IMG/VR virus record: IMGVR_UViG_3300035498_001143
Length of the DNA: 64,000 nt
DNA from: a virus
Lineage: Duplodnaviria > Heunggongvirae > Uroviricota > Caudoviricetes
Direction: 5' to 3' (one strand)
Position numbers and translations under genes: made by a program
Notes under the pieces: model-generated
What the model saw: the letters and a program-made list of their open reading frames with translations, nothing else
Database searches by the model: none
What the model was told of the DNA's origin: nothing
Part shown: positions 1 through 64,000 of the stretch, in pieces
Layout of the letters: every line of letters starts with the position of its first letter
Numbering within the stretch: the first letter of the stretch is position 1

Positions 1-2063
1 ATGACTTAATAAACAATGAATGTGATTTCTTTGAAATTACATTAGAGTTTGTTATGGATAATAATGATTATAAAATTATTAGGAAGAAAACAAGAGGTGG
101 AAAACACGAATTAGAGTTTTTCATCAATAATATATCCCAGACAGAAAAGATAAACGATACGCAGGATAAAATAAATAAGGTTATTAAAATGAACTACGAT
201 ACATTCTTAGATACAGTTTGTATTGGGCAAGGTAAATCTGATAACTTTATGAAGAAAAAGCCTAATGAGAGAAAAGATGTGTTTGTTGAAATTCTTAATT
301 TAAATCAATTTGAGGTATTAGAAAAACATACTAAGGATTTAAAGAAAGAATTATCCACTCAGCTCATTGAAAAAGAAAACACTTTATATTTATTGCAAGA
401 TAGTGTTAATAAAGAAGATGAATATAATTCTTTAATTACTCAATATTCTTCCTATGCTAAAGATTTTAATAACAAAATATTAGATAAGGAAATAGAGTTA
501 AAGAAAGTAAGGGAAGAAAAAGCTCAGTATGATTTAATTATTAAGCAGAACGAACAGCTTTTAAATCATAAAAAGAATATTTATTCTTCTATCAATAACA
601 CAAAGAATAAAATATCTGCTACTGAAAATAAAGTTAATTCTTTTAATGCTAAGATAAATAATTTAAAAGTTAAGTTTGTTAATAATAAGAAGAATATTGT
701 TAGTTGCCAAGAGAGTATAAAAGAATATGAGGAAGAATTAAATGGTATTGTTATTGAAGAAATAAATGATGATAAGACTTCAATCAATAATCAGATAGAA
801 GAAATATTACAGCAGAAGAATGATTTAGAAACAGAAAAGACACAGAACTTAACTAATATTAAATCATTTAAGAACCAAATTGCTGAATATAAAATTCAGT
901 ATAATAATTTGAATGAATATAATAAGGGTGAATGTGAATTTTGTGGTAATGAAATCACTGCCGAGCATAAAGAAAAACATTTAAATGATTTAACTAAGAA
1001 GATAAATACTCTTACAGAGAATATTGAAGAAAATAATAAGCTTTGTGAAGAAATTGTTGATAAGGTTAATGAATTAAAGACCAAATATGTTTCTTGTAAA
1101 AACGCTTTAAATGATATTGATGAAAAAGTAAAAGAAATAAATAAATTAAAAATACGACAGGAGAAATTAAATTCTGCTATTTCTAATTATACAGATAAGA
1201 TAAGTTCTTTAAAAGAAGAAATGGCTGAGATTAAAGAACAAAAGACTGAGTATGACAATGAAATTATTTCTTTAAATAAAGAAATAGAAGATTTAAAGAA
1301 CGAGTTATCTGACTTCAATAAGCAATATGAAGAATGTAGTGTTGATGAAATTGAAACTAAAACATTTAATGATGGTGAGTTAGAGTTTGATATTTCTACT
1401 TTAAGAGATAAATTAGTAAAAGCTGAATCTAATAAGGCTGTTTATGAAGAAAAGATAGTAGAAATAAATAATAACAAACAGAAGTTAAATGAAGTGGTAA
1501 AAGAGATTGAAGATATAACTACACAAATATCTGACTATGAATCTTTAATAGAAGCTTTTGGTAAGAAAGGTATACAAGCTAATATTATTGCTAATGTATT
1601 ACCTGATGTAGAGAATGAAATAAATGAGGTATTAGATGCTTTATTTAATAATTCCACCACAATAGAATTTATCACTCAGAAAGACGATAAGAAAACAAAG
1701 GCTAAGAAAGAAATATCTTTAGAAACATTGGATATAGTTATCCACGATAAGGATAGAGATAGAAATTATGAAACTTATAGTGGTGGAGAAAAGTTTAGAA
1801 TAGACTTTGCCTGCCATATAGGTATGGCTAAATTCTTAGCTAAGAGAGCTAAAGCTAATATAGAGTTCTTTATGATTGACGAGGGATTGGGTAGTCAAGA
1901 TGATGAAGGTAGAGAAAACTTTATATTAACTGTAAATAAGTTAAGTGATATGTTTAAACAAATATTTATAATTACTCATATAGATGAAGTAAAAGATGCT
2001 TTTGATAAGAAGATAATTATAAATAAGGATAATATTAAAGGTTCAAAAATTGAGGTTCTTTAA
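1..2063 (+). CDS. sbcC: SbcC/Rad50-like recombination ATPase, C-terminal ~670 aa (5' end cut by window edge)
   Basis: The frame is open back to nt 1 with no stop. It shows a Q-loop-like IGQG, a long coiled coil with a CxxC zinc hook (CEFCG), the ABC signature YSGGEKFRIDFA and a D-loop FFMIDEG near the C-terminus. No Walker A is present, so the N-terminus lies upstream. Confidence 0.8.
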   Translation, partial: DLINNECDFFEITLEFVMDNNDYKIIRKKTRGGKHELEFFINNISQTEKINDTQDKINKVIKMNYDTFLDTVCIGQGKSDNFMKKKPNERKDVFVEILNLNQFEVLEKHTKDLKKELSTQLIEKENTLYLLQDSVNKEDEYNSLITQYSSYAKDFNNKILDKEIELKKVREEKAQYDLIIKQNEQLLNHKKNIYSSINNTKNKISATENKVNSFNAKINNLKVKFVNNKKNIVSCQESIKEYEEELNGIVIEEINDDKTSINNQIEEILQQKNDLETEKTQNLTNIKSFKNQIAEYKIQYNNLNEYNKGECEFCGNEITAEHKEKHLNDLTKKINTLTENIEENNKLCEEIVDKVNELKTKYVSCKNALNDIDEKVKEINKLKIRQEKLNSAISNYTDKISSLKEEMAEIKEQKTEYDNEIISLNKEIEDLKNELSDFNKQYEECSVDEIETKTFNDGELEFDISTLRDKLVKAESNKAVYEEKIVEINNNKQKLNEVVKEIEDITTQISDYESLIEAFGKKGIQANIIANVLPDVENEINEVLDALFNNSTTIEFITQKDDKKTKAKKEISLETLDIVIHDKDRDRNYETYSGGEKFRIDFACHIGMAKFLAKRAKANIEFFMIDEGLGSQDDEGRENFILTVNKLSDMFKQIFIITHIDEVKDAFDKKIIINKDNIKGSKIEVL

Positions 2064-2143
2064 TGTATTTTTAAAATAATCTTTAAATAAAAATATTTTT
2101 AAAAGAAAATCACTAATTTTTTTAATATTTTCGTTAAAAACAC

Positions 2144-2172
2144 TTGACAAAAACACTATATTATAGTACAAT
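2144..2172 (+). promoter_or_regulatory. sigma70-type promoter (TTGACA-17-TACAAT) upstream of the HU gene
   Basis: Exact -35 hexamer at 2144-2149 and -10 at 2167-2172. Confidence 0.55.
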
Positions 2173-2262
2173 GAGTGTGTCGAAAGAATTGTTACTAATT
2201 CGGCAGATACACAAAAATAATTCTTATGTTAAAAAAATAAAATTAGAAAGGAAACTAAAAAA

Positions 2263-2550
2263 ATGACAAAGAAAGAATTTGCACAGAAATTAGCAGAAAG
2301 ACTTGATACAACAAATGCAAATGCTTCAAGAAGTATTGATGCAGTATTTGATATTCTTGAAGAAACATTGGAAGCAAATGACACATATAGTCATCAGGGC
2401 TTTGGTACATTTAAGACTAAGAAGCAGGATGCAGCAACAAGAAGAAATCCTGCAACAGGTGAAACTATGGAGTGTCCTGCAAAGTATGTTCCTAAGTTCT
2501 CATACTCACCAAAGGTTAAGACAGCAGTAGCTAATATTACTGTTGAGTAA
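2263..2550 (+). CDS. hup: HU/IHF-family histone-like DNA-binding protein
   Basis: 95 aa with the GFGTF...RRNPATGE...PKF arm motifs typical of HU. A strong RBS (aaaggaaac) precedes it. Confidence 0.85.
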   Translation: MTKKEFAQKLAERLDTTNANASRSIDAVFDILEETLEANDTYSHQGFGTFKTKKQDAATRRNPATGETMECPAKYVPKFSYSPKVKTAVANITVE

Positions 2551-2638
2551 TTAATAAAAGCCATACAAAAACCTTCTTTTAGACCTTGTAGGTGATTAAT
2601 TTCATCTGCAAGGTTTTTGTAAATAATAAGAGGAAAAT

Positions 2639-3391
2639 ATGAAAGTTTTAAAAAGATTATTACCAATTATATTTATTTTAATATTATGGGGTATAGGTAG
2701 TTTATTTACAAAACCTTTATTCTTACCATCGCCAATAAAAGTATTTAATACATTTATCTCTTTATTACAAAATGGTATGTTAGTAAAAGGATTTGTATAT
2801 TCATTTATGAGAATATCTATTGCAACATTATTATCAATGTCTATAAGTGTTATTTTATCTATTTTAATTATGAATAGTAAGGTAATTGATGATTTAATGA
2901 CACCTATAACGAATTTTTTAAGATATTTACCTATTACAGCATTTTATCCGTTGTTGATGATGTGGTGTGGAATAAACGAAAGAATGAAAATAAGTTTTTT
3001 ATTCTTAGCAACTTTTGTTTATTTTTTACCTACATTAGTTTTAACAATGAAAGATATAGACCAAAATCTAATAGATACGGCATTAACAATAGGAGTTAAG
3101 AAATATCAATTAGTATACAGAATAATCCTACCTTATTGCTTACCTGTTATTTGTAAAACCTATTTAATGATGTATGGAATTGGTTGGACTTATATAGTAA
3201 TTGCCGAAACGGTAAATGCTAAATTCGGGTTGGGGCATTTAATAAATGTTGCAACATCAAGAGGTAGAACAGACCAAGTATTTGTTGTATTGATAATAAT
3301 TATTTTATTTAGTTATTTGTTTGATACATTATGTTCTTATATAATTGAAAGAATATTTAAGTGGAAATATACAGGAAAGGAAGTAAAATAA
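2639..3391 (+). CDS. ABC transporter permease, NitT/TauT (SsuC/TauC-like) family
   Basis: Six predicted TM segments and an EAA-like loop (ALTIGVKKYQLVYRIILPYCLP) typical of binding-protein-dependent permeases. Confidence 0.8.
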   Translation: MKVLKRLLPIIFILILWGIGSLFTKPLFLPSPIKVFNTFISLLQNGMLVKGFVYSFMRISIATLLSMSISVILSILIMNSKVIDDLMTPITNFLRYLPITAFYPLLMMWCGINERMKISFLFLATFVYFLPTLVLTMKDIDQNLIDTALTIGVKKYQLVYRIILPYCLPVICKTYLMMYGIGWTYIVIAETVNAKFGLGHLINVATSRGRTDQVFVVLIIIILFSYLFDTLCSYIIERIFKWKYTGKEVK

Positions 3392-4188
3392 TGGATAAAG
3401 ATAAAAAGAATTTTTTAAAGTTTGCAATTATTATAGGAGCTATCTTTTTAATTTTAATTATATTATTGTTTTGTTCAATAAGAGTAGTTCCTGGCGGTTC
3501 AACAGGTGTAGTAGTTAGATTAGGTGCAATTCAAGAAAATACTTTAAATGAGGGTTCAAGTTTTGTTGCACCATTTATTACAAAGGTAGTTAAAATAAAT
3601 AATAAAGTAGTAAGAACGGATGTAACAGGTACTTCTGCTTCTAAGGACTTACAAACAGTAACATTTACTGTATCTGTTAATTATCAAGTAATACCTGAAA
3701 AGTCTGCATACATATATAGAACATTAGGCGAAGATTATGAAAATGTAGCTTTAAGACCTGCCGTACAAGAATGTGTTAAATCTGTTGTATCTAAATATAC
3801 AGCAGAAGAATGTATTACTAATAGACAAGAATTAAGTACTCAAATGAAAGAGGAATTAAATCATAAAGTTTATGAGTATGGTATGGTTATTGCAGATATA
3901 AATGTAATAAATTTCGATTTTTCAGAAGAATTTAATGCTGCTATTGAACAAAAGACTACTGCACAGCAAAATGCTTTAAAGGCTGAACAAGATTTAGCAA
4001 GAATTAAGATAGAGGGCGAACAAAAGATTGCAGAAGCAGAAGCAGAGGCAAAGGCTAATGAAATTAAGAACGCTCAAATTACTGATGATACTTTAAAAAT
4101 GAAATTTATTGAAAAATGGAATGGTGAACTTCCTGCTGTTGTTGGTTCAGAAGATAATTTATTTAATGTAGATGATTTCATAAAATGA
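3391..4188 (+). CDS. SPFH/band-7 (prohibitin/flotillin-like) membrane protein
   Basis: N-terminal TM segment followed by RVVPGGSTGVVVRLG...PFITKVVKINNKV, the SPFH fold signature. The C-terminal half is an A/E-rich coiled coil. The start is moved from the ORF-track position to ATG 3391, which overlaps the upstream TAA and has an RBS. Confidence 0.7.
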   Translation: MDKDKKNFLKFAIIIGAIFLILIILLFCSIRVVPGGSTGVVVRLGAIQENTLNEGSSFVAPFITKVVKINNKVVRTDVTGTSASKDLQTVTFTVSVNYQVIPEKSAYIYRTLGEDYENVALRPAVQECVKSVVSKYTAEECITNRQELSTQMKEELNHKVYEYGMVIADINVINFDFSEEFNAAIEQKTTAQQNALKAEQDLARIKIEGEQKIAEAEAEAKANEIKNAQITDDTLKMKFIEKWNGELPAVVGSEDNLFNVDDFIK

Positions 4189-4209
4189 TTTTTATTCAAG
4201 AGGGCTTTT

Positions 4210-4245
4210 AGTAAGTCCTCTTATTTTTATGCTTTAAAAATTTAT
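4210..4245 (+). terminator. rho-independent terminator
   Basis: Hairpin aagagggc...gtcctctt followed by a T run. Confidence 0.5.
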
Positions 4246-4277
4246 TTTTTTAATAAAAATGTAAGGAGATTTTGTTT

Positions 4278-5387
4278 ATGAAGAATAGAATTTTAAAAAG
4301 AATATCTGCTATCAATTTAACAGATGAGGAAGAAAATTTTTTAATCCTTCTTGAAGATAATTTAGGTTTTGATGAAAAAACCGTTAAGGATATAAAGAAA
4401 GAATTATTGAGAGGTACAAAAACAATTCACGATATTGTAAAGGAATATCGTGAATTAGAAGATTTTGATTTAGATGAAGAAGAAAAGGACGATAAAGATA
4501 GATTTAATGCTTCTACAACAAAGATACTTACTAACTTTATTAAGGAAGATAAGTTTTCCAAGGAAGAAATAAAAGAAATTGGTGATGCAGTAAATAGTAG
4601 TAATGCTGACTTCTTTAAGGCTTTTGCTAAAGCTGACGAGAGAGGTGAATTTACTGCTAATATGTATATCGAAGCATTAAAATTAAATGATGAATATAGT
4701 TCAGATAAGATGGATAAGTTCTTGGTATATATGAGTAATATTAAGAGAAAACCAAATATGAGTACTATTGAATACTTTAAGAATATATTTTTACCTGCTG
4801 ATATTGAAAAGCTTTCTGATGATAGGTTTAAATATACTTTTGTTGCAAGTGGTACATTTAATGCTGTTGCTTCTTTAGCAAAAGTTCCTAAGTCATCAGA
4901 ATTAGTAAATGATATTATTACTGTAATGGTTGATTTTGACGTACATCACGCAATTGCTAATATGGTTTATTGTTATTTGAAGAATAAGAATAATATGGAC
5001 TTAATGGAAGAATTTTGCGAGGAAGTTCCAAGAGCAGACAAGGGTACAGAAGATGATGCTGCTTGGAAAGTAATTAGAAGAATCCTTGCTGAAAATGATA
5101 GAAGTTTCGCAGAGTTTGTTTTGGATGATTTAGGTATTGTAAAGAAATTCTTAAATGATGATGAAGCAATGAAAGATATGGAAGATTTGTATGAGGAATA
5201 CAAGGGCAATGCAACAAAGTTTAAGATTTTTAAAGATTGTCTTGCAGATGGTATAATTGATGAAGAAGAAATTTCAAAAATAATGTTTCAGAATGATACT
5301 GATAGAGAACATTTTGAGGATGAAGAAGAATATATCAATACATATAGTAAGAGAAATAAAATTCGTATGAGAATGGGTAAAAGATAA
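4278..5387 (+). CDS. hypothetical acidic protein
   Basis: ATG with an aaggaga RBS; no recognisable motifs; D/E-rich. Confidence 0.45.
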   Translation: MKNRILKRISAINLTDEEENFLILLEDNLGFDEKTVKDIKKELLRGTKTIHDIVKEYRELEDFDLDEEEKDDKDRFNASTTKILTNFIKEDKFSKEEIKEIGDAVNSSNADFFKAFAKADERGEFTANMYIEALKLNDEYSSDKMDKFLVYMSNIKRKPNMSTIEYFKNIFLPADIEKLSDDRFKYTFVASGTFNAVASLAKVPKSSELVNDIITVMVDFDVHHAIANMVYCYLKNKNNMDLMEEFCEEVPRADKGTEDDAAWKVIRRILAENDRSFAEFVLDDLGIVKKFLNDDEAMKDMEDLYEEYKGNATKFKIFKDCLADGIIDEEEISKIMFQNDTDREHFEDEEEYINTYSKRNKIRMRMGKR

Positions 5388-5403
5388 TTATATAATATGT
5401 ATA

Positions 5404-5437
5404 AGGAGTGGCTTAAAAAAGCTACTCCTTTTTTTTA
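5404..5437 (+). terminator. rho-independent terminator
   Basis: Hairpin aggagtggc...gctactcct plus T8. Confidence 0.55.
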
Positions 5438-5464
5438 TATTTTAGAAAAAGGTAGGTGATATAA

Positions 5465-5731
5465 ATGAACGAAAGTTTAACAGTAGAAATTTCTTCATAT
5501 ACAAAGGAAGATAAGTTAATTACAAGCGAAAAGTTTGAAATACCACTTAAATTATTTAGTGACCAAATGTTTATTCCTATTTTCTATAACGGACTTAAAA
5601 AAACATATTATGATAATTCTGTTATTGAAGATTATGAGGAGAAACATAATGGTTTTTGTGAAGTTACAATTAAAGCATTTAATAAAAAGTTAAATGCTAA
5701 AGTAGTAACAGATATAAAGAGAAATTTTTAA
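5465..5731 (+). CDS. hypothetical protein
   Basis: ORF with an aaaggtaggtga RBS. Confidence 0.35.
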   Translation: MNESLTVEISSYTKEDKLITSEKFEIPLKLFSDQMFIPIFYNGLKKTYYDNSVIEDYEEKHNGFCEVTIKAFNKKLNAKVVTDIKRNF

Positions 5732-5759
5732 AAGAATTTTTTATTTATCCTTAAAAATA

Positions 5760-5788
5760 TTGACAATGTTTAAAATTTGTTGTATAAT
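5760..5788 (+). promoter_or_regulatory. sigma70 promoter TTGACA-17-TGnTATAAT
   Basis: Exact consensus with an extended -10. Confidence 0.6.
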
Positions 5789-5829
5789 AAATTTGTTTAA
5801 AACCCTGTTTTTTAGGAGGTTACAACAAA

Positions 5830-6426
5830 ATGAATATTAAAAATTTACATTTTCAATATGAAAATAATATTGTTTTTGATAAATTAAATTTAAAATTTGA
5901 GGATAATCAAATAAATTGTATTGTTGGTAAATCAGGTATAGGTAAATCTACATTATTGAAATGTATTGCAGGTTTGTTAAAATATAAAGGAGATATTTTA
6001 ATAAATGATGAAAAAGTAAATATTGATGATGTTTTTATGATGCACCAAAGTTATACTAACTTTCCTTGGCTTACTTGTTTAGATAATGTTTTATTCCCTA
6101 TAAAGATAAAAAGAAAAATAAATAGTGAGGATAAACAACAAGCTATTGATTTACTAAATAAAGTGGGACTTAAAAATAATTTAAATGATTATCCTAATCA
6201 ATTATCAGGTGGTATGCAACAAAGACTTGCATTAGCAAGAACATTACTAATACAACCAAAGATATTACTTATGGATGAACCGTTATCTGCATTGGATAAT
6301 AATACAAGAACTCAAATGCAAAACCTAATATTAGACTTACATAATTCTATACATAACACAATTATTCTTGTTACGCATAGTGAACATGAAGCTAAATTAT
6401 TAGGTGATAAAATAATTAAATTATAA
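5830..6426 (+). CDS. ABC transporter ATP-binding protein (SsuB/TauB-like)
   Basis: Walker A GKSGIGKST, signature LSGGMQQR, Walker B LLLMDEP, H-loop VTHS. Confidence 0.85.
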   Translation: MNIKNLHFQYENNIVFDKLNLKFEDNQINCIVGKSGIGKSTLLKCIAGLLKYKGDILINDEKVNIDDVFMMHQSYTNFPWLTCLDNVLFPIKIKRKINSEDKQQAIDLLNKVGLKNNLNDYPNQLSGGMQQRLALARTLLIQPKILLMDEPLSALDNNTRTQMQNLILDLHNSIHNTIILVTHSEHEAKLLGDKIIKL

Positions 6427-6446
6427 AAAGAAAGGAAGTTTTGAGT

Positions 6447-6998
6447 ATGGCAAAAAGCTTATTTGAAAAATTAGGATTGGTAGAAAGTGAACCAATACAA
6501 CCTGTTTCTTATGATATTGAAGATATATCGTTTGACGATACATCAGAAGAAAAAATAGAAACAACAGATTTTAACGAGGAATTAATTTATCCTGATGAAA
6601 TTTATAAAAATGCTAAGTATGAAAACGAAAATAGCATTTATAAAATTCAGGAATTTAAAGAAGCATTACCTAAAACAATGTCAACAGAAATGATGAAACA
6701 ATCAGTTTTGGGTATATTAAAGCCTACTAATTTAGATGTTAATGATTTAATTGAAGATGGTAATGCAAGAATAAATATTTTAAATCAAAACATAGCAGCT
6801 CTTAATGATGAAAAAAATGATTATGTAAGTATTCTTTCAAAAGAAATTGCTGAATTACAGGCTAAGATAGAAAAGAATAAAGTTGATATAAACAATAAAG
6901 AAGTTTTTTCCGCAAAGCAATTAAGTGTAATTGAAGATGAAATTAATAAGATAAACAATATAATTAATTTCATTAGTAGTCCTACGGAAGGAGAATAA
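6447..6998 (+). CDS. hypothetical coiled-coil protein
   Basis: ORF with RBS; heptad-rich C-terminus. Confidence 0.4.
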   Translation: MAKSLFEKLGLVESEPIQPVSYDIEDISFDDTSEEKIETTDFNEELIYPDEIYKNAKYENENSIYKIQEFKEALPKTMSTEMMKQSVLGILKPTNLDVNDLIEDGNARINILNQNIAALNDEKNDYVSILSKEIAELQAKIEKNKVDINNKEVFSAKQLSVIEDEINKINNIINFISSPTEGE

Positions 6999-7000
6999 TT

Positions 7001-7804
7001 ATGATAAACGGTACATTGTTTGGAATAGGTGCAGTATTAGCAATATTGGCAACAACCAAAGTTTTATTTCCTAATGCTAAATTGTTTATTCTTATTGAAG
7101 GTTTCTTTAGTGGTTGGGTGGAAGATAAAACTAAAACTCCTGATGGAGCTAAAGCTGTATATAATAAAAAAATTCAAGAATTACAAGAATCATATAATAA
7201 GGCAAATGATACTTTACAAAAAGTAACAGGTAGAAAAATGACAATTCAAAAAGAATTAGATATTTATACAGAAGAATTAGCTACTATAGAAAAGAATTGT
7301 GAAGCATTAGCAAAGAAACAAATGTTTGATAAGATAGAACCTTTATCAGAACGTAGGGAAGATGTTCTTTTAGAAATAGAACAAAGGAAACATATTCTTG
7401 AAGAATTAATTCCGCAGGTTGAAGAAGCAAAAATGATAAATACTAAACTTCAAGAAAACCTTTCTAATATGAAAAAGGAAAAAGAGAGAATATTAAGAGA
7501 ATTAGAAACTAAGAAGCAAATGAAAGAAATTTATGATGAAATGGATGAACTTAAAAATGTTTCAACAACAAATCAGATGATAAATACAGTTCGTGAAGGA
7601 GTTAAGGAGCTTTCAGAACAGGCTGAGGGTGCTAAAGAGATTTATAATAATAAAAAGTCTACTAAGTATGAAAGAGCCAAAGAAGAAGCTCAAAAAGCCA
7701 TATCTTCTAATTATGTAGAAGAATTAAAAAAGAAATACGGTAATAGTGCTACTAAAGTAAATGGTACTGAGGTGGAGAAACAAAAAGTAACTGTTAAAGC
7801 TTAA
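7001..7804 (+). CDS. membrane-anchored coiled-coil protein (PspA/IM30-like at best)
   Basis: N-terminal TM helix then ~230 aa of charged coiled coil; the family call is weak. Confidence 0.4.
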   Translation: MINGTLFGIGAVLAILATTKVLFPNAKLFILIEGFFSGWVEDKTKTPDGAKAVYNKKIQELQESYNKANDTLQKVTGRKMTIQKELDIYTEELATIEKNCEALAKKQMFDKIEPLSERREDVLLEIEQRKHILEELIPQVEEAKMINTKLQENLSNMKKEKERILRELETKKQMKEIYDEMDELKNVSTTNQMINTVREGVKELSEQAEGAKEIYNNKKSTKYERAKEEAQKAISSNYVEELKKKYGNSATKVNGTEVEKQKVTVKA

Positions 7805-7882
7805 TTTGTTGTTTAGAGAAAAATTCTCTTTACATATATATACTAATTATAATACTTTTTCAAAGAAGGGAGTAACAAAACA

Positions 7883-8149
7883 ATGTTGAGATTAACAACA
7901 AAAGGGAAAATTGCCATTTTAATTTTGCTTTTAATTATTATTGGCGTAGCAGGATTTTTTGGTGTAAAAAAAGGTTGGATAAAGACAGGTAATATTAAAG
8001 AAAAGATTGAAAATATTACTTCTTCTGTTGGTTCAACAAGTAAGGCAAGTAAGAGTAAAACAACGCAAGAAAAGACCAATGTAATCAATTTATCTTATGA
8101 TGAATGGGTTGAATCTACGTCAGTCAGCCCCCTCTTTGTAGTAATACAG
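7883..8149 (+). CDS. exon 1 of a membrane-anchored SsuA/NMT1-like substrate-binding protein fused to an OmpA C-terminal domain
   Basis: N-terminal TM anchor, then a Ser/Thr linker, then ...NLSYDEW...PLFVVIQ. The frame stops 2 codons later inside the inserted element. Confidence 0.6.
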
Positions 8150-9944
8150 AGTTGAACAAGTTTTTTACGTGCTGAAAAATCTTAAAGTCAATCAAACTAC
8201 AACATAATTAGAAATAATAAGTGTGAATGTTACGAAAGTAGAAAAAATTGATTGAATGGAATATGGTGAAATAAAAGCTAATATATAAACATTTATATAT
8301 TAGTCCTAAGTTCTTTTAATAATAGGTAATCAGCAATTAAATATCTAAATAAAATCAATTATTTTATATGATATGGATTCAACGACTATTCTTGAAAAAG
8401 ACAATGGAAATTTGTCAATAGAAGTAGGACCTAAGTAGGTAGGTGAAATCCCTTTAAATCGAAATGGAAAGATAGTATTTTTACTATGATGATATAGTCT
8501 GTTCTTATATGAGAGTATAAGATTTATAATAAAACATTATAAAAACTAAATATATATTTAACTTTTTCACCTTTTTTCTATATAAGAAATATAGGAGGTG
8601 AAAAATAATGATATATATGGGATTTAAAACCAAAATATATCCCACAAAAGAACAAATTGAATATTTTAATAAATGTTTTGGAATAGATAGATTTGTTTTT
8701 AATTGGTATCTTTACAATGATAAAAAGTATTATGCTCAAGGAAATCGACAATCTTATTATGATTTAAGAGAAAAATTAATTCAATTAAAGCATACTCCAA
8801 AATTTAATTGGTTAATGACAGCAAATGATAGAATTTTGAATTGTTCGATGAAAAATGCTAAAATGGGACTTGACAAGTTCTTTAAAAAGCTTAATAGATA
8901 TCCAAATTATAAAACAAAGAAATCGAAAAATAAAAGTTTCTCTTGTGAAAGATGTTTAATAGATTCAAATTCTACTAAATTGAAAAGATTTAAGCATTTG
9001 TTTAATGGATTTCATTTTTATATTGCAGGAGAACAAGAAGAAGGAAAACGTAGTGCTAATGGATATTTTATAAAAACAGCGGAAGATATTACTTTTTTAA
9101 AAAATAAAACTATTAAAAAAATTACAATATCTTACGATGGAATAGATTATTATGTAAGTTTTTCTTATGAAAATAGCATTATTGACTATAATGGTCATAT
9201 TGTTGATGTTGTAGGTATAGATTTAGGGCTGAAAAAATATTCAGTTCAATCTGATAACCGAATAACAGTATTTCCCAAACAAAGGGTTTTTAAGTTAGAG
9301 AAAAGAATTAAAAGATTAAGAAGTATATTAAATAAAAAGGAAAAGGGAAGTAATAACTATAATAAAGTGAAAACCAAACTTAGAAAAAGTTATAGAAAGA
9401 TTACGAATATAGTTTTGGACTTTTTACATAAATATACTACTTATATATGTAAAACCTATAAAACAATTAAAATAGAAGATTTGACGATTAAAAAAATGCT
9501 AAAAAATCACAATCTTGCAAAAGCAATTCATCGTAGTTGTTGGAGAAAATTTAGAAATATGCTTCAATATAAATCGTTGTTATATAATAATAATTTGATT
9601 ATAGTTGATAGCTATTTTCCATCAAGTAAAACGTGTTATTATTGTAGAAATAAAAAGCAAGATTTAAAATTATCGGATAGAATTTACCATTGTAATGTAT
9701 GTGGTTATGAAAACGATAGAGATTTAAACGCAGCATATAATTTAAGAGAGTGGATATAATAAATAACTTATACTAAGAAAAGTTATTATTACCTTGGTTA
9801 AAGGAATTAAGAATTTGTTTTAATTATAAAGAGTAATTATTAAATTAATTATTACTTATATATTAGTTAAATGAATTTAGTTAATTTTTTATTTTGTTTT
9901 TATATGAAAATTATTAAATAACGAATAATAATTAACAAGACAGG
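8150..9944 (+). mobile_element. IStron: group I ribozyme module (5') fused to an IS605/IS1341-family TnpB element (3'); boundaries +/- 3 nt
   Basis: Group I core elements Q (AATCAGCAA, 8328-8336), R (TTCAACGACTAT) and S (GATATAGTCTG) lie in the 450-nt ORF-less 5' part. The tnpB ORF follows, and subterminal RE-like hairpins (agtaattatt...aattattact) sit near the 3' end, which ends in G. The host reading frame resumes in phase at 9945. Confidence 0.65.
8608..9759 (+). CDS. tnpB: TnpB (IS605 OrfB / IS1341-type RuvC-like RNA-guided nuclease)
   Basis: 383 aa. N-terminal MxxGFKxKxYPTKEQ typical of OrfB. C-terminal C4 zinc finger CYYC...CNVCG and a terminal RuvC-III-like DRDLNAAYNL. Confidence 0.85.
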   Translation: MIYMGFKTKIYPTKEQIEYFNKCFGIDRFVFNWYLYNDKKYYAQGNRQSYYDLREKLIQLKHTPKFNWLMTANDRILNCSMKNAKMGLDKFFKKLNRYPNYKTKKSKNKSFSCERCLIDSNSTKLKRFKHLFNGFHFYIAGEQEEGKRSANGYFIKTAEDITFLKNKTIKKITISYDGIDYYVSFSYENSIIDYNGHIVDVVGIDLGLKKYSVQSDNRITVFPKQRVFKLEKRIKRLRSILNKKEKGSNNYNKVKTKLRKSYRKITNIVLDFLHKYTTYICKTYKTIKIEDLTIKKMLKNHNLAKAIHRSCWRKFRNMLQYKSLLYNNNLIIVDSYFPSSKTCYYCRNKKQDLKLSDRIYHCNVCGYENDRDLNAAYNLREWI

Positions 9945-11270
9945 GGCTGGCGTGAAATTGTTGAAGCTCAAACAAGAGGTTATTATGATGAAGAAGGTAT
10001 TACTGTTAATATCAGTGTAATGAATGATGCTACTGATAGTTCTAATGCTTTAATTAGTGGAGATTTAGATGCAGCAGGTTATACTGTTAATAGATATGCT
10101 TTTTTAATGGATAAATTCAAGCAGAACAATGTTGATGTTGCAATGCCTATTATTATTAATAGAAGTAGTGGTGGTGATGGCATTATTGCTGATGCTGATA
10201 TCAATTCTATTAAAGATTTAGTAGGTAAAAAAGTTGGTGTTCCAAGATTTAGTGAAGCACAAACTTTAGTTGAATGGTTTGTTTCTAAGTCTGATTTAAC
10301 AGACGATGAAAAGAGTAAAATAGAATATGTATATTTTGATACACCTGACGAAGCTGCAAGTGCTTATTTCGCAGGTGAAATAAATGCTGCTGCTACTTGG
10401 CAACCATATTTAGCACAAGCACAAGAAAGTACAGATAGTCATATTCTTATTGATACAAGCAATGCTACAAGCCTTGTATTGGACGGTATTGTGTTTAGAC
10501 AGGATTATCTTGATGTAAATGCTGATACAGTTGAGAAGTTCATTAGAGCTACTTTAAAGGCTTATGATGATTACAACGATACTGATTATACAGCATTAAG
10601 AAATAATATGTCTATGTTTTCAAGTATGAGTGATGAAGAAATTGCTGATACATTACCTGATGCAACATTGTTAAATTGGAATGAAAATATGGAAGTATTA
10701 GCCGATGAAGCTGTTATTCTTTATAGAGATATGTCTAATATCTGGAATGATTTAGGAGAAACAGCTTATCCTGATATGGCAGAACAAGCATTTACTACTA
10801 CATATATGAGTGCTTGTGAAGATTTAAAAACTGCTGATATAAAAACTGTTTCAGTTACAGCAGAACAAAAGGAAGAAGTTAAGAATAACTCAGATAATTA
10901 TGATGCTTTAATAAATGCACAAGCAACAATTAACTTTAAGCCTAATTCAGCAGTATTTGCAGACCAAGAAGAAGCTGCTAAAGCATTAGACGAATTTGTT
11001 GATACGGCAAAAATGCTTGATGGTGCAATTATTATGATTGAGGGTAACTCAGCTAATACAAATGGTGCTACTGAAAATAGTGAGTTTGATATTAAGCTTA
11101 CCGAACAAAGAGCTAAGACTGTTGCTAATTATTTCATCAGTAAAGGTATTGATAATTCAAGATTTATTACAGTTGGTAATGGTATTGGTAATCAGATAGC
11201 TGATAACTCTACAGAAGAAGGTAGAGCTAAGAACAGAAGAACTGATATTAAATTTATTATAGCTGAATAA
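9945..11270 (+). CDS. exon 2 of the SBP-OmpA fusion: SsuA/NMT1-like periplasmic binding domain plus OmpA/MotB peptidoglycan-binding domain
   Basis: GWREIVEAQTRGYYDEEGITVNI matches the conserved N-terminal strand of the NMT1/SsuA fold. The C-terminal 110 aa carry the OmpA_C pattern NFKPNSAVF...LTEQRAKTV..Y...GI...R....G.G......EGRAKNRR. The reading frame is open from 9936. Confidence 0.65.
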   Translation, partial: GWREIVEAQTRGYYDEEGITVNISVMNDATDSSNALISGDLDAAGYTVNRYAFLMDKFKQNNVDVAMPIIINRSSGGDGIIADADINSIKDLVGKKVGVPRFSEAQTLVEWFVSKSDLTDDEKSKIEYVYFDTPDEAASAYFAGEINAAATWQPYLAQAQESTDSHILIDTSNATSLVLDGIVFRQDYLDVNADTVEKFIRATLKAYDDYNDTDYTALRNNMSMFSSMSDEEIADTLPDATLLNWNENMEVLADEAVILYRDMSNIWNDLGETAYPDMAEQAFTTTYMSACEDLKTADIKTVSVTAEQKEEVKNNSDNYDALINAQATINFKPNSAVFADQEEAAKALDEFVDTAKMLDGAIIMIEGNSANTNGATENSEFDIKLTEQRAKTVANYFISKGIDNSRFITVGNGIGNQIADNSTEEGRAKNRRTDIKFIIAE

Positions 11271-11278
11271 TTACTTTA

Positions 11279-11308
11279 AAGACCTGATAATATTTCAGGT
11301 CTTTTTTA
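11279..11308 (+). terminator. rho-independent terminator
   Basis: aagacctga...tcaggtctt plus T6. Confidence 0.6.
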
Positions 11309-11348
11309 TTTTCCTTAAAAGGAGCTAATTAAGTAGGTGAACAAATAA

Positions 11349-11933
11349 ATGTTTGATAAAAAAGCTTTACTCTATACAAAAACAACGATAGTTAATTTTT
11401 TAAGAGGTTATATTTATAATTCTGAAAACTATGCACATTTATTACCTGATAAAATTACTGTTGAAGATATACAAGCAATTAAAGTATATGATGGTACACC
11501 TGATGTACTAACAGACTTTCCTATGGTCGTTATTTCAGGTACAACAGGTAATGTACAGCAATTGGGCTTGGCTGATTTTAAACAAGAGCAGTATAATAAA
11601 TTTGGAGATATAATAGGTTATTTATATGGTGGTAATTATACATTTAGTTTAACAATGGAATGTGCATCTTTAAGTTCTTATATGAATGAATTTTTAGCAG
11701 ATTTCTTAGTTTCTGCGTTAAGAATATATTTATATAGGAAGTTAGAACAAAAGGGTATACTCATTACTCAAATCAATTATAACGGTGATTCCACTGTTAT
11801 GGATAAGAATAATGTAATATATATATCAAATATAGGGTTTTCAACATTTAACCAATGGTCAGAATATATTGATTTACTTGATATTAAAAATGTTACTATT
11901 GATATGGATGTTGAAGATAAGACAAAAAAATAA
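11349..11933 (+). CDS. hypothetical protein
   Basis: ORF with RBS. Confidence 0.4.
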   Translation: MFDKKALLYTKTTIVNFLRGYIYNSENYAHLLPDKITVEDIQAIKVYDGTPDVLTDFPMVVISGTTGNVQQLGLADFKQEQYNKFGDIIGYLYGGNYTFSLTMECASLSSYMNEFLADFLVSALRIYLYRKLEQKGILITQINYNGDSTVMDKNNVIYISNIGFSTFNQWSEYIDLLDIKNVTIDMDVEDKTKK

Positions 11934-11942
11934 ATATTATCA

Positions 11943-11973
11943 GAGAGGAAATTGATTTTTCCTCTCATTTTTT
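11943..11973 (+). terminator. rho-independent terminator
   Basis: gagaggaaa...tttcctctc plus T6. Confidence 0.6.
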
Positions 11974-11999
11974 ATATATTAAAATATAATGAAACAATG

Positions 12000-12028
12000 T
12001 TGACAAACAATAAAAAATATGGTATAAT
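12000..12028 (+). promoter_or_regulatory. sigma70 promoter TTGACA-17-TATAAT
   Basis: Exact consensus. Confidence 0.6.
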
Positions 12029-12052
12029 AAAACATAAATAAGGAAATAGAAA

Positions 12053-13141
12053 ATGAAAATATTGATAAATTTTTTAAATCAAAACAGTAAAGATAAAATT
12101 ATCTCACCTTTTGTTAATTATAAAGATTGTACGGCTACTGATGATAATTTAATTATCCCAGGAATTTTAAAGGTAGATTATTCATCAACAGGTATTAAAT
12201 GTTATTGTTATTCTTTATATATTGCTGAAATTATTATTTCTTCTGTATGTACGGTAAGCGTTTCAGAAGATAATAATAATGGAAATGTTGTATTTCCTAA
12301 TAATTTAGATTCAATTATGTTGGAATGTAATATATTTAGTTTTAATAAAATATTAGAGCTTGCTGTTAATGGTACAACTAATTACATAAATACAGAGAAA
12401 GAACAAATAAAAGCTAATATGTCATTGTCTCAATGGCTTTCTGCTGATATAAATGTTAATAATGGTAAAGCCCTTATTAAACTACAATGTAATAATTATA
12501 ATGTTTCTGTTAGTGATAAATCAGCAAAGGTATTTTGTGATAGAATAAAAGAACATCCTTTAATATTTGCGGATAATTTAAAAAAGTATTTTGATTTTGG
12601 TTCTGAAATAAAGATAGAGCCTAAGATTGAATATGTTTATTTTTATAAAATGCTTAAATCAGATACAGGATATAAAAAGTATTCTAATTTTATTAACGAT
12701 AATAAGGATTTAAATTTTAAATACAATGCAGGTAAAGAATACACTTGTAATTTATCTGATACGGGTAAGATTGAATTTAAACTTGTTGATATAGGAGATA
12801 AATACCCTAAAAGAATTATTTTCCAAACGGGTGAATATGATGATTTGAGTATTTTAAATAAATTAAAAAAATATTTTAATATAAATAATATTTCAATCAT
12901 TGCAAAGGTTAGTAATTTAAAATTATCTTTAGATAGTCTTTTAAATAAATTAAATTTTTATAAGGACGAAGATTTCTTTGTTTTTGCTAATGTAAAGGAT
13001 AATTTAAAAGCTACATATAATATTTATAATAATATTATGAATATTAGACAGGATATAAAAATTGATGAAATAGATACAATAGATAATGAAAAAAATAAAG
13101 TTGAGGAATTAATAGAGGAGTTTGTAAGTTATAATGAATAA
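12053..13141 (+). CDS. hypothetical protein
   Basis: 362-aa ORF, Cys/Asn-rich, no motif recognised. Confidence 0.4.
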   Translation: MKILINFLNQNSKDKIISPFVNYKDCTATDDNLIIPGILKVDYSSTGIKCYCYSLYIAEIIISSVCTVSVSEDNNNGNVVFPNNLDSIMLECNIFSFNKILELAVNGTTNYINTEKEQIKANMSLSQWLSADINVNNGKALIKLQCNNYNVSVSDKSAKVFCDRIKEHPLIFADNLKKYFDFGSEIKIEPKIEYVYFYKMLKSDTGYKKYSNFINDNKDLNFKYNAGKEYTCNLSDTGKIEFKLVDIGDKYPKRIIFQTGEYDDLSILNKLKKYFNINNISIIAKVSNLKLSLDSLLNKLNFYKDEDFFVFANVKDNLKATYNIYNNIMNIRQDIKIDEIDTIDNEKNKVEELIEEFVSYNE

Positions 13142-13161
13142 AATATAAGGAGCTGATATTC

Positions 13162-13674
13162 GTGAAACAATATGTTTATTTTGTAAAAGCAGGTTTTTTA
13201 GGTAAACTTAGTGACGAAATACATTGCGAGTATGATAATTTAAGTTTTGTAATAAATAATGGTAATATATATAAGACAGAATTATTACATCTTAAATTAA
13301 ATAAAAACTTTAATGGAATGACTTTTCATTTAAGTAGAAAATTAAAAGAAAAATTGTTTTTCTTAACTCCAAGAGGTATATCGTTATGTATAGAAAAGAT
13401 TTATATTAAAATAGATAAAAAACATATTAAGAACGAATATCACATTATATTAAAGTATCATAACATTGCATATACACCTATGACAGCTTATCTTGATGAA
13501 AAAATAAGTTTTGCAGAAATGAGAAAAATATATTCTGTATTTAATAAATATGCTAAGAAAGAAAAGTATGTAATATTTAAAACAAGGAGAGAAGCTGTTA
13601 AATATTGTAAAAACTTTAAATTAAAGTTTATTCAAAATATATTGTTAAATACAATAAAAAGAATTGAAATATAA
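13162..13674 (+). CDS. hypothetical protein
   Basis: GTG-start ORF with RBS aaggagctg; a terminator hairpin follows (ccctctctaagg...agaggg). Confidence 0.4.
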   Translation: MKQYVYFVKAGFLGKLSDEIHCEYDNLSFVINNGNIYKTELLHLKLNKNFNGMTFHLSRKLKEKLFFLTPRGISLCIEKIYIKIDKKHIKNEYHIILKYHNIAYTPMTAYLDEKISFAEMRKIYSVFNKYAKKEKYVIFKTRREAVKYCKNFKLKFIQNILLNTIKRIEI

Positions 13675-13808
13675 AAAGTACCCTCTCTAAGGCTCTAAAA
13701 CGCTTTAGAGGGTGTATTTATTTAACAACGAAGAATTACACCTATAAATATTTAAAATGCCATACAGGGCATTTTAAAAACAAATAAAGAGTAAAGGAAG
13801 ATAATAGA

Positions 13809-14147
13809 GTGAAGATTTTAAAAGTAGATGCAAAACCAATAAAGAATTATGAAAATCTATTTGTTTGTCATATAAATCAATTGGATAGCAATTTTACAGA
13901 AACAAATAAATGGTTAAATTGTTTTCTTATTATTCCTAATATAACTACATTAGTAAAGACTAAGAAGAAACATTCAGACCAATATTATTATATAATGATA
14001 CACGATATAGTTAAGTTTAATACATTATGGGCAGGGCTTTTGAATTTAGCAAAACAACCTGTTGTAGTAGATAAGATAGTAAGTAATAAATTAGTAGTAT
14101 GGATTTATAAAAAACTTTACTTTACAAAGGAGGTAACTATTGAATGA
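13809..14147 (+). CDS. hypothetical protein
   Basis: GTG-start ORF. Confidence 0.3.
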   Translation: MKILKVDAKPIKNYENLFVCHINQLDSNFTETNKWLNCFLIIPNITTLVKTKKKHSDQYYYIMIHDIVKFNTLWAGLLNLAKQPVVVDKIVSNKLVVWIYKKLYFTKEVTIE

Positions 14148-14869
14148 TTTATTTAACAGGAGATACACACGGTGATTTTAGAAGAATAATAAAGTATGAT
14201 TTAACTGATAAGGACTATATAATTGTATGTGGTGATTTTGGTATTTGGTATAAAGGTCAAAATTCTACATTTGATTATTTATCAAAATTACCATATAAAA
14301 TATTGTTTGTTGACGGTAATCATTCTAATTTCGATTGGTTAAATGAATTTCCTATTGAAGATTGGAATGGTGGTAAGGTTCAGTTTATAAGAAAAAATAT
14401 TATTCATTTAATGCGTGGTTATGTTTTTACTATTGAGGGTAAAACAATATTTACTTTCGGTGGTGCAAGGTCGGTAGATGTACAGGGTGGTATATTAGAT
14501 AAAAATGACCCTAACTTTAAAAATAAAAAGTTATTTGCAGAGAATACAGGTAGACCTTATAGAATAGACCACGAATCTTGGTGGAAAGAAGAAATGCCTA
14601 ACGAAGAAGAAATGAAACGTGGTATTGATAATCTTAATAAAGTAAATAATAAAGTAGATTATGTAATTACTCACGCTACTTCTGATTGTATATTAAAACA
14701 AATATCGGATTTCTTTACTGATGATTTAATTACTAATTACTTTGCTTTAATAAGAAATAAAATAACTTTTGATAAGTGGTATTTCGGACACTATCATATT
14801 GATGAAAATATTACTGATAAAGATATTTGTTTATATTATAGGATAATAGAATTAGGCGAAAAGCTCTAA
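14144..14869 (+). CDS. calcineurin-like metallophosphoesterase (phage Ser/Thr phosphatase-like)
   Basis: GDTHGD, CGDFG and DGNHSN metal-binding motifs in canonical order. Confidence 0.75.
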   Translation: MIYLTGDTHGDFRRIIKYDLTDKDYIIVCGDFGIWYKGQNSTFDYLSKLPYKILFVDGNHSNFDWLNEFPIEDWNGGKVQFIRKNIIHLMRGYVFTIEGKTIFTFGGARSVDVQGGILDKNDPNFKNKKLFAENTGRPYRIDHESWWKEEMPNEEEMKRGIDNLNKVNNKVDYVITHATSDCILKQISDFFTDDLITNYFALIRNKITFDKWYFGHYHIDENITDKDICLYYRIIELGEKL

Positions 14870-14904
14870 GACTATAATTTTAGAAATATAACTTTTAAAA
14901 AACA

Positions 14905-14933
14905 TTGACAAACTTTGAATAGTGTGATATAAT
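14905..14933 (+). promoter_or_regulatory. sigma70 promoter TTGACA-17-TGnTATAAT
   Basis: Exact consensus. Confidence 0.6.
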
Positions 14934-14970
14934 GCAATGGTAAACAAAATTCAAAAGGAGTGGTGGAAAG

Positions 14971-15399
14971 TTGTATTATATTTTCTATTCAAAGAATTAT
15001 TCGAGAAAGGGTGTCAATGAAGATTTAATTAAACAATCAATGAATGAATTTGTTCTAAGTATTAATGGTTCTATACCTATATATCATTTTTATTCGGATA
15101 ATAAAGATGAAAGTTTAGAGTTTTTACTTAAATTAAATGGATATGATATATCGTACCAAAAACAAGAACCTAATGAACCGTATGAAATTTTTATAAGAAA
15201 AGATTCAAAAATTGTAACTAATCTGCAAGTGACTTGTGAAGATTATTTTTATATTGATGAAATATTATCTAAAAACGATACAATTACAAAAAGTAATTTT
15301 CCAAAAGGATTTCTTGTAAAAGGTTTTAGCGATATAGTTAAGATAGAGAATAAATTTAACAAAGATTGTAATATAGGCTATATGTATGTAGAACAATAA
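14971..15399 (+). CDS. hypothetical protein (TTG start)
   Basis: ORF downstream of the promoter. Confidence 0.35.
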   Translation: MYYIFYSKNYSRKGVNEDLIKQSMNEFVLSINGSIPIYHFYSDNKDESLEFLLKLNGYDISYQKQEPNEPYEIFIRKDSKIVTNLQVTCEDYFYIDEILSKNDTITKSNFPKGFLVKGFSDIVKIENKFNKDCNIGYMYVEQ

Positions 15400-15420
15400 T
15401 AAAAGGTAGGAAAAAATATT

Positions 15421-15792
15421 ATGAGAGAATTAATAGCAGGTATATTAAGTGTTTTATTTTGTGTTGCCGTAGAAGATTTTGCATTTACCTTAATATTTGA
15501 AGTTATAAGAAGAAAGATAAATGTTAAGCGTAAACATACAGTAGTTTTTACTTGTTGTGCTTTATGTGCTTTACTTTATGCTATATGTATGCTTTTTATA
15601 ACTAATGTATATGTGAAATTATTTATATCAGGTATTTTGCTTGCGATTGTAAATATTGTGCATTTAGAGTTTCAGGATATATATATTGAATATAATTGTA
15701 AATTGTCAATAAAGATTTTAACTCAATTAGTAACTTGGGCTATTTTATTTTTATTAACATTATTATTTTTTGCAACACCTATAATTGCATAA
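15421..15792 (+). CDS. small integral membrane protein
   Basis: Four hydrophobic segments. Confidence 0.4.
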   Translation: MRELIAGILSVLFCVAVEDFAFTLIFEVIRRKINVKRKHTVVFTCCALCALLYAICMLFITNVYVKLFISGILLAIVNIVHLEFQDIYIEYNCKLSIKILTQLVTWAILFLLTLLFFATPIIA

Positions 15793-15802
15793 AAAATGTT
15801 TT

Positions 15803-15832
15803 ACCCACGGTGTTTTATCGTGGGTATTTTTA
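15803..15832 (+). terminator. rho-independent terminator
   Basis: acccacgg...cgtgggt plus T run; it overlaps the ORF-track start of the next ORF, whose start is therefore moved to 15856. Confidence 0.5.
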
Positions 15833-15855
15833 TATTTAAAAATAAGGTGATTAAA

Positions 15856-16071
15856 ATGGCAAAAATAATAAAAATGAATAAACGGCAAATAAATATACAA
15901 GATATATTTGAAAAACATCAAGAGCTTTTAGAATTGACTAACAAATTATTTACAGAAGAAAACTTAGAAGATATAAGTATCGAGGTAGAAGAATATTACG
16001 AACAATTAAATATTCTATACGATAAATTATTTAATCTTGGAATAAATGTAGAGATTTATAATAAAAAATAA
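15856..16071 (+). CDS. hypothetical protein
   Basis: ATG with RBS aaggtga. Confidence 0.35.
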   Translation: MAKIIKMNKRQINIQDIFEKHQELLELTNKLFTEENLEDISIEVEEYYEQLNILYDKLFNLGINVEIYNKK

Positions 16072-16141
16072 AATTAGTGTTTAATTTTTCAAAAATTCCT
16101 TTTATATTATAAAAAACCATAAATGAAAGGAAGTTTTAAAA

Positions 16142-16657
16142 ATGGATGAAAATTATAAAATAAAAAACGAAGAAGTATGTAAATGCAATTGTGGTGAAAA
16201 ATTTTCTATAGAAGATATGAATAGTTGGTGGAGAGTGGATAAGAACGACTATTTTGGAGAATGTTGCAAGGAAGTATATAACGCTAATGATATTATTAAT
16301 GTGGAAATTCCTTGTGAGAATAAGGTTGTTATCGTTACATTCGCAGATGGTACTAAGATTAAGACAGTATGTGACGAGCAAGATACATTTACATTAGAGA
16401 TGGCTATTTCTATTGCTATTACTAAAAAGTTACTTGGTGGTACAGGTGCTTATAATAAAGCTATCAAGCAGGGTATAAATGCTTATAAAGATAAAATTAA
16501 AGCAGAAGAAAAACAGGCTGAAAACGATAGAGCTTATTATGCAAGAAAGGCTAAGAAAGAAGCTAAGAGAAAGTTAAAGGAAGAAAAGAAGAGAGAACAG
16601 TTTAAGAATGATTTGAAAGAAGCATTTATTGAAGCATTAAAGACTGTGGAAAAATAA
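16142..16657 (+). CDS. hypothetical Cys-rich protein with Lys-rich tail
   Basis: CKCNCG...ECCK cluster, basic C-terminus. Confidence 0.4.
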   Translation: MDENYKIKNEEVCKCNCGEKFSIEDMNSWWRVDKNDYFGECCKEVYNANDIINVEIPCENKVVIVTFADGTKIKTVCDEQDTFTLEMAISIAITKKLLGGTGAYNKAIKQGINAYKDKIKAEEKQAENDRAYYARKAKKEAKRKLKEEKKREQFKNDLKEAFIEALKTVEK

Positions 16658-16663
16658 TTAGGG

Positions 16664-16939
16664 GTGAATGTAGTGGAAAAAAGAGATGAAGTAATCAATT
16701 ACTACTATAAGAAATTAAAGCAATTACATAAAAGAGCTTTTCCTGAATTGACAGTAGGTCAAGTTATTAGTAAGGCTATTGAATATAATAATTCTTTCTA
16801 TAAGGAAGAACTTACAGATATTGCTGATATGACAGAAGAAGAATTACTTAAATTGTTTGAAACTTTTGCTGATGATTATATTGAAAAAAAGAATACACAA
16901 GTAGAAGAAGTCGAAGATGAGGAAAAGGTGGAAGAATAA
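16664..16939 (+). CDS. hypothetical acidic protein
   Basis: ORF. Confidence 0.35.
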   Translation: MNVVEKRDEVINYYYKKLKQLHKRAFPELTVGQVISKAIEYNNSFYKEELTDIADMTEEELLKLFETFADDYIEKKNTQVEEVEDEEKVEE

Positions 16940-17220
16940 TGAAAGATTCAAAAGAGCAGGTATTTTTTTGTAAGTGCGGTTGCCATAATGGTATATGCTT
17001 TAAGTTTGATTATGATGAAGAATATACTCCTACTTTGAATATTTCTTTGGTAAATGATTTGTTTTATATAAATCAATTAGGATTTTTTAAAAGATTTGTT
17101 GAAAAATTAAAAAAAATATATTGTATTATTTTTAATAAAGAATATTATTACTTTGATATAGTTATCGAAGATGAAGAAATCAATCGTCTAAAGGAAGTAA
17201 TTAAAAGTATAGGAGAATAA
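16939..17220 (+). CDS. hypothetical Cys-rich protein
   Basis: CKCGCHNGIC motif. Confidence 0.35.
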   Translation: MKDSKEQVFFCKCGCHNGICFKFDYDEEYTPTLNISLVNDLFYINQLGFFKRFVEKLKKIYCIIFNKEYYYFDIVIEDEEINRLKEVIKSIGE

Positions 17221-17225
17221 AAGAG

Positions 17226-17453
17226 ATGTCTTTTGATGAATTAAGTTATGAGGAATTAACGGAAAAGTCTATTGAAAAGTCAGATAGATTTGGCAGGTGC
17301 TTTATATGCAGAGGCACAACTAAGTATAAGGATTTTTGTTCTGATTTATATGTTTGTTGTGAAGCTTGTTTAAAAGAAGAACTTAAATGGTTAGAACAAA
17401 ATGAAGATGTTGAAGAAGAAAGCTTTGTAGGAAAAATGAGAAGTTATTATTAA
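17226..17453 (+). CDS. hypothetical zinc-ribbon protein
   Basis: CFICRG...CCEAC. Confidence 0.35.
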   Translation: MSFDELSYEELTEKSIEKSDRFGRCFICRGTTKYKDFCSDLYVCCEACLKEELKWLEQNEDVEEESFVGKMRSYY

Positions 17454-17458
17454 TATTA

Positions 17459-17488
17459 AAGAGGAAGATTAAATTCTTCCTCTTTTTC
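17459..17488 (+). terminator. rho-independent terminator
   Basis: gaggaag...cttcctc plus T5. Confidence 0.6.
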
Positions 17489-17490
17489 TA

Positions 17491-17519
17491 TTGACAAACA
17501 ACAGAAAGTGTGGTATAAT
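17491..17519 (+). promoter_or_regulatory. sigma70 promoter TTGACA-17-TGnTATAAT
   Basis: Exact consensus. Confidence 0.6.
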
Positions 17520-17549
17520 ATACACAAATGAAAAAGGGGTGATTTTGTC

Positions 17550-18011
17550 TTGGCTTTAGAATTATACGATATACGTATGACTATATACAATGAAAAAGAA
17601 AAAGAACAAGTATTTAAAATTATTGATAATTACAATGGAGCTAATTTTAGAAATATTTGTATTGATAAAAATAAACCTGATGAAATCATTAATGAAATAA
17701 ATAACGAATCAGATATAGCGTTTTTATTAAAAATGTTAAGGATAAATATTACTTATCTTTATCAGCTATTCTGTGATTATGAAATATATTATGAATTTGA
17801 TAAAACAAAAATGAAAACATTAAGAGGTGCAGTAGACGATGATTTAATTAGCTTCTCAATGGCTAAAATATTATCTTTTAAGTTACAAAAATATAATAAG
17901 AATAATGATTTTTGCTTTTGTTTTGAAAACATAAAAGATAGAGATAATGCTTTAAGAATTATAGATACATTGGAAAAAAGGAGAAAGAACAATGAAAGAA
18001 AATATAAGTAG
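17550..18011 (+). CDS. hypothetical protein
   Basis: ORF. Confidence 0.35.
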   Translation: MALELYDIRMTIYNEKEKEQVFKIIDNYNGANFRNICIDKNKPDEIINEINNESDIAFLLKMLRINITYLYQLFCDYEIYYEFDKTKMKTLRGAVDDDLISFSMAKILSFKLQKYNKNNDFCFCFENIKDRDNALRIIDTLEKRRKNNERKYK

Positions 18012-18288
18012 ATTTTTAATGAGTAAAGAAATTATAAGATATGAAATACAAGAAATATTAGATGATGAAAAAAACAACTTACCAACTCATATCTTTTTTC
18101 TTCTTAAATATCATTTTGATGAGTGCTATCCTACTTTTGCAATGGAAGCAATAATAAATAATAATGAAGAACGTAAAAGTGAATACTATAACAGCTTTAG
18201 TTCATACAGACAGGTAATTGAAATTTTTAAACGACAACTAAAAACAATGGATATTGAAATCAAAAAAGAACAAAAAGAGGAGGAATGA
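17992..18288 (+). CDS. hypothetical protein
   Basis: ORF. Confidence 0.35.
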   Translation: MKENISRFLMSKEIIRYEIQEILDDEKNNLPTHIFFLLKYHFDECYPTFAMEAIINNNEERKSEYYNSFSSYRQVIEIFKRQLKTMDIEIKKEQKEEE

Positions 18289-18291
18289 AAT

Positions 18292-18462
18292 ATGTCAACA
18301 TATGTAATAATCGGTATATTCTTAATAATTATTGTACATTTTGTAGTGGTATTGATAAATGATATTGTTACTCGCAGATTATCACTAATAAGTATAGGGT
18401 GGCTCTTTTTAATTGTTATGGCTATTGTACTTTATAAAGTAAATCCATTGGGATTATAATAT
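18292..18462 (+). CDS. small two-TM membrane protein (56 aa, below ORF-track cutoff)
   Basis: ATG after RBS aggagg; two hydrophobic helices. Confidence 0.3.
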
Positions 18463-18477
18463 GTGAGGTAAAATAGT

Positions 18478-19038
18478 ATGAATGAAAAAGAAGTATTTGA
18501 GTATTATGAAATTCCATATAGATATCCTTATTTAAATAACGGCTATATTTTTGTAAATTTATATAGCGAAAGAGTTGAAAAAGAATTAGTACAAAAATAT
18601 ATAGACCAACCTCATTATTTAAGAGTTTTAAATAGTAATTTATCTTGTGAAAATAAGATTGATATAATAAAACAAATAACTATGTTATGGAAATTACTTA
18701 ATTTAGATATTAATGATGAATTAGTATTTTTCCAATCTATGTTTTTCTTATTAAAAGTAAATAAAGATTTATATTTTCAAGGTTTTGACGAATACTGTGA
18801 TATAGAACTTTTTATAAAACATTTACCAAGTATTTTGGAAAGCACAAGAAAAAGACGAGAAGAATATATAAACGACTATCAATTTTATACGCTTGATTAT
18901 TCTAAAGACTATGAGTTAAATATAAAATATCAGGTTAATTCAATATTTACTGAATTTTCTAAAATAATAGGTAAAGAACATATAATGATGTATTATAATT
19001 TAACAAAAACTAAATATGATGATATAACGCTTGTTTGA
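18478..19038 (+). CDS. hypothetical protein
   Basis: ORF. Confidence 0.4.
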   Translation: MNEKEVFEYYEIPYRYPYLNNGYIFVNLYSERVEKELVQKYIDQPHYLRVLNSNLSCENKIDIIKQITMLWKLLNLDINDELVFFQSMFFLLKVNKDLYFQGFDEYCDIELFIKHLPSILESTRKRREEYINDYQFYTLDYSKDYELNIKYQVNSIFTEFSKIIGKEHIMMYYNLTKTKYDDITLV

Positions 19039-19086
19039 TTTAAGAAAAATAATTTCATTTTAAAAAAATAAATATATTTTTATATA

Positions 19087-19122
19087 AGTAGGTAAATAAA
19101 ATGTTTACCTACTTATTTTTTT
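19087..19122 (+). terminator. rho-independent terminator
   Basis: aagtaggtaaa...tttacctactt plus T7. Confidence 0.6.
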
Positions 19123-19167
19123 GTGCGTAAATATATTATTAAATTGTTTTATAAGGAGGAAATAATA

Positions 19168-19425
19168 ATGGATATGGACTTACATATTAAAACTTTTAAT
19201 AAATCTCAAATGAACGAGATATTAAAATTATTAGCTTGGATGGAGCTGTGCGGTAACATTGGTCATTGTTCAGATTTTACAGTAAGATTTGATGGCGATG
19301 GTCAAGCTAATTTAAAAGTTAGTTTTGATAATGAAGCTATCCAAAATTCTTATGACGAAATGAGAAGAAAGTTACTTAGACAATATGATGAAAATGGTAA
19401 AGAAACAAAGTTTATTATTGAGTAA
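19168..19425 (+). CDS. hypothetical protein
   Basis: ATG with RBS aaggagga; the ORF-track start at 19123 lies inside the terminator. Confidence 0.4.
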   Translation: MDMDLHIKTFNKSQMNEILKLLAWMELCGNIGHCSDFTVRFDGDGQANLKVSFDNEAIQNSYDEMRRKLLRQYDENGKETKFIIE

Positions 19426-19440
19426 AGGAGGAACAAAGTT

Positions 19441-20397
19441 TTGATTTTAGAAAATCAAACAGTTGTTATTCAATGGACGGGTCGTAATAGAAAAAAATAT
19501 GAAGAATTAGGCTATGTTTTTACTAAATTTGGAAACCCGTTAGAAATTAAAGTAGAACATTTACATAAAGGTTCTCACGAAGAAGTTTGGTATGAATGTG
19601 ACAATTGTCATAAAAAAGATAAAAGAGAATATAGAAAACTTTTTAAACAAGATATACATTATTGTAAAAAATGTTGTACTATTAGACGAGAAGAAACTTG
19701 TATGAAATTATACGGAGTAAAAAACACATTTCAGAGTGAAGAAAAAAAAGAAAAAATAAAACAAACTTGTATAAAAAAATATGGAGTAGACAGTCCTTTA
19801 AAAAACAAAGAAATACACGACAAAGTAGAAGCAACTTGTATGAAAAAATATGGCGTAAGAAATACTTTTCAAGTAAAAGAGTTTCAAGAAAAAAGTAGAC
19901 AAACAATACTTGAACGATATGGAGAAGATTATTATAAAGAAAAAGCACTTACAATGATAAGAACTTTAAATAATAAAAATAGCTCAACAAGAACATCTAA
20001 TAATCAAGCAAATATTTGTGAATGGACGAATGGTACATTAAACTATAAAATAAGTAGGTATTCTTTGGATATTAGAATAAATGATAAATTATATATTGAA
20101 TACGATGGTTCAGGACATACATTACCTGTCATTTTAAAACAAGTTTCTAAAAAAGTTTTTAAGAAAAAAGAATTATATAGAAATAAATATATGGAAAATT
20201 TAGGATATAAACTTATAAGGGTTATTAATCGTCAAGATATTGATTTAGATAAGGATGAATTTTTAAAGTTATATAATTTCTGCACCGATTATCTTAAAAA
20301 TACAGATTATAAGTGGATAAAGATATATTATGATAAACGACTTGTTATAAGTAATATTTTTAAAAAAACTTTTGATGAGGTGATAAATAATGAGTAA
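19441..20397 (+). CDS. free-standing homing-endonuclease-like protein: zinc ribbon, three ~30-aa KKYGV-N-FQ repeats, C-terminal Vsr/DUF559-like PD-(D/E)XK nuclease domain
   Basis: N-terminal CDNCH...CKKCC. Three repeats of the pattern TC[IM]KKYGV[DRK][NS][PT][FL][QK]. C-terminal LYIEYDGSGH...YMENLGYKLIRV resembles the DUF559/Vsr endonuclease core. The TTG start overlaps the gyrB start. Confidence 0.45.
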   Translation: MILENQTVVIQWTGRNRKKYEELGYVFTKFGNPLEIKVEHLHKGSHEEVWYECDNCHKKDKREYRKLFKQDIHYCKKCCTIRREETCMKLYGVKNTFQSEEKKEKIKQTCIKKYGVDSPLKNKEIHDKVEATCMKKYGVRNTFQVKEFQEKSRQTILERYGEDYYKEKALTMIRTLNNKNSSTRTSNNQANICEWTNGTLNYKISRYSLDIRINDKLYIEYDGSGHTLPVILKQVSKKVFKKKELYRNKYMENLGYKLIRVINRQDIDLDKDEFLKLYNFCTDYLKNTDYKWIKIYYDKRLVISNIFKKTFDEVINNE

Positions 20398-21706
20398 TAA
20401 TTATGATGTTGGGCAAATATCTTCCCTCGAAGGATTAACTTCAATCCGTCTTAAACCATCTATGTATATAGGTTCTACGTCACAAGAAGGTGTAAATCAA
20501 TTAGTTTATGAAGTATGGGATAATGCTCTTGATGAATATGTTGCAGGTTATGGTAATGAAGTAAACGTAGTTATTGATAAAGAAAATTATATATCTATTG
20601 AAGACCACGGTAGAGGTATTCCTGTTGGACCTCATCCAACTTGGAAAAATCCTGATGGTACTCCACAAGATACATTGACAGGTGTCCTGACTCGCATCCA
20701 TGCAGGAAGCAAATTCACCCACGATGGAAATTCAGGGTATTTTTCAGGAATTTCTGGTACGTTCGGGGTTGGAACAAAGTGTAATGTTGCTTTATCTGAT
20801 GATTTTATAGTTAGAGTGAAAAGAAATGGCAACATATATCAACAAACATTTAGTAAAGGTAAACCTACTTCAGAAGTTGAAATTGTTGGGAATGTTGAAA
20901 AAAATGATACAGGTACAACGATTAAATTTCATCCTGACCCTACGATATTTAAAACAACAATTCAGCCAAATGATAGAAAATTACAAAACAGACTTGATGA
21001 AATAACTTCTTTAAATACAGAGTTGAAAATTAATTATAAAAATGAATTGGCTAACGTAGATACAACATTTTATTATCCTAATGGTATAGCTGATTATATA
21101 AATAAAAAGTTATTAAAAGATAAAAAACTTTTATTCGAAGAACCAATTTATTATGCAGGTGAATATACTGATAATGATGAAATTATTAAAGTTGAATTTT
21201 CTTTTATGTATGTTGATGATGTGGAAAGTAATGAAATTATTAAAACATTTGCTAATAATGTATCAACAAAAGAACACGGTACACATTTAGTAGGTTTTAA
21301 AGAGGGTTATAAAGAAGCTATTAATCAATATGCAATAAGTAAAAAATGGATAACCGAACCAATTGAGATTAAATATTTAATGGATAACATTTGTTTAATT
21401 GTATCTGTTAAGTTAAGAGAATGTGAGCTTGACGGACAAACAAAAAATAAATTAGGTAATTTAATAGCTAAAGATGGTGTTGCTAATGTTGTTAAAGAAT
21501 ACTTTAATAAGTTAAGTAAAGAACAACAAGTAGTAATACAAACAATAGTTGAAAGAGCTAATAAAGTAAAAGAAGCAGAAGAAGCTGCAAGGAGAGCAAG
21601 AATAAATACAAGGACTGCTAATAAAATAAAGAAGATAGCATTACCTGGCAAACTTGCTGATTGTAGTAGTAATAAAGGATATAGTGAATTATTCTTAGTT
21701 GAAGGA
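20390..21706 (+). CDS. gyrB: DNA gyrase/topo II subunit B, exon 1 (GHKL ATPase, transducer, start of toprim up to ELFLVEG)
   Basis: GHKL ATPase motifs (EVWDNALDE, DHGRGIP, GTFGVGTK) then LADCSSNKGYSELFLVEG; the frame stops 2 codons later. Confidence 0.85.
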
Positions 21707-22091
21707 GTAGCCTAAAGGCAGAAACTCCCTATTAAGTAGTAATATTTAATAGAAAATTTCTTTAATTGCTGGAAGTTCCTAAAATTAATTATACTATTAA
21801 AATGTTTAATAGTTGCGAAAGTAGAAAAAAATAATTAAACGATATATGGTGATAGTAAACCTAAGTATTATAAGAAATAATAATTTCTAAAAATGGATAA
21901 TCAGCAACAAAATATATAAATAAAAAATATATATGTTCAACGACTATGCTTTAAAAGCAGTAGGATAAAAGTTTATCCGAAATGGGAAAATACTTAATGT
22001 TTAAGTATATGATATAGTCTATGCACTAATGAAAGTTAGTGAAAAACTAAATGTTTTTATTATAGTTTAACAAACTATGGTTAATGTAATT
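21707..22091 (+). ncRNA. ORF-less group I intron (subgroup IA-like) in gyrB
   Basis: P AATTGCTGGAAG (21763-21774) and Q AATCAGCAAC (21900-21909) form a 7-bp P4. R GTTCAACGACTATGC and S ATGATATAGTCTATGC form P7. A CTCC internal guide 18-21 nt into the intron pairs with exon GGAG. The intron ends in G. Excision restores EG|DSAGG in frame. Confidence 0.7.
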
Positions 22092-22160
22092 AGATTCTGC
22101 TGGTGGTTCTGCAAAGAACGCAAGATATAGAGAATTTCAAGCTATATTGCCATTAAGAGG
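22092..22160 (+). CDS. gyrB: gyrB exon 2 (24-aa micro-exon with toprim DSAGGSAK...LPLRGK)
   Basis: Encodes [23 protein letters not shown](K), the universally conserved toprim DxD/acidic segment of GyrB. Confidence 0.75.
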
Positions 22161-22471
22161 TAAAGGATTTGCCTCTACATTTCTAACTGTTTAATATAAC
22201 AGGGTATGCTTAAAAACGATTTAAATGCGTTTTGAAGCTTGCTAACGAGGAAAGCTTAACATTATACATATAAGTCAAAATATGTTCAGGTGAAGTCAAT
22301 CTCGTGCGAAATATAGCGATTTAATAATTGCTGTTCGTGTATCGACTATCCTAAGTTAGATTAGGAGTACAGGTTTTATAAAACTTGGAAATGGAATGAC
22401 CGTTTTAAAAAGTTTGACAAACTTATAGGTTAAGAAATAGTCAGTGCTATTAGAAATAATAGATTATAATG
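22161..22471 (+). ncRNA. second intervening sequence in gyrB, probably a self-splicing intron of uncertain class
   Basis: 311 nt with stops in all frames. The upstream exon ends in U and the element ends in G, as expected for group I. GACTA (22349-22353) and TAGTC (22436-22440) could form P7, but no clear P/Q. Excision joins RGK|ILNTEKA in frame. Confidence 0.45.
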
Positions 22472-23026
22472 AAAATCCTTAATACTGAAAAAGCCAGTTT
22501 TGAAAAAGCATTAAATTCAGATGTTATTAAATCATTTATTGCTGCAATAGGAACAGGTATAGGTAAGAATTTTAATATAGATAAATGTAGATATGATAAA
22601 ATAATTATGATGACTGATGCGGACGTTGACGGTTATCATATCTCAAACTTAATTTTAACTTTTATATATAATTATATGAGACCTTTAATTGAAAATGGTT
22701 ATATATATTTAACAGTACCACCTCTTTATAAGGTTATTACCAAAAAGGAAAGTCTTTATATAAGAGATGATATTGAATTAAAAGAATATAAAAAGAAACA
22801 CCCAAGAGAAAATTTAGAAGTACAAAGATTTAAGGGATTAGGAGAAATGGATTACGAAGAACTCAAAGTCACTACAATGGACCCAGCAACAAGAGTGTTA
22901 GAAAAGATTGCTATTGATGATGTTGAAGAAATGGTAGAAGCATTTAATGTATGTATGGGAAGTAATGTAGAGATAAGAAGAAAATTCATTGAAGAAAACG
23001 CTCAGTCAGTAAATTTAGATAATTAA
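22472..23026 (+). CDS. gyrB: gyrB exon 3 (rest of toprim and C-terminal tail)
   Basis: ILNTEKA...IGTGIGKNFN...IIMMTDADVDGYHI...PPLYKV are canonical GyrB toprim motifs. Confidence 0.85.
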   Translation, partial: KILNTEKASFEKALNSDVIKSFIAAIGTGIGKNFNIDKCRYDKIIMMTDADVDGYHISNLILTFIYNYMRPLIENGYIYLTVPPLYKVITKKESLYIRDDIELKEYKKKHPRENLEVQRFKGLGEMDYEELKVTTMDPATRVLEKIAIDDVEEMVEAFNVCMGSNVEIRRKFIEENAQSVNLDN

Positions 23027-23295
23027 AAATTCACTTTATCTTATTTTAAACAACAAAATAAGGAGTGTTAATATGAATAAGATAAAGAACAGATAAAATA
23101 AAACAGCTTCTGATGAAAAAATAACTTTTGATGAAGCTTGGAAAAAATTAGTAGAGATGGGTATGAGTGATGAAACATTACTTGTTGTTTCAAAGATATT
23201 AGGTAATACAGTAAAAACACTTGAAAAAGTTCTTTATGTAATGTATGGTTATCGTCACTTTGACCAACTTGATGATGAAGAATAATGTTTTAGAT

Positions 23296-23330
23296 AAAGT
23301 CTTACTTTTTAGTAAGGCTTTATTTTTTTA
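23296..23330 (+). terminator. rho-independent terminator
   Basis: aaagtcttact...agtaaggcttt plus T8. Confidence 0.55.
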
Positions 23331-23379
23331 TTTAAAAATAATATATTAAATTAAATAATTTAAAAAGGAGATAATTTTT

Positions 23380-23751
23380 ATGAGCTTGGCAAATATTTTA
23401 ACAGAAGCAGTAGACATTAATGTTATACCTAATGATAAAAAGCTTTATGTTGTTTATGATACAGAAGAAATTAAGTCTGATAAGAAATTGTTTGATGAAT
23501 TATTAGATTGGTTAAATGAAGATTGTTATAAAAATTATGATTATATTGCATTTTCTATTTATTTCTTTGATATAAAGGGTAATAATTATAACCCTGTTAT
23601 ACTTACAAATGGAAGTTTACAAATGGTAAATTATTCAGCGGTAGGTATGTATTCTTATAATGATTTTTATAATGCTAAGATTTTTAATAATAAAAATATT
23701 TTTGTTAATAACGGTGTTAATATTATTAATAGAGGCATTGACAAAGAATAA
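23380..23751 (+). CDS. hypothetical protein
   Basis: ORF with RBS aaaggag. Confidence 0.4.
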   Translation: MSLANILTEAVDINVIPNDKKLYVVYDTEEIKSDKKLFDELLDWLNEDCYKNYDYIAFSIYFFDIKGNNYNPVILTNGSLQMVNYSAVGMYSYNDFYNAKIFNNKNIFVNNGVNIINRGIDKE

Positions 23752-23788
23752 AAAATATGATATAATAAAAGTAAGGTGATAAAGATTT

Positions 23789-23953
23789 ATGGATAAAATA
23801 ATAGAGATAATTGTTTCAATGGTTTACTTATTTTCATTATTAATAGTGGCTATTTTTTATGGTATATTAGAATTTATAATACTTATCGTCTTACTTTTTT
23901 GTTTTGTAATTTATTTAATATATAATTATATAAAAAAGAAAGGTGGGAAATAA
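23789..23953 (+). CDS. small two-TM membrane protein (54 aa)
   Basis: ATG after RBS aaggtga; hydrophobic; its stop abuts the RNase H start. Confidence 0.3.
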   Translation: MDKIIEIIVSMVYLFSLLIVAIFYGILEFIILIVLLFCFVIYLIYNYIKKKGGK

Positions 23954-24418
23954 TTGAGAAAAGTTGTTGTTTATACAGATGGAGCTTGTTCAGGAAATCC
24001 TGGTAAAGGTGGATATGCTTTTATTCTAAGAACAAAGATTGAGGATAAAATACACGAAAAATCTTTTAGTAAAGGCTATCAAATGACAACTAATAATAGA
24101 ATGGAATTGTTGGGAGTTATAGATGCCTTATCAAGATTAAAATATCCTTGTGAAGTAACTGTTTATTGTGACAGTCAGTATGTAGTAAATGCAATAAATA
24201 AAAATTGGTTGCAAGGTTGGATAAATAATAATTGGAAAAATGGTTCTGTAAAGAATGTTGATTTATGGAAAAAACTTTTACCTCTCTTAGGAGAACATAC
24301 AGTAAAGTTTGTGTGGGTAAAAGGTCATAGTGACAATATTTTTAATAATAGATGTGACGAATTAGCTGTACAGGCTATGAGTGGTGAATTATTTGTTGAC
24401 GAGGGATATAATAAATAG
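23954..24418 (+). CDS. rnhA: ribonuclease HI
   Basis: TDGAC(S)GNPG, ...ELLGVIDAL..., ...GH..N.FNNRCDELA: the four RNase H catalytic carboxylate motifs. TTG start after RBS aaaggtgg. Confidence 0.85.
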   Translation: MRKVVVYTDGACSGNPGKGGYAFILRTKIEDKIHEKSFSKGYQMTTNNRMELLGVIDALSRLKYPCEVTVYCDSQYVVNAINKNWLQGWINNNWKNGSVKNVDLWKKLLPLLGEHTVKFVWVKGHSDNIFNNRCDELAVQAMSGELFVDEGYNK

Positions 24419-24433
24419 AAAGGAGTAATATTT

Positions 24434-24616
24434 ATGCAAGCACCTGAATTAGAAATTCAATATAAGCAAGTTGTTCATAAAGAAACAGGAAAATTATTTA
24501 CTGTATATAACGTAAGAGATAAAAATGGTTTTCCATTTTTCTTAATATTTGATAATAATGAATGGAAATATGTTTCTGCTAAATATTTTACTCCTATGGT
24601 ATGGAGAAATATATAA
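24434..24616 (+). CDS. hypothetical protein
   Basis: ORF. Confidence 0.3.
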   Translation: MQAPELEIQYKQVVHKETGKLFTVYNVRDKNGFPFFLIFDNNEWKYVSAKYFTPMVWRNI

Positions 24617-24631
24617 GGAATTGATAAATGT

Positions 24632-25114
24632 ATGCAGATAAATAAACAAAATAAAATATGTTTCTTTTGTGATAATTGTTTTAATACTTACTTTATTGAT
24701 TTGGACGTAAAAAATCATAATTTAGAATATCCTTATATATTTGTTTCTATGTATTGTACTAATTGTGAATCAGAAGGTAATGTTTTTGAAGTTGACGAAA
24801 ATATTATTGATAGTATCGCCTTACTTAATAAAAAAGGGTATACTACAAGATATTCTTGTAGTGGTCACGAATATGAGGACGATTCGGCAGGATATATTCA
24901 ATTCGAAAGTAGTATGAAGAATAAAGAAATATTTAAAACATTACCTGATAGTTGGGTATTAGAAGATTTAACAAATAAAAAGGATATTTATAAATCTTAT
25001 ATAATACGACAAAAAGATAAATTAGGTAAGCATTTTACTAATGAACAATTATTAAAGGTAAATAATGAATTATATAATTGGGTAGTAAGTTTACCAAATA
25101 TAAGAAAGGAATAA
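24632..25114 (+). CDS. hypothetical Cys-rich protein
   Basis: CFFCDNC...CTNC. Confidence 0.4.
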   Translation: MQINKQNKICFFCDNCFNTYFIDLDVKNHNLEYPYIFVSMYCTNCESEGNVFEVDENIIDSIALLNKKGYTTRYSCSGHEYEDDSAGYIQFESSMKNKEIFKTLPDSWVLEDLTNKKDIYKSYIIRQKDKLGKHFTNEQLLKVNNELYNWVVSLPNIRKE

Positions 25115-25116
25115 AA

Positions 25117-25341
25117 ATGAGAGATAAAAATAGATTGTATGACTTTTATGATGAATTAAGAGATATACATATAAAATATTTTCCTGATTTAAGATTTACT
25201 CAACTTGTTGAAGTTGTTAATAATTATATAACTAAATATCATTATGTAGATTCTTTTTATGTGGAAGAAAAAGCTTTCATTGGATATTTAAAAGAATATA
25301 CTAAACAAATTGTTGGTGATAAATACGAAGAAAGAGGGTAG
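25117..25341 (+). CDS. hypothetical protein
   Basis: ATG after RBS aaggaat. Confidence 0.35.
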   Translation: MRDKNRLYDFYDELRDIHIKYFPDLRFTQLVEVVNNYITKYHYVDSFYVEEKAFIGYLKEYTKQIVGDKYEERG

Positions 25342-25365
25342 AAAAAACTACCCTCTATTTTTTAT
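25332..25365 (+). terminator. rho-independent terminator
   Basis: agagggtag...ctaccctct plus T7. Confidence 0.6.
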
Positions 25366-25439
25366 TCTCCTAAAAGTTTATTTATTTCTTCCAATCTTGC
25401 AAGTAACTTGTTCTTTTCTTCGATAAGTTTATCTCTATC

Positions 25440-25599
25440 ATTTACTTTCCAATATATTAGTATTAATACGAACTATGAGAAATTTTATGTTGAGGGTACA
25501 GCGACATTTACTTTCCAATATATTAGTATTAATACCCTTTAATGATATATTGATTTGATTATCATTTGTATTTACTTTCCAATATATTAGTATTAATAC
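25440..25599 (-). CRISPR. mini CRISPR-like array A: 3 identical 30-nt repeats, spacers of 36 and 34 nt; transcribed leftward from the leader at 25600-26034
   Basis: Repeat ATTTACTTTCCAATATATTAGTATTAATAC at 25440-25469, 25506-25535 and 25570-25599. The minus-strand form GTATTAATACTAATATATTGGAAAGTAAAT ends in ...GTAAAT like clostridial type I-B repeats. The spacers are unique. Confidence 0.55.
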
Positions 25600-26034
25600 A
25601 CGTTCAGTATACAGCAGTATTTTTTATCGATATTTCAAATACCAATATTGTCGAACCTATTGAAAAGTTGATTTCAAACATTATTCTTTATTCATCATTT
25701 ACTTTATTCTCACAAAAACATAAGTAAACAAAGTGTTTTCAAACTTTCTGTCTATCTCTTAGTAATTTTACATTACTATACATCGACAGAATTGAAAAAC
25801 TAAAAAAATAAAAAGTATTCATACCATATATTGAATTTGGTGAGTGGTGGGCTACTACTCGTCATTTTTGGTGTAGTCTTAAAATTCTACAGCGGTGTTG
25901 AACTGTATGTGATATGAGTTACCCTCACCCTACGGACGGCAAATCGCCCGAAGTCACCAATTAAGGTGCTTATAAAAAAATGATTTTAAAAACTTACAAT
26001 ATTATAATATCACAACTACTTTTATTTGTCAAGT
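25600..26034 (-). promoter_or_regulatory. conserved ~430-bp CRISPR leader with distal consensus promoter (TTGACA 26032-26027, TATTAT 26009-26004, minus strand) and a proximal TTGAAA/TATACT-like promoter next to the first repeat
   Basis: About 90 percent identical to 42549-42990, which follows array B. Contains a 9-bp inverted repeat (aattctgtc/gacagaatt) and a GC-rich segment. Confidence 0.5.
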
Positions 26035-26100
26035 GTTTTTTAGTAATTTTATGGTTTAATTTGTTTATTATTTAAATAAAAAATATAAGGAGTAATTGAA

Positions 26101-26880
26101 ATGAAAAGATTGGTTAGAAAGTCTGCTAATGTTAATATACACGAAGCTATTGGTAATGCAATAAAGAAAATTGGTGATATTGATAGTGCAAAAACTATTG
26201 TTAATAATTTTATCGAAGATATCTTAACCGCCTATGATGAAGAATTAATTAACGATGATTATGCTTTATATTTATTAGGTGAATTTGAGAAGAATCCTAA
26301 TGTTGATATTTTTTCTATTATTGATAGTGAGGAAGAAGAATTAGTTGCTGCTTCTGTAAAAACAGCGGATGATGAAAAAGATAAAACTGAATTAGAGAAA
26401 TTTAGAGACCGTTTAGATAAGAAAGACAAAAAGGAAAAAGAAGATTATGACAATTTGCCTTTCAAGGGTAAGGTTAAACATCATTTTGATAAGGCTAAAG
26501 CATTATATAAAGAGTTCTTTGCTGAAAAATTAGATGATATGGTTGTAATAAAAGTTCCCAGCATTACTCATAATCGTGATGAAAATGGTAAGTTAATTCC
26601 TCTTACGGATGCAGAAAGACAGAAGTATATAAATTTAACAATAGAACTGTTAAATGCTGCTTTCTTTGGTAGTTCAAGTAGAGAAGAATCAGGTACTTGG
26701 CTTGATGACAAGACAAAGGAGAATGTAGTAGAAGTATCAGAAACTATTTATTCTTATTGTTCAAAGAAAAACTTAAAAGCTCACGAACACGAAATTGTTG
26801 AGTTATGTAAGGAAATGAAAGAGAATTTAAGTCAGGATAGTATTTGTTTAACAATGCACGGTAGAACACAATTTATTTAA
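26101..26880 (+). CDS. hypothetical protein
   Basis: ORF with RBS aaggag. Confidence 0.4.
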   Translation: MKRLVRKSANVNIHEAIGNAIKKIGDIDSAKTIVNNFIEDILTAYDEELINDDYALYLLGEFEKNPNVDIFSIIDSEEEELVAASVKTADDEKDKTELEKFRDRLDKKDKKEKEDYDNLPFKGKVKHHFDKAKALYKEFFAEKLDDMVVIKVPSITHNRDENGKLIPLTDAERQKYINLTIELLNAAFFGSSSREESGTWLDDKTKENVVEVSETIYSYCSKKNLKAHEHEIVELCKEMKENLSQDSICLTMHGRTQFI

Positions 26881-26903
26881 AAAGAATTTTTTAAATATTA
26901 AAA

Positions 26904-26938
26904 TAAAGGGTGGAAATAATATCCACCCTTTTATTTTT
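26904..26938. terminator. bidirectional rho-independent terminator
   Basis: aagggtgga...tccaccctt flanked by A and T runs; lies between convergent genes. Confidence 0.6.
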
Positions 26939-27533
26939 AAAGCTTTGTTTCAGTATAACTTGCAAAGTATGGTGCTACCATATTTTCATACAACATAATA
27001 TGTTCTTTCTTTTCAAAACTTGCAAGCCAATTTAAAACACAATTTTCAATATAAAAATCTCTTGAAGTTGACTTAGAAGTTCCACCATTTTCTTTTACAT
27101 TAAGTATATCCTTTTTGTTTTCTTCGATAAAGTTCATAAAATCATCAAAATATATATAAGGACTCATTCCTAAGTCTTGAAGCTTTGTATTACATTCAAC
27201 TACTCTTTGAATGAGTGAAACAAATAGAGAGTCTTTACCATAAGTATCTATAATGTTTAAAAATTTATTGATAGTTTCTTCATTTTGGTAAATAAGATTA
27301 TTGATTTTTAAATATCTAAGACTTCGCCAATATTTAAAATCATACTTTTTATATATTTCAAAATGTTCAGGCTGATTTCCGTAGAGGATAAGACAATCTA
27401 CACCTGCGTTTTCAATATCTTTTATTTGCTTTTCATTCAACATAGGCTTAATAAGTTCAAATATTTCATTTTCTTTATTTAGTAGTTCTTTTGTTGATGA
27501 TTGATTTGCTTTCATAATTTTTAAATTTCTCAT
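26937..27533 (-). CDS. hypothetical protein
   Basis: Minus-strand ORF with RBS aaaggagg, preceded by a minus-strand promoter. Confidence 0.45.
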   Translation of the reverse strand: MRNLKIMKANQSSTKELLNKENEIFELIKPMLNEKQIKDIENAGVDCLILYGNQPEHFEIYKKYDFKYWRSLRYLKINNLIYQNEETINKFLNIIDTYGKDSLFVSLIQRVVECNTKLQDLGMSPYIYFDDFMNFIEENKKDILNVKENGGTSKSTSRDFYIENCVLNWLASFEKKEHIMLYENMVAPYFASYTETKL

Positions 27534-27579
27534 ATATAAATTCCTCCTTTATAATTACCTGTTTATTTATTGTAAACAC

Positions 27580-27608
27580 ATTATATCACTTTTATTAAAG
27601 TTTGTCAA
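27580..27608 (-). promoter_or_regulatory. sigma70 promoter TTGACA-17-TATAAT on minus strand
   Basis: Reverse complement of 27580-27608 reads TTGACAaactttaataaaagtgaTATAAT. Confidence 0.55.
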
Positions 27609-27681
27609 GTATTTTTTAAATATTTTTTATTAAAAAAAATAAATATTTCAATTATATAAGAAAAAAGCGAGGTGAAAAAGA

Positions 27682-28155
27682 ATGAGTAAATATAGTGGAA
27701 AATGTGATTTCTATGATATAATTGAAATTCACGGTATAGATAAAATATTAAATAGTAGGGTTTTTGTTGGCGATGAAGAAGTATTTTTAAAATCAGAAAA
27801 AGATTGTATTAAATATTATCCTTATGTTGTTTCTACTTCTCATACAGATAAGGACGGTGGTACATTTCATTTAACAGATAGGTCTTGGGTAGATATTGAA
27901 GAAGAAGGAATGTTGAAAATTTATTTAAATATATTTATTAGATACTTTAATAAATGCAAAAGAAATAATATAGAATATAAGATAGAAGATGCTGTTAAGC
28001 AAACATTAAGTAATGATGAAAAAGCCGTTTTAGAATTAGCTAATAGAGTAAAAGATAATGGTAAAACCGCTACTTATGAAGGCGTACATTTAAAATTGTA
28101 TGATTATTATAGGAATCTTTTAAATGATAAATTAAAGGAGGTTGATAATCTTTGA
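27682..28155 (+). CDS. hypothetical protein
   Basis: ORF with RBS. Confidence 0.4.
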   Translation: MSKYSGKCDFYDIIEIHGIDKILNSRVFVGDEEVFLKSEKDCIKYYPYVVSTSHTDKDGGTFHLTDRSWVDIEEEGMLKIYLNIFIRYFNKCKRNNIEYKIEDAVKQTLSNDEKAVLELANRVKDNGKTATYEGVHLKLYDYYRNLLNDKLKEVDNL

Positions 28156-29003
28156 GTGATTATATTAAATCTCCAATTAATTATATTGGTGGTAAATTTA
28201 AATTATTAAAACATATAATTCCTGAGTTTCCAAATGATATAAATACATTTGTAGATTTATTCGGTGGAGCTTTTAATGTTGGTATTAATGTAAATGCTAA
28301 TAAAGTTATATATAATGATATAATCAATTATTTATCTGAATTATTTATATATTGGAAAAGTACAGAGCTTAAAGAAATAAATAATTATATTGATGAAAAA
28401 ATAAACGAGTATGATTTATCTTCAACTAATTTAGATGGATTTCTTAATTTTAGAAAAAATTATAATACAGTAAAAGATATTAGAGATTTATTTATATTAC
28501 TATGTTATTCTTTTAACTATCAAATAAGATTTAATAATAAACAAGAGTATAATAGTAGCTTTGGTAAAAAGAAAAGTACAATGAATCCTAACATACGAAG
28601 AAATTTAAATGTTTTTGTTGATAGATTACATAGTGGTAATTATGAGTTTGTAAATAAAAACTTTGTAAATTTTGATTTTTCTATATTAAATAAAAATGAT
28701 TTTGTTTATTGTGATTGTCCTTATACAATTAGTACAGGCGTTTATCAAGATGGTAAAAGAGGCTTTAATGGTTGGTCTAAAGAAGATGATACTAAATTGT
28801 TTAATATTCTTGATGAATTAAATAATAGAAATATTAGATTTGCTTTAAGCAATGTTTTTGAGAATAAGGACTTGAAGAATGAAGAGCTGATTGAATGGGC
28901 TAATAAGTATAACGTAATACATATAAACACAACATATAATGGAAGTAATTATCAAAGAAAATCAACAAGTAAAACCGATGAGGTTTTAATAAAAAATTAC
29001 TAA
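28152..29003 (+). CDS. Dam-like (D12-class) N6-adenine DNA methyltransferase
   Basis: N-terminal YIGGKFKLL...FVDLFGGAF (SAM-binding) and DCPY catalytic motif (a DPPY variant). Confidence 0.7.
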   Translation: MSDYIKSPINYIGGKFKLLKHIIPEFPNDINTFVDLFGGAFNVGINVNANKVIYNDIINYLSELFIYWKSTELKEINNYIDEKINEYDLSSTNLDGFLNFRKNYNTVKDIRDLFILLCYSFNYQIRFNNKQEYNSSFGKKKSTMNPNIRRNLNVFVDRLHSGNYEFVNKNFVNFDFSILNKNDFVYCDCPYTISTGVYQDGKRGFNGWSKEDDTKLFNILDELNNRNIRFALSNVFENKDLKNEELIEWANKYNVIHINTTYNGSNYQRKSTSKTDEVLIKNY

Positions 29004-29046
29004 GTAAAAGATTATTAAGTAAAGAAATATTAAGGAGGAAATAAAA

Positions 29047-29244
29047 ATGTACATTAATGTAACTAATTTTTTAAAGAAGAACCATATCAAGGACGTAGAA
29101 TTGGCTAATATCTTAGATATTTCATTTTATTCAGTAAAGAACAAATTAACAGGTAAACAACCATTCAAGACTTGTGAATTGAAAGTATTTAAGCAGCATT
29201 TCAATTTATCTGATGAGGAGTTCTGTAATATATTCTTTAACTAA
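29047..29244 (+). CDS. hypothetical protein
   Basis: ORF. Confidence 0.3.
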   Translation: MYINVTNFLKKNHIKDVELANILDISFYSVKNKLTGKQPFKTCELKVFKQHFNLSDEEFCNIFFN

Positions 29245-29261
29245 TTTATGGGGGAATAATA

Positions 29262-29543
29262 ATGGAAAATAAAAAGAGTAGTATTTTCACAAAGATAGTT
29301 CCTTATGTTATTGTCTTTCTAATTGGTGGTGCGATTGCTTGTGCTGCTACTGTTTATGTATATAGTTCAAAAACTTTTGCTATTGAAGTATTTGACGAAG
29401 ATAATAATTATTTATCCACAATAACAGAAAGATGGAGAAGTTGTCAGATAAAGAATAATTCTATTGTTGCTATTAAGTCAGATAATAGTACAGAAGAAAT
29501 TGGTTTTGGAGAAGGTAGTGTAATAATACGACCTATTAAATAA
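29262..29543 (+). CDS. hypothetical membrane-anchored protein
   Basis: N-terminal TM. Confidence 0.35.
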   Translation: MENKKSSIFTKIVPYVIVFLIGGAIACAATVYVYSSKTFAIEVFDEDNNYLSTITERWRSCQIKNNSIVAIKSDNSTEEIGFGEGSVIIRPIK

Positions 29544-29545
29544 TT

Positions 29546-29578
29546 AAAAGAGAGGATAATCTCCTCTCTTTTTTTATT
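29546..29578. terminator. bidirectional terminator
   Basis: aagagaggataatctcctctctt between convergent genes. Confidence 0.55.
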
Positions 29579-30020
29579 TTCTTAAATATTCATTGGCTAA
29601 TAATAAAAACTCCATAGGGTCAGAAATGATTTTCCTCTTATTATCATTAATTACTTTTACAGATTTATTTTCAGGTAAACTTAAAAAATGATGTAAACAA
29701 ACAGTTATATCTTTATTATTTGTTATTTCAAAAAGTAAAGGAATACAATTATCTCCACAATTAGAAATATTAAAAATCATTTTAGGGTTAGAGTAAATAA
29801 GTATTAATGTTTTTACTCCCGTAGAAAGATTTATAGGAGAAAATGTACCTAAAATATCGTTTTTTATAATATTATTATCTATAACTTCTGAATTATCTAT
29901 TTCTTTAATCATTCTTTTTACAAAATTATCAGAAAACCATTTATCTTTATAAGAATTATTAAAATATAAATCCGTATTATATATTTCGTCTTTATGACTT
30001 CCAAAATATATTTTAAGCAT
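29574..30020 (-). CDS. hypothetical protein
   Basis: Minus-strand ORF. Confidence 0.4.
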   Translation of the reverse strand: MLKIYFGSHKDEIYNTDLYFNNSYKDKWFSDNFVKRMIKEIDNSEVIDNNIIKNDILGTFSPINLSTGVKTLILIYSNPKMIFNISNCGDNCIPLLFEITNNKDITVCLHHFLSLPENKSVKVINDNKRKIISDPMEFLLLANEYLRK

Positions 30021-30114
30021 TTAAAAACACTTCCTTTCTTTTAATAATATTTATTTTAATAAATTTTCTTAATATATATTTATATATAGATTTTAATAAT
30101 TGAGGTGTAAGATA

Positions 30115-31071
30115 ATGAGCGATAAACAAAATTTAGATATATTTAGCTCTCCTAAAAGATTGTATGAGAAGTTAAATGAAAATGGATATATATGTACAAA
30201 AGAATTAGCTTTAATTGTTTATTTGGCATATAAGTTAGATAGACCTATAAATCTTGCAGGTTTACCTGGTTGTGGTAAAACAGAGATAGCCAAACAGGTA
30301 GCATTTTTAATGAATGGTACAGACCCCATTAGATTACAATGTTATGATGGACTTAGTGCAGAAGAAGCATTATATTCTTGGAATTATCAAAAGCAATTAT
30401 TGTATATTGAAGCTAATAAGAATAATCAAGATTGGGAAGCTATGGAGAATGATTTATATTCAGAAAAATTTATTTCTCCACGTCCATTATATAAAGCAAT
30501 TACATCTGATAAGAAAGAAGTATTATTAATTGATGAAATAGATAAAGCGGATGAGGATTTTGAATCTTTCTTGTTAGAGTTCCTTGCAGAACAACAAATA
30601 TCAATAGCTGAGAATAAAACAATAAAAGCTAAAAATAAACCATTAGTTTTTATTACTTGTAATGATAAAAGAGAACTTTCAGAAGCATTTAAAAGAAGAT
30701 GTTTGTTTTTATATATTGATTATCCATCTGTTGAAGAAGAAATAAAAATAGTATTATCTCACGTACCTAATATAAACAATTTATTAGTGTCACAGGTAGT
30801 TACATTCGTAGATAAAATAAGAAATGATAAATTGAAAAAAGCTCCATCTATTTCAGAAACTATTGACTGGGCAAAAACATTAGTTACTTTAAATGTAAAA
30901 GAATTATCTCCATCTGTTATTAAACAGACAATGAATGTATTATTAAAAACTCAATCTGATATTGAAATAGGCAATAGAAAGACTAATCAATATTACAAAG
31001 AATTACCTAAGGAATCTATTGTTAAGATAGATACAGTAGAAGATATTAGTGATGATGAATGGAATTTTTAA
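30115..31071 (+). CDS. MoxR-like AAA+ ATPase
   Basis: Walker A GLPGCGKT, Walker B LLIDEIDKAD, sensor motifs; the size and order of the motifs are typical of MoxR/RavA. Confidence 0.7.
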   Translation: MSDKQNLDIFSSPKRLYEKLNENGYICTKELALIVYLAYKLDRPINLAGLPGCGKTEIAKQVAFLMNGTDPIRLQCYDGLSAEEALYSWNYQKQLLYIEANKNNQDWEAMENDLYSEKFISPRPLYKAITSDKKEVLLIDEIDKADEDFESFLLEFLAEQQISIAENKTIKAKNKPLVFITCNDKRELSEAFKRRCLFLYIDYPSVEEEIKIVLSHVPNINNLLVSQVVTFVDKIRNDKLKKAPSISETIDWAKTLVTLNVKELSPSVIKQTMNVLLKTQSDIEIGNRKTNQYYKELPKESIVKIDTVEDISDDEWNF

Positions 31072-31087
31072 TTTTTTAAAAAAGCAC

Positions 31088-31116
31088 TTGACAAATCACA
31101 GAATTTGTAGTATAAT
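31088..31116 (+). promoter_or_regulatory. sigma70 promoter TTGACA-17-TATAAT
   Basis: Exact consensus. Confidence 0.6.
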
Positions 31117-31203
31117 ATACTTGTAAACAGAAAACAAGATATGAATAATAAATGAAAATGTATTATTCAATCTAATCTATCAAAGAAAAAGGAGATAATT
31201 AAA

Positions 31204-31701
31204 ATGAAAAGATTAGCAGGCAATGAAGAAAGTTCTTGGTTAAATATAATTGAGAACAACGAGGAAGAAATTATTAATGGTATAAAAGAAGCTTATGGTA
31301 TTACAATAAGACGTTCAGACCTTAAAGCGACTGTTAGTATTGATGATGAAGGTAATGTAGATGTATGGACACAACCACAGGGCAGTACTTCTTTTAATAA
31401 CAGCGAAGATGTAATAGACTTGTGTAGCGTTGAAAATGTCAACTATGAACCTGAAATCAGCGATGAAGAATTAAAAGATGATTTAAAGAATAACTTATCA
31501 GCAGAAGATTTTGCAGAAATTGAGGAATACATAAAAGAAAATGGTGGCTCTTATATAAGTGCGGTTGAATGTGATTTTGACCAATATATCGGTTTTCTTC
31601 ATGCATTGGAAGAAAAAGAAATTGAGTGGGAAGCAACAGAGGGTGCAGAAGATTACGCAAGAGTAAAATATGACGATATTGTTGCTGAATGGACAGACTA
31701 A
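31204..31701 (+). CDS. hypothetical acidic protein
   Basis: ORF; D/E-rich. Confidence 0.4.
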   Translation: MKRLAGNEESSWLNIIENNEEEIINGIKEAYGITIRRSDLKATVSIDDEGNVDVWTQPQGSTSFNNSEDVIDLCSVENVNYEPEISDEELKDDLKNNLSAEDFAEIEEYIKENGGSYISAVECDFDQYIGFLHALEEKEIEWEATEGAEDYARVKYDDIVAEWTD

Positions 31702-31712
31702 AAAAATTTTTA

Positions 31713-31743
31713 AAAGGTATGTTTTATACATACCTTTTTTTAT
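31713..31743 (+). terminator. rho-independent terminator
   Basis: aaaggtatg...catacctttt plus T8. Confidence 0.6.
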
Positions 31744-31815
31744 TGCAAAAAATTAACAAAAAGTAAGATTCTTAATATTAAATAATAAGATATTTTTATA
31801 AAAGGAAGTGAAAAA

Positions 31816-32115
31816 ATGACAGCTGAAACAAAACAAGGTATTATTTTCGATAGAATGACAAAGGAATTTGATACTTTTAAAAATACGGTATTTTGTAAAA
31901 GCAAGAAAACTATTGAAAATAATAGTTATGAATATTTTGTAAAAAGGTGTATGGTTGATTGTTTTGATTTATTTTCCTTTGATGTTGAAATATTAAACAA
32001 TTTAATAGATAAAGAAGCACCATTACAATATTTGTATGATAAATACCTTGCTGATTGTAAAGTCAATGTTCTTTTTTTCTTTAGAGATTATTTAAGTAAA
32101 AACGGGAGCAAATAA
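31816..32115 (+). CDS. hypothetical protein
   Basis: ORF. Confidence 0.35.
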   Translation: MTAETKQGIIFDRMTKEFDTFKNTVFCKSKKTIENNSYEYFVKRCMVDCFDLFSFDVEILNNLIDKEAPLQYLYDKYLADCKVNVLFFFRDYLSKNGSK

Positions 32116-32117
32116 AA

Positions 32118-33215
32118 ATGATTAATTTAATAAATGGTGATTGTCTTGAAAAAATGAAAGATATACAAGATAAGTCAATAGATTTAATTCTGTGCGATTT
32201 GCCTTATGGTACTCAAAAAAGTAATGGTTGTAAATGGGATATAATTATTCCTTTTGACAAACTATGGGAGCAATATAATAGAATCATAAAAGATGATGGT
32301 GCTATTGTTTTATTCGGAAAAGAACCTTTTAGTTCTTTATTAAGAGCGAGTAATTTAAATATGTATAAATATGATTGGATATGGAGTAAAGATACCAAGA
32401 GTAATTTTATGCAGTGTAATTATCAACCATTAAATAATTTGGAATGTATATCTGTGTTTTCAAAGGCTTACGCAAGAGAAATAAAAGATAAAGTAAAAAT
32501 GAAATACAATCCTCAATTTTCAGAGGGAGATAGTTATAAACTCCCAAAAGAAAGTAGTACGACAGAAATATTTAGTTCTAATCATAAAAACGGTAAATAC
32601 ATACATAAAGATAGAGATACATCAAAAAGATACCCATATAATACATTATTCTTTAATTCTGTAAAAGGAAAAGAAAAAATACATCCTACACAAAAACCAA
32701 TTGATTTATTAGAGTATTTAATAAAAACATATACAGATGAAAATGATTTAGTATTAGATAACTGTATGGGAAGTGGAAGTACAGGTATTGCTTGTATTAA
32801 TACTAATAGAAATTTTATAGGAATAGAAAAAGATATTGATTTTTATATAAAGGCGAGTAATAGAATAGAAGACCATAAAAATAGCATTTTATTAACTCAA
32901 GCAGTAAATGTAACTATTGATTGTATTAACGAAGATTATGAAGAATATGATGAAAATTACAATGAAGAAAATATTCAAGATTTTGAAATAAATTGTTTTG
33001 AATTGCCTAAACGTGATATTGATGATATTGCAGGAAATGAAATACAATTAGGAAATAATTATTTTTTTCGAGAACCTGAACAATTAGATAAAGTAGAATT
33101 TATTTCGTTTAAAAAACCTGATGATGAATATTTAGAACCACTTAATTCTGAAAGATTTGAAAATATTTTTGTAAAAGAAAGGTTTTATGAAGAAAAACCT
33201 TTAGAAAGGAAATAA
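32118..33215 (+). CDS. N4/N6 DNA methyltransferase, beta class, with acidic C-terminal extension
   Basis: N-terminal DLILCDLPYGT (catalytic) and C-terminal HPTQKP...DNCMGSGSTGIAC (SAM binding), the circularly permuted beta order. Confidence 0.75.
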   Translation: MINLINGDCLEKMKDIQDKSIDLILCDLPYGTQKSNGCKWDIIIPFDKLWEQYNRIIKDDGAIVLFGKEPFSSLLRASNLNMYKYDWIWSKDTKSNFMQCNYQPLNNLECISVFSKAYAREIKDKVKMKYNPQFSEGDSYKLPKESSTTEIFSSNHKNGKYIHKDRDTSKRYPYNTLFFNSVKGKEKIHPTQKPIDLLEYLIKTYTDENDLVLDNCMGSGSTGIACINTNRNFIGIEKDIDFYIKASNRIEDHKNSILLTQAVNVTIDCINEDYEEYDENYNEENIQDFEINCFELPKRDIDDIAGNEIQLGNNYFFREPEQLDKVEFISFKKPDDEYLEPLNSERFENIFVKERFYEEKPLERK

Positions 33216-33233
33216 TTAGAAAGGAAACAAAGA

Positions 33234-33917
33234 ATGAAATTATATAATAAAGATTGTTTAGAAGTTTTAAATAGATTAGAAGATAATTCAATTGACTTAT
33301 TGATTACTGACCCACCATATCCTGTAACATCAAGAGGCTCTGCAGGTAATAGCGGTGGTATGATGCAGAAAGATGTAAATAAAAAAGGTAAGGTTTTTCA
33401 ATTTAATGATATTAAATGTGAAGATTATGCACCTGAATTTTTTAGAATATTAAAAGACGGTAGCCATTGTTATGTAATGACTAATCACGTTAATTTAATT
33501 AATATGCTTAATACTTTTACTAATTGTGGTTTTCATTTTATTAAATGCTTAATTTGGAATAAAGGCAATAAGATTATGGGTCAGTATTATATGTCACAAT
33601 TTGAATACATACTCTTTTTTAGAAAAGGCAAAGGCGTAAAAATAAATAATTGTGGTACATCTGATATTTTATCTATTCCTAATAAAAAGAAAAAAGATGA
33701 GAATGGAAAGAACTTGCACGATACAGAAAAACCAGTTGAGCTTATGGAAATATTAGTTGGTAATTCAAGTAAAGAAAATGATACAGTTATTGACCCATTT
33801 ATGGGGATTGGTGCAACAGGAGTTGCTTGCAAAAATTTAAATAGAGATTTTATAGGCGTTGAATTAGATGAACATTATTTTAATATTGCCAAAGATAGGA
33901 TAAATAAAGGGGAGTAA
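33234..33917 (+). CDS. N4/N6 DNA methyltransferase, beta class
   Basis: DLLITDPPY then HDTEKP...DPFMGIGATGVAC. Confidence 0.75.
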   Translation: MKLYNKDCLEVLNRLEDNSIDLLITDPPYPVTSRGSAGNSGGMMQKDVNKKGKVFQFNDIKCEDYAPEFFRILKDGSHCYVMTNHVNLINMLNTFTNCGFHFIKCLIWNKGNKIMGQYYMSQFEYILFFRKGKGVKINNCGTSDILSIPNKKKKDENGKNLHDTEKPVELMEILVGNSSKENDTVIDPFMGIGATGVACKNLNRDFIGVELDEHYFNIAKDRINKGE

Positions 33918-33918
33918 T

Positions 33919-35129
33919 ATGAAAAAAATTAAATTAACTGCAAATATTCTTTTTAGTGGTATTGGCTGTCAAGAATATGGATGGAGAAAGAGTAATTTAT
34001 TTGATATAGAAGTATTAAATACTTCTGATATATACAAAGAAGCTGTATTATCTTATGCTGCTATACATTGTGATATGACTAATGAAATGGTAGATAGTTA
34101 TGATTATCCAACAAAAGAAGAAATGATTGAACATTTAACTAAAATAAATTTAGGATATGATGCAGATAAAAATAAACCATTTAATTGGAATAAGGTAAAA
34201 GATAATGATTTAAAGAAATATTACCTTGCTTGTAAATTAACAAATAATTTAGGTGATATTTCAAAAATTGAAGATTTACCTTATGCTGATTTTTGGACTA
34301 TTTCTTTTCCTTGTCAATCAATTTCAATATGTGGAAAATTAAAAGGTTTTACAGAGGGTTCTAATACAAGAAGTAGTTTATTATGGGAAAATATAAGATT
34401 ATTAAAAATTGCTAAAGAAAAGAATAAAACACCTAAGTATCTTATGTTCGAAAACGTAAAAAATTTACTTAGTAAAAGGTTTGAAAATGATTTTAAAGAT
34501 TTAGTTGATATATTAGACGATTTAGGTTTTAATATTTATTATAACGTATTAAATTCTAAATGTTGTGGAGTACCACAAAATAGAGAAAGAGTTTTTGTTA
34601 TTTGTATTAGAAAAGATACTGATACTAATTTATTTACTTTTCCAAAACCATTTGATAATGGAATGAGATTAAAAGATATTTTGGAAGATGAAGTTGATGA
34701 AAAATATTACATAAGTGAAGCAGCACAGAAAAAATTAAAATTTATAACTACTAATAGTAAAAACGATACTTTCCAATTAAAACAAATTGCTCAAATGTAT
34801 GGTACAGATAAAGAACCTAATCCTCAGGCAGGTAGAGTTTATAGTGAAGATTATATTTGCCCTACTTTAGATACTTGTAGCGGGGGAATAGAATGCCAAA
34901 AGTGTATAGAGAACCAAGAGTAAGAAAACTTACACCAAGAGAATGCTTTGCATTACAAGGTTTTACTTTTGAAGATTGTAATAAAGCAATAGATATAGGT
35001 GTTGCTGATTCTCATTTATACAAACAAGCAGGTAATGGTATTACGACTAATTGTTGTGCATTGTTAGCAGAACATTTATATAAAGCTCAATATAATAACT
35101 TTTACATTTGTAGTGATGAAAAATATTAA
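33919..35129 (+). CDS. C5-cytosine DNA methyltransferase interrupted by a frameshift at a G5 run (34882-34886)
   Basis: Motif I FSGIGC, IV FPCQ, VI ENV in the frame ending at 34923. Motif IX RKLTPRECFALQGF and X GNG are in the frame opening at 34881. One extra G would fuse them. Confidence 0.6.
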
Positions 35130-35141
35130 GAAGGTGAAAAT

Positions 35142-35858
35142 TTGGAATATAATGAATGTAAAATATTATGTACATTAGAAAAAGAAAAAACTCCTTTAAA
35201 AACAGTTGTACCTGTTGATGAATTTACTAAAAAATTAGAGTTAAATTTTGATTATGATTTTAATGGAGAAAATATTGTTTATCCTTATAAATATCCTGAG
35301 ATATTAGATAATATAGATTATAAAATATTATGTATTGTTGGTGCAAGTGGTAGTGGCAAGTCAACATTAATTAAAAAGTTCCCTTTCTATAAAGAGAATA
35401 ATAAACAATTTAATAATGAAAAAGCCATTGTTTCTAATTTTAATAATTTTGAAGAGGCAAGTGAGAAATTAATTGCAGTAGGTTTATCTTCTTTGCCTAT
35501 TTGGAGTAGACCAAGAAATGTTTTATCTATTGGTGAAGCTTTTAGAGCTGATTTAGCTTTAAATTTAGATAGTTATTCTGTATTTGATGAATTTACAAGT
35601 ACAGTAGATAGAAATGTAGCTAAATCTACTTGTTGTTCTATTTCTAAGTATATAAATAATAAAGAACTTACTCATATTGTTTTTTCAAGTTGTCATAAAG
35701 ATTTTATTTCTTATTTAAATCCTGATATTGTTATTGATTTAGATGATGAAAAAATATATGACTGTCGAGGTATTGACTTAAAAAAAGAATTACTCTCCAA
35801 GTATACGAATCAACAGACAAAGATATTTGGAGAGTATTTAGGAAACATCACTATTTAA
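35142..35858 (+). CDS. compact ABC-type ATPase domain protein
   Basis: Walker A GASGSGKST, signature-like LSIGEAFRADLA, Walker B VFDEFTSTVD, H-loop HIVFSSCH. Confidence 0.55.
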   Translation: MEYNECKILCTLEKEKTPLKTVVPVDEFTKKLELNFDYDFNGENIVYPYKYPEILDNIDYKILCIVGASGSGKSTLIKKFPFYKENNKQFNNEKAIVSNFNNFEEASEKLIAVGLSSLPIWSRPRNVLSIGEAFRADLALNLDSYSVFDEFTSTVDRNVAKSTCCSISKYINNKELTHIVFSSCHKDFISYLNPDIVIDLDDEKIYDCRGIDLKKELLSKYTNQQTKIFGEYLGNITI

Positions 35859-36487
35859 GTGCTGATTTTAATAAAGCAGCAAGATTATTCTTGGTATATT
35901 GGGATAATGTTTTAGTTGCATTATGTTCTATGTTACCTAATCCAAGTGGTACAGTAAAACACGGTTTTAGATGCCATAGATTGGTTGTCTTACCTGATTA
36001 TCAAGGTTTAGGTTTTGGTACTAAAATAACAGAATATATTGCTGATATTTATTTAAAAGAGGGTAAAAGGTTTTATTTTAGAACAACTCATAAGAAATTA
36101 CTTAATCATATGGATAGTAGCGATTTATGGGTTGGTACAAGTCATAATAATAAACCACAAACTACTGATATTCAAGGTAGAGAATTAAAAACTAAGAAAA
36201 GAATTTGTGGTAGTTATGAATATGTAGGTAATGATTATATTTCTAAACCACACAAAGAAATTGTTATTGACGAAATAAATGATTTAAATAAATTAAAAAA
36301 TTATTTAATAAGTTTACAAAAACAATATTATGTAATTATTATTCACGGTAAGTCTGAATGTGATGATGAAATCGATATACTTTGTCAAAAATTAGCTATA
36401 AGAACAAAAACTTTATATATAAAGAAAAAAGATACATACACTAAGAAAAAAATTCCTAAGAATGTAGAAATTTATAAGGAGAATTGA
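35789..36487 (+). CDS. GNAT-like acetyltransferase domain in the -1 frame relative to the ABC ATPase; probably its C-terminal extension via frameshift
   Basis: GNAT motif A RLVVLPDYQGLGFGTKI. The -1 frame is open from just after the A7 run at 35780-35786, with no independent RBS. Confidence 0.4.
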   Translation: MTLQVYESTDKDIWRVFRKHHYLSADFNKAARLFLVYWDNVLVALCSMLPNPSGTVKHGFRCHRLVVLPDYQGLGFGTKITEYIADIYLKEGKRFYFRTTHKKLLNHMDSSDLWVGTSHNNKPQTTDIQGRELKTKKRICGSYEYVGNDYISKPHKEIVIDEINDLNKLKNYLISLQKQYYVIIIHGKSECDDEIDILCQKLAIRTKTLYIKKKDTYTKKKIPKNVEIYKEN

Positions 36488-37317
36488 TTATGTATGAACC
36501 TGTTATAAAATGGTCGGGTAGTAAAAGAAGTCAAGCAGAAGAAATACTAAAGTATTTTCCTAAAGAAATAGATACATATTATGAACCATTCTGCGGTGGA
36601 GCTTCTATGTTGAGAAGATTATTAGATGCAGATATAAAGGTAAATAAATATGTTTGTAGTGATTTAAATAAAGATTTAATAGATTTATTTAATTTAATAA
36701 AAACTCAACCATATCAAGTATCTGAACATTATAGAGAGTTATGGAATAAATTAAATATTGACGATGATAAGAAAAGAAAAAAGAATTTCTTTAATGAAAT
36801 AAGAGATAAATTAAATAAAGAACACAATCCATTAGATTTTATGTTTATTATGAGAACTACAACAAATGGTATGCCAAGATATAATGCAAAGGGTGAATTT
36901 AATAATTCTTTTCATATAACAAGAGATGGTATAAATCCTGATACATTAAAAAATATTATTTATGAGTGGAGTAATTTATTAAATGATAATAATGTTGAAT
37001 TTATAAATTGTTCTTATGAAAAAGTAAAACCTAATAAAAATGATTTTCTTTATTTAGACCCACCATATTATAATACTAAAGGTATGTATTATGGAAGAAT
37101 TGATTATGATGAATTTTTTGATTATTTAAGAAATATACCTTGTAATTATATATTAAGTTTTGATGGTATAAGCGGAGATAAAAACAATACAGCAAATATA
37201 CCTAACGATATATATACTAAACACGAATATATAAAAAGCGGTAATTCTTCATTTAAAAGAATTATTGGTAATTCAAAAGATAGTATTGTTTATGAGAGTA
37301 TTTACATAAAGGAATGA
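36484..37317 (+). CDS. Dam-like (D12-class) N6-adenine DNA methyltransferase
   Basis: WSGSKRS...YYEPFCGGAS and DPPY. Confidence 0.75.
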   Translation: MIMYEPVIKWSGSKRSQAEEILKYFPKEIDTYYEPFCGGASMLRRLLDADIKVNKYVCSDLNKDLIDLFNLIKTQPYQVSEHYRELWNKLNIDDDKKRKKNFFNEIRDKLNKEHNPLDFMFIMRTTTNGMPRYNAKGEFNNSFHITRDGINPDTLKNIIYEWSNLLNDNNVEFINCSYEKVKPNKNDFLYLDPPYYNTKGMYYGRIDYDEFFDYLRNIPCNYILSFDGISGDKNNTANIPNDIYTKHEYIKSGNSSFKRIIGNSKDSIVYESIYIKE

Positions 37318-37511
37318 TGATTATTTTGAATAGAAATTTTGAAACTATAGATTATAGTATCTTTTCGTTAGAACACAATTCTATGTTTGAAAATGATAAA
37401 ACATTTAATTTTTATGGAATTGGTATTTCTGATGAAAATAATAATTATGGAAATATAAAAATAAATGATATTATTTTAAATAATGCGGAAGAAGATAATT
37501 ACTTATTTTAA
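37314..37511 (+). CDS. hypothetical protein
   Basis: ORF. Confidence 0.3.
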   Translation: MMIILNRNFETIDYSIFSLEHNSMFENDKTFNFYGIGISDENNNYGNIKINDIILNNAEEDNYLF

Positions 37512-37536
37512 GCACCTTTTAATAGGTGCTTTTTTA
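37511..37536 (+). terminator. rho-independent terminator
   Basis: aagcaccttttaataggtgctt plus T6. Confidence 0.6.
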
Positions 37537-37565
37537 TTGACGAATAATAAAAATTGTGGTATAAT
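37537..37565 (+). promoter_or_regulatory. sigma70 promoter TTGACG-17-TGnTATAAT
   Basis: Near consensus. Confidence 0.55.
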
Positions 37566-37598
37566 ATAAACAAAAAATATTTAAAAGGAGGAGAAAAG

Positions 37599-38156
37599 TT
37601 GAAAGATTTTACATTTGATTATTGGAGAGATAGTCTTGATAGTAATAAATTGTTTCTTGATGAGGGATATTGCATTTCAAATAATTGGGAAGATTATACT
37701 TATATTCCTTATTCTTTGAGAGAATTATCAGGTGAAGTTTTTAATGAAAAATTATATAATGCAAAAAAGAATAATTCTAAGAAAACTTCTAAGAATAAAA
37801 TAATAGATAACGACTTAAAGAAAAATCTTATTACAAAATTAGTATGTACTAATGAAAAAAGAGTAAGAAATATTATCGGTGGATTAACAATCGGACAAGA
37901 TGTTAATTTTGAATATACTAAAAAAGGAGTAAGTTGTTTTGTTGATAAATTAGAGTACCATAAATCAAAAAGAAATATTATTGTAGATAAAAAACATTTC
38001 ATAGGTCATATTCCTTTTTCAAAAACTTCTTTAATAAAAAATAACAAAAGTAATATTAGAAGTATAGAGATTTTTGATATAAAAGAAAAGTATAAAAATC
38101 AAAAAGCAATAATAATTAAAATAGAATTTTTAGAAGGAGTAAAAATAGATGGCTAA
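37599..38156 (+). CDS. hypothetical basic protein
   Basis: TTG after RBS aaaggagg. Confidence 0.4.
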   Translation: MKDFTFDYWRDSLDSNKLFLDEGYCISNNWEDYTYIPYSLRELSGEVFNEKLYNAKKNNSKKTSKNKIIDNDLKKNLITKLVCTNEKRVRNIIGGLTIGQDVNFEYTKKGVSCFVDKLEYHKSKRNIIVDKKHFIGHIPFSKTSLIKNNKSNIRSIEIFDIKEKYKNQKAIIIKIEFLEGVKIDG

Positions 38157-38504
38157 GAAGAAAGAAAAAAAAGTCGATATTGATAAGATGTTAGCCAATG
38201 AGGTAGTTTATGACGTACCTATAGCAAAAACAATAAGAAACTCAACATTGAATTATGCTATGTCAGTTATTACAGATAGAGCCTTACCTGATGTAAGAGA
38301 TGGTTGTAAACCAATACAAAGAAAAGTCTTGTATGCAACTTATGTAAAAAAAATATTTCCTAATTCAAAGTTTACAAAAAATGCTGAAATCGTAGGTGAA
38401 GTAATAGGTAAATACAGTCCTCACGGTGATACGAGTACTTATGGAGCTTTAGTAAATTTGGCTCAACCTTGGAACACAAAATATCCATTAATTGATTTTC
38501 ACGG
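38149..38504 (+). CDS. gyrA: DNA gyrase/topo II subunit A, exon 1 (through the HPHGD-region up to LIDFHG)
   Basis: ...GCKPIQRKVLYA...KYSPHGDTSTYGALVNLAQPW..., the GyrA N-terminal motifs. The frame stops 3 codons after the junction. Confidence 0.8.
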
Positions 38505-38890
38505 TAGACAATGATTTTTAATAAAAGATATAATTATATCTTGAAAAATTTGACTTAGTTAAAAATTATGCCGTTCTAAGTGAAACTGTCAGGTAGCTTA
38601 GAACTATGAGTGCGAAATGAAGCTGGGAGGGTTTAGTCATCCTAATCAGAAATTTTGAAGGCTATATTTAAAAGTATAGTCAAAGGCAACGCATAGAGAA
38701 TGAACCTTAAATGCGAGTTTAAGAATATAATTTCTCCAAGAGGTCGCACTAACGGACAGTACAATAACAGAGCTTATTCGTGTTAAAAAGTTATGCTATA
38801 CTGAATATGAATTGACATATTGATGAAAATGAGAGAAATCTCCAGAGATATAGATAAAAAACTATATGATAAAAACAATTAGAACTCAGG
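38505..38890 (+). ncRNA. intervening sequence in gyrA, probably a self-splicing intron (boundary +/- 1 nt)
   Basis: 386 nt with stops in all frames. Contains group-I-like pieces (AATCAGAAA, TATAGTC, GGCTATA) but in a non-canonical order. It ends in G, and excision restores ...LIDFHG|NFDGDQYAAYRYTEGRL in frame. Confidence 0.45.
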
Positions 38891-40925
38891 AAATTTTGAT
38901 GGAGACCAATATGCTGCTTATAGATATACAGAAGGCAGATTACATAAAAATGCAATGGAATTATTAAGTGGTCTTGAAGAAAAATGTGTTCCATTTCACC
39001 CCAATTTTAGTGAAACAACAGAAGAACCAGAAGTATTACCTGGTTTATTGCCTAATTTGCTTGTAAACGGCTCATACGGCATTGCAGTTGGCTATACAAC
39101 CAATTTCCCCTCACACAACCTTTCAGAGGTTATAGACGGTATTATAAAGGTTATACAGAACCCTGATGCTACATTAAAAGATATAATGAAATATATAAAA
39201 GCACCTGATTTTCCTTTAGGTAGTCTTTTGGTAGATGATGGTAATATTGAAAAATTATATACAGAAGGTAAAGCAAGTTTAACATTCTTATCTAAGTATA
39301 CTATTGAGGAAAATTCTGAAAATAAGAATCCTCAAATAATTTTTCACGAAATACCACCTACTGTTAATAAACCTAAACTTGTTGAAAAAATATACGAAGT
39401 CTGTATAGATAAAAAACAAGTACCAAGGGTTGTTGATATAAGGGATGAATCAAATGGTGAAGCAGGTATTAGAATTGTAGTTGAATTACATAAAACAGCA
39501 ATAGTAGATATTGTTTTATCTGAATTGTTTAAAAGAACAGATTTAAAGAAATCTAATTCATATATTTTAAGATGTATTGATGATAAAATTCCAAAGGTTT
39601 TATCTTTAAAAGAAATAATTGAAAAGTACATTGAATTTCATAAGGAAGTATATATTAGTAAATATACTAATATGTTAGCCAAAGTAAATAAAAAACTTCA
39701 TATTCAAGAGGGCTATAAAAAGATTTTAACTAATATTGATAAAGCAATTGATATTATTAGAAAATCTGATGATGATAAGGTTGCTAAAGCTAAATTAAAA
39801 GACGAATTTGATTTAACAGATGAGCAGGCAGAAGTAATTCTTGATATGAAATTAAGAAATATTACTAAGTTAGCTTCTAAAGATATTGATACGACTATTC
39901 AAGAGTATAAAGATAAAATTGCTACTTATACAGATATTATTTCAAATGATGATTCTTTAAATAATGTTTTAATAAACGATTTGAAAGATTTGAAAAAACG
40001 TCTTGGCGATAGTAGAAAAACTGAAATAGTCCATGATGTTGCTACTCAAATAGTTCAGAGTGTTGAAAAAGATGTAATGTTAGTCTTAACTAATAAGAAT
40101 AATATCAAACATTATGAAGTAGATACTTATGAAGAAATGATAGCGAAAGGCTATAAGGAGAAATCTGAAATATTCTTACAGTCTGTTAAAATAAATACTA
40201 ATGATAAAGTATTATTGATTTTAAATAATTGTAAATATATTTGTTTAGAATTTAATGATTTATTAGGTAATATAAGTTCATTAATAGATAAGCAGGCAAT
40301 TAAAACTATTATTCCTTTAACAGAAAACAATATGAAGAAAGTTATCTTTGTTATGACGAAAAAAGGGTTAATTAAAAAATGCTTTGTTGAAAAGATTAAA
40401 TATAAGAAGAAATTAGCTCCTCTTATGGAAATTGATGAAGAAGATAATGTAATAAAGGTTGATTTAATAGATAATAATGAAAATAATGTTATTACTGTTG
40501 CTTCACAAGATGGTTTAATACATAGATTCTTTGTTAATTCATTTAAAGAAACATCAGCAGGCGGTAAAGGATTAAGTAGTATGTCATTACAAGATAGTAA
40601 TATAGTTGATTTTATTATTTCTGATAAAAGTAATGATGAGAATAATCAATTAATTATTTATGCTATAAATGAAAATAATTATATGATTAAGAAAATACCT
40701 TTAAAGGAATTTTTAGTCAAGGGTAGAATAGCAAAAGGTGTTAAATCTATAAACTTTACTACAAAAAGTCCTGGCGAGATATATAAAATATTTATTACTG
40801 ATAAAGATTTTTCAATTATAAACAACAAGGGCATATTACAAGAAATAAAATTAGATAGTATAAAAGAAAGCACTAAAGCAACCAAGGGTGAAAATATAGA
40901 TTACGATGTTTTATATATAAAATAA
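38891..40925 (+). CDS. gyrA: gyrA exon 2 (active-site Tyr region, tower, C-terminal domain)
   Basis: NFDGD...RYTE..L...PNLLVNGSYGIAVGYTTNFPSHNL matches the GyrA/ParC breakage-reunion domain. The frame is open from 38892. Confidence 0.8.
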
Positions 40926-40931
40926 TTATTA

Positions 40932-40967
40932 AAGGCTCACAAATTAAGATTTTGTGAGTCTTTTTTT
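40932..40967 (+). terminator. rho-independent terminator
   Basis: aaaggctcacaaa...tttgtgagtcttt plus T7. Confidence 0.6.
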
Positions 40968-41004
40968 ATATATAAAATATAAAAAGAAAGGACTGTATAT
41001 AAAA

Positions 41005-41505
41005 ATGATTATAAATAGAGTATGGTCAATGCCTAACAGTAACACTTTTTCAATAAAGCCTATCAAAGAAATTATAAATAAATACGCTTTTGGTAAAATT
41101 ATAGACCCTTTTGCTAATGATAGTAAAATTGCAACTATTACTAATGATTTAGATATATCTCACGATACTGATTATCATTTAGATGCTACTGATTTTTTAA
41201 AGATGTTTGAAGACAATTCTATTGATACTGTTTTATATGACCCACCTTATTCTCCACGTCAAGTTTCTGAATGTTATAAGAAGTTAGGACAAACAGTAAA
41301 TATGCAAACAACACAAGCTTCTTACTGGTCACTTCAAAAAGAGCAAATAGGAAGAATTGTAAAACAAAATGGTATAGTGATAACTTGTTGTTGGAACTCA
41401 GGCGGTATTGGTAAAAAATATGGTTTTGAAATAGAAGAAATATTGTTAGTACCACATGGCGGTTGGCATAATGATACTATTGTAACAGTAGAAAGAAAAA
41501 AGTAG
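41005..41505 (+). CDS. small DPPY-motif DNA (adenine) methyltransferase
   Basis: LYDPPYSPRQ catalytic motif in a 166-aa protein; the ORF-track start is moved to the ATG with RBS after the terminator. Confidence 0.55.
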   Translation: MIINRVWSMPNSNTFSIKPIKEIINKYAFGKIIDPFANDSKIATITNDLDISHDTDYHLDATDFLKMFEDNSIDTVLYDPPYSPRQVSECYKKLGQTVNMQTTQASYWSLQKEQIGRIVKQNGIVITCCWNSGGIGKKYGFEIEEILLVPHGGWHNDTIVTVERKK

Positions 41506-41514
41506 GTGTAATAT

Positions 41515-42099
41515 GTGGCTAAGATAGAAAATGATAAGTATTATACACCTGATGATTTAGCAAAATACTGTGTAGAAAAAGCAAATGAAATAATAGGTGT
41601 TGATAATATAATTAGTTATATAGAACCATCAGCAGGAGCAGGGGCGTTTATTAAATATTTTAATAAAGATTATTTAGCAATAGATATTCTTCCTGAACAC
41701 GAAAGAGTCATTGAACAAGATTTTTTGACTTTAAATCTTTCTTACAAGAAAGGTAGAATGATAATAGGCAATCCACCGTATGGTAGAAATATGTCTTTAG
41801 CTCAAAAATTCTATAAGAAATCAATAGAGCTTGCAGATTATATAGCTTTTATATTGCCTATTTCACAATTAAATAATACTAATTCTTTATATGAATTTGA
41901 TTTAATATATAGTGAGGACTTGGGAATAAGAACATATTCAAATATTGATTTACATTGTTGCTTTAATATTTACAAAAGACCTGAAAACGGGTTAAATAAA
42001 AAGGAAAGTATTAAATTAAAAGATATAACTATTTATAGACAAGATAAAAAAGGTTATGATAATTTAGATTTTGATATAAGAATGTGCTACTGGGGGTAA
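41515..42099 (+). CDS. N6-adenine DNA methyltransferase, gamma-like (NPPY)
   Basis: YYTP...EPSAGAGAF (SAM) then IIGNPPYGR (catalytic). Confidence 0.7.
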   Translation: MAKIENDKYYTPDDLAKYCVEKANEIIGVDNIISYIEPSAGAGAFIKYFNKDYLAIDILPEHERVIEQDFLTLNLSYKKGRMIIGNPPYGRNMSLAQKFYKKSIELADYIAFILPISQLNNTNSLYEFDLIYSEDLGIRTYSNIDLHCCFNIYKRPENGLNKKESIKLKDITIYRQDKKGYDNLDFDIRMCYWG

Positions 42100-42118
42100 T
42101 GGTTGTGCAGGTAAAATA

Positions 42119-42307
42119 TTGAAAGATAACGAACACTATTCTGCTGAATATAAAATAAAAATAAACAATGATGAACTAAAAGAAGAAATAATAAATGTTT
42201 TAAGTAGTTTCGATTGGAAAAGTTATTTAAATTGTATTGCAGCAAGAAAGATACAGCAGTTTCATATTATTGATGTTTTAAAAAATAATATACCCAAAAT
42301 AAAGTAA
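42119..42307 (+). CDS. hypothetical protein
   Basis: ORF. Confidence 0.3.
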   Translation: MKDNEHYSAEYKIKINNDELKEEIINVLSSFDWKSYLNCIAARKIQQFHIIDVLKNNIPKIK

Positions 42308-42330
42308 GAGGCTTAAATGCCTCTTTTTAT
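42306..42330 (+). terminator. rho-independent terminator
   Basis: aagaggcttaaatgcctctt plus T run. Confidence 0.55.
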
Positions 42331-42400
42331 ATGTAAGTTTTTATCTATAAATATTAATATTTTTTGTATACTAATATTTAAAAAACAATCTGTCAAATTG

Positions 42401-42548
42401 ATTTACTTTCCAATATTTCAATATTAATACCTTAAAAACAACTTAAAAAAACAGATTACCTCGAATTTACTTTTCAATATAGTAGCATTAATACTTTGGT
42501 GATTACACAAACAGTACATTTACTTTCCAACATATTAGTATCAATACC
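42401..42548 (-). CRISPR. mini CRISPR-like array B: 3 diverged copies of the same 30-31-nt repeat, spacers of 34 and 23 nt
   Basis: Repeats at 42401-42431, 42466-42495 and 42519-42548 match array A at 24-27 of 30 positions. It is followed by the same conserved leader (42549-42990). Confidence 0.4.
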
Positions 42549-42978
42549 CGTTTAGTATGCAGTAGTACATTTTATTAGTATTTCAAATACTAAATCTGTC
42601 GAACTCATTGAAAAAGTTAATTTCGAATATTATTTTTTATCCATTATTTACTTTATTCTCACAAGAACATAAGTAAATAAAGTGTTTTCAAAATTCTGTC
42701 TATCTCTTAGCAATTTTACACTACTATACATCGACAGAATTTAAAAACTAAAAAAATAAAAAGTATTTATACTATATATTGAATTTGGTGAGTGGTTGGC
42801 TTCTTCCGTCAAAGCGGTGCAAGTCTTAAAATTCTACAGCAGTGTTGAACTGTATGTGATATGAATTACCCTCACCCTACGGACGGCAAATCGCCCGAAG
42901 TCACCAATTAAAGTGCTTATAAAAATAGTTCTTAAAAACTTACAATATTATAATAACATATTATTTTCTGTTTGTCAA
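42549..42978 (-). promoter_or_regulatory. second copy of the conserved CRISPR leader with distal minus-strand promoter (TTGACA 42978-42973, TATTAT 42955-42950)
   Basis: About 90 percent identity to 25600-26034, including the inverted repeat and the GC-rich segment. Confidence 0.5.
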
Positions 42979-43024
42979 GTATTTTTTATTAGAAAAATAA
43001 ATTTTAAGAGATGAGTGTGATTTA

Positions 43025-43879
43025 ATGAATAATTTAATTCCACCTTGTTCTTATCAAGGCGGCAAACAAAGACTTGCAAAACAAATTGTAGATATTATAT
43101 ATAAAGAAAATAATATTGATGAAAATACAAAATTTTTTGATATTTGTTGTGGTAGCGGAGCTGTTAGTTTAGAGTTAATAAATAATAACTTTAATTCTAA
43201 TAACATTACAATGATTGATATAAATATTTTTGGACTTTTCTATGAATATGTTTCTAAAAATAAATTTGATTTAAATATTTTTAAAGAAGAAATAGATAAA
43301 TTACCTGATAAAGAATACATACAACTTTATTTAAAACAATTAAGTGATTTACCTATTGATGAAGAAAAATTAGTATATCAATATTTATTGTTGCAGGCAG
43401 GTAGTTTTGGAAGTAAACAAATTTATATAAAAGATAATAAATGGAAGAATAACACGTTTAGAAATTATTGGCAACCTACTAAGAGTAGTAATAGAAAAAG
43501 TCCTGTCAATCCCATGATGCCGATGCCTGATACGTTATTTGAAAGAGTAGAAAATATTGTAAATAAATTAAGTGGTAAGATTGTTGCATACAATGATGAT
43601 ATTTTTAATATATTAAATATTTTTTCCAATTTAGATAATAATGTTATTATTTACATTGACCCACCGTACTCAAACACGACAAAATATAAAGATAGTTTTG
43701 ATGTTTATGAATTGATTGATAAGTTAAAAAACATAAATGATTTTACTATTTATATATCAGAAGGCGTTGAATTGAACAATGCTAAAAACACATATTTACT
43801 TTCAAGAGGTAGAACTAAAGGTAATATTAGTGGTAATGTAACTAAAAAGCCTGTTGAAGAATGGTTAAATAAATTCTGA
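43025..43879 (+). CDS. Dam-like (D12-class) N6-adenine DNA methyltransferase
   Basis: YQGGKQRLAK...CCGSGAV and IYIDPPY. Confidence 0.7.
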   Translation: MNNLIPPCSYQGGKQRLAKQIVDIIYKENNIDENTKFFDICCGSGAVSLELINNNFNSNNITMIDINIFGLFYEYVSKNKFDLNIFKEEIDKLPDKEYIQLYLKQLSDLPIDEEKLVYQYLLLQAGSFGSKQIYIKDNKWKNNTFRNYWQPTKSSNRKSPVNPMMPMPDTLFERVENIVNKLSGKIVAYNDDIFNILNIFSNLDNNVIIYIDPPYSNTTKYKDSFDVYELIDKLKNINDFTIYISEGVELNNAKNTYLLSRGRTKGNISGNVTKKPVEEWLNKF

Positions 43880-43906
43880 AAGTAAATTCTGAAAGGAATA
43901 TAAATA

Positions 43907-44239
43907 ATGAAATACAAACCAACAATTAAAGAATACTTAACTTGGATAAAAGAAGATATAAAAAGATTATATTATTTAATACGTTATTTTACAAAGGCAT
44001 TATTTAATGTAGATAAAAATATTTTATTAAGTAAAGATTTTAAAGTGGATAGTTATATTATTACTTTTCATTCTGACGATTATAGCGGAGCTTGTTATGA
44101 TGAAAGAAGATTTGATAATTTTAAAGACGCTTATGAACTTTACGAATTAAGTAAAAATCAAAAATGTAGAGAAGATTTTGTAAGATTGCATATTTCGATT
44201 GAATATATTGGAAATATAGAAATAGCAAGATATAAATAA
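43907..44239 (+). CDS. hypothetical protein
   Basis: ORF. Confidence 0.35.
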   Translation: MKYKPTIKEYLTWIKEDIKRLYYLIRYFTKALFNVDKNILLSKDFKVDSYIITFHSDDYSGACYDERRFDNFKDAYELYELSKNQKCREDFVRLHISIEYIGNIEIARYK

Positions 44240-44251
44240 GAGGTTTAATAT

Positions 44252-44641
44252 ATGAGAGAAATTATTTTTTTAATAAGTATTTTATTTTTTCACGTAATAG
44301 AAGATTTTTATTTTCAAGGGTGGTTAGCTTCTGCCAAACAAAAAACTTGGTGGATAAAAAACAATCCTAATGAAATGTATAAATATGATTATGTTGTAAT
44401 ATTACTTGTACATTCGTTTTCATGGACTGTTATGATACATATACCAATTTTAATTTATATGTATTTATTTAATATTTCAGTAGATGTTTCTGATTTTTCG
44501 TTTATGTTTATATTAACGATAATTATACATTGTCTTACTGATAATGCAAAAGCTAATTTATATAAAATAAATCTTATTCAAGACCAATTAATTCATTTAT
44601 TGCAAATTATTGTATTATGGGTTACTTACATAAATTTATAA
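44252..44641 (+). CDS. small membrane protein
   Basis: Three hydrophobic helices. Confidence 0.35.
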   Translation: MREIIFLISILFFHVIEDFYFQGWLASAKQKTWWIKNNPNEMYKYDYVVILLVHSFSWTVMIHIPILIYMYLFNISVDVSDFSFMFILTIIIHCLTDNAKANLYKINLIQDQLIHLLQIIVLWVTYINL

Positions 44642-44659
44642 ATTAAAGAAAGGAAATGA

Positions 44660-45097
44660 ATGATGAAAAAAATAAAATTGTGGATTTATAATTTTATTGT
44701 TAATGCTATCGCTGCTGATGACGATTTAAATTTAACAGGTAAGCAAAGAAGTCAATTATTTAGTCTAACTAATAAATTTAAAGTTAGAAATTGTAAAAAG
44801 AATTTAATTTATATAAGTCATCCTTATCAAGATAAAAAAGAAAATATTGAGGATATAGAAAAAATCATCAATAACTTGGTGAAGAAATATGATGAATATA
44901 CATTTGTTTCTCCTGTTCATTGTTTTGGATTTATGTATACAACTGTTTCTTATGATAGAGGGTTAGATTTTTGTCTTGATTTATTAGATTGCTGTGAACA
45001 AATGTGGGTGTTTGGTACTTATACAAATAGTATAGGTTGTACTAAAGAGATTGAATATTGTATTACAAATAATATTAAATATAAAATTTTTAGTTGA
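44660..45097 (+). CDS. hypothetical protein (nucleoside 2-deoxyribosyltransferase-like fold is a weak guess)
   Basis: YISHPY...VFGTY...G pattern only. Confidence 0.3.
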   Translation: MMKKIKLWIYNFIVNAIAADDDLNLTGKQRSQLFSLTNKFKVRNCKKNLIYISHPYQDKKENIEDIEKIINNLVKKYDEYTFVSPVHCFGFMYTTVSYDRGLDFCLDLLDCCEQMWVFGTYTNSIGCTKEIEYCITNNIKYKIFS

Positions 45098-45099
45098 TG

Positions 45100-45140
45100 A
45101 AAAAAAAGAGGGTAGAAAAACTACTCTCTTTTTTTAATTA
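45100..45140 (+). terminator. rho-independent terminator
   Basis: aagagggtagaaaaactactctctt plus T7. Confidence 0.55.
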
Positions 45141-45439
45141 TTATAACATTAAAGTTATTTGCTTAATAATATGTATACTATCTATCTTATTTTGCGTTTA
45201 TTTGCCTTTTTAATGGTTTGTAACTTTTTAGGTGAACGAATTATCGTCAGTCATCTTAAAATTCAAAATAAGGGCATTTCTGAGCGTTTTAGAGCCATAT
45301 ATTAAATCATTCAATAGTCCGTCATTCATTTTTTGTTATATAAGTCTTAATTTTTATAATTTTGAACTAATGAAATTGAGAGTGAATCTTAGAGTTAATT
45401 TTTATCCCTATATAAAAATTCATCAAATAGAGATTTACT

Positions 45440-45907
45440 TAGGTGTTTAATTATTATTAATTATTTTAATATATTATTTAAAAGCTTAATATATTTCTTA
45501 GTATATCTTAAAGCTTTAGTATATAATTAATTATTAATATATATAATATAAAAAGAATAATCATGCATGGATGTATATTAATTATTTTATATATTAATTT
45601 AAATATTAATTTAAATATATATAGATATACTAAGATGAATCTATATAGTATAATTAATATATATATACATGATTATTAATAATTAATATATAGTAGTAGT
45701 AGGGGACACCCAAAAATGTTGATAAGTGCCTCAAATGAGTACTATGTACTCGAATAAGTATGTTAATAACGTGTTGATAAGTATGTTAGTTATAAACATT
45801 GTCAACATCAATTAACATAGTTTGAAAAATAAAACGATTTCTTGTGTTGATAAAAAAGGACTTATTAACACCTATCAACATACAATGTTGATAACTATGT
45901 TGATAAT
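45440..45907. repeat. origin-like region: ~260-bp extreme AT tract followed by seven DnaA-box-like 9-mers (TGTTGATAA / TTATCAACA)
   Basis: Direct copies at 45717, 45772, 45845, 45886 and 45898; inverted copies at 45799 and 45872. Each differs from TGTGGATAA by one base. 45440-45700 is almost pure A+T with many short palindromes. Confidence 0.5.
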
Positions 45908-45932
45908 GTGAATAACTTTCTAAGGGAAAAAA

Positions 45933-46693
45933 TGATGAATGAGTATGAATTGTATAATGATGATTGTTTAGAACAAATGAAAAATATTGATGATAAATCT
46001 ATTGATTTGATATTAACTGATTTGCCATACGGTACTACTAATTGTAAGTGGGATTCAATTATACCATTAGATTTATTATGGGAACAATATAATAGAATTA
46101 TTAAAGATAATGGAGCGATTCTTTTGTTTGCACAAACACCATTTGATAAGATATTGGGTTGTTCTAATTTAAAAATGCTGAGATATGAATGGATATGGGA
46201 AAAGACACAAGCAACAGGACATTTCAATGCTAAGAAAATGCCTATGAAAGCCCACGAAAACATATTAGTATTTTATAAAAAATTGCCTACATACAATCCT
46301 CAAAAAATCCAAGGGTGTAAGCCTGCACACGGAGCTGTAAGAAAAGCAGAAGTTGGTAACAAAACACAAATATATGGAAAAGTAAAAGAAGATTCTGTTT
46401 ATGAAGGTGGTAATACAGATAGATACCCTCGTTCTGTAATAATATTTGCTTCCGATAAACAAACTTGTTGTTTACACCCTACACAAAAGCCTGTTGCTTT
46501 ATGTGAATATTTAATTAAAACATATTCTAATGAAAATGATATAGTCTTGGATAGCTGTATGGGGAGTGGAACTACAGGAATAGCTTGTTTAAATACTAAT
46601 AGAAAATTCATAGGAATTGAAAAAGAAAAACAATATTTTGATATAGCTAAAAAAAGAATTGATGATTTTTTAAAGGAGAAAAACATTGAGTAA
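45933..46693 (+). CDS. N4/N6 DNA methyltransferase, beta class (paralog 1)
   Basis: DLILTDLPYGTT then HPTQKPVALCEYLI...DSCMGSGTTGIAC. Confidence 0.75.
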
Positions 46694-47438
46694 TTATGAA
46701 ATTTACAATGATGATTGTTTAGAAAAAATGAAAGATATTTCTGATGAAAGTATAGATATGATTCTTTGTGATTTGCCTTATGGAACAACAGCTTGTAAAT
46801 GGGATATAATTATCCCTTTCAATAAGTTATGGGAACAGTATGAAAGAATAATAACGAATACAGGTGTAATTTGTTTATTCGGACAAGAACCATTTTCAAG
46901 TATGTGTAGAATGAGTAATTTAAATTTATATAGATATGATTATGTATGGCAAAAACAAAAACCAAGTAATTTTCAATTGATGAATTATCAATGTGGTAGA
47001 GTTCACGAAAATATAATGATTTTTAGTAAAGCAAAGGCTTGTTATACTAAAAATGGTGCTAAAATAAATTATTTTCCAATAATGGAAAAAAGAGAAAAAG
47101 TAAGAAAAGCTAATGCTAAAATTTATAATAATGGTAAAGCAGACTTATTACATAATTACAAAACAGAAGATAATTTCAAAACCTATGAAGAAAAACACCC
47201 TATTTCTATTTTAAAATTTAACGCAGTAGAGCATAGAGTTCATCCAACTCAAAAGCCTATTGATTTATTAGAATATCTAATTAAAACATTTACTAAAGAG
47301 AATATGACTGTATTAGATAATTGTATGGGTAGTGGTAGTACGGGTGTTGCTTGTTTAAATATAAATAGGAATTTCATAGGGATAGAGAAAGAGAAGAAAT
47401 ATTTTGATATCGCAAAGGACAGATTAAAAGATGTTTGA
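46686..47438 (+). CDS. N4/N6 DNA methyltransferase, beta class (paralog 2)
   Basis: DMILCDLPYGTT then HPTQKPIDLLEYLI...DNCMGSGSTGVAC. Confidence 0.75.
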   Translation: MSNYEIYNDDCLEKMKDISDESIDMILCDLPYGTTACKWDIIIPFNKLWEQYERIITNTGVICLFGQEPFSSMCRMSNLNLYRYDYVWQKQKPSNFQLMNYQCGRVHENIMIFSKAKACYTKNGAKINYFPIMEKREKVRKANAKIYNNGKADLLHNYKTEDNFKTYEEKHPISILKFNAVEHRVHPTQKPIDLLEYLIKTFTKENMTVLDNCMGSGSTGVACLNINRNFIGIEKEKKYFDIAKDRLKDV

Positions 47439-48183
47439 AAATTGTAATTATGAATTATTTCACGGTGATTGTTTAGAGGTAATGAATAATTTAATAAATA
47501 ATAATATAAAAGTTGATTTAATTTTAACAGATTTACCTTATGAAACAACAAAATGTAAATGGGACATTTTAATTCCTTTTGAAGATTTATGGGATAGATA
47601 TAATAAATTAACAGAAGATAATACACCTATTGTTTTATTTGGGCAAGAACCTTTTAGCTCTTTATTAAGAACAAGTAATTTAGAAAATTACAAGTATGAT
47701 ATTTATTGGGAAAAAGAAAGATTAACTAATATAAATCAAGTTAAAAAAAGAGTAGGAAAAACTGTTGAAACTATTTCTATCTTTTATAAAAAACAATGTA
47801 TTTACAATCCTCAAATGATTAAATATGATGGTAAACCGAGAAGTAATAAAGTAAAGAATGGTAAATTAGGAAAATTAACTGATGATAATGAAAAGAAAGT
47901 ATTTGAATATAAAGATACAGGGTGGAGATATCCTACACAAGTTTGGAAATATCAAAGAGATTGTCTAACTTCTAATTTACATCCTACTCAGAAACCAATT
48001 AAGTTATTAGAAGATTTAATAAAAACTTTCTCTAACGAAAATGCAATCGTATTAGATTCTTGTATGGGTTCAGGTAGCACAGGAGTTGCCTGTTTAAATA
48101 CTAATAGAAAATTTATAGGCATAGAGAAAAATGATGAATATTTTGATATAGCAAAGAAAAGAATTGAGGAGCTTGTTTTATGA
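47431..48183 (+). CDS. N4/N6 DNA methyltransferase, beta class (paralog 3)
   Basis: DLILTDLPYETT then HPTQKPIKLLEDLI...DSCMGSGSTGVAC. Confidence 0.75.
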   Translation: MFENCNYELFHGDCLEVMNNLINNNIKVDLILTDLPYETTKCKWDILIPFEDLWDRYNKLTEDNTPIVLFGQEPFSSLLRTSNLENYKYDIYWEKERLTNINQVKKRVGKTVETISIFYKKQCIYNPQMIKYDGKPRSNKVKNGKLGKLTDDNEKKVFEYKDTGWRYPTQVWKYQRDCLTSNLHPTQKPIKLLEDLIKTFSNENAIVLDSCMGSGSTGVACLNTNRKFIGIEKNDEYFDIAKKRIEELVL

Positions 48184-48929
48184 AATATTTTGGTAGTAAA
48201 AGTAGAATAGCAAAACAAATAATACCCATAATTCAGGAGTACATTGATAAGGGTAATTTTGATACATATATTGAGCCTTTTTGTGGCGGTGCAAATGTAA
48301 TAGATAAAATAGATTGTAAAAATAAAATTGGTTATGATTTAAACAAATATTTAATTGCATTATTAAATTATGTAAAAGACGGTGGAGAATTATATTCATC
48401 AGTAGATAAAGATTTATATGATAAAGCAAGAACAGCTTTTTATAATGATGACAATTCCACATTTACTGATTGGCAAATTGGTAATATTGGTTTTCTTGCT
48501 TCTTATAATGGTCGTTTTTATGATGGTGGTTATGCAAAGCCCGTATATGAAAAAACTAAAAAGGGCACAAGATATCGTGATTATTACAAAGAGGGTAAAG
48601 ATAATTTACTTAATCAAGCCCCTGATTTGAAAGATGTTAAATTTATAAATAAAGATTATAAAGATATAATTCTTCCTGATGATTGTTTAGTATATTGTGA
48701 CCCACCGTATAAGAATACTAAAAAGTTTTACATAGATAAGAATTTTGATTATGATGCTTTTTGGAATAAAATAAGAGAATGGAGTAAAGACCATATTGTT
48801 TTAGTTAGTGAACAAGAAGCACCTAATGATTTTGTTTCTATATGGGAAAAAGATGTAAATAGAAGTATTAATGTTAATAACAAATTTAGTGCAACTGAAA
48901 ATATGTTCATACATAAAAGTTTAACGTGA
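48180..48929 (+). CDS. Dam-like (D12-class) N6-adenine DNA methyltransferase
   Basis: YFGSKSRIAK...YIEPFCGGANV and VYCDPPY. Confidence 0.75.
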   Translation: MKYFGSKSRIAKQIIPIIQEYIDKGNFDTYIEPFCGGANVIDKIDCKNKIGYDLNKYLIALLNYVKDGGELYSSVDKDLYDKARTAFYNDDNSTFTDWQIGNIGFLASYNGRFYDGGYAKPVYEKTKKGTRYRDYYKEGKDNLLNQAPDLKDVKFINKDYKDIILPDDCLVYCDPPYKNTKKFYIDKNFDYDAFWNKIREWSKDHIVLVSEQEAPNDFVSIWEKDVNRSINVNNKFSATENMFIHKSLT

Positions 48930-48938
48930 GGAAAAATA

Positions 48939-49715
48939 ATGGAAATAAATAAAGTTTATAATATGGATTGTTTAGAGTTATTAAAAACAATAGATAAAAA
49001 TTCAATAGATTTAATTCTTATAGACCCACCATATTTAATTAGTCGTGATAGTCATTTTACCCAAGGTGCTAAAAATGATGAAATGAAAAGTAAATATGGA
49101 AAACATAAAATAGATTTTGGTGATTGGGATAAAGGAGAATTAAATCTTCAAAACATATTATCTGAAAGTTATAGAATATTAAAAGACAATGGTACTTTAA
49201 TAATGTTTTATGATTTTTGGAAAATGCAAGAAGTAAAAGAAACTGCTGAACAAATAAAATTTAAGCAACCAAGGTTAGGTATATTTAATAAAACTAATCC
49301 TGTACCTGTAAATGCTAAAATTAATTATTTATCTAATGCGAAAGAATTTTTTGTTACTTTTGTAAAGAAGTCAAAACCAACTTTTAATTCTTATTACGAT
49401 AATGCAGAATATTATTTATCTGAAAATTCAGAAGAAGCAGATACATATTATTTTCCAATAGTACACGGTAAAGAAAGAACTAAACACCCTACTCAAAAAC
49501 CATTATCTTTAATAAAAGATTTAATAAAGAAACATAGTAATGAAGATGATATAGTATTAGATTTCTTTGCAGGTAGTGGTACAACAGGAGTAGCTGCTTC
49601 TGAATTAAATAGAAATTATATATTATGTGAAATAAATAAAGAATATTATGAAATAATCAAAGAAAGATTATCTAAAGAAGAATTATCCAAAAAACCTTCT
49701 AAAGATATAAATTAA
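48939..49715 (+). CDS. N4/N6 DNA methyltransferase, beta class
   Basis: DLILIDPPY then HPTQKPLSLIKDLI...DFFAGSGTTGVAA. Confidence 0.75.
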   Translation: MEINKVYNMDCLELLKTIDKNSIDLILIDPPYLISRDSHFTQGAKNDEMKSKYGKHKIDFGDWDKGELNLQNILSESYRILKDNGTLIMFYDFWKMQEVKETAEQIKFKQPRLGIFNKTNPVPVNAKINYLSNAKEFFVTFVKKSKPTFNSYYDNAEYYLSENSEEADTYYFPIVHGKERTKHPTQKPLSLIKDLIKKHSNEDDIVLDFFAGSGTTGVAASELNRNYILCEINKEYYEIIKERLSKEELSKKPSKDIN

Positions 49716-49774
49716 GGAGAGCTTAACAAACTCTCTTTTTTTGTATATAAAGAAATAAGAAAGGAGAGTTGTAA

Positions 49775-50887
49775 ATGGAATATAAAAAATTTAACCCATT
49801 GCAAGTAAGTAGCAAATTTGCTATTTGTGGTTTACCAATTCGAGTAGACACTTATAGAACTTGTTCTTTCGGTTGTGAATATTGTTTTTCTAATTGTCGT
49901 AGTATTATGAAAACTTCTGATGTATTACAAATTGGTAATATTGATTCGGTTGAAAGAAAATTAGATAAGATATTTAATAAAAAGAAAATTATTAAAGATA
50001 ATTTTTTAGAAGTTTTAATTAGTAATAATTATACTTGGCATTGCGGTGGTATGAGTGACCCTTTTCAGCCTATTGAACAAGAATTAAATATTACTAAAGA
50101 TTTAATTGATGTTACTGCTAAATATAATATACATATTTTATTCAGTACAAAGTCTGATAATCTATATAATTGTAATTTAAATCCCGAATTACATACTTTT
50201 CAATTATCTGTAACTAATATAGAAAATAGAAAAGATTTTGAACCCAATGTTGCCGATATTGATAGTAGATATAAATTATATAGATATTTGAAAGATAATG
50301 GTTTTAAAGTTGGAATAAGAATACAACCTTTTATACCTAATGTAACTAATTTAAATATTATAGATAAGTTTATTGATGCAGATAACTTTACAATAGAGGG
50401 ATTAAAATTATTACCATCAAATAAAGAATATCTTTTAGAAAAAACAAACTTAAAATCATCAGATTTCACGCAAATGGGATTGTTAAATTTAAAACCTGAA
50501 ATAAGGCTTGAATTATATAAACCATTTATTAAAAAATTAGAAGAAAATAATATCCAATATAGTATAGCAGATAACGATTTACACCAATATGGAACAAATA
50601 AATGTTGTTGTGGGGATAGTCTGATAAATAAAAGTACAGAATTTAATAATACATATATGTTACATAAATTCGGTATGGATTATACAAAAGAACAAGTTTT
50701 TGATGAATTATCTAATTGTAATATTGCTAATTGTAAGTGTTATAATTTATTTAATTCAAATAGACGAGAGGGTTGCAAAACAGTAAAAGAGTTTTTTGAT
50801 AAAAGATTTGATAGAAAAAGTAGTCCTTTTAGTCCTGAATTTCTTTTCAAAGATATTTCTAATAATTCATCAGAAGATAATATTTAA
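49775..50887 (+). CDS. radical SAM enzyme (spore-photoproduct-lyase/DNA-photolyase-like family is a guess)
   Basis: CSFGCEYCF = CxxxCxxC cluster near the N-terminus; 370 aa. Confidence 0.55.
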   Translation: MEYKKFNPLQVSSKFAICGLPIRVDTYRTCSFGCEYCFSNCRSIMKTSDVLQIGNIDSVERKLDKIFNKKKIIKDNFLEVLISNNYTWHCGGMSDPFQPIEQELNITKDLIDVTAKYNIHILFSTKSDNLYNCNLNPELHTFQLSVTNIENRKDFEPNVADIDSRYKLYRYLKDNGFKVGIRIQPFIPNVTNLNIIDKFIDADNFTIEGLKLLPSNKEYLLEKTNLKSSDFTQMGLLNLKPEIRLELYKPFIKKLEENNIQYSIADNDLHQYGTNKCCCGDSLINKSTEFNNTYMLHKFGMDYTKEQVFDELSNCNIANCKCYNLFNSNRREGCKTVKEFFDKRFDRKSSPFSPEFLFKDISNNSSEDNI

Positions 50888-50895
50888 AAAATATA

Positions 50896-50924
50896 TTGAC
50901 AAACCATAAAACTTATGGTATAAT
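50896..50924 (+). promoter_or_regulatory. sigma70 promoter TTGACA-17-TGnTATAAT
   Basis: Exact consensus upstream of clpP. Confidence 0.6.
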
Positions 50925-50965
50925 AAGTCGTTGGTAAAAATAAAAACAAAGGAGGACTAAATTTT

Positions 50966-51544
50966 ATGTTAGTACCTATTGTAGTTGAAAAAGAGGGTGC
51001 AGGAGAAAGGTCTTACGATATTTATAGTAGACTTTTAAAAGATAGAATTATACTGATAACAGAAGAAATTACTGATAGTTTAGCTTCTGTTGTAGTTGCA
51101 CAGTTGTTATTCTTACAATCCGAAGACCCAAATAAAGACATAAATGTATATATTATGTCACCAGGTGGTTCAGTAACAGCAGGGTTAGCTATATTTGATA
51201 CAATGAAAACATTATCTTGTGATGTTTCCACTATTTGTATGGGTATGGCAGCAAGTATGGGTGCATTTTTGCTTGCAGGTGGCACAAAGGGTAAGAGATA
51301 TGCTTTATCCAATGCTGAAATTATGATACATCAACCTTTGGGTGGTGCTCAAGGTCAAGCAACAGATATCTTAATTAGAGCTGATAATATAAAGAAATGT
51401 AGAGATAGATTAGAAAGACACTTAGCTAACTTTACAGGACAGACACTTAATAAAGTACATAAAGATTGCGAAAGAGATAACTTTATGACAGCAGAAGAAG
51501 CTAAAGCATATGGTTTGATTGATGAAATCATTGAACCTAAATAA
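50966..51544 (+). CDS. clpP: ATP-dependent Clp protease proteolytic subunit
   Basis: [14 protein letters not shown]...[14 protein letters not shown] with catalytic Ser in GxSxG-like context, His in IMIHQP. Confidence 0.9.
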
Positions 51545-51561
51545 TAAGGGGGTAGATAATA

Positions 51562-52824
51562 ATGGCGAAGAAAACTGAAAGTACAGAAAAGTCACCAAAG
51601 TGTGTATTTTGTGGAAGAACAAGTGAACAAATTGGTGACAGTATTTTTATCCAAAGTCCTTTAAATGAACACGATTGTATTTGTTCTGATTGTTTGAACG
51701 AAGCACATCAACTTTTGATGAATGAAAATCAAATTGATTTGGGTACAGATGAGGTTAAGGCTAAAGAAGCTATTAAGATTGCAATGCAATTACCAAAGCC
51801 TATTGAAATTAAAGATTTTCTTGACGATTATATTGTAGGTCAGGATAAGGCTAAGAAAACGATATCTGTTGCTACATATAATCATTATAAGAGAATTACA
51901 AGTAAAATCTTGGGTGATGAAATCCAAAAGAGTAATGTATTATTGCTTGGTCCAACTGGTAGCGGAAAAACATTAATAGCTAAAACAATAGCTAAGATGT
52001 TAGATTTACCTTTTGCAATTGCTGATGCAACTTCATTAACAGAAGCAGGTTATGTTGGTGAGGACGTAGAAAATATATTATTAAAACTTATTCAGGCAGC
52101 TGATGGTAATATTGAGCTTGCTGAAAGAGGTATAATATTTATTGATGAAATTGATAAGCTTGCAAGAAAAACTCAAAATGTATCTATTACAAGAGATGTA
52201 AGTGGTGAGGGTGTTCAGAACGCTTTACTTAAAATTATTGAGGGTACAGTAGCAAATGTTCCACCTCAGGGCGGTAGAAAACATCCCAATCAGGAGTTTA
52301 TAAAAATTGATACAAGTAATATCTTATTTATCTGCGGTGGTGCTTTCCAAGGTATTGAAAAGATTATCAAGCAGAGATTAGGTAAAAAGACTATTGGCTT
52401 TAATAAAGAAAGTATTATTACTACTGATGAAGAATACTTAAAGTTCTTACAGCCTGAGGATTTAATTCAGTATGGTTTAATTCCTGAATTTATCGGTAGA
52501 CTTCCTGTTATTAGTACACTTGATAAGTTGACAGAAGATGCACTTGTTAAGATTTTAACAGAACCTAAAGATTCACTTGTATCTCAGTATCAAAAGTTGT
52601 TTGCTATTGATGATATTGAACTTACTTTTACAGACGAAGCACTTAAACTTATTGCTAACATTGCAATTAAGCGTGATTTAGGTGCAAGAGGTCTTAGAAG
52701 TATTATGGAAGAAATTATGGAAGATGTAATGTTTACTTCTCCATCAGATGACCTTGAATTTATTGAAATTACAGAAGATTTTGTTAGAGAAAATTTAGTA
52801 AATGATATTAAAGAAGAAGCTTAA
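51562..52824 (+). CDS. clpX: ATP-dependent Clp protease ATP-binding subunit ClpX
   Basis: N-terminal C4 zinc domain (CVFCGR...CSDC), Walker A GPTGSGKT, Walker [14 protein letters not shown] pore loop, sensor motifs. Confidence 0.9.
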
Positions 52825-52848
52825 TTGTAGAAAAAGGAGTGTTTGTTT

Positions 52849-53163
52849 ATGAAACCACCTGTTAAAGTACCATTGCCACCAGAAGAAATCAATAAAAACA
52901 AGAGAGATAAAAGAGTTAAGAAAAATAGAGCAGCTCAAAGAAGATTTGCTAAGAAGCTTGACTTTTTTGAAATCCTTGGTGGTATTTTCTGTATTATTGC
53001 TTTTTGGGGAACAAGATTTTTAGAGTTAGATATAAACGGTCAGGTTTTTTGTTTTGCAATAGCAGCTTTAGTGATTTTACTTATTGTTGTAATCTTAGAA
53101 TGGATGAAACACATTTTGAATTTACTTATTGATATAAGACAAAAGCTTTATGAAAATAAGTAA
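52849..53163 (+). CDS. small membrane protein with basic N-terminus
   Basis: ATG after RBS aaaaggag; two TM helices. Confidence 0.4.
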   Translation: MKPPVKVPLPPEEINKNKRDKRVKKNRAAQRRFAKKLDFFEILGGIFCIIAFWGTRFLELDINGQVFCFAIAALVILLIVVILEWMKHILNLLIDIRQKLYENK

Positions 53164-53286
53164 TATTTAACAATTATTAAGGGAGATATTTATGATAATA
53201 TCTTCCTTATTTTTTAGCAAAATAACTATATAAATTATATCAATATATGTATTGTTAAAATAAATAAAGCAAGATGGGAGGTATTT

Positions 53287-53757
53287 ATGTATATATATGT
53301 GTTGTTTTTTATTGGATTTATTATAGTATTAAATGTTTTTCTTTACCGAATGGTACAATATAATAAGAAGAGAGCTAAAGAATATGAGAAAGTTAAAAAT
53401 AGTATAAAAAATACCTTGAAGAAATATGATGAAATAAAAGATAAAATGCCTGATTATACATATTTGAGAAAAAACTTAATAAGTAATATTTCTATTTTGC
53501 AAGATGTAATAGAATATAATGTACCAATTACTCTTATTGAGGTTGAACAATTCAGTGTTCATCAAATGAAACAAATACAATATGAATTAGCATATAACGA
53601 ATTTCCCAAAGAACTGATAAACTTTTTGGATAAATTGGAATACTTATTTATATTGTTAGATATAACAAATCATCCATATAGGACATTATTAAAATCTATT
53701 TTTAAAACTGATAAAAAATCAAATATAGTTTTTCATTATATCTACATTAAAAATTAA
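53287..53757 (+). CDS. hypothetical membrane-anchored protein
   Basis: ORF with N-terminal TM. Confidence 0.4.
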   Translation: MYIYVLFFIGFIIVLNVFLYRMVQYNKKRAKEYEKVKNSIKNTLKKYDEIKDKMPDYTYLRKNLISNISILQDVIEYNVPITLIEVEQFSVHQMKQIQYELAYNEFPKELINFLDKLEYLFILLDITNHPYRTLLKSIFKTDKKSNIVFHYIYIKN

Positions 53758-53894
53758 GATTATAAATATCTAATTATTAAATAATATTATTTATTAAGCA
53801 TAGGTAATTAACCCTATGCTTTTTTCATTATTTTAATGTTTTAAAAACATATTTATTATATAAATAATTTAATAAAGGAGATAATCAAGAATGT

Positions 53895-54890
53895 ATGTAT
53901 AGCGGAAGTATGTGTAAAAACACTAAGGATATGGAAGAAATTATAAATATCATTTTAGACAATAATAGTTTCTTATTGATGGCTCACAACAGCCCTGATG
54001 GTGATGCTTTAGGTTCTTTAGTTGCGTTAGAAGAAGTTTTAAAAAAGCTTGATAAAGAAGTATTAGTAGTTTTTCAAAATAAAGTTCCAAATCATTATGC
54101 GAGTATTATAGGCAAGAAAAGAGTAAATAAAATTATAACTCCCAAAAAGTATTATGATGTTTTAATTGTTTTAGATTGTTCGGATATAGATAGAATTTAT
54201 GAAGAAGCATTAGATTATGCTGATAGAAAAATAGTAATAGACCATCATATTTCAAATTATGTTATGCAAAATATTTTTGATATAATATATATAGATGATG
54301 TAAGTTCCACTGGTATGATTTTATATGAAGTAATAAAAACGATAGAAAACAAAACGGATAAAGGATTAATTGATTCATTCATCGCTACTTGTTTATACTT
54401 AACAATAAGAAGCGATACAGGTAATTTTCAAAATAATAGCACAAATGTTATGGCACATTATATTTCAAGCAAGTTATTAGAGTATAATGCTGATATTACG
54501 ATAGTAAATCAAATCTATAAGAATAGGGACTTCTCATTGTTAAAACTTATGGGAATCTGTTTTCAATCAATTTATGTTGACTATAATAATAAATTGTTAT
54601 ATTTAATAGTAAAAAGAGAAGATATAAAGAAAGCAGGTTCTACTTATGAAGAAGCAAGCAGTTTAATAGATTACATAAGAAATATTAATGGTATTGATAC
54701 ATATTTGTTGTTTCTTGAAGATACTAATAACGTAAAAATAAAGGCAAGGTCAGAAACTAAAGACGTAGCCAAATTGATGAATACTTTCAATGGGGGTGGT
54801 CATATAGGTGCAGCTGGTGCTGTTATCTATGGTAACAACGTGTACAATATCTCTAACAAGGTAATTAATGAATTTAAAAAGAATAATTAA
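53895..54890 (+). CDS. DHH-family phosphoesterase (NrnA-like oligoribonuclease/pAp phosphatase)
   Basis: HNSPDGDALGS (motif I-II), VLDCSD, DHH (IDHH), and a C-terminal DHHA1 GGGH motif. Confidence 0.75.
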   Translation: MYSGSMCKNTKDMEEIINIILDNNSFLLMAHNSPDGDALGSLVALEEVLKKLDKEVLVVFQNKVPNHYASIIGKKRVNKIITPKKYYDVLIVLDCSDIDRIYEEALDYADRKIVIDHHISNYVMQNIFDIIYIDDVSSTGMILYEVIKTIENKTDKGLIDSFIATCLYLTIRSDTGNFQNNSTNVMAHYISSKLLEYNADITIVNQIYKNRDFSLLKLMGICFQSIYVDYNNKLLYLIVKREDIKKAGSTYEEASSLIDYIRNINGIDTYLLFLEDTNNVKIKARSETKDVAKLMNTFNGGGHIGAAGAVIYGNNVYNISNKVINEFKKNN

Positions 54891-54918
54891 GAAAATTTTA
54901 AAAAATTATAAATTTGTA

Positions 54919-54947
54919 GTTGACAGAAATTTTTTCCTGTGTTATAA
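54919..54947 (+). promoter_or_regulatory. sigma70 promoter TTGACA-17-TGnTATAAT
   Basis: Exact consensus, followed by an ~290-nt untranslated leader. Confidence 0.6.
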
Positions 54948-55239
54948 TACCCTTGTAGTCCGATAAATTTTTAAAAGTTTACCTGAACTATAAAAAACAC
55001 TTTATTAAATGATTTATTTAATGTTTTTAGAGTAATTATATTGAACGGAAACTATATACTACAATTAAGAAAAAATACTTTTAAAAACATTTTTATAAAG
55101 AATTACATTGATGTATTAACTTATTTCGTTCCTCAACCATGGTACGGGAAGTATTTAAGTAAATTACTATATATGCTTTAATTTTTAATAAAAATGAATT
55201 AGAAGTATTTTTTTGTCTCAAGAAAGGAAAATAAGAACT

Positions 55240-55479
55240 ATGAAGATGGAAACTATTGAAAAATTAGATATAAAAAACTTTGAACCTGAAACAGAAAAAG
55301 CTGAAAATGCTTTAAATATTATTAAATCAAATGATTTAGTAGATAAGTTTAATATGTATGCAAAAAAGATTTTAGGATATCCTGATAATTTCGATATCTT
55401 AATAACAAATAATATAGTAAACAAGATTATGGAAAGTAATGCTGATGATTTCTTAAAAATTCATCAAATTATTGCTTAA
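55240..55479 (+). CDS. hypothetical protein
   Basis: ATG after RBS aaaggaaa. Confidence 0.35.
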   Translation: MKMETIEKLDIKNFEPETEKAENALNIIKSNDLVDKFNMYAKKILGYPDNFDILITNNIVNKIMESNADDFLKIHQIIA

Positions 55480-55609
55480 TTTTTTTTGCTTAAAAAATAA
55501 GAAATATTGTTAAAAATGATTTAATTTTTAGCAATAAACATATAAAATAATCTTTTATTTATTTTTATAAAAATGGTATATTAATGTTTTTATATATAGG
55601 AGAAAAAGT

Positions 55610-56284
55610 ATGAAAAGATTGATAAAGAAAATTAAAAATAATAAAAGATTGCAATATAATAAAAAAAAGATATTCAAACAATCAAGTCTTACAAAAACCG
55701 CTGATTGGAAAGATGTTGATGTAAGAACTAATGATATAACAATTATATTAACAGATGCAATGATACAAAACTCTGTTGTTAAAATAAATTATGAGAATAG
55801 TGGATGGAGAAATATATTGCCTTATGGTTGGTATGTTTCTAAGGAAGATAATATATTAGTATATTGTTATAAAGAAAACTCTGCAATCCGCTCATATCGA
55901 TTAGATAGAATAATTGATTTATATATTGATGATGCTTTAGATACGGCAATAAATGAGAAAGTAGAAGAAACAAATCCTATGGATTTTGAGATAATGGAAT
56001 TGCCTGAAAATAATGAAGAAATATTAGAATTATCTGAAAGTGAAGAGGGTGACGAAACACCATTTGAATCTCCTGTTGATGAATCATTACAAATGCTCAG
56101 TGATGCTATGAATGATGAGCAGACAATTGATAATCAAGAAGATTTACAGAATAATGACTTAGCAGATAATTCAGAAGAAATAGATAACAACGATTTACAG
56201 CAGAGCATTGAAGAATTAGAGAACAATCAAGAAGAACAGCAAGAAATAAATGAAGATATTGCAGAAGAAATATCAAATATGTAA
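55610..56284 (+). CDS. hypothetical protein with acidic C-terminal tail (WYL-like N-terminal segment is a weak guess)
   Basis: ...SYRLDRII... then a 100-aa D/E/Q-rich tail. Confidence 0.35.
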   Translation: MKRLIKKIKNNKRLQYNKKKIFKQSSLTKTADWKDVDVRTNDITIILTDAMIQNSVVKINYENSGWRNILPYGWYVSKEDNILVYCYKENSAIRSYRLDRIIDLYIDDALDTAINEKVEETNPMDFEIMELPENNEEILELSESEEGDETPFESPVDESLQMLSDAMNDEQTIDNQEDLQNNDLADNSEEIDNNDLQQSIEELENNQEEQQEINEDIAEEISNM

Positions 56285-56301
56285 GTAGGTGAAACATAAT
56301 A

Positions 56302-56460
56302 ATGGATAAGAATTATGGTTTGACTAAGGACTATAACGAGGGAGTAAAAGATAAATCTCCTGATTGGATGGATGACTTCTTTAAAAATGCAAATAAAGAA
56401 GAAAAGAAAGAAAATCCATTCAAAGATGTAGATAATTTTTTGAACATAGGGTTAAAGTAA
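56302..56460 (+). CDS. small hypothetical protein (52 aa)
   Basis: ATG after RBS; below ORF-track cutoff. Confidence 0.25.
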   Translation: MDKNYGLTKDYNEGVKDKSPDWMDDFFKNANKEEKKENPFKDVDNFLNIGLK

Positions 56461-56482
56461 AAGGAAGAAGGAAACGAGCAAA

Positions 56483-57202
56483 ATGATTAGTATTGGTTTT
56501 AGTGGATTAAGAATTGTAAATAATAAGAAGAAGAAAGTAAAATTGATTGATATTTTTAAGAAGATATTTAATAGTAAAGAGAATAAATCAAAAGATGATA
56601 AATTAAATGGTTTAATTAAGGAATATCAGAAAACAAGAAATGAAGATGTATTTGCTCAGATTTATAAGATTTATGAACCAATTATTTTAAATATGTCAAA
56701 AGGTAAGGACGAAGTAAATATAAATTATGAATCGGAACTAAACCTTGCACTATTTAATGCGGTTTTGAATTATGACACAGAAAATAGAACCAATGCCACA
56801 TTTAAGACTTATTTTATTAAATGTGCTAAGAATCAAGTTAATGTAATTAATTTAGGATTAAATGCTCAAAAAAGAAAAAGTATGAAAGGTTGCTTATCTA
56901 TGCAATCTAATAATAAGATAAACGAAAAAGGTGAAGAATTAACATTGGAGAATGTTATTGAAGATGTTTCAGCGGCTAATAGTTTTCAAGAAATTGAACG
57001 TAATGCTGTTTTAGATACTGTTATGAGTTTATTAAGGGAAGATGAGAAAAAGGCTGTAACTTTGATTATGCAAGGCTATACTCTTAAAGAAATTGGAGAG
57101 AAATTAGGTAATATTTCTGCCCCTGCTATTCATTCTAAACTTAAAAGATTAGCTAATAATAGCGTTATAGCTGCTAATATTGCTTCACTAAGATATTGTT
57201 AG
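56483..57202 (+). CDS. sigma-70-family-like factor (phage sigma)
   Basis: Region-2-like ...YKIYEPIILNM... and region-4 HTH LKEIGEKLGNISAPAIHSKLKRL. Confidence 0.5.
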   Translation: MISIGFSGLRIVNNKKKKVKLIDIFKKIFNSKENKSKDDKLNGLIKEYQKTRNEDVFAQIYKIYEPIILNMSKGKDEVNINYESELNLALFNAVLNYDTENRTNATFKTYFIKCAKNQVNVINLGLNAQKRKSMKGCLSMQSNNKINEKGEELTLENVIEDVSAANSFQEIERNAVLDTVMSLLREDEKKAVTLIMQGYTLKEIGEKLGNISAPAIHSKLKRLANNSVIAANIASLRYC

Positions 57203-57236
57203 GAAAGTATTTTAAAATATTTGATAAGGACTGATA

Positions 57237-57440
57237 TTGATGATTCCAAAGTTTAACCGTATGGAATATAATAAAATTATAAATAACTCTATGTATGAAG
57301 AAGATGTATTATCTGAATTAAAATATAAAGATTTATGTATGTCAGATAAAGGCAGAAATGTAAGTTATGATGATTTAAAAATAGTTGATTTTGAAGTATC
57401 AGAAGCCGAAGAAGATAAATATTTATTTGAGGAAAAATGA
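57237..57440 (+). CDS. hypothetical protein
   Basis: ORF. Confidence 0.3.
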   Translation: MMIPKFNRMEYNKIINNSMYEEDVLSELKYKDLCMSDKGRNVSYDDLKIVDFEVSEAEEDKYLFEEK

Positions 57441-57459
57441 ATATAAATATAAGCCTATG

Positions 57460-57490
57460 TATTAATTTACATAGGCTTTTTTTATTGAAA
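57460..57490. terminator. bidirectional terminator between convergent blocks
   Basis: aagcctatgta...tacataggctt plus T7. Confidence 0.6.
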
Positions 57491-57496
57491 AATATA

Positions 57497-57751
57497 TCAT
57501 ATAGCAACTCTTTCCTTGCTTAATATATCATTAATATATTTATGTTCTGCTTTTAAAGCCTCAGAACGCTTTGTAAATGGTCCTAATACTGGTCCGCCTA
57601 TTGGTGATAAATCAGCACTCCAACCGCCATCACAAGGCTCTACGTGGCTTGCACGTTTGATTGTGCTATCTCCTAATTCTTCAAGTTCAAGTTCTTCATT
57701 GTAAATGCTCTGTACTTCACCATTATCGTTAAATGATAATACTAATTCCAT
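57497..57751 (-). CDS. hypothetical protein
   Basis: Minus ORF; locally higher GC. Confidence 0.4.
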   Translation of the reverse strand: MELVLSFNDNGEVQSIYNEELELEELGDSTIKRASHVEPCDGGWSADLSPIGGPVLGPFTKRSEALKAEHKYINDILSKERVAI

Positions 57752-57765
57752 AGTTATTCTCCTTT

Positions 57766-58200
57766 CTATATTTCTTTTAATGTTTGTAAAGAGATAATAG
57801 TTCTTCTTCTCTTTTTCTTTTTGATGAATATATTACTTTCAGTTTCTTTATTGTTTATTTTCTTAACTACTTTTTCTTTCTTTACTTTTTCTTGAACCTG
57901 CATTTCTTGAATATTATTCATACGTTTTACTTGTATATTTGTAATATTTATTGCATTAAATTTATATTCCAAATAACATATATTTTGAAATATATCATCG
58001 AGTTTATAATTAGGATATCTATTTAAAATAAACTCAATAGCTATTAAACCATCCTGCGTAGGTATTGTATTAACATCTACAATTTCATATATCTGTAAAC
58101 GAGAAATGATACATTCAATTATATCATTTATACTAAAATTACCACCATTATGTTTTGTATTAGAACAATAAAAAAATTCAATAATTGCTTTTTTCATCAA
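57766..58200 (-). CDS. paralog family member 4 (ferredoxin-like N-domain plus KKKKRRRTIISLQT tail)
   Basis: Shares its N-terminal pattern and C-terminal basic motif with the next three genes. Confidence 0.45.
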   Translation of the reverse strand: MMKKAIIEFFYCSNTKHNGGNFSINDIIECIISRLQIYEIVDVNTIPTQDGLIAIEFILNRYPNYKLDDIFQNICYLEYKFNAINITNIQVKRMNNIQEMQVQEKVKKEKVVKKINNKETESNIFIKKKKRRRTIISLQTLKEI

Positions 58201-58221
58201 ATTTCTTCCTTTCTACAATTT

Positions 58222-58653
58222 TCATAAATCCTGTATTGTACTTAAAGAAACTATTGTTCTTCTTTTGTTTTTCTTTGTTGCTTCTTTTGAAATAGTGCTT
58301 TTTGAAGAAATATCTTCTGAATAATTATCCTCTATAATATCTTTTTCGTTACTATTTTCATTTTCATCAGGAGTTAATGCAATATCTATTATACTTATTA
58401 ACATATATTTGTTTGGCTTGAAATCTTGAAAACTATCTATTATATCGTTAAGAGTACAATTAGAATGTACGTCTAACATAAATTCCAATGTAATTATATT
58501 ATTTCTAAAGTCTTGCTCTCCTATGTTATGCCTTACTATTTTAAAGTTTTGTAATATACGGATAAATTCATCTATAGTTTCCAATACACAAAAAGAATAT
58601 CTGCTTTCTATTTTTAAACTATAAAAGAACTTAATAGTTAGTGTCTTAAACAT
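58222..58653 (-). CDS. paralog family member 3 (KKNKRRTIVSLST tail)
   Basis: As above. Confidence 0.45.
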   Translation of the reverse strand: MFKTLTIKFFYSLKIESRYSFCVLETIDEFIRILQNFKIVRHNIGEQDFRNNIITLEFMLDVHSNCTLNDIIDSFQDFKPNKYMLISIIDIALTPDENENSNEKDIIEDNYSEDISSKSTISKEATKKNKRRTIVSLSTIQDL

Positions 58654-58657
58654 TTAA

Positions 58658-58948
58658 TCATTCCCTTCTATATGGTACTATTTTTCTTCTTTTATTTAAT
58701 TTAGGTTCTTTTGATTCAATTTCATTATATGCTACAACTTCAATATTGGGTATTTCGTTTAATTCTTTAGCAACGCTCTCCATATTACATTCATATTTTA
58801 AAACAATATTTAATGTAAATATTTTATCTTTCATATTATGATTTGTTTGTACAATGTTCTGAACAGAGAATCTTTTTAATTTATCTTCAATTATGAATAA
58901 AACTCTCCTATCAATTCTCTTATATTTAAACTCCACTTCCACTATCAT
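58658..58948 (-). CDS. paralog family member 2 (LNKRRKIVPY tail)
   Basis: As above; the start is trimmed to an internal Met to limit overlap. Confidence 0.4.
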   Translation of the reverse strand: MIVEVEFKYKRIDRRVLFIIEDKLKRFSVQNIVQTNHNMKDKIFTLNIVLKYECNMESVAKELNEIPNIEVVAYNEIESKEPKLNKRRKIVPYRRE

Positions 58949-59432
58949 TTTCATCACCATCTTTTTTTAATATTACTATTTTTCTTTTTCTTTTATTTAA
59001 AACCCTAAGAACTTCATCGTTTTCATTTTCTACATTAAAAATATCTTTTTCAATGGAATTATTTATAGGAGCTTGTTCTGTATTACGTTTAACTACTTCA
59101 TATTTTAAAACAGTAATTAAATCAATATCATTATTATCTTCAATGAATTTTGTTGTTTGATTTATAAATTCATCAATAAAGTTATCATTTACTTCATATA
59201 TATCTATTACAACATCTACCCAAAAACCATAAATTATATCCCCGTAAATTGTTTTTCCATCGGCTGTAAGATTTAATACATTAGGTATAGTTTCAGCTAA
59301 GATAAATGTTGCCTCTATATTTATATTTTGAAACTTTTTTTCAAGTTTTTTAATCGAATCTTCCACAAGGCTGCGAGTACAATAAAAACTACTTACTTGC
59401 ATTTTTATTTTCAATATTATCAGTCCTTTCAT
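58926..59432 (-). CDS. paralog family member 1 (KRKRKIVILKK tail)
   Basis: As above. Confidence 0.4.
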   Translation of the reverse strand: MKGLIILKIKMQVSSFYCTRSLVEDSIKKLEKKFQNINIEATFILAETIPNVLNLTADGKTIYGDIIYGFWVDVVIDIYEVNDNFIDEFINQTTKFIEDNNDIDLITVLKYEVVKRNTEQAPINNSIEKDIFNVENENDEVLRVLNKRKRKIVILKKDGDENDSGSGV

Positions 59433-59529
59433 ATTTTATTTTTATGTATATATTATACCATATTTTTTATTGTTTGTCAATATTTTTATTAAAAAAGAGA
59501 GTAGTATAAAAACCACTCTCTTAGTATAT

Positions 59530-59715
59530 TTAGTATTTCGTTACAGTAGCAACATTGTCATTCTTATAAAATTCAGGTGTAACTTTTGAGCTTGTAATAA
59601 CACCTAAGTTTTTTTCAAATGGCTTAGTCAGGTCTTTACAAGACATACCTGCTACTTCTTTTACTTCCATATTAGTGTTGCCTTCTTCATCAAAAGTAAA
59701 AACGATTTGGCTCAT
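59530..59715 (-). CDS. DUF2997-like small protein
   Basis: 61 aa, ...EVKEVAGMSCKDLTKPFEKNLGVI... resembles the DUF2997 pattern (kG..C...T.....LG). Confidence 0.45.
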   Translation of the reverse strand: MSQIVFTFDEEGNTNMEVKEVAGMSCKDLTKPFEKNLGVITSSKVTPEFYKNDNVATVTKY

Positions 59716-59879
59716 GCTATATCAATCCTTTCAAACCAATTTCCTTGGCTATCTAACATTATTTCTCTCTTACAATATTTACAAATAGAATGAACATTTA
59801 CTTCGTCCATATAAGTTTTAGTATTGTCGGGTTTATGCCAACCAAAGAAGCCACATAAGATTTTTGTACTAAGTTTCAT
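59712..59879 (-). CDS. small zinc-ribbon protein (55 aa, below ORF-track cutoff)
   Basis: C...C...CKYC; ATGA start/stop overlap with the downstream gene. Confidence 0.3.
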   Translation of the reverse strand: MKLSTKILCGFFGWHKPDNTKTYMDEVNVHSICKYCKREIMLDSQGNWFERIDIA

Positions 59880-59897
59880 ATTGTAATATTCACCTCT

Positions 59898-60251
59898 TTA
59901 GACGTTTACAAACAGCTTAATATCATTACCTACTTTCTTTTCAGTAAAAGTATATCCATTCTTCTTAGCAACAAGTTTTGTTTTTTCAACAGCATATCTT
60001 TGTTTAAGAGTGTTCAACTCTTTTATATCTCCCCAGTTACCTTCGTAATTATCAAAAATAATTTCACCATTACTTTTTACGCATACAGGATATCTCCAAT
60101 TAGGGAGTTTAATTTTTGTACCGTGTTCTCTTTTACCGTCAAAGAAATCAACATTAGTATTTTCAACACAATCAATACCAAGTTCTTTACAAGCATTTTT
60201 AAGTACCGTTATATCTTTCATTTTTACATCAATAGTAGTACAATGTGACAT
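59898..60251 (-). CDS. DUF1257 (Ycf35-like) protein
   Basis: 117 aa, N-terminal MSHCTTIDVKMKD..VLKNACKELG... and length typical of DUF1257, which co-occurs with DUF2997. Confidence 0.45.
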   Translation of the reverse strand: MSHCTTIDVKMKDITVLKNACKELGIDCVENTNVDFFDGKREHGTKIKLPNWRYPVCVKSNGEIIFDNYEGNWGDIKELNTLKQRYAVEKTKLVAKKNGYTFTEKKVGNDIKLFVNV

Positions 60252-60263
60252 AATTTAACCACC

Positions 60264-60485
60264 TCACTTTTCTTTCTTTAAATAAGTATAAGTAACAGTA
60301 TCTCCATTATCCATATGAACTGATATCTCAGTAGGATAACCCGTTGGTTCGCTCTTTTGTGATAAATAATTTTTAGCAAAAACTGTTTTAGGTGTTTTAT
60401 GGTTCTTTTCACAAGCAATAGCCTTATCTCTTTCTTTATATACAGTTTTGCAAAACTCACACTGATATTGTTTCATTTCTAACAT
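60264..60485 (-). CDS. zinc-ribbon protein
   Basis: CEFC...CEKNH. Confidence 0.35.
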   Translation of the reverse strand: MLEMKQYQCEFCKTVYKERDKAIACEKNHKTPKTVFAKNYLSQKSEPTGYPTEISVHMDNGDTVTYTYLKKEK

Positions 60486-61910
60486 TTAACTCACCTCTTG
60501 TGTTTTTACAATAGTTCTTTTAACGCTTTTTGGTGTGGTAGAAACCTTATTAGAAGCATAGATTGTTCTATCTTTAGCCCATTCTCTAAGCATTTCTATC
60601 TTTTCTTTCATAGTTTTATAGATAGGTGTTACATATTCACTTGCTTCTAATAAAGAAGTATTAAGACAAGAAGCAAGGCGATACATCGTTTTTATTTCTG
60701 CACCTGTCCAATTTTCAATGTTAGGTAACTGTGTATCTTCAACTTTGTATTCTTTTTTGTAAATTTCACAAATACCTTTTCTTTCTTCCTCATTAGGTAA
60801 GTCAACGAAAAAGATAGCATCCCATCTTTCCGCTCTCAAATATTCAGGTGGAAGTTTAGATATATCATTACTTGTAGCAATAACATATACATCACTATCG
60901 TGGTCAGATAACCATTTAAGAAATTGTCCACCTTGTCTTTGTGAAGTACCACTATCACCATTATATCCACTTACTCCTGCTAATCCTTTTTCGATTTCGT
61001 CAATAAACAAAATGCAAGGGTTCATAGCATCAACAGTTTTTAAAGCATCTCTTGTTTTCTGCTCTGTTTCGCCAACAAGCTTACCCATCATAGCACCAAA
61101 ATCCATATTGATTGTTACTCTATTGGTTTCAGTACCTAATGTGTTTGCAAAGTGAGATTTACCACCGCCTGGAACGCCAACAAGAAGAATACCTTTACCT
61201 TTACCAACCATTCTTTTTGCAAAATATTTAAGCTTATCTAACCCGTACAATGTATTAAAATCAAGTTTCTTAGTGTTGATTGTTAAAGAACCCTGTGTTT
61301 TAATCAACTGTTTTTTCTGTTCGTTTATAAACTCAGGCAAAAGCTTATCTTCAAGACTAAGACTCAAACTTAAAGCGTTATCAAGTTCAAATGTTGTCAA
61401 TCCCAATCCTGCTTGAATAATTGCTTCTTTTTCTTTTTTAGAAATTTTGTATTCAAAATCATCACAAAATTCAGTTATAAAATCATCAATTTCTTCTTTA
61501 GTAGGCAAGTTGAAATCAAGTATAGTCATATACCTTGAAACTTCACTTGGCAGTTCTACTGTTGGAGATATGATTGTAAATGTACAACAGTTCCTTTTGT
61601 AATTTTCCATATTGTTAATCAAAGCTCTCCAAGCAACATTGTTTTTAATGTAATTATCATAATCTAATACAAAGATAATCATATTGTTTTCTTTTTCTAA
61701 AGTTTCAATTGGTTGAAGTGCATCCATTGTGCTTTCTTCGTGAACTTCATCAAGAGTATAAACCCCTTTATTTATATCCCAAATACGATACTGTCTTTTT
61801 AATTTTTTACAATCATTTATACATTGATTGATACACCTTTCGTATTCAAAAGTATTCAACCAAAGCAAAGGATAGCCTGCTGAAATGTGTTTTAAAAACG
61901 GACTTTTCAT
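60486..61910 (-). CDS. AAA+ ATPase (classic AAA/CbbX-like) with large N-terminal domain
   Basis: Walker A GVPGGGKS, Walker B ILFIDEIEK, SRH-like region. Confidence 0.7.
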   Translation of the reverse strand: MKSPFLKHISAGYPLLWLNTFEYERCINQCINDCKKLKRQYRIWDINKGVYTLDEVHEESTMDALQPIETLEKENNMIIFVLDYDNYIKNNVAWRALINNMENYKRNCCTFTIISPTVELPSEVSRYMTILDFNLPTKEEIDDFITEFCDDFEYKISKKEKEAIIQAGLGLTTFELDNALSLSLSLEDKLLPEFINEQKKQLIKTQGSLTINTKKLDFNTLYGLDKLKYFAKRMVGKGKGILLVGVPGGGKSHFANTLGTETNRVTINMDFGAMMGKLVGETEQKTRDALKTVDAMNPCILFIDEIEKGLAGVSGYNGDSGTSQRQGGQFLKWLSDHDSDVYVIATSNDISKLPPEYLRAERWDAIFFVDLPNEEERKGICEIYKKEYKVEDTQLPNIENWTGAEIKTMYRLASCLNTSLLEASEYVTPIYKTMKEKIEMLREWAKDRTIYASNKVSTTPKSVKRTIVKTQEVS

Positions 61911-61956
61911 TTTTTATAATCTCCTTTCAACTTAATTTTTGATTTTTACAATTATG

Positions 61957-61985
61957 ATTATACCACACTTTTTAAAGTTTGTCAA
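61957..61985 (-). promoter_or_regulatory. sigma70 promoter TTGACA-17-TGnTATAAT on minus strand
   Basis: Reverse complement reads cTTGACAaactttaaaaagtgtggTATAAT. Confidence 0.6.
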
Positions 61986-62045
61986 GGTTTTTTATAAAAA
62001 ATATAAACAAACTTATTTATTAAAAAAAGAGAAAGAGGTAATATA

Positions 62046-62951
62046 ATGTCAACATTTTTAATAATAGATGGTAATAGTATGGCTTGCAGAGCTTGTTATG
62101 CTGTAAGTGATTATCAAAAAGAATTAAAAAATTCATCAGGTAAAATAACAGGTAGTACATATAGATTTTTAAATATATTTACAAAATTATTAAAAGAATT
62201 TAAACCAACACATATCGTAGTTGTTTGGGATAGTCATACAAAAACTTTTAGAAAAGAAATATATTCAGACTATAAAGGTAATAGAAATAATGTGGATGAT
62301 ATAAATGATGAAAATACTGCAATAATGTTTCAGGATATAAAAGAAATATTGAATTTAATTGGTGTTTTAAACGTAGAATACTTAGGCTATGAGGGCGATG
62401 ATTTATGTGGTACTTTTGCTAATATATCTACTGCTGATAAAAACTTGATTGTTTCAGGAGATAGAGATATATTTCAATTAATAGATAGTTATACAAATGT
62501 TGTTTACTTGAAAACAGGCGATAAGAAATTTAATGTTATTGATGAAGAAATATTAAAAGAAAAATACGATTTAGATAATGTAAGACAATTTATATATTTA
62601 AAAGCAATGACAGGTGATGTATCAGATAACATACAAGGAATAGAAAGTTGTGGTGAAAAAACAGCTTCTAAATTGTTAAGAAAATACGGTAATTTACAAA
62701 ATATATTAAATGCTGAAAATATTGAATGTAAAGGCGTAAGTAAAACTGTAATAGAAAATATTAAAAAATGGAAAGATAAGGCAAGTACAATATTAAAGTT
62801 GGTAACAATATATAAAAAAGTTCCAATAGAATTAGAATTTGAAGATTGCGAATTAAATATAAATTGGTATAATGCGATATCTAAATTTAATGAATTAGAA
62901 TTTAACTCATATATAAATAATATAGATAAACTTTACAGTGGTGGTGAGTAA
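62046..62951 (+). CDS. 5'-3' exonuclease / flap endonuclease (T4 RNase H, T5 D15 type)
   Basis: N-terminal LIIDGNSMACRA..., acidic metal-binding clusters (WDSH, GYEGDDL, SGDRD), H3TH region GIESCGEKTA. Confidence 0.8.
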   Translation: MSTFLIIDGNSMACRACYAVSDYQKELKNSSGKITGSTYRFLNIFTKLLKEFKPTHIVVVWDSHTKTFRKEIYSDYKGNRNNVDDINDENTAIMFQDIKEILNLIGVLNVEYLGYEGDDLCGTFANISTADKNLIVSGDRDIFQLIDSYTNVVYLKTGDKKFNVIDEEILKEKYDLDNVRQFIYLKAMTGDVSDNIQGIESCGEKTASKLLRKYGNLQNILNAENIECKGVSKTVIENIKKWKDKASTILKLVTIYKKVPIELEFEDCELNINWYNAISKFNELEFNSYINNIDKLYSGGE

Positions 62952-62953
62952 GT

Positions 62954-63382
62954 ATGACAGAGGAAGAATATTTTAAATTGTTAGGTGGTATAGAAACAGT
63001 TGAAGAAAAAAAAGAAGAAGAAAAATCTAAACCACTTAAAAAACCCGTATATGTTTTTGATAGAAATACTGCAACAGGTAAAATAGAAATAAATACACCT
63101 ACTATGTTGGGAGTAAAACAAGAGAAAAAAGAAAAATCAATAACAGAGCAAAATAATGAAATAATAAATAATTCAATGAGAAATAAAAAAAATATAGTAA
63201 GTGGTATGCTAAGAAATTATAATAATGAATTAGCAAAAATACAAATAGAAATAGAGTTAGAAGAAAGATTATATTCAAAAACTAATGATGAAAAATATAA
63301 AACTAATTTAAATGATTTAAATAATCAAAAAATTGAGTTAATCGAAAAAATAAAAGGTTTAAATTTAATTAATGAGGAGTAA
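62954..63382 (+). CDS. hypothetical coiled-coil protein
   Basis: ORF with RBS. Confidence 0.4.
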   Translation: MTEEEYFKLLGGIETVEEKKEEEKSKPLKKPVYVFDRNTATGKIEINTPTMLGVKQEKKEKSITEQNNEIINNSMRNKKNIVSGMLRNYNNELAKIQIEIELEERLYSKTNDEKYKTNLNDLNNQKIELIEKIKGLNLINEE

Positions 63383-63384
63383 AT

Positions 63385-64000
63385 AATGGCAGAAGGAATA
63401 GTACATAAACATTTAAAACAACAGGGTATGAAATGGATAAAAACCAAAGTTACTGATATTGTAGCAACAGAAATAAAATATCGTAATATGTATTCTATTG
63501 CTGATGTTGGTGGTATAAATTTAAAAAGAAAAGAAGTTAGAATTATTGAATGTAAAGCAAGTAGACAGGATTTTTTAAGAGATAAAAAATTGATGGATAT
63601 AGATAAATCTTACTATAAGCATTGTCATTATTTTTACATATTAAGTCCTGCCAACATAATAACAGTTAATGACATACCTAAAGAATATGGCTTATTGTGG
63701 CTTAATAATAAAGATGAAATAGAACTAATACAAAAGCCTGTAAAGTATACAGGGAGATTAAAAACAATGTTTAATACTTCTTTAAAAAATATGGTTCGAG
63801 CTGAAACAAATACTTTAATATATTATTTTGACAACCAAGAAAATAAAGACGAAACGAATGGTAAATTTAGTAGACAAGCGGATATAATATATGCTGCCAT
63901 TAGATGCCCCAAATGTAAACACGTAACAAAAGATTTAATACATAAAAATAATACTTCTTTAATTAAATGTAGTAATTGTAAAGAACAAATAATTATAAAA
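63385..64000 (+). CDS. MmcB-like PD-(D/E)XK nuclease with C-terminal zinc ribbon (3' end beyond window)
   Basis: ...IADVGGINLKRKEVRIIECKASRQDF... (the D...E.K core), later CPKC...CSNC. No stop before the window end. Confidence 0.5.

Follow-up and report, generated by a model that had tools for sequence, protein, structure and literature searches.

To our knowledge, how replication starts in huge phages is largely unknown, and skew is usually the only basis on which their origins are guessed. The window analysed here, that is the whole stretch of 64,000 nucleotides, holds a non-coding region in which an extremely A+T-rich tract is followed by a cluster of DnaA-box-like 9-mers. A sequence-only reading had described this region (45440–45907) as origin-like, which raises the question of whether a phage genome of this kind could open its DNA as a bacterial chromosome does, and with whose initiator.

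Genomic context

The window has a GC content of 25.8%, and practically every gene between 1 and 57 kb lies on the + strand. Its gene set is that of a huge phage, with ClpP, ClpX, TnpB, an HU-like protein (2263–2550), RNase H, a 5′-3′ exonuclease and a sigma-like protein. Near relatives, with ≈92% DNA and 96% protein identity, were found on three viral contigs of IMG/VR (180, 224 and 379 kb), and the best match among deposited phages was topoisomerase II gp254 of Bacillus megaphage G (497 kb), with 36% identity over the full length and E = 3e-115. Based on this topoisomerase match, on the huge-phage gene content and on the large viral-contig relatives, the element is probably a G-like megaphage of a low-GC host. 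Megablast of positions 44000–47500 against deposited phages gave no match, and blastn of the module against deposited phages, phage G included, retrieved short chance-level matches only and no homologue. Neither tRNA genes nor Rfam families were found by tRNA and Rfam scans of the whole window, and dnaA, dnaN and ribosomal genes are absent from the 64 kb.

At least 13 orphan DNA methyltransferase genes, an unusually high number, are gathered in 22 kb of the window (28152–29003, 32118–34923, 36484–37317, 40954–42099, 43025–43879 and 45932–49715); they belong to the N6/N4 and D12 classes, apart from a single C5 enzyme, and the scanned window ORFs showed no restriction partner for them. The type II topoisomerase is split into separated pieces, namely a GyrB-like ATPase (20390–21715), a Toprim plus GyrB_C piece (22469–23026), a short GyrA-like N-terminal piece (37554–38514) and a 656-aa GyrA-like part (38955–40925), with ≈16 kb of methyltransferase and other genes between the B-like and the A-like parts. 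A ≈600-bp non-coding element is present twice, at 42401–42991 and 25440–26045, with 82% identity between the copies. Each copy contains three CATTTACTTTCCAATATATTAGTATTAATAC at ≈63-bp spacing and a ≈125-nt GC-richer, hairpin-rich segment (ggtgagtgg...ccctcaccctacggacggcaaatcgcccgaagtcacc), lies just upstream of a gene (at 26101 and 43025, the latter a D12 methyltransferase) and had no match in Rfam; either a non-coding RNA or a cassette with a regulatory role is conceivable.

The candidate origin module is housed in an intergenic region of 834 bp (Table 1, where copy A is the module of the window and copy B a paralogue described below). On the left, the terminator expected from the first reading was recovered by the terminator scan (45101–45135), while what had been called a methyltransferase triplet on the right consists of five consecutive genes (45932–49715). 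The first of them has its ATG at 45932, behind a ribosome-binding site that reads AAGGGA, and starts 17 bp past the last box; a protein of this operon has an exact copy on other contigs. Sigma-70 promoters predicted in the region were no more numerous than in shuffled sequences, and none was predicted between the boxes and the first methyltransferase gene.

Table 1. Positions of the module components and of the flanking features in the window.
Feature	Positions	Strand	Basis or remark
DUF7768 gene, upstream of the module	44660–45097		Pfam
Intrinsic terminator of the DUF7768 gene	45101–45135	+	Terminator scan; left limit of the 834-bp intergenic region
Variable non-coding stretch, outside the conserved module	45136–45432		Nearly unalignable even with the ≈92%-identical relatives
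A+T-rich tract, proposed DNA unwinding element	45433–45690		≈10% GC; separated from the boxes by the trios
Four DnaA-trios, TAG x4	45691–45702	+	3′-GAT-5′ reading away from the box
14-bp spacer GGGACACCCAAAAA with GC cluster, trios to proximal box	45703–45716		Sequence
Proximal DnaA-box-like 9-mer TTATCAACA	45717–45725	−	Faces the trios; invariant in all copies
Tandem pair TTATTAACA (45761–45769) and TTATCAACA (45772–45780)	45761–45780	−	Both invariant in A and B
Abutting pair in opposite orientation, TTATAAACA (45790–45798) and TTGTCAACA (45799–45807)	45790–45807	+	Sequence
Box TTATCAACA	45845–45853	−	TTATTCACA (canonical CACA type) in paralogue B
Pair TTATTAACA (45862–45870) and CTATCAACA (45872–45880)	45862–45880	+	Sequence and copy comparison
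Three tandem boxes, TTATCAACA (45886–45894), TTATCAACA (45898–45906) and TTATTCACA (45907–45915; fits TTWTNCACA)	45886–45915	−	Sequence
Five-gene DNA methyltransferase operon, a neighbour and not part of the module	45932–49715	+	Pfam N6_N4_Mtase, MethyltransfD12

The box array and the A+T-rich tract

On the + strand, the 9-mer TGTTGATAA occurs in five exact copies starting at 45717, 45772, 45845, 45886 and 45898, in agreement with the five direct copies originally counted. Read on the other strand, the motif is TTATCAACA and departs by a single mismatch from the DnaA box TTATCCACA, as had been stated; all exact boxes are of this type and none is TTATCCACA, a general consensus that may differ from the preference of the host DnaA. 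Two inverted copies had also been reported, and both sites are present (TTGTCAACA at 45799 and CTATCAACA at 45872), each with one mismatch and thus not exact. Further members of the array are TGTTAATAA (45761), TTATAAACA (45790), TTATTAACA (45862) and TGTGAATAA (45907–45915), the latter fitting the relaxed consensus TTWTNCACA; since this last box occupies 45907–45915, the end of the element has to be moved from 45907 to 45915. As a whole, 11 DnaA-box-like 9-mers in both orientations (ten within one mismatch, plus TGTGAATAA) are packed into 199 bp, whereas the mean over the window is 0.375 per 250 bp. This density falls within the published definition of a box cluster, i.e., at least three boxes with a mean spacing below 100 bp (PMC7561715). 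Over the whole window, TGTTGATAA is found eight times against 2.2 expected, and none of 100 shuffles reached eight copies.

On the left of the array, the stretch 45433–45692 is the GC minimum over all 260-bp stretches of the window, with 10.4% GC, where the median is 25% and the 0.1st percentile 13%. The description of ≈260 bp as nearly pure A+T is therefore correct as to the extreme low GC and slightly overstated as to purity, ≈27–29 G/C being left. The box cluster together with this tract is far beyond chance. The many short palindromes described in the tract proved to be chiefly an effect of composition (z of DNA folding, −2.1 in the window and −0.35 in the paralogous copy), and cruciform or palindrome potential, which is weak and not kept in paralogue B, was rejected as a component of the module.

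DnaA-trios and the basal unwinding system

In bacteria, the basal unwinding system (BUS) is made up of a DnaA box, up to 16 bp of spacer (13 bp being the commonest), at least three DnaA-trios (3′-NAN-5′, with GAT preferred) and an A+T-rich region beyond them, and has been searched for as a box with no more than two mismatches to TTATCCACA, 0–16 bp from the trios (PMC8287927). The C. difficile trio sequence, 5′-CACCTACTACTATTACTACTATGA-3′, has a GC cluster before it and the unwinding element after it (PMC7561715). In B. subtilis incC, reversal of the trio-proximal box inactivates the origin, while the distal boxes tolerate either orientation and many distances (PMC6669920).

Between the tract and the array, the + strand of the window (45691–45725) reads four times TAG, then GGGACACCC AAAAA and then TGTTGATAA; on the − strand, starting from the box, this corresponds to TTATCAACA, the spacer TTTTTGGGTGTCCC, CTA four times and then the A+T tract. 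Three or more consecutive TAG or CTA triplets occur only here (45691–45702) in the 64-kb window; neither these trios nor the GC cluster had been noted in the first reading. All the parts of the bacterial arrangement are recognisable. The box, with its one mismatch, lies 14 bp from the first trio; the trios are four perfect GAT trios, of the same form as in C. difficile; a GC cluster of the kind reported in C. difficile (PMC7561715) stands between box and trios; and the A+T-rich tract extends on the far side of the trios. The proximal box is correctly oriented and the distal boxes are found in both orientations, matching what is required in B. subtilis. A single box adjoins the trios. A tandem box pair in this position is common in bacterial origins.

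The spacer length of 14 bp is kept in the relatives and in paralogue B despite changes of its sequence; as GC cluster, the window has GGGACACCC, the relatives have GGGATACCCC and paralogue B has GGGAAGTCG. Trios number four in the relatives and three in paralogue B, and the 150 bp past the trios have 9–13% GC in every copy of the module.

The variant box at bacterial origins

Since the five exact boxes share the same deviation from TTATCCACA, the identity of TTATCAACA as a DnaA box was tested and not assumed, by a scan for three TGTTGATAA copies at short gaps in which each bacterial species was represented by one genome. At least 120 bacterial loci from many phyla carry three or more copies, an array that amounts to 27 specified bases and is not expected by chance. 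A dnaA-like ORF adjoins the array in at least 19 loci; among the loci listed, the directly adjacent ORF bears both the DnaA signature and Walker A in 15 and Walker A only in 4 more. All ten ORFs tested were true DnaA (PF00308 and PF08299), including three of the four with Walker A only, and the estimated chance of a random locus lying no more than 8 kb from dnaA is well under 1%. In several dnaA-adjacent origins the ratio of TTATCAACA to TTATCCACA was 9:0, 7:0 or 5:0. On these sequence comparisons, TTATCAACA is a DnaA box at real chromosomal origins of many phyla, and the dominant one in some of them. It is a widely used natural DnaA box, and origin-prediction tools scoring only against TTATCCACA will under-call the oriCs in which it dominates.

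Among the same listed loci, eight showed a box, a GC cluster and (CTA)≥3 in the orientation seen in the window, whose proximal box thus agrees with 8/8 bacterial box-trio modules; the other three combinations of box and trio orientation were never found among them. The box-trio modules of loci L159, L177, L184 and L186 lie immediately downstream of dnaA, where the Firmicute oriC2 is likewise located. In metagenome contigs, the exact BUS pattern gave only two matches, a chance coding match and a bacterial oriC (L435), which is a dnaA-adjacent origin with TTATCAACA, a 14-nt spacer and CTA x4 at the same spacing as in the window.

The motif is also found among boxes on phage DNA. Among the DnaA boxes of T5-like phages that depart from the consensus, TTATCAACA and TTATTAACA are the most frequent (bioRxiv 10.1101/866236), and in unrelated phage contigs we found TGTTGATAA interleaved with TTATCCACA, TGTGAATAA and TTATGCACA. 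Two viral contigs of ≈50 kb (L016, 1020–1215; L017, 6440–6640) contain seven to nine TGTTGATAA copies mixed with TTATCCACA, TGTGGATAA, TGTGAATAA and TTATGCACA; these arrays, which have no DnaA-trios, separate the minor-head and the scaffold genes and are closely followed by a −10-like TGTATAAT and a hairpin. A two-box pattern, also tried as a search of the viral contigs, was discarded as too loose because most of its matches were single and probably due to chance; L016, L017 and L071 still showed the motif among canonical boxes.

Iteron origins and parC/parS sites also have, as is generally known, repeated short motifs next to an A+T-rich tract, so that the 9-mers might resemble DnaA boxes by chance and in fact belong to a plasmid or phage origin of the iteron type, to a partition site (centromere) or to a set of repressor operators. 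We regard this as very unlikely. The repeats of the module are 9-mers in both orientations with irregular spacing, and phased ≈17–22-bp direct repeats with an adjacent rep gene, as in iteron origins, were not found in it. No rep or par gene stands beside either copy (DUF7768 and methyltransferases for A, TnpB for B). Moreover, the same 9-mer is used alongside canonical TTATCCACA, TTATGCACA and TTATTCACA in unrelated phages and in dnaA-adjacent origins, and trios with a GC cluster are specific to DnaA-type origins.

A diverged second copy of the module

A scan of the viral contigs with the pattern TTATCAACA-N(3–16)-CTACTACTA returned the known relatives and a second, diverged copy of the module, paralogue B, which is carried by the related 379-kb contig and by a 151-kb contig from another sample. 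On the 379-kb contig (IMGVR_UViG_3300043080_000590), copy B is internal, at ≈58.8 kb, and copy A is at ≈335.7 kb in the same orientation, at a distance of 277 kb; on a circular genome, the opposite path would measure 102 kb. Copy B comes after a TnpB gene and has no methyltransferase operon downstream. Genes for TnpB (IS605 OrfB / Cas12f-like) were seen at 8608–9759 in the window and at 1927–3297 in contig L311, here just upstream of copy B.

The alignment of A and B is confined to the interval from part of the A+T tract through the last box, with 78% identity; the flanks are unrelated, and similarity breaks off at the trios, on the side of the A+T tract, and immediately past the last box. Copy B keeps each of the 11 box positions, and differences affect 10 of 99 box columns vs. 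29 of 114 non-box columns (Fisher p = 0.004). The changes within boxes all stay in the TGTKRATAA family, including swaps of AACA and CACA types (TGTTGATAA vs. the canonical-type TGTGAATAA), and the pair at 45790/45799 is TTATTAACA and TTATCAACA in the relatives and in B, i.e., changed toward the motif. In the A+T tract of B, composition is kept and sequence is not, 43% of the columns being different. Such a pattern is what would be expected of a cis-acting protein-binding and unwinding element, and two diverged copies with box-biased conservation point to selection on the module. Within the otherwise unalignable A+T tracts, AATCATGCATG is conserved between A and B (45560–45575 in the window; ≈6360–6385 in L311); since CATG and ATGCAT sites lie within it, this motif could be a methylation or protein-binding site inside the unwinding element.

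An operator specific to the methyltransferase operon is disfavoured by the occurrence of paralogue B without that operon, and was set aside as a candidate. The same comparison bears on the idea that the module is left over, without function, from an oriC fragment captured from a host, or that the contig is actually cellular DNA. Host DNA may occur among IMG/VR contigs, and the architecture is indistinguishable from a bacterial oriC core; yet both versions appear highly improbable to us given the selection acting on two diverged copies, the lack of dnaA, dnaN, tRNA and ribosomal genes in 64 kb, the megaphage-like genes (the orphan methyltransferases, at least 13, the split topoisomerase II nearest to phage G gp254, ClpXP and TnpB) and the relatives, which are viral contigs of 180–379 kb.

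Skew, initiator genes and alternative functions

A GC-skew inflection, suggested as a check for an origin, was not found within the window, the skew being ≈+0.25 on both sides of the site; third-codon-position skew did not differ either between the left and the right (0.28 vs. 0.26, p = 0.94, within the window). The genes around the site all run in one direction, with no divergence point there. Because phage skew largely tracks transcription, the missing switch weakens the origin reading and does not refute it. No dnaA, dnaN or replisome-loading gene is adjacent to the module, and no window ORF contains a DnaA domain. With neither a skew switch across the site nor a dnaA or dnaN neighbour in the window, the locations typical of a chromosomal oriC, we classed the module as a BUS-type origin on a phage and not as a chromosomal oriC.

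When the viral collection was scanned for the DnaA profile, with two strict peptide patterns, eight loci were retrieved, none of them on the contigs of the three relatives. As dnaA was found neither in the window nor on these contigs, host DnaA is the most likely operator of the module. An origin run by an initiator that the phage encodes outside the window, either a DnaA paralogue or another protein with DnaA-like specificity, would be in line with the single deviation from TTATCCACA shared by the five exact boxes, which suggests a defined specificity, and with the 64 kb read being part of a genome whose length is 379 kb or more. It would also agree with the large share of replication proteins that huge phages supply themselves, those of the window being topoisomerase II, RNase H, a flap endonuclease and HU. 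We nevertheless judge a phage initiator unlikely: ordinary cellular DnaA uses TTATCAACA at many oriCs, so that no special specificity is needed, AACA- and CACA-type boxes interchange within the module, no DnaA domain was found in the window, and 0 of the 8 DnaA-profile loci are on the three related contigs.

The array might also bind DnaA for purposes other than initiation, either as a sink titrating host DnaA, with host replication shut down or reprogrammed, or, for the methyltransferase operon, as an operator or a roadblock under DnaA control. Indeed, the boxes reach as far as the ribosome-binding site of this operon's first gene and, as no sigma-70-like promoter is predicted between boxes and gene, transcription must cross the array. 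The skew switch is absent at the site, and box arrays devoid of trios exist in phages in settings other than replication, examples being the iss region of T5 and the arrays located among the head genes of L016 and L017. On the contrary, a sink or an operator needs neither oriented trios, nor a GC spacer of conserved length, nor an extreme A+T tract, and paralogue B keeps trios, spacer and A+T tract without the methyltransferase operon. A function of this sort is accordingly rather improbable.

Proposed function of the module

The oriC-like layout first proposed, a DnaA-box cluster next to an unwinding element, is supported along three independent lines, by the presence of TTATCAACA at dnaA origins, by the trios and the GC cluster, and by paralogue B. 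As judged from sequence, positions 45433–45915 are probably an oriC-like origin of the megaphage-like genome, run by the DnaA of the host. Since a DnaA-trio module is present, DnaA itself would be the unwinder.

We infer binding of DnaA, supplied by the host, followed by unwinding and firing, in the following way. ATP-DnaA would bind, via domain IV, the ≈11 double-stranded boxes at 45717–45915, i.e., TTATCAACA and its relatives TTATTAACA and TTATTCACA. A DnaA filament would nucleate at the proximal box (45717–45725), cross the 14-bp spacer with its GC cluster to reach the four trios and engage the 3′-GAT-5′ trios on the + strand (45691–45702). By stretching this strand, the filament would open the adjoining 260-bp tract of 10% GC, and the replicative helicase would then be loaded on the opened DNA. 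The distal boxes, in either orientation, would raise the local DnaA concentration and may work by looping.

If so, the module is a concrete and testable cis-element on a megaphage and predicts dependence on the host initiator, which bears on host range, on competition for DnaA with the host chromosome and on vectors built from such phages. We suggest, with less confidence than for the origin itself, that megaphages of this lineage might replicate like small chromosomes, with two or more complete box/trio modules, no initiator of their own and host DnaA taken over, and that BUS modules are perhaps a fairly common, so far unrecognised class of phage origin.

Comparison with known systems

The scan of the viral contigs gave 182 pattern matches, 33 of which are non-coding with at least three boxes; five of these 33 belong to this lineage, the window itself included. 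About 28 unrelated viral contigs thus contain non-coding modules of box, GC cluster and CTA trios with 3–10 boxes, and no DnaA ORF was found near them. Among these are L377 (7858–7892), L353, L367, L417, L364, L375, L394 and L430; the L377 module adjoins terminase and P22-type portal genes. Given this number of contigs, BUS-type phage origins may be commoner than recognised.

In the iss region of T5-like phages, eight boxes in pairs 3 bp apart are located within the inverted repeats IRC/IRD of the terminal repeat, on first-step-transfer DNA, where they are mixed with consensus boxes; the authors argue that they are not origins (bioRxiv 10.1101/866236). The array described here shares with them the TTATCAACA/TTATTAACA variants and a 3-bp gap, between the boxes at 45886 and 45898. 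Some of its boxes are paired (gaps of 0–3 bp), with no inverted-repeat frame of the IRC/IRD type around them, and, unlike the T5 boxes, for which none is reported, it is joined to trios and an unwinding tract.

Host DnaA is recruited via boxes beside an A+T-rich region also by the extrachromosomal replicons P1 oriR, pSC101, F and RK2. These require their own Rep on phased iterons, and DnaA is a helper. Unlike them, the module has no iterons and no rep gene.

The BUS architecture itself is textbook and of a kind already known, being described in B. subtilis incC, in C. difficile oriC2 and in ≈85% of predicted bacterial origins (Richardson 2016/2019; Pelliciari 2021, PMC8287927; PMC7561715). A BUS on a megaphage, in two diverged copies and with no adjacent initiator gene, is undescribed in the searchable literature with the exception of predictions for Bacillus megaphage G, where Ori-Finder 2022 indicated two "OriC" regions with DnaA boxes, spacer, DnaA-trio and A+T-rich region (PMC12484599). 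Phage G is likewise a megaphage and, by topoisomerase II, the closest cultured relative. Its predicted OriCs differ from the present module in being default software output, with 52–58% A+T and without comparative support.

With the bacterial BUS, the module has in common the order of boxes, GC cluster, at least three trios (3′-GAT-5′) and A+T-rich region, the proximal box directed toward the trios, a spacer within 0–16 bp and distal boxes in both orientations. It differs from the commoner bacterial form, with a tandem pair and 13 bp, in its single proximal box and 14-bp spacer, and from bacterial BUS in general in being carried by a megaphage-like genome, with no adjoining dnaA or dnaN and no skew switch, in occurring as two diverged copies per genome, and in having TTATCAACA and not TTATCCACA as its exact boxes.

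Follow-up and report, generated by a model that had tools for sequence, protein, structure and literature searches.

Among the conserved reading frames that plastids and cyanobacteria possess, Ycf46 and Ycf35 are two of long-unexplained molecular function. Phenotypic and transcriptomic data link cyanobacterial Ycf46 to stress induction, CO2 use and interaction with KaiC. Few operons respond to stress with as strong an induction as that of Ycf46 and, in Synechococcus, the induction is ppGpp-dependent and runs opposite to the expression of ribosomal genes. Regarding Ycf35, a DUF1257 protein for which an N-terminal Met-Ser-His signature has been described (PMC13060386), it can also be found in a cyanobacterial DUF2997-Ycf35-Fed7 gene cluster (PMC4284462), and cyanophage P-SSM7 carries DUF2997 and DUF1257 among its photosynthesis auxiliary genes. 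The relatives reported below form a physically linked module in which an AAA+ ATPase is joined by DUF1257, DUF2997, an 84-aa family without a model (p84) and, in most cases, DUF3150. No description of this mobile-element module was found in the open-access literature searched.

The window analysed is a stretch of 64,000 nucleotides from a virus of the Caudoviricetes (IMG/VR record IMGVR_UViG_3300035498_001143), probably a giant or huge lytic phage. Five tightly packed genes can be found on its minus strand at 59530-61910, encoding proteins of 474, 73, 117, 55 and 61 aa, all present as an earlier note on this DNA had read them. With intergenic gaps of 0, 12, 18 and -4 nt in gene order, they make up one transcription unit (operon 1) closed by a terminator. 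The consensus promoter announced in the earlier note (61985-61957, minus strand; TTGACA-17-TGgTATAAT) is of the sigma-70 type and agrees at 12 of 12 consensus positions, with a TG extension in addition, and the ATGA overlap said to join the 55-aa and 61-aa genes is readable directly in the sequence. Perfect promoter sites occur 11 times in the window, against 0.22 expected by chance. The operon ends in a terminator-like hairpin of the intrinsic type (59522-59495, minus strand), with an 11-pair stem followed by TTTTTT, and four such hairpin and T-run sites are present in the region where 0.9 would be expected. While the genes of the block at 59530-61910 are real, its delimitation had omitted a second operon: the minus-strand block runs on with five further genes down to 57497, which belong to the same conserved module and are separated from operon 1 by the terminator. 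Operon 2 has its own perfect consensus promoter with a TG extension (59480-59452, minus strand), and a bidirectional terminator-like hairpin (57451-57478) marks the end of the block. Nor is it the only minus-strand block, as had been claimed, a 198-aa minus-strand gene with its own perfect promoter also existing at 26937-27533. The cassette lies between a 5'-3' exonuclease gene and DHH, gyrase and SbcC genes. At the nucleotide level, none of 50,697 phage records matched the block.

The first gene of operon 1 (60486-61910, minus strand) encodes 474 aa which, judged by sequence, constitute a classical AAA+ ATPase and a homolog of Ycf46. The protein matches Pfam AAA (PF00004) at 88 bits (cut-off 21.2) over residues 241-370 and possesses Walker A, Walker B, sensor 1 and a second region of homology with arginine fingers; alignments of 15 and of 115 sequences show little or no variation in the Walker A motif GVPGGGKS (K251), D304-E305, N348 and R359/R362. 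Homology to Ycf46 spans the full length, N-terminal half included, with 32% identity to WP_023070418 ("stress-responsive protein Ycf46") over residues 1-457 (E 4e-75). The chain holds two AAA-fold modules, the N-terminal half aligning in register with the AAA half: residues ~1-210 form a degenerate AAA module without a P-loop, and residues ~225-450 a classical one, predicted to be active, whose catalytic and pore residues are invariant. The pore loop displays a Leu at a position that is aromatic in many unfoldases. The last ~20 residues, ending in ...KSVKRTIVKTQEVS, have pLDDT values down to 63-65 and no DSSP secondary structure, which suggests a flexible tail. At least 3449 members of this ATPase family can be found in a public protein collection. 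The Ycf46 link of the ATPase had been missed in the earlier note.

Regarding functional annotation, NCBIfam holds no specific model for any part of the module and PHROGs assigns no function to any part, the DUF3150 proteins being without a match there. In PADLOC, the small proteins are without a match and the matches of the ATPase are weak and limited to the AAA domain. Membership in two described systems was considered and rejected: for IetAS, NF042959 gives 48 bits against a cut-off of 510, in the AAA domain only, and no protease is encoded in the block; for the TRIP13/HORMA type of CBASS, the TRIP13 match reaches 17.8 bits and neither a HORMA nor a cyclase gene is present.

The 117-aa protein (59898-60251, minus strand) begins with MSHCTTI, the Ser at position 2 and the His at position 3 being invariant in 38 sequences. 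Although it falls just under the Pfam threshold for DUF1257 (PF06868; 19.8 bits, cut-off 22.2, E 1e-3), the same profile matches 28 of 38 syntenic relatives (best 2.3e-23) and, going by this family-wide conservation and the M-S-H start, the protein in all likelihood belongs to the DUF1257 family; the assignment proposed in the earlier note is supported for the family, while the window protein itself remains below the cut-off. Its predicted alpha+beta fold is TBP-like, the DUF1257 model resembling TBP-like and KA1 folds such as TBP, the RNase H3 N-domain, RdgC and the METTL16 KA1 domain. In BFVD, just two significant Foldseek matches to the model were obtained, neither of them named. The 61-aa protein (59530-59715, minus strand), whose start overlaps the preceding stop codon, had been assigned to DUF2997, and this is borne out by 47.2 bits against PF11211 (cut-off 24.1) over the full profile (1-47). 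Small and rich in beta structure, DUF2997 has a conserved Gly-x-x-Cys, the residues conserved across 70 relatives being G12, G22, C26 and L37-G38. The DUF1257 and DUF2997 genes are translationally coupled in many related loci.

Two further genes of operon 1 encode small Cys/His proteins. The 73-aa CxxC...CxxxH protein (60264-60485, minus strand) is zinc-ribbon-like, with only a weak match to a Pfam Zn_ribbon model, and is kept solely in the nearest lineages (L004/L095, L096 and, with 68 aa, L178). The 55-aa protein (59712-59879, minus strand) is a lineage-specific accessory found in the window and in L004/L005/L095; L178 has no such gene and its DUF2997 directly follows DUF1257. Since both are restricted to the nearest lineages, the zinc-ribbon proteins were rejected as core components.

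In operon 2, the last gene (57497-57751, minus strand) encodes the 84-aa p84 protein, which has no Pfam model and whose family motif reads R-x-S-H-V-E-P...W-x-A-D-L-S-P...G-P-x-L-G-P-F...R-S-x-A-L. The window protein matches a custom-built p84 HMM at E 7.7e-32, and, searched with this HMM, 52 of the first 94 loci and 35 of 80 viral loci have a p84 gene adjoining the AAA gene. The family comprises 1208 cluster representatives at E<=1e-3, and no shared Pfam family was matched among 31 of its members. PDB sequence and profile searches with DUF1257, DUF2997, p84 and DUF3150 gave nothing significant, and hhalign comparisons among these four families revealed no credible relationship.

The other four genes of operon 2, all on the minus strand, encode small variable proteins that fill the DUF3150 position and end in a basic-hydrophobic tail. 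The 168-aa protein (58926-59432; ...NKRKRKIVILKKDG...), with a C-terminal [KR][KR]x[IV][IV], occupies the very position of DUF3150 in other lineages; it is followed by proteins of 100 aa (58658-58960; ...NKRRKIVPYRRE), 143 aa (58222-58653; ...KNKRRTIVSLSTIQDL) and 144 aa (57766-58200; ...KKKKRRRTIISLQTLKEI), the last two being paralogs (phmmer E about 3e-7). No DUF3150 (PF11348) gene was found in the window, relaxed thresholds included. Such variable tail-bearing proteins replace DUF3150 in six related low-GC lineages.

What is new here is a basic-hydrophobic C-terminal tail common to the ATPase and DUF3150, which co-varies by lineage. Within their last 20 aa, 121/154 ATPases and 96/104 DUF3150 proteins have the motif [KR][KR].?[IVL]; the share is 3-9% for the other partners and 16% for background ORFs. 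Leaving kinship aside, a tail motif on the ATPase is associated with the presence of DUF3150 (70/82 versus 8/20, Fisher p 8e-5), and the similarity between tails of the same locus is 13.07, versus 10.17 +/- 0.41 when permuted (z 7.1, 0/10,000). Composition bias was considered as the cause of this similarity; the controls (z about 0 to 3) argue against it, in a comparison that ignores phylogeny.

The survey of related loci covered about 170 of them. Co-occurrence was counted where the flanking sequence reached 3 kb or more on either side of the locus, i.e., in 39 genome loci and 60 viral loci; the counts ignore phylogeny, and the 80-locus samples are weighted to close relatives, many of them from Planctomycetota. 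Read with this kinship ignored, DUF1257 can be found in 37, DUF2997 in 34, DUF3150 in 32 and p84 in 31 of the genome loci, and in 48, 47, 45 and 31, respectively, of the viral loci. DUF1257 and DUF2997 lie together on the same strand near the AAA gene in 34/39 genome loci and 44/60 viral loci, kinship again being ignored, and the dedicated machine suggested in the earlier note is therefore well supported: both families have profile support and their homologs do co-localise with the same AAA+ partner elsewhere. Chaperone activity, defence and counter-defence, also proposed in the earlier note, are candidate roles. The module is present in at least 387 viral contigs and, across many bacterial phyla, non-photosynthetic ones among them, it is carried by phages and plasmids as well as by integrated elements; plasmid pTHEAM01 of Thermovibrio, a megaplasmid of Bacillus thuringiensis and Agrobacterium phage JP1 have the same partners. 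Among more distant phage homologs of the ATPase, e.g., Corndog gp96, no partners were detectable, and membership of Corndog gp93-95 in the same partner families was not detected.

Taken together, the locus may well be a mobile-element version of the Ycf46 AAA+ machine devoted to tail-directed remodelling, a reading to which about an even chance is given. By analogy with proteins of related fold, the ATPase would assemble into a hexamer of two stacked tiers, one made of the degenerate, nucleotide-free N-terminal module and the other of the active C-terminal module. Since Walker A, Walker B, the pore loop and the arginine fingers are intact, the active module should thread or pull polypeptide. 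DUF1257 and DUF2997, as near-constant companions of the ATPase, would be an adaptor or regulatory pair and p84 a further conserved subunit. The K-R-T-I-V tail of the ATPase may represent a docking or engagement code, by which DUF3150 or the tail-bearing proteins, plus whatever they bind, would be brought to the motor. Both operons have perfect host-type promoters, so that host RNA polymerase presumably transcribes the module soon after entry. The outcome would be the remodelling or dismantling of a protein or nucleoprotein complex to the benefit of the element. The Leu in the pore loop and the more distant phage homologs without detectable partners speak against this reading. A more specific proposal, namely that the tail docking code re-aims a Ycf46-type unfoldase via interchangeable, fast-evolving adaptors and so dismantles host complexes (e.g., defence machinery) right after entry, is speculative and rather unlikely to hold in full. 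In such a docking-code reading, DUF3150 would serve as the adaptor of most elements, whereas this phage clade would use one to five small variable proteins. Alternatively, the tail could act as a degron recognised by a host protease, direct translocation as a signal or form a patch that binds nucleic acid.

Other explanations of the locus have to be weighed against tail-directed remodelling. That the five genes are adjacent by chance, unrelated small ORFs simply following an ATPase, is extremely improbable: two of the five, the zinc ribbons, are indeed lineage-specific, but the partner families recur on the same strand beside the ATPase in at least six phyla, on chromosomes as well as in phages and plasmids, and in several gene orders, which in effect refutes it. 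Anti-phage or abortive-infection defence, with the ATPase as a sensor or regulator comparable to IetA in IetAS or TRIP13 in CBASS, would fit the frequent carriage of such genes by phages and plasmids, the toxin-antitoxin, DndB or OLD-like genes that neighbour some related loci, and the weak matches to IetA (PADLOC, 58 bits; NCBIfam IteA model, 48 bits) and to TRIP13. However, these matches involve the generic AAA domain alone, with scores far under the family cut-offs (48 versus 510 bits); the module has no conserved effector, be it an IetS or other protease, a HORMA protein or a nuclease, and the four partner families match no PADLOC model. Moreover, the phage is huge and probably lytic, and the module stands among its replication genes and shares their type of promoter; it also recurs in the many viral contigs counted above. 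A defence role is held to be quite improbable.

Involvement in host physiology has somewhat more in its favour, yet is still held to be a minor possibility. It would make the locus an auxiliary module akin to the Ycf46 stress operon, imposing or modulating a growth-arrest or stress checkpoint in the infected cell through a conserved cellular target, as opposed to defence proteins. Full-length homology to Ycf46, a DUF1257 partner common to both, the strong stress induction of the Ycf46 operon with its ppGpp dependence opposite to ribosomal genes in Synechococcus, and the auxiliary setting of the pair in P-SSM7 all point that way. Against it, the mobile version adds DUF3150 or tail proteins, p84 and the ATPase tail, which cyanobacteria lack, the module occurs in non-photosynthetic phyla, and tail proteins that evolve fast and vary in number point to a changing target. 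An accessory role in DNA replication, segregation or genome entry, with DUF1257 as a nucleic-acid binder and an ATPase that would strip proteins from the DNA of the element or load them onto it, draws on the resemblance of the DUF1257 model to folds of which many bind DNA or RNA, on the strongly basic tails, on the position of the cassette next to the exonuclease, DHH, gyrase and SbcC genes, and on the ParA/ALP, tubulin-like, FtsK, primase and UvrD genes that neighbour some related loci; such a role is nevertheless deemed unlikely.

For the study of Ycf46 and Ycf35, the module yields defined candidate interaction partners, a short tail motif that is directly testable and tractable non-photosynthetic systems. 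For phage biology, it adds a widespread, probably early-expressed module that is missing from the current catalogues of defence and anti-defence. If the docking code holds true, phages and plasmids would possess a programmable "segregase with plug-in adaptors", and a first mechanistic handle would be gained on Ycf46 and Ycf35 of plastids and cyanobacteria.

Comparison with known systems sets the module apart in several respects. Unlike type II AAA+ proteins (Cdc48/p97/VAT, NVL/Rix7, Pex1/6 and NSF), the window ATPase has a first module without any P-loop, lacks the double-psi-barrel N domain and is much smaller (474 aa), and its partners DUF1257, DUF2997, DUF3150 and p84 are unrelated to the UBX, SNAP or Pex adaptors. 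IetAS and SgiAT of SGI1, which are defence or addiction modules, resemble the window module in being borne by mobile elements and having a SpoVK/Ycf46/Vps4-type AAA+ ATPase, but they combine it with an S8 protease, a partner that the window module does not have. The DUF2997-Ycf35-Fed7 cluster and cyanophage P-SSM7 share with the window the same pair of small proteins, adjacent or overlapping, and the M-S-H start; the cluster, however, has a ferredoxin partner and no AAA+ gene, whereas in the window the pair is split by the 55-aa Cys/His protein and lies downstream of the ATPase. The closest counterpart is Ycf46 of cyanobacteria and plastids (Slr0374, Synpcc7942_0417), homologous to the window ATPase over the full length at 32% identity. 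The two operons are alike in having three to five genes and a tightly regulated promoter, and in cyanobacteria (loci L087-L094) a DUF1257-family gene lies directly downstream of Ycf46, whereas in the window it is two genes downstream of the ATPase. Ycf46 is chromosomal or plastid-encoded, while the window copy belongs to a phage; an RHH/zinc-ribbon protein is encoded upstream in the cyanobacterial operon, whereas the 73-aa window protein is without a match in the cyanobacterial loci; and no DUF2997, DUF3150 or p84 can be found nearby in cyanobacteria, where the ATPase ends in ...EYQRMEF without a basic-hydrophobic tail. Since it lacks the RHH/zinc-ribbon partner, is phage-borne and is accompanied by DUF2997, p84 and tail proteins, the window ATPase is best called Ycf46-like, rather than an ortholog of the cyanobacterial and plastid clade.

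All five minus-strand genes that the earlier note had placed at 59530-61910 (-) were found, with products of 474, 73, 117, 55 and 61 aa and intergenic gaps of 0, 12, 18 and -4 nt, the last being the reported ATGA overlap, between the 55-aa and 61-aa genes. The consensus promoter is likewise present 5' of this operon 1, as TTGACA-17-TATAAT with a TG extension at 61985-61957, and a strong Shine-Dalgarno sequence (AAAGGAG) lies between it and the start of the 474-aa AAA+ ATPase. Since the 61-aa gene is also followed immediately by a terminator-like hairpin and T-run (59522-59495), the five genes make up a self-contained transcription unit. The minus-strand block extends past it: a second perfect promoter (59480-59452) serves five further minus-strand genes, encoding 168, 100, 143, 144 and 84 aa and closed by a bidirectional hairpin at 57451-57478. 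This operon 2 is part of the conserved module to which the ATPase belongs, and the GC skew is reversed over 58-62 kb, as expected from opposite-strand genes. Contrary to the earlier note, the cassette is not the sole minus-strand unit, since a 198-aa gene at 26937-27533 (-) is driven by its own perfect promoter (27608-27580). Altogether, 11 perfect TTGACA-N17-TATAAT sites are found in the window against 0.22 expected by chance (5760, 12000, 14905, 17491, 23738, 27580, 31088, 50896, 54920, 59452 and 61957), those of operons 1 and 2 included. Their common extended form, TTGACAAAC...TGTGGTATAAT, also given as TTGACAAAC...TGTG[GA]TATAAT, suggests a class of strong host-type promoters specific to the element.

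The ATPase scores 88 bits against Pfam AAA, is matched along its full length by phrog_8638 and has the D2 modules of VAT/Cdc48/p97 as its top PDB matches. In alignments of 15 and 115 homologs it is conserved end to end, the first 210 residues included, with invariant Walker A, Walker B, sensor 1, two arginine fingers and a pore-loop motif, G-[KS]-[LY]-V-G-E-[TS]-E. The AlphaFold model has high confidence (pLDDT 92.9). Read together with the alignment, its strands and helices in the N-terminal half follow the order of an AAA module with a helical lid, and there is no P-loop. When one genome per species was scanned, cyanobacterial proteins matched residues 1-457 with 32% identity; these are named 'stress-responsive protein Ycf46' by NCBI and UniRef, and direct BLASTP against Ycf46 gives an E-value of 4e-75.

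Regarding the small proteins of operon 1, the 61-aa product is a DUF2997 protein as proposed (47.2 bits against a Pfam cut-off of 24.1). The 117-aa product falls just under the DUF1257 cut-off (19.8 against 22.2), but its proposed placement in this family holds on three other grounds: DUF1257 is matched by 28 of 38 proteins occupying the same position in related loci, the protein aligns with the DUF1257 protein encoded next to cyanobacterial Ycf46 (E 1e-12), and it begins with M-S-H, a signature invariant in the DUF1257 alignment and described for Ycf35 (PMC13060386). The Cys-rich 73-aa and 55-aa proteins are confined to the nearest lineages and are accessories. A conserved Gly-x-x-Cys is seen in DUF2997, and ferredoxins or Cys-rich proteins are often encoded near DUF1257/DUF2997 genes. 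A histidine at position 3, or position 2 once Met is removed, is the arrangement of N-terminal Cu/Ni-binding motifs, which the invariant Met-Ser-His of DUF1257 proteins (59898-60251 in the window; alignments A2 and A4) fits.

Linkage was surveyed with partner-family HMMs built from Pfam-validated seeds and run on all ORFs of 80 bacterial/archaeal genome loci, 80 IMG/VR loci and about 20 loci obtained via protein look-ups; those flanked by 3 kb or more on each side entered the counts, and a family was scored on the strand of the ATPase at up to 5 kb. In samples that lean towards the query's relatives, and in counts not corrected for phylogeny, the neighbourhood survey suggested by the earlier note places DUF1257 beside the same AAA+ partner in 37 of 39 genome loci (DUF2997 34, DUF3150 32, p84 31; all four 30, none 1) and in 48 of 60 viral contig loci (47, 45 and 31, respectively; all four 24, none 4). 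Chance adjacency of the cassette genes is excluded. The DUF1257-DUF2997 pair is upstream of the ATPase in Planctomycetota and downstream in Nitrospirota, Thermodesulfobacteriota and low-GC phages; because gene order thus varies between phyla, the linkage appears to be under selection and not one inherited arrangement. The same partners occur on annotated plasmids of Thermovibrio ammonificans and Bacillus thuringiensis and in Agrobacterium phage JP1. In cyanobacteria, by contrast, the module is divided over two sites, Ycf46 being paired with a DUF1257 paralog and a DUF2997-Ycf35-Fed7 cluster being sited apart from it (PMC4284462).

Other gene associations were encountered around these families. 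In about 17 Planctomycetota loci (within L020-L061), DUF3150 and p84 are followed, ~1.5-5 kb 3' of the ATPase, by ThiS-like ubiquitin-like, Cys-rich ~350-aa, JAB/MPN peptidase and ThiF/E1-like genes, which could be a ubiquitin-like conjugation set tied to a Cdc48-like ATPase; a large serine recombinase lies upstream. In two Clostridium sp. contigs (L008/L009), where DUF1257, DUF2997 and p84 are all missing, a 465-aa ATPase homolog precedes one 484-aa protein whose family is unknown; this may be an alternative partner set. DUF3150-like genes without a Ycf46-like ATPase are found on conjugative plasmids, in Burkholderia, Cupriavidus and Simplicispira (L177), the last adjoining a VWA-domain protein with a different ATP-binding protein nearby.

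The ATPase ends in ...VKRTIVKTQEVS, a tail modelled with low confidence and without secondary structure. Scored as [KR][KR].?[IVL] within the last 20 residues, the tail motif is present in 121/154 ATPases and 96/104 DUF3150 proteins; the corresponding values are 3-9% for DUF1257, DUF2997 and p84, 16% for background ORFs, and 4/154 and 10/104 for internal control windows of the ATPase and DUF3150. The ATPase motif tracks DUF3150 (70/82 with it vs 8/20 without; Fisher p 8e-5), and cyanobacterial Ycf46 differs in having neither. Furthermore, the exact tail shifts jointly in ATPase and partner between lineages: RKLSI with RKLSV (group of loci L164-L174), KRSLEV with KRSLEF (L143), ERGVEL with KRGFEI (L139), GRTIDF with GRMIDF (B. 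thuringiensis plasmid) and RKVxL with RKVII (L152-L170 group). Tails of one locus resemble each other more closely than tails paired by permutation (best 6-mer score, mean 13.07 vs 10.17 +/- 0.41, z 7.1, 0/10,000 permutations). When other segments or other partners are compared as controls, scores are much lower and z ranges from -1.0 to 3.0. The tail is read as a putative common docking or engagement signal.

DUF3150 is absent from the window. Between DUF2997 and p84 lie four genes for small proteins, in each of which an acidic linker connects an N-terminal domain to a basic C-terminal tail (RKRKIVIL, KRRKIVPY, KRRTIVSL and RRRTIISL), and one to five unrelated small tail-bearing proteins take the place of DUF3150 in six phage lineages of low GC (ATPase identity 48-81%). 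The 84-aa protein (57497-57751 (-)) belongs to a family, here named p84, that lacks a Pfam model and of which 1208 cluster representatives are found in a library of 1.84 billion proteins; it comes after DUF3150 in most related loci and between DUF1257 and DUF2997 in some lineages (L006, L180, L181). One protein (P0228) joins DUF3150 to p84, and in locus L074 one ORF (4677-6479) spans DUF2997 and extends into the ATPase. Both may be true fusions, favouring physical association, or artefacts of assembly or gene calling.

The window also carries gyrase/topoisomerase IV-like subunits, an SbcC-like ATPase, a DHH phosphoesterase, a ClpX-like ATPase, a 5'-3' exonuclease, many DNA methyltransferases, a homing endonuclease and TnpB, and no virion genes. 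The most likely identity of the element is a low-GC phage of very large size, as the closest relative of the cassette (81% ATPase identity, flanking genes identical in kind) sits on a 502,690-bp metagenomic contig whose IMG/VR entry is a 379-kb viral genome. Methyltransferase ORFs are unusually dense (28152-29003, 32118-34923 and 43025-49715), with five consecutive ORFs of ~250 aa at 45908-49715, the first of which was the one searched; this may reflect broad anti-restriction methylation. The TnpB/IS605 OrfB-type gene (8608-9759 (+)), with HTH, OrfB and Cas12f-like TNB domains, has phage-like surroundings, and TnpB is also near the module in L006. The second AAA+ gene (51562-52824 (+)) is of the ClpX/HslU type (AAA_2 and ClpB_D2-small), and its counterpart in the relative L178 has a ClpX zinc finger. 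ClpX recognises basic-hydrophobic C-terminal tags, e.g., on MuA, which presumably resemble the module tails described here.

The best-supported reading of the module is a putative tail-directed AAA+ remodelling machine, in which the ATPase would form a two-tier ring as motor, DUF1257/DUF2997 would be its cofactor pair and p84 a further component, the tail-bearing proteins might act as adaptors or clients, and the consensus promoters would allow expression by host RNA polymerase. A defence system could be hypothesized instead, but the module has neither an effector nor a match in defence catalogues. It could also act on host physiology, as an equivalent of the Ycf46 stress operon already on record in the literature, or be an accessory to DNA transactions.

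The DUF1257 and DUF2997 pairing is likewise on record (PMC4284462). In the searchable open-access literature, no description was found of a mobile-element module with DUF3150 and p84, of a degenerate first AAA tier or of a shared co-varying tail. With regard to known systems, the module, best read as a tail-directed remodelling machine, is related to AAA+ remodelling machines and to the Ycf46 family.
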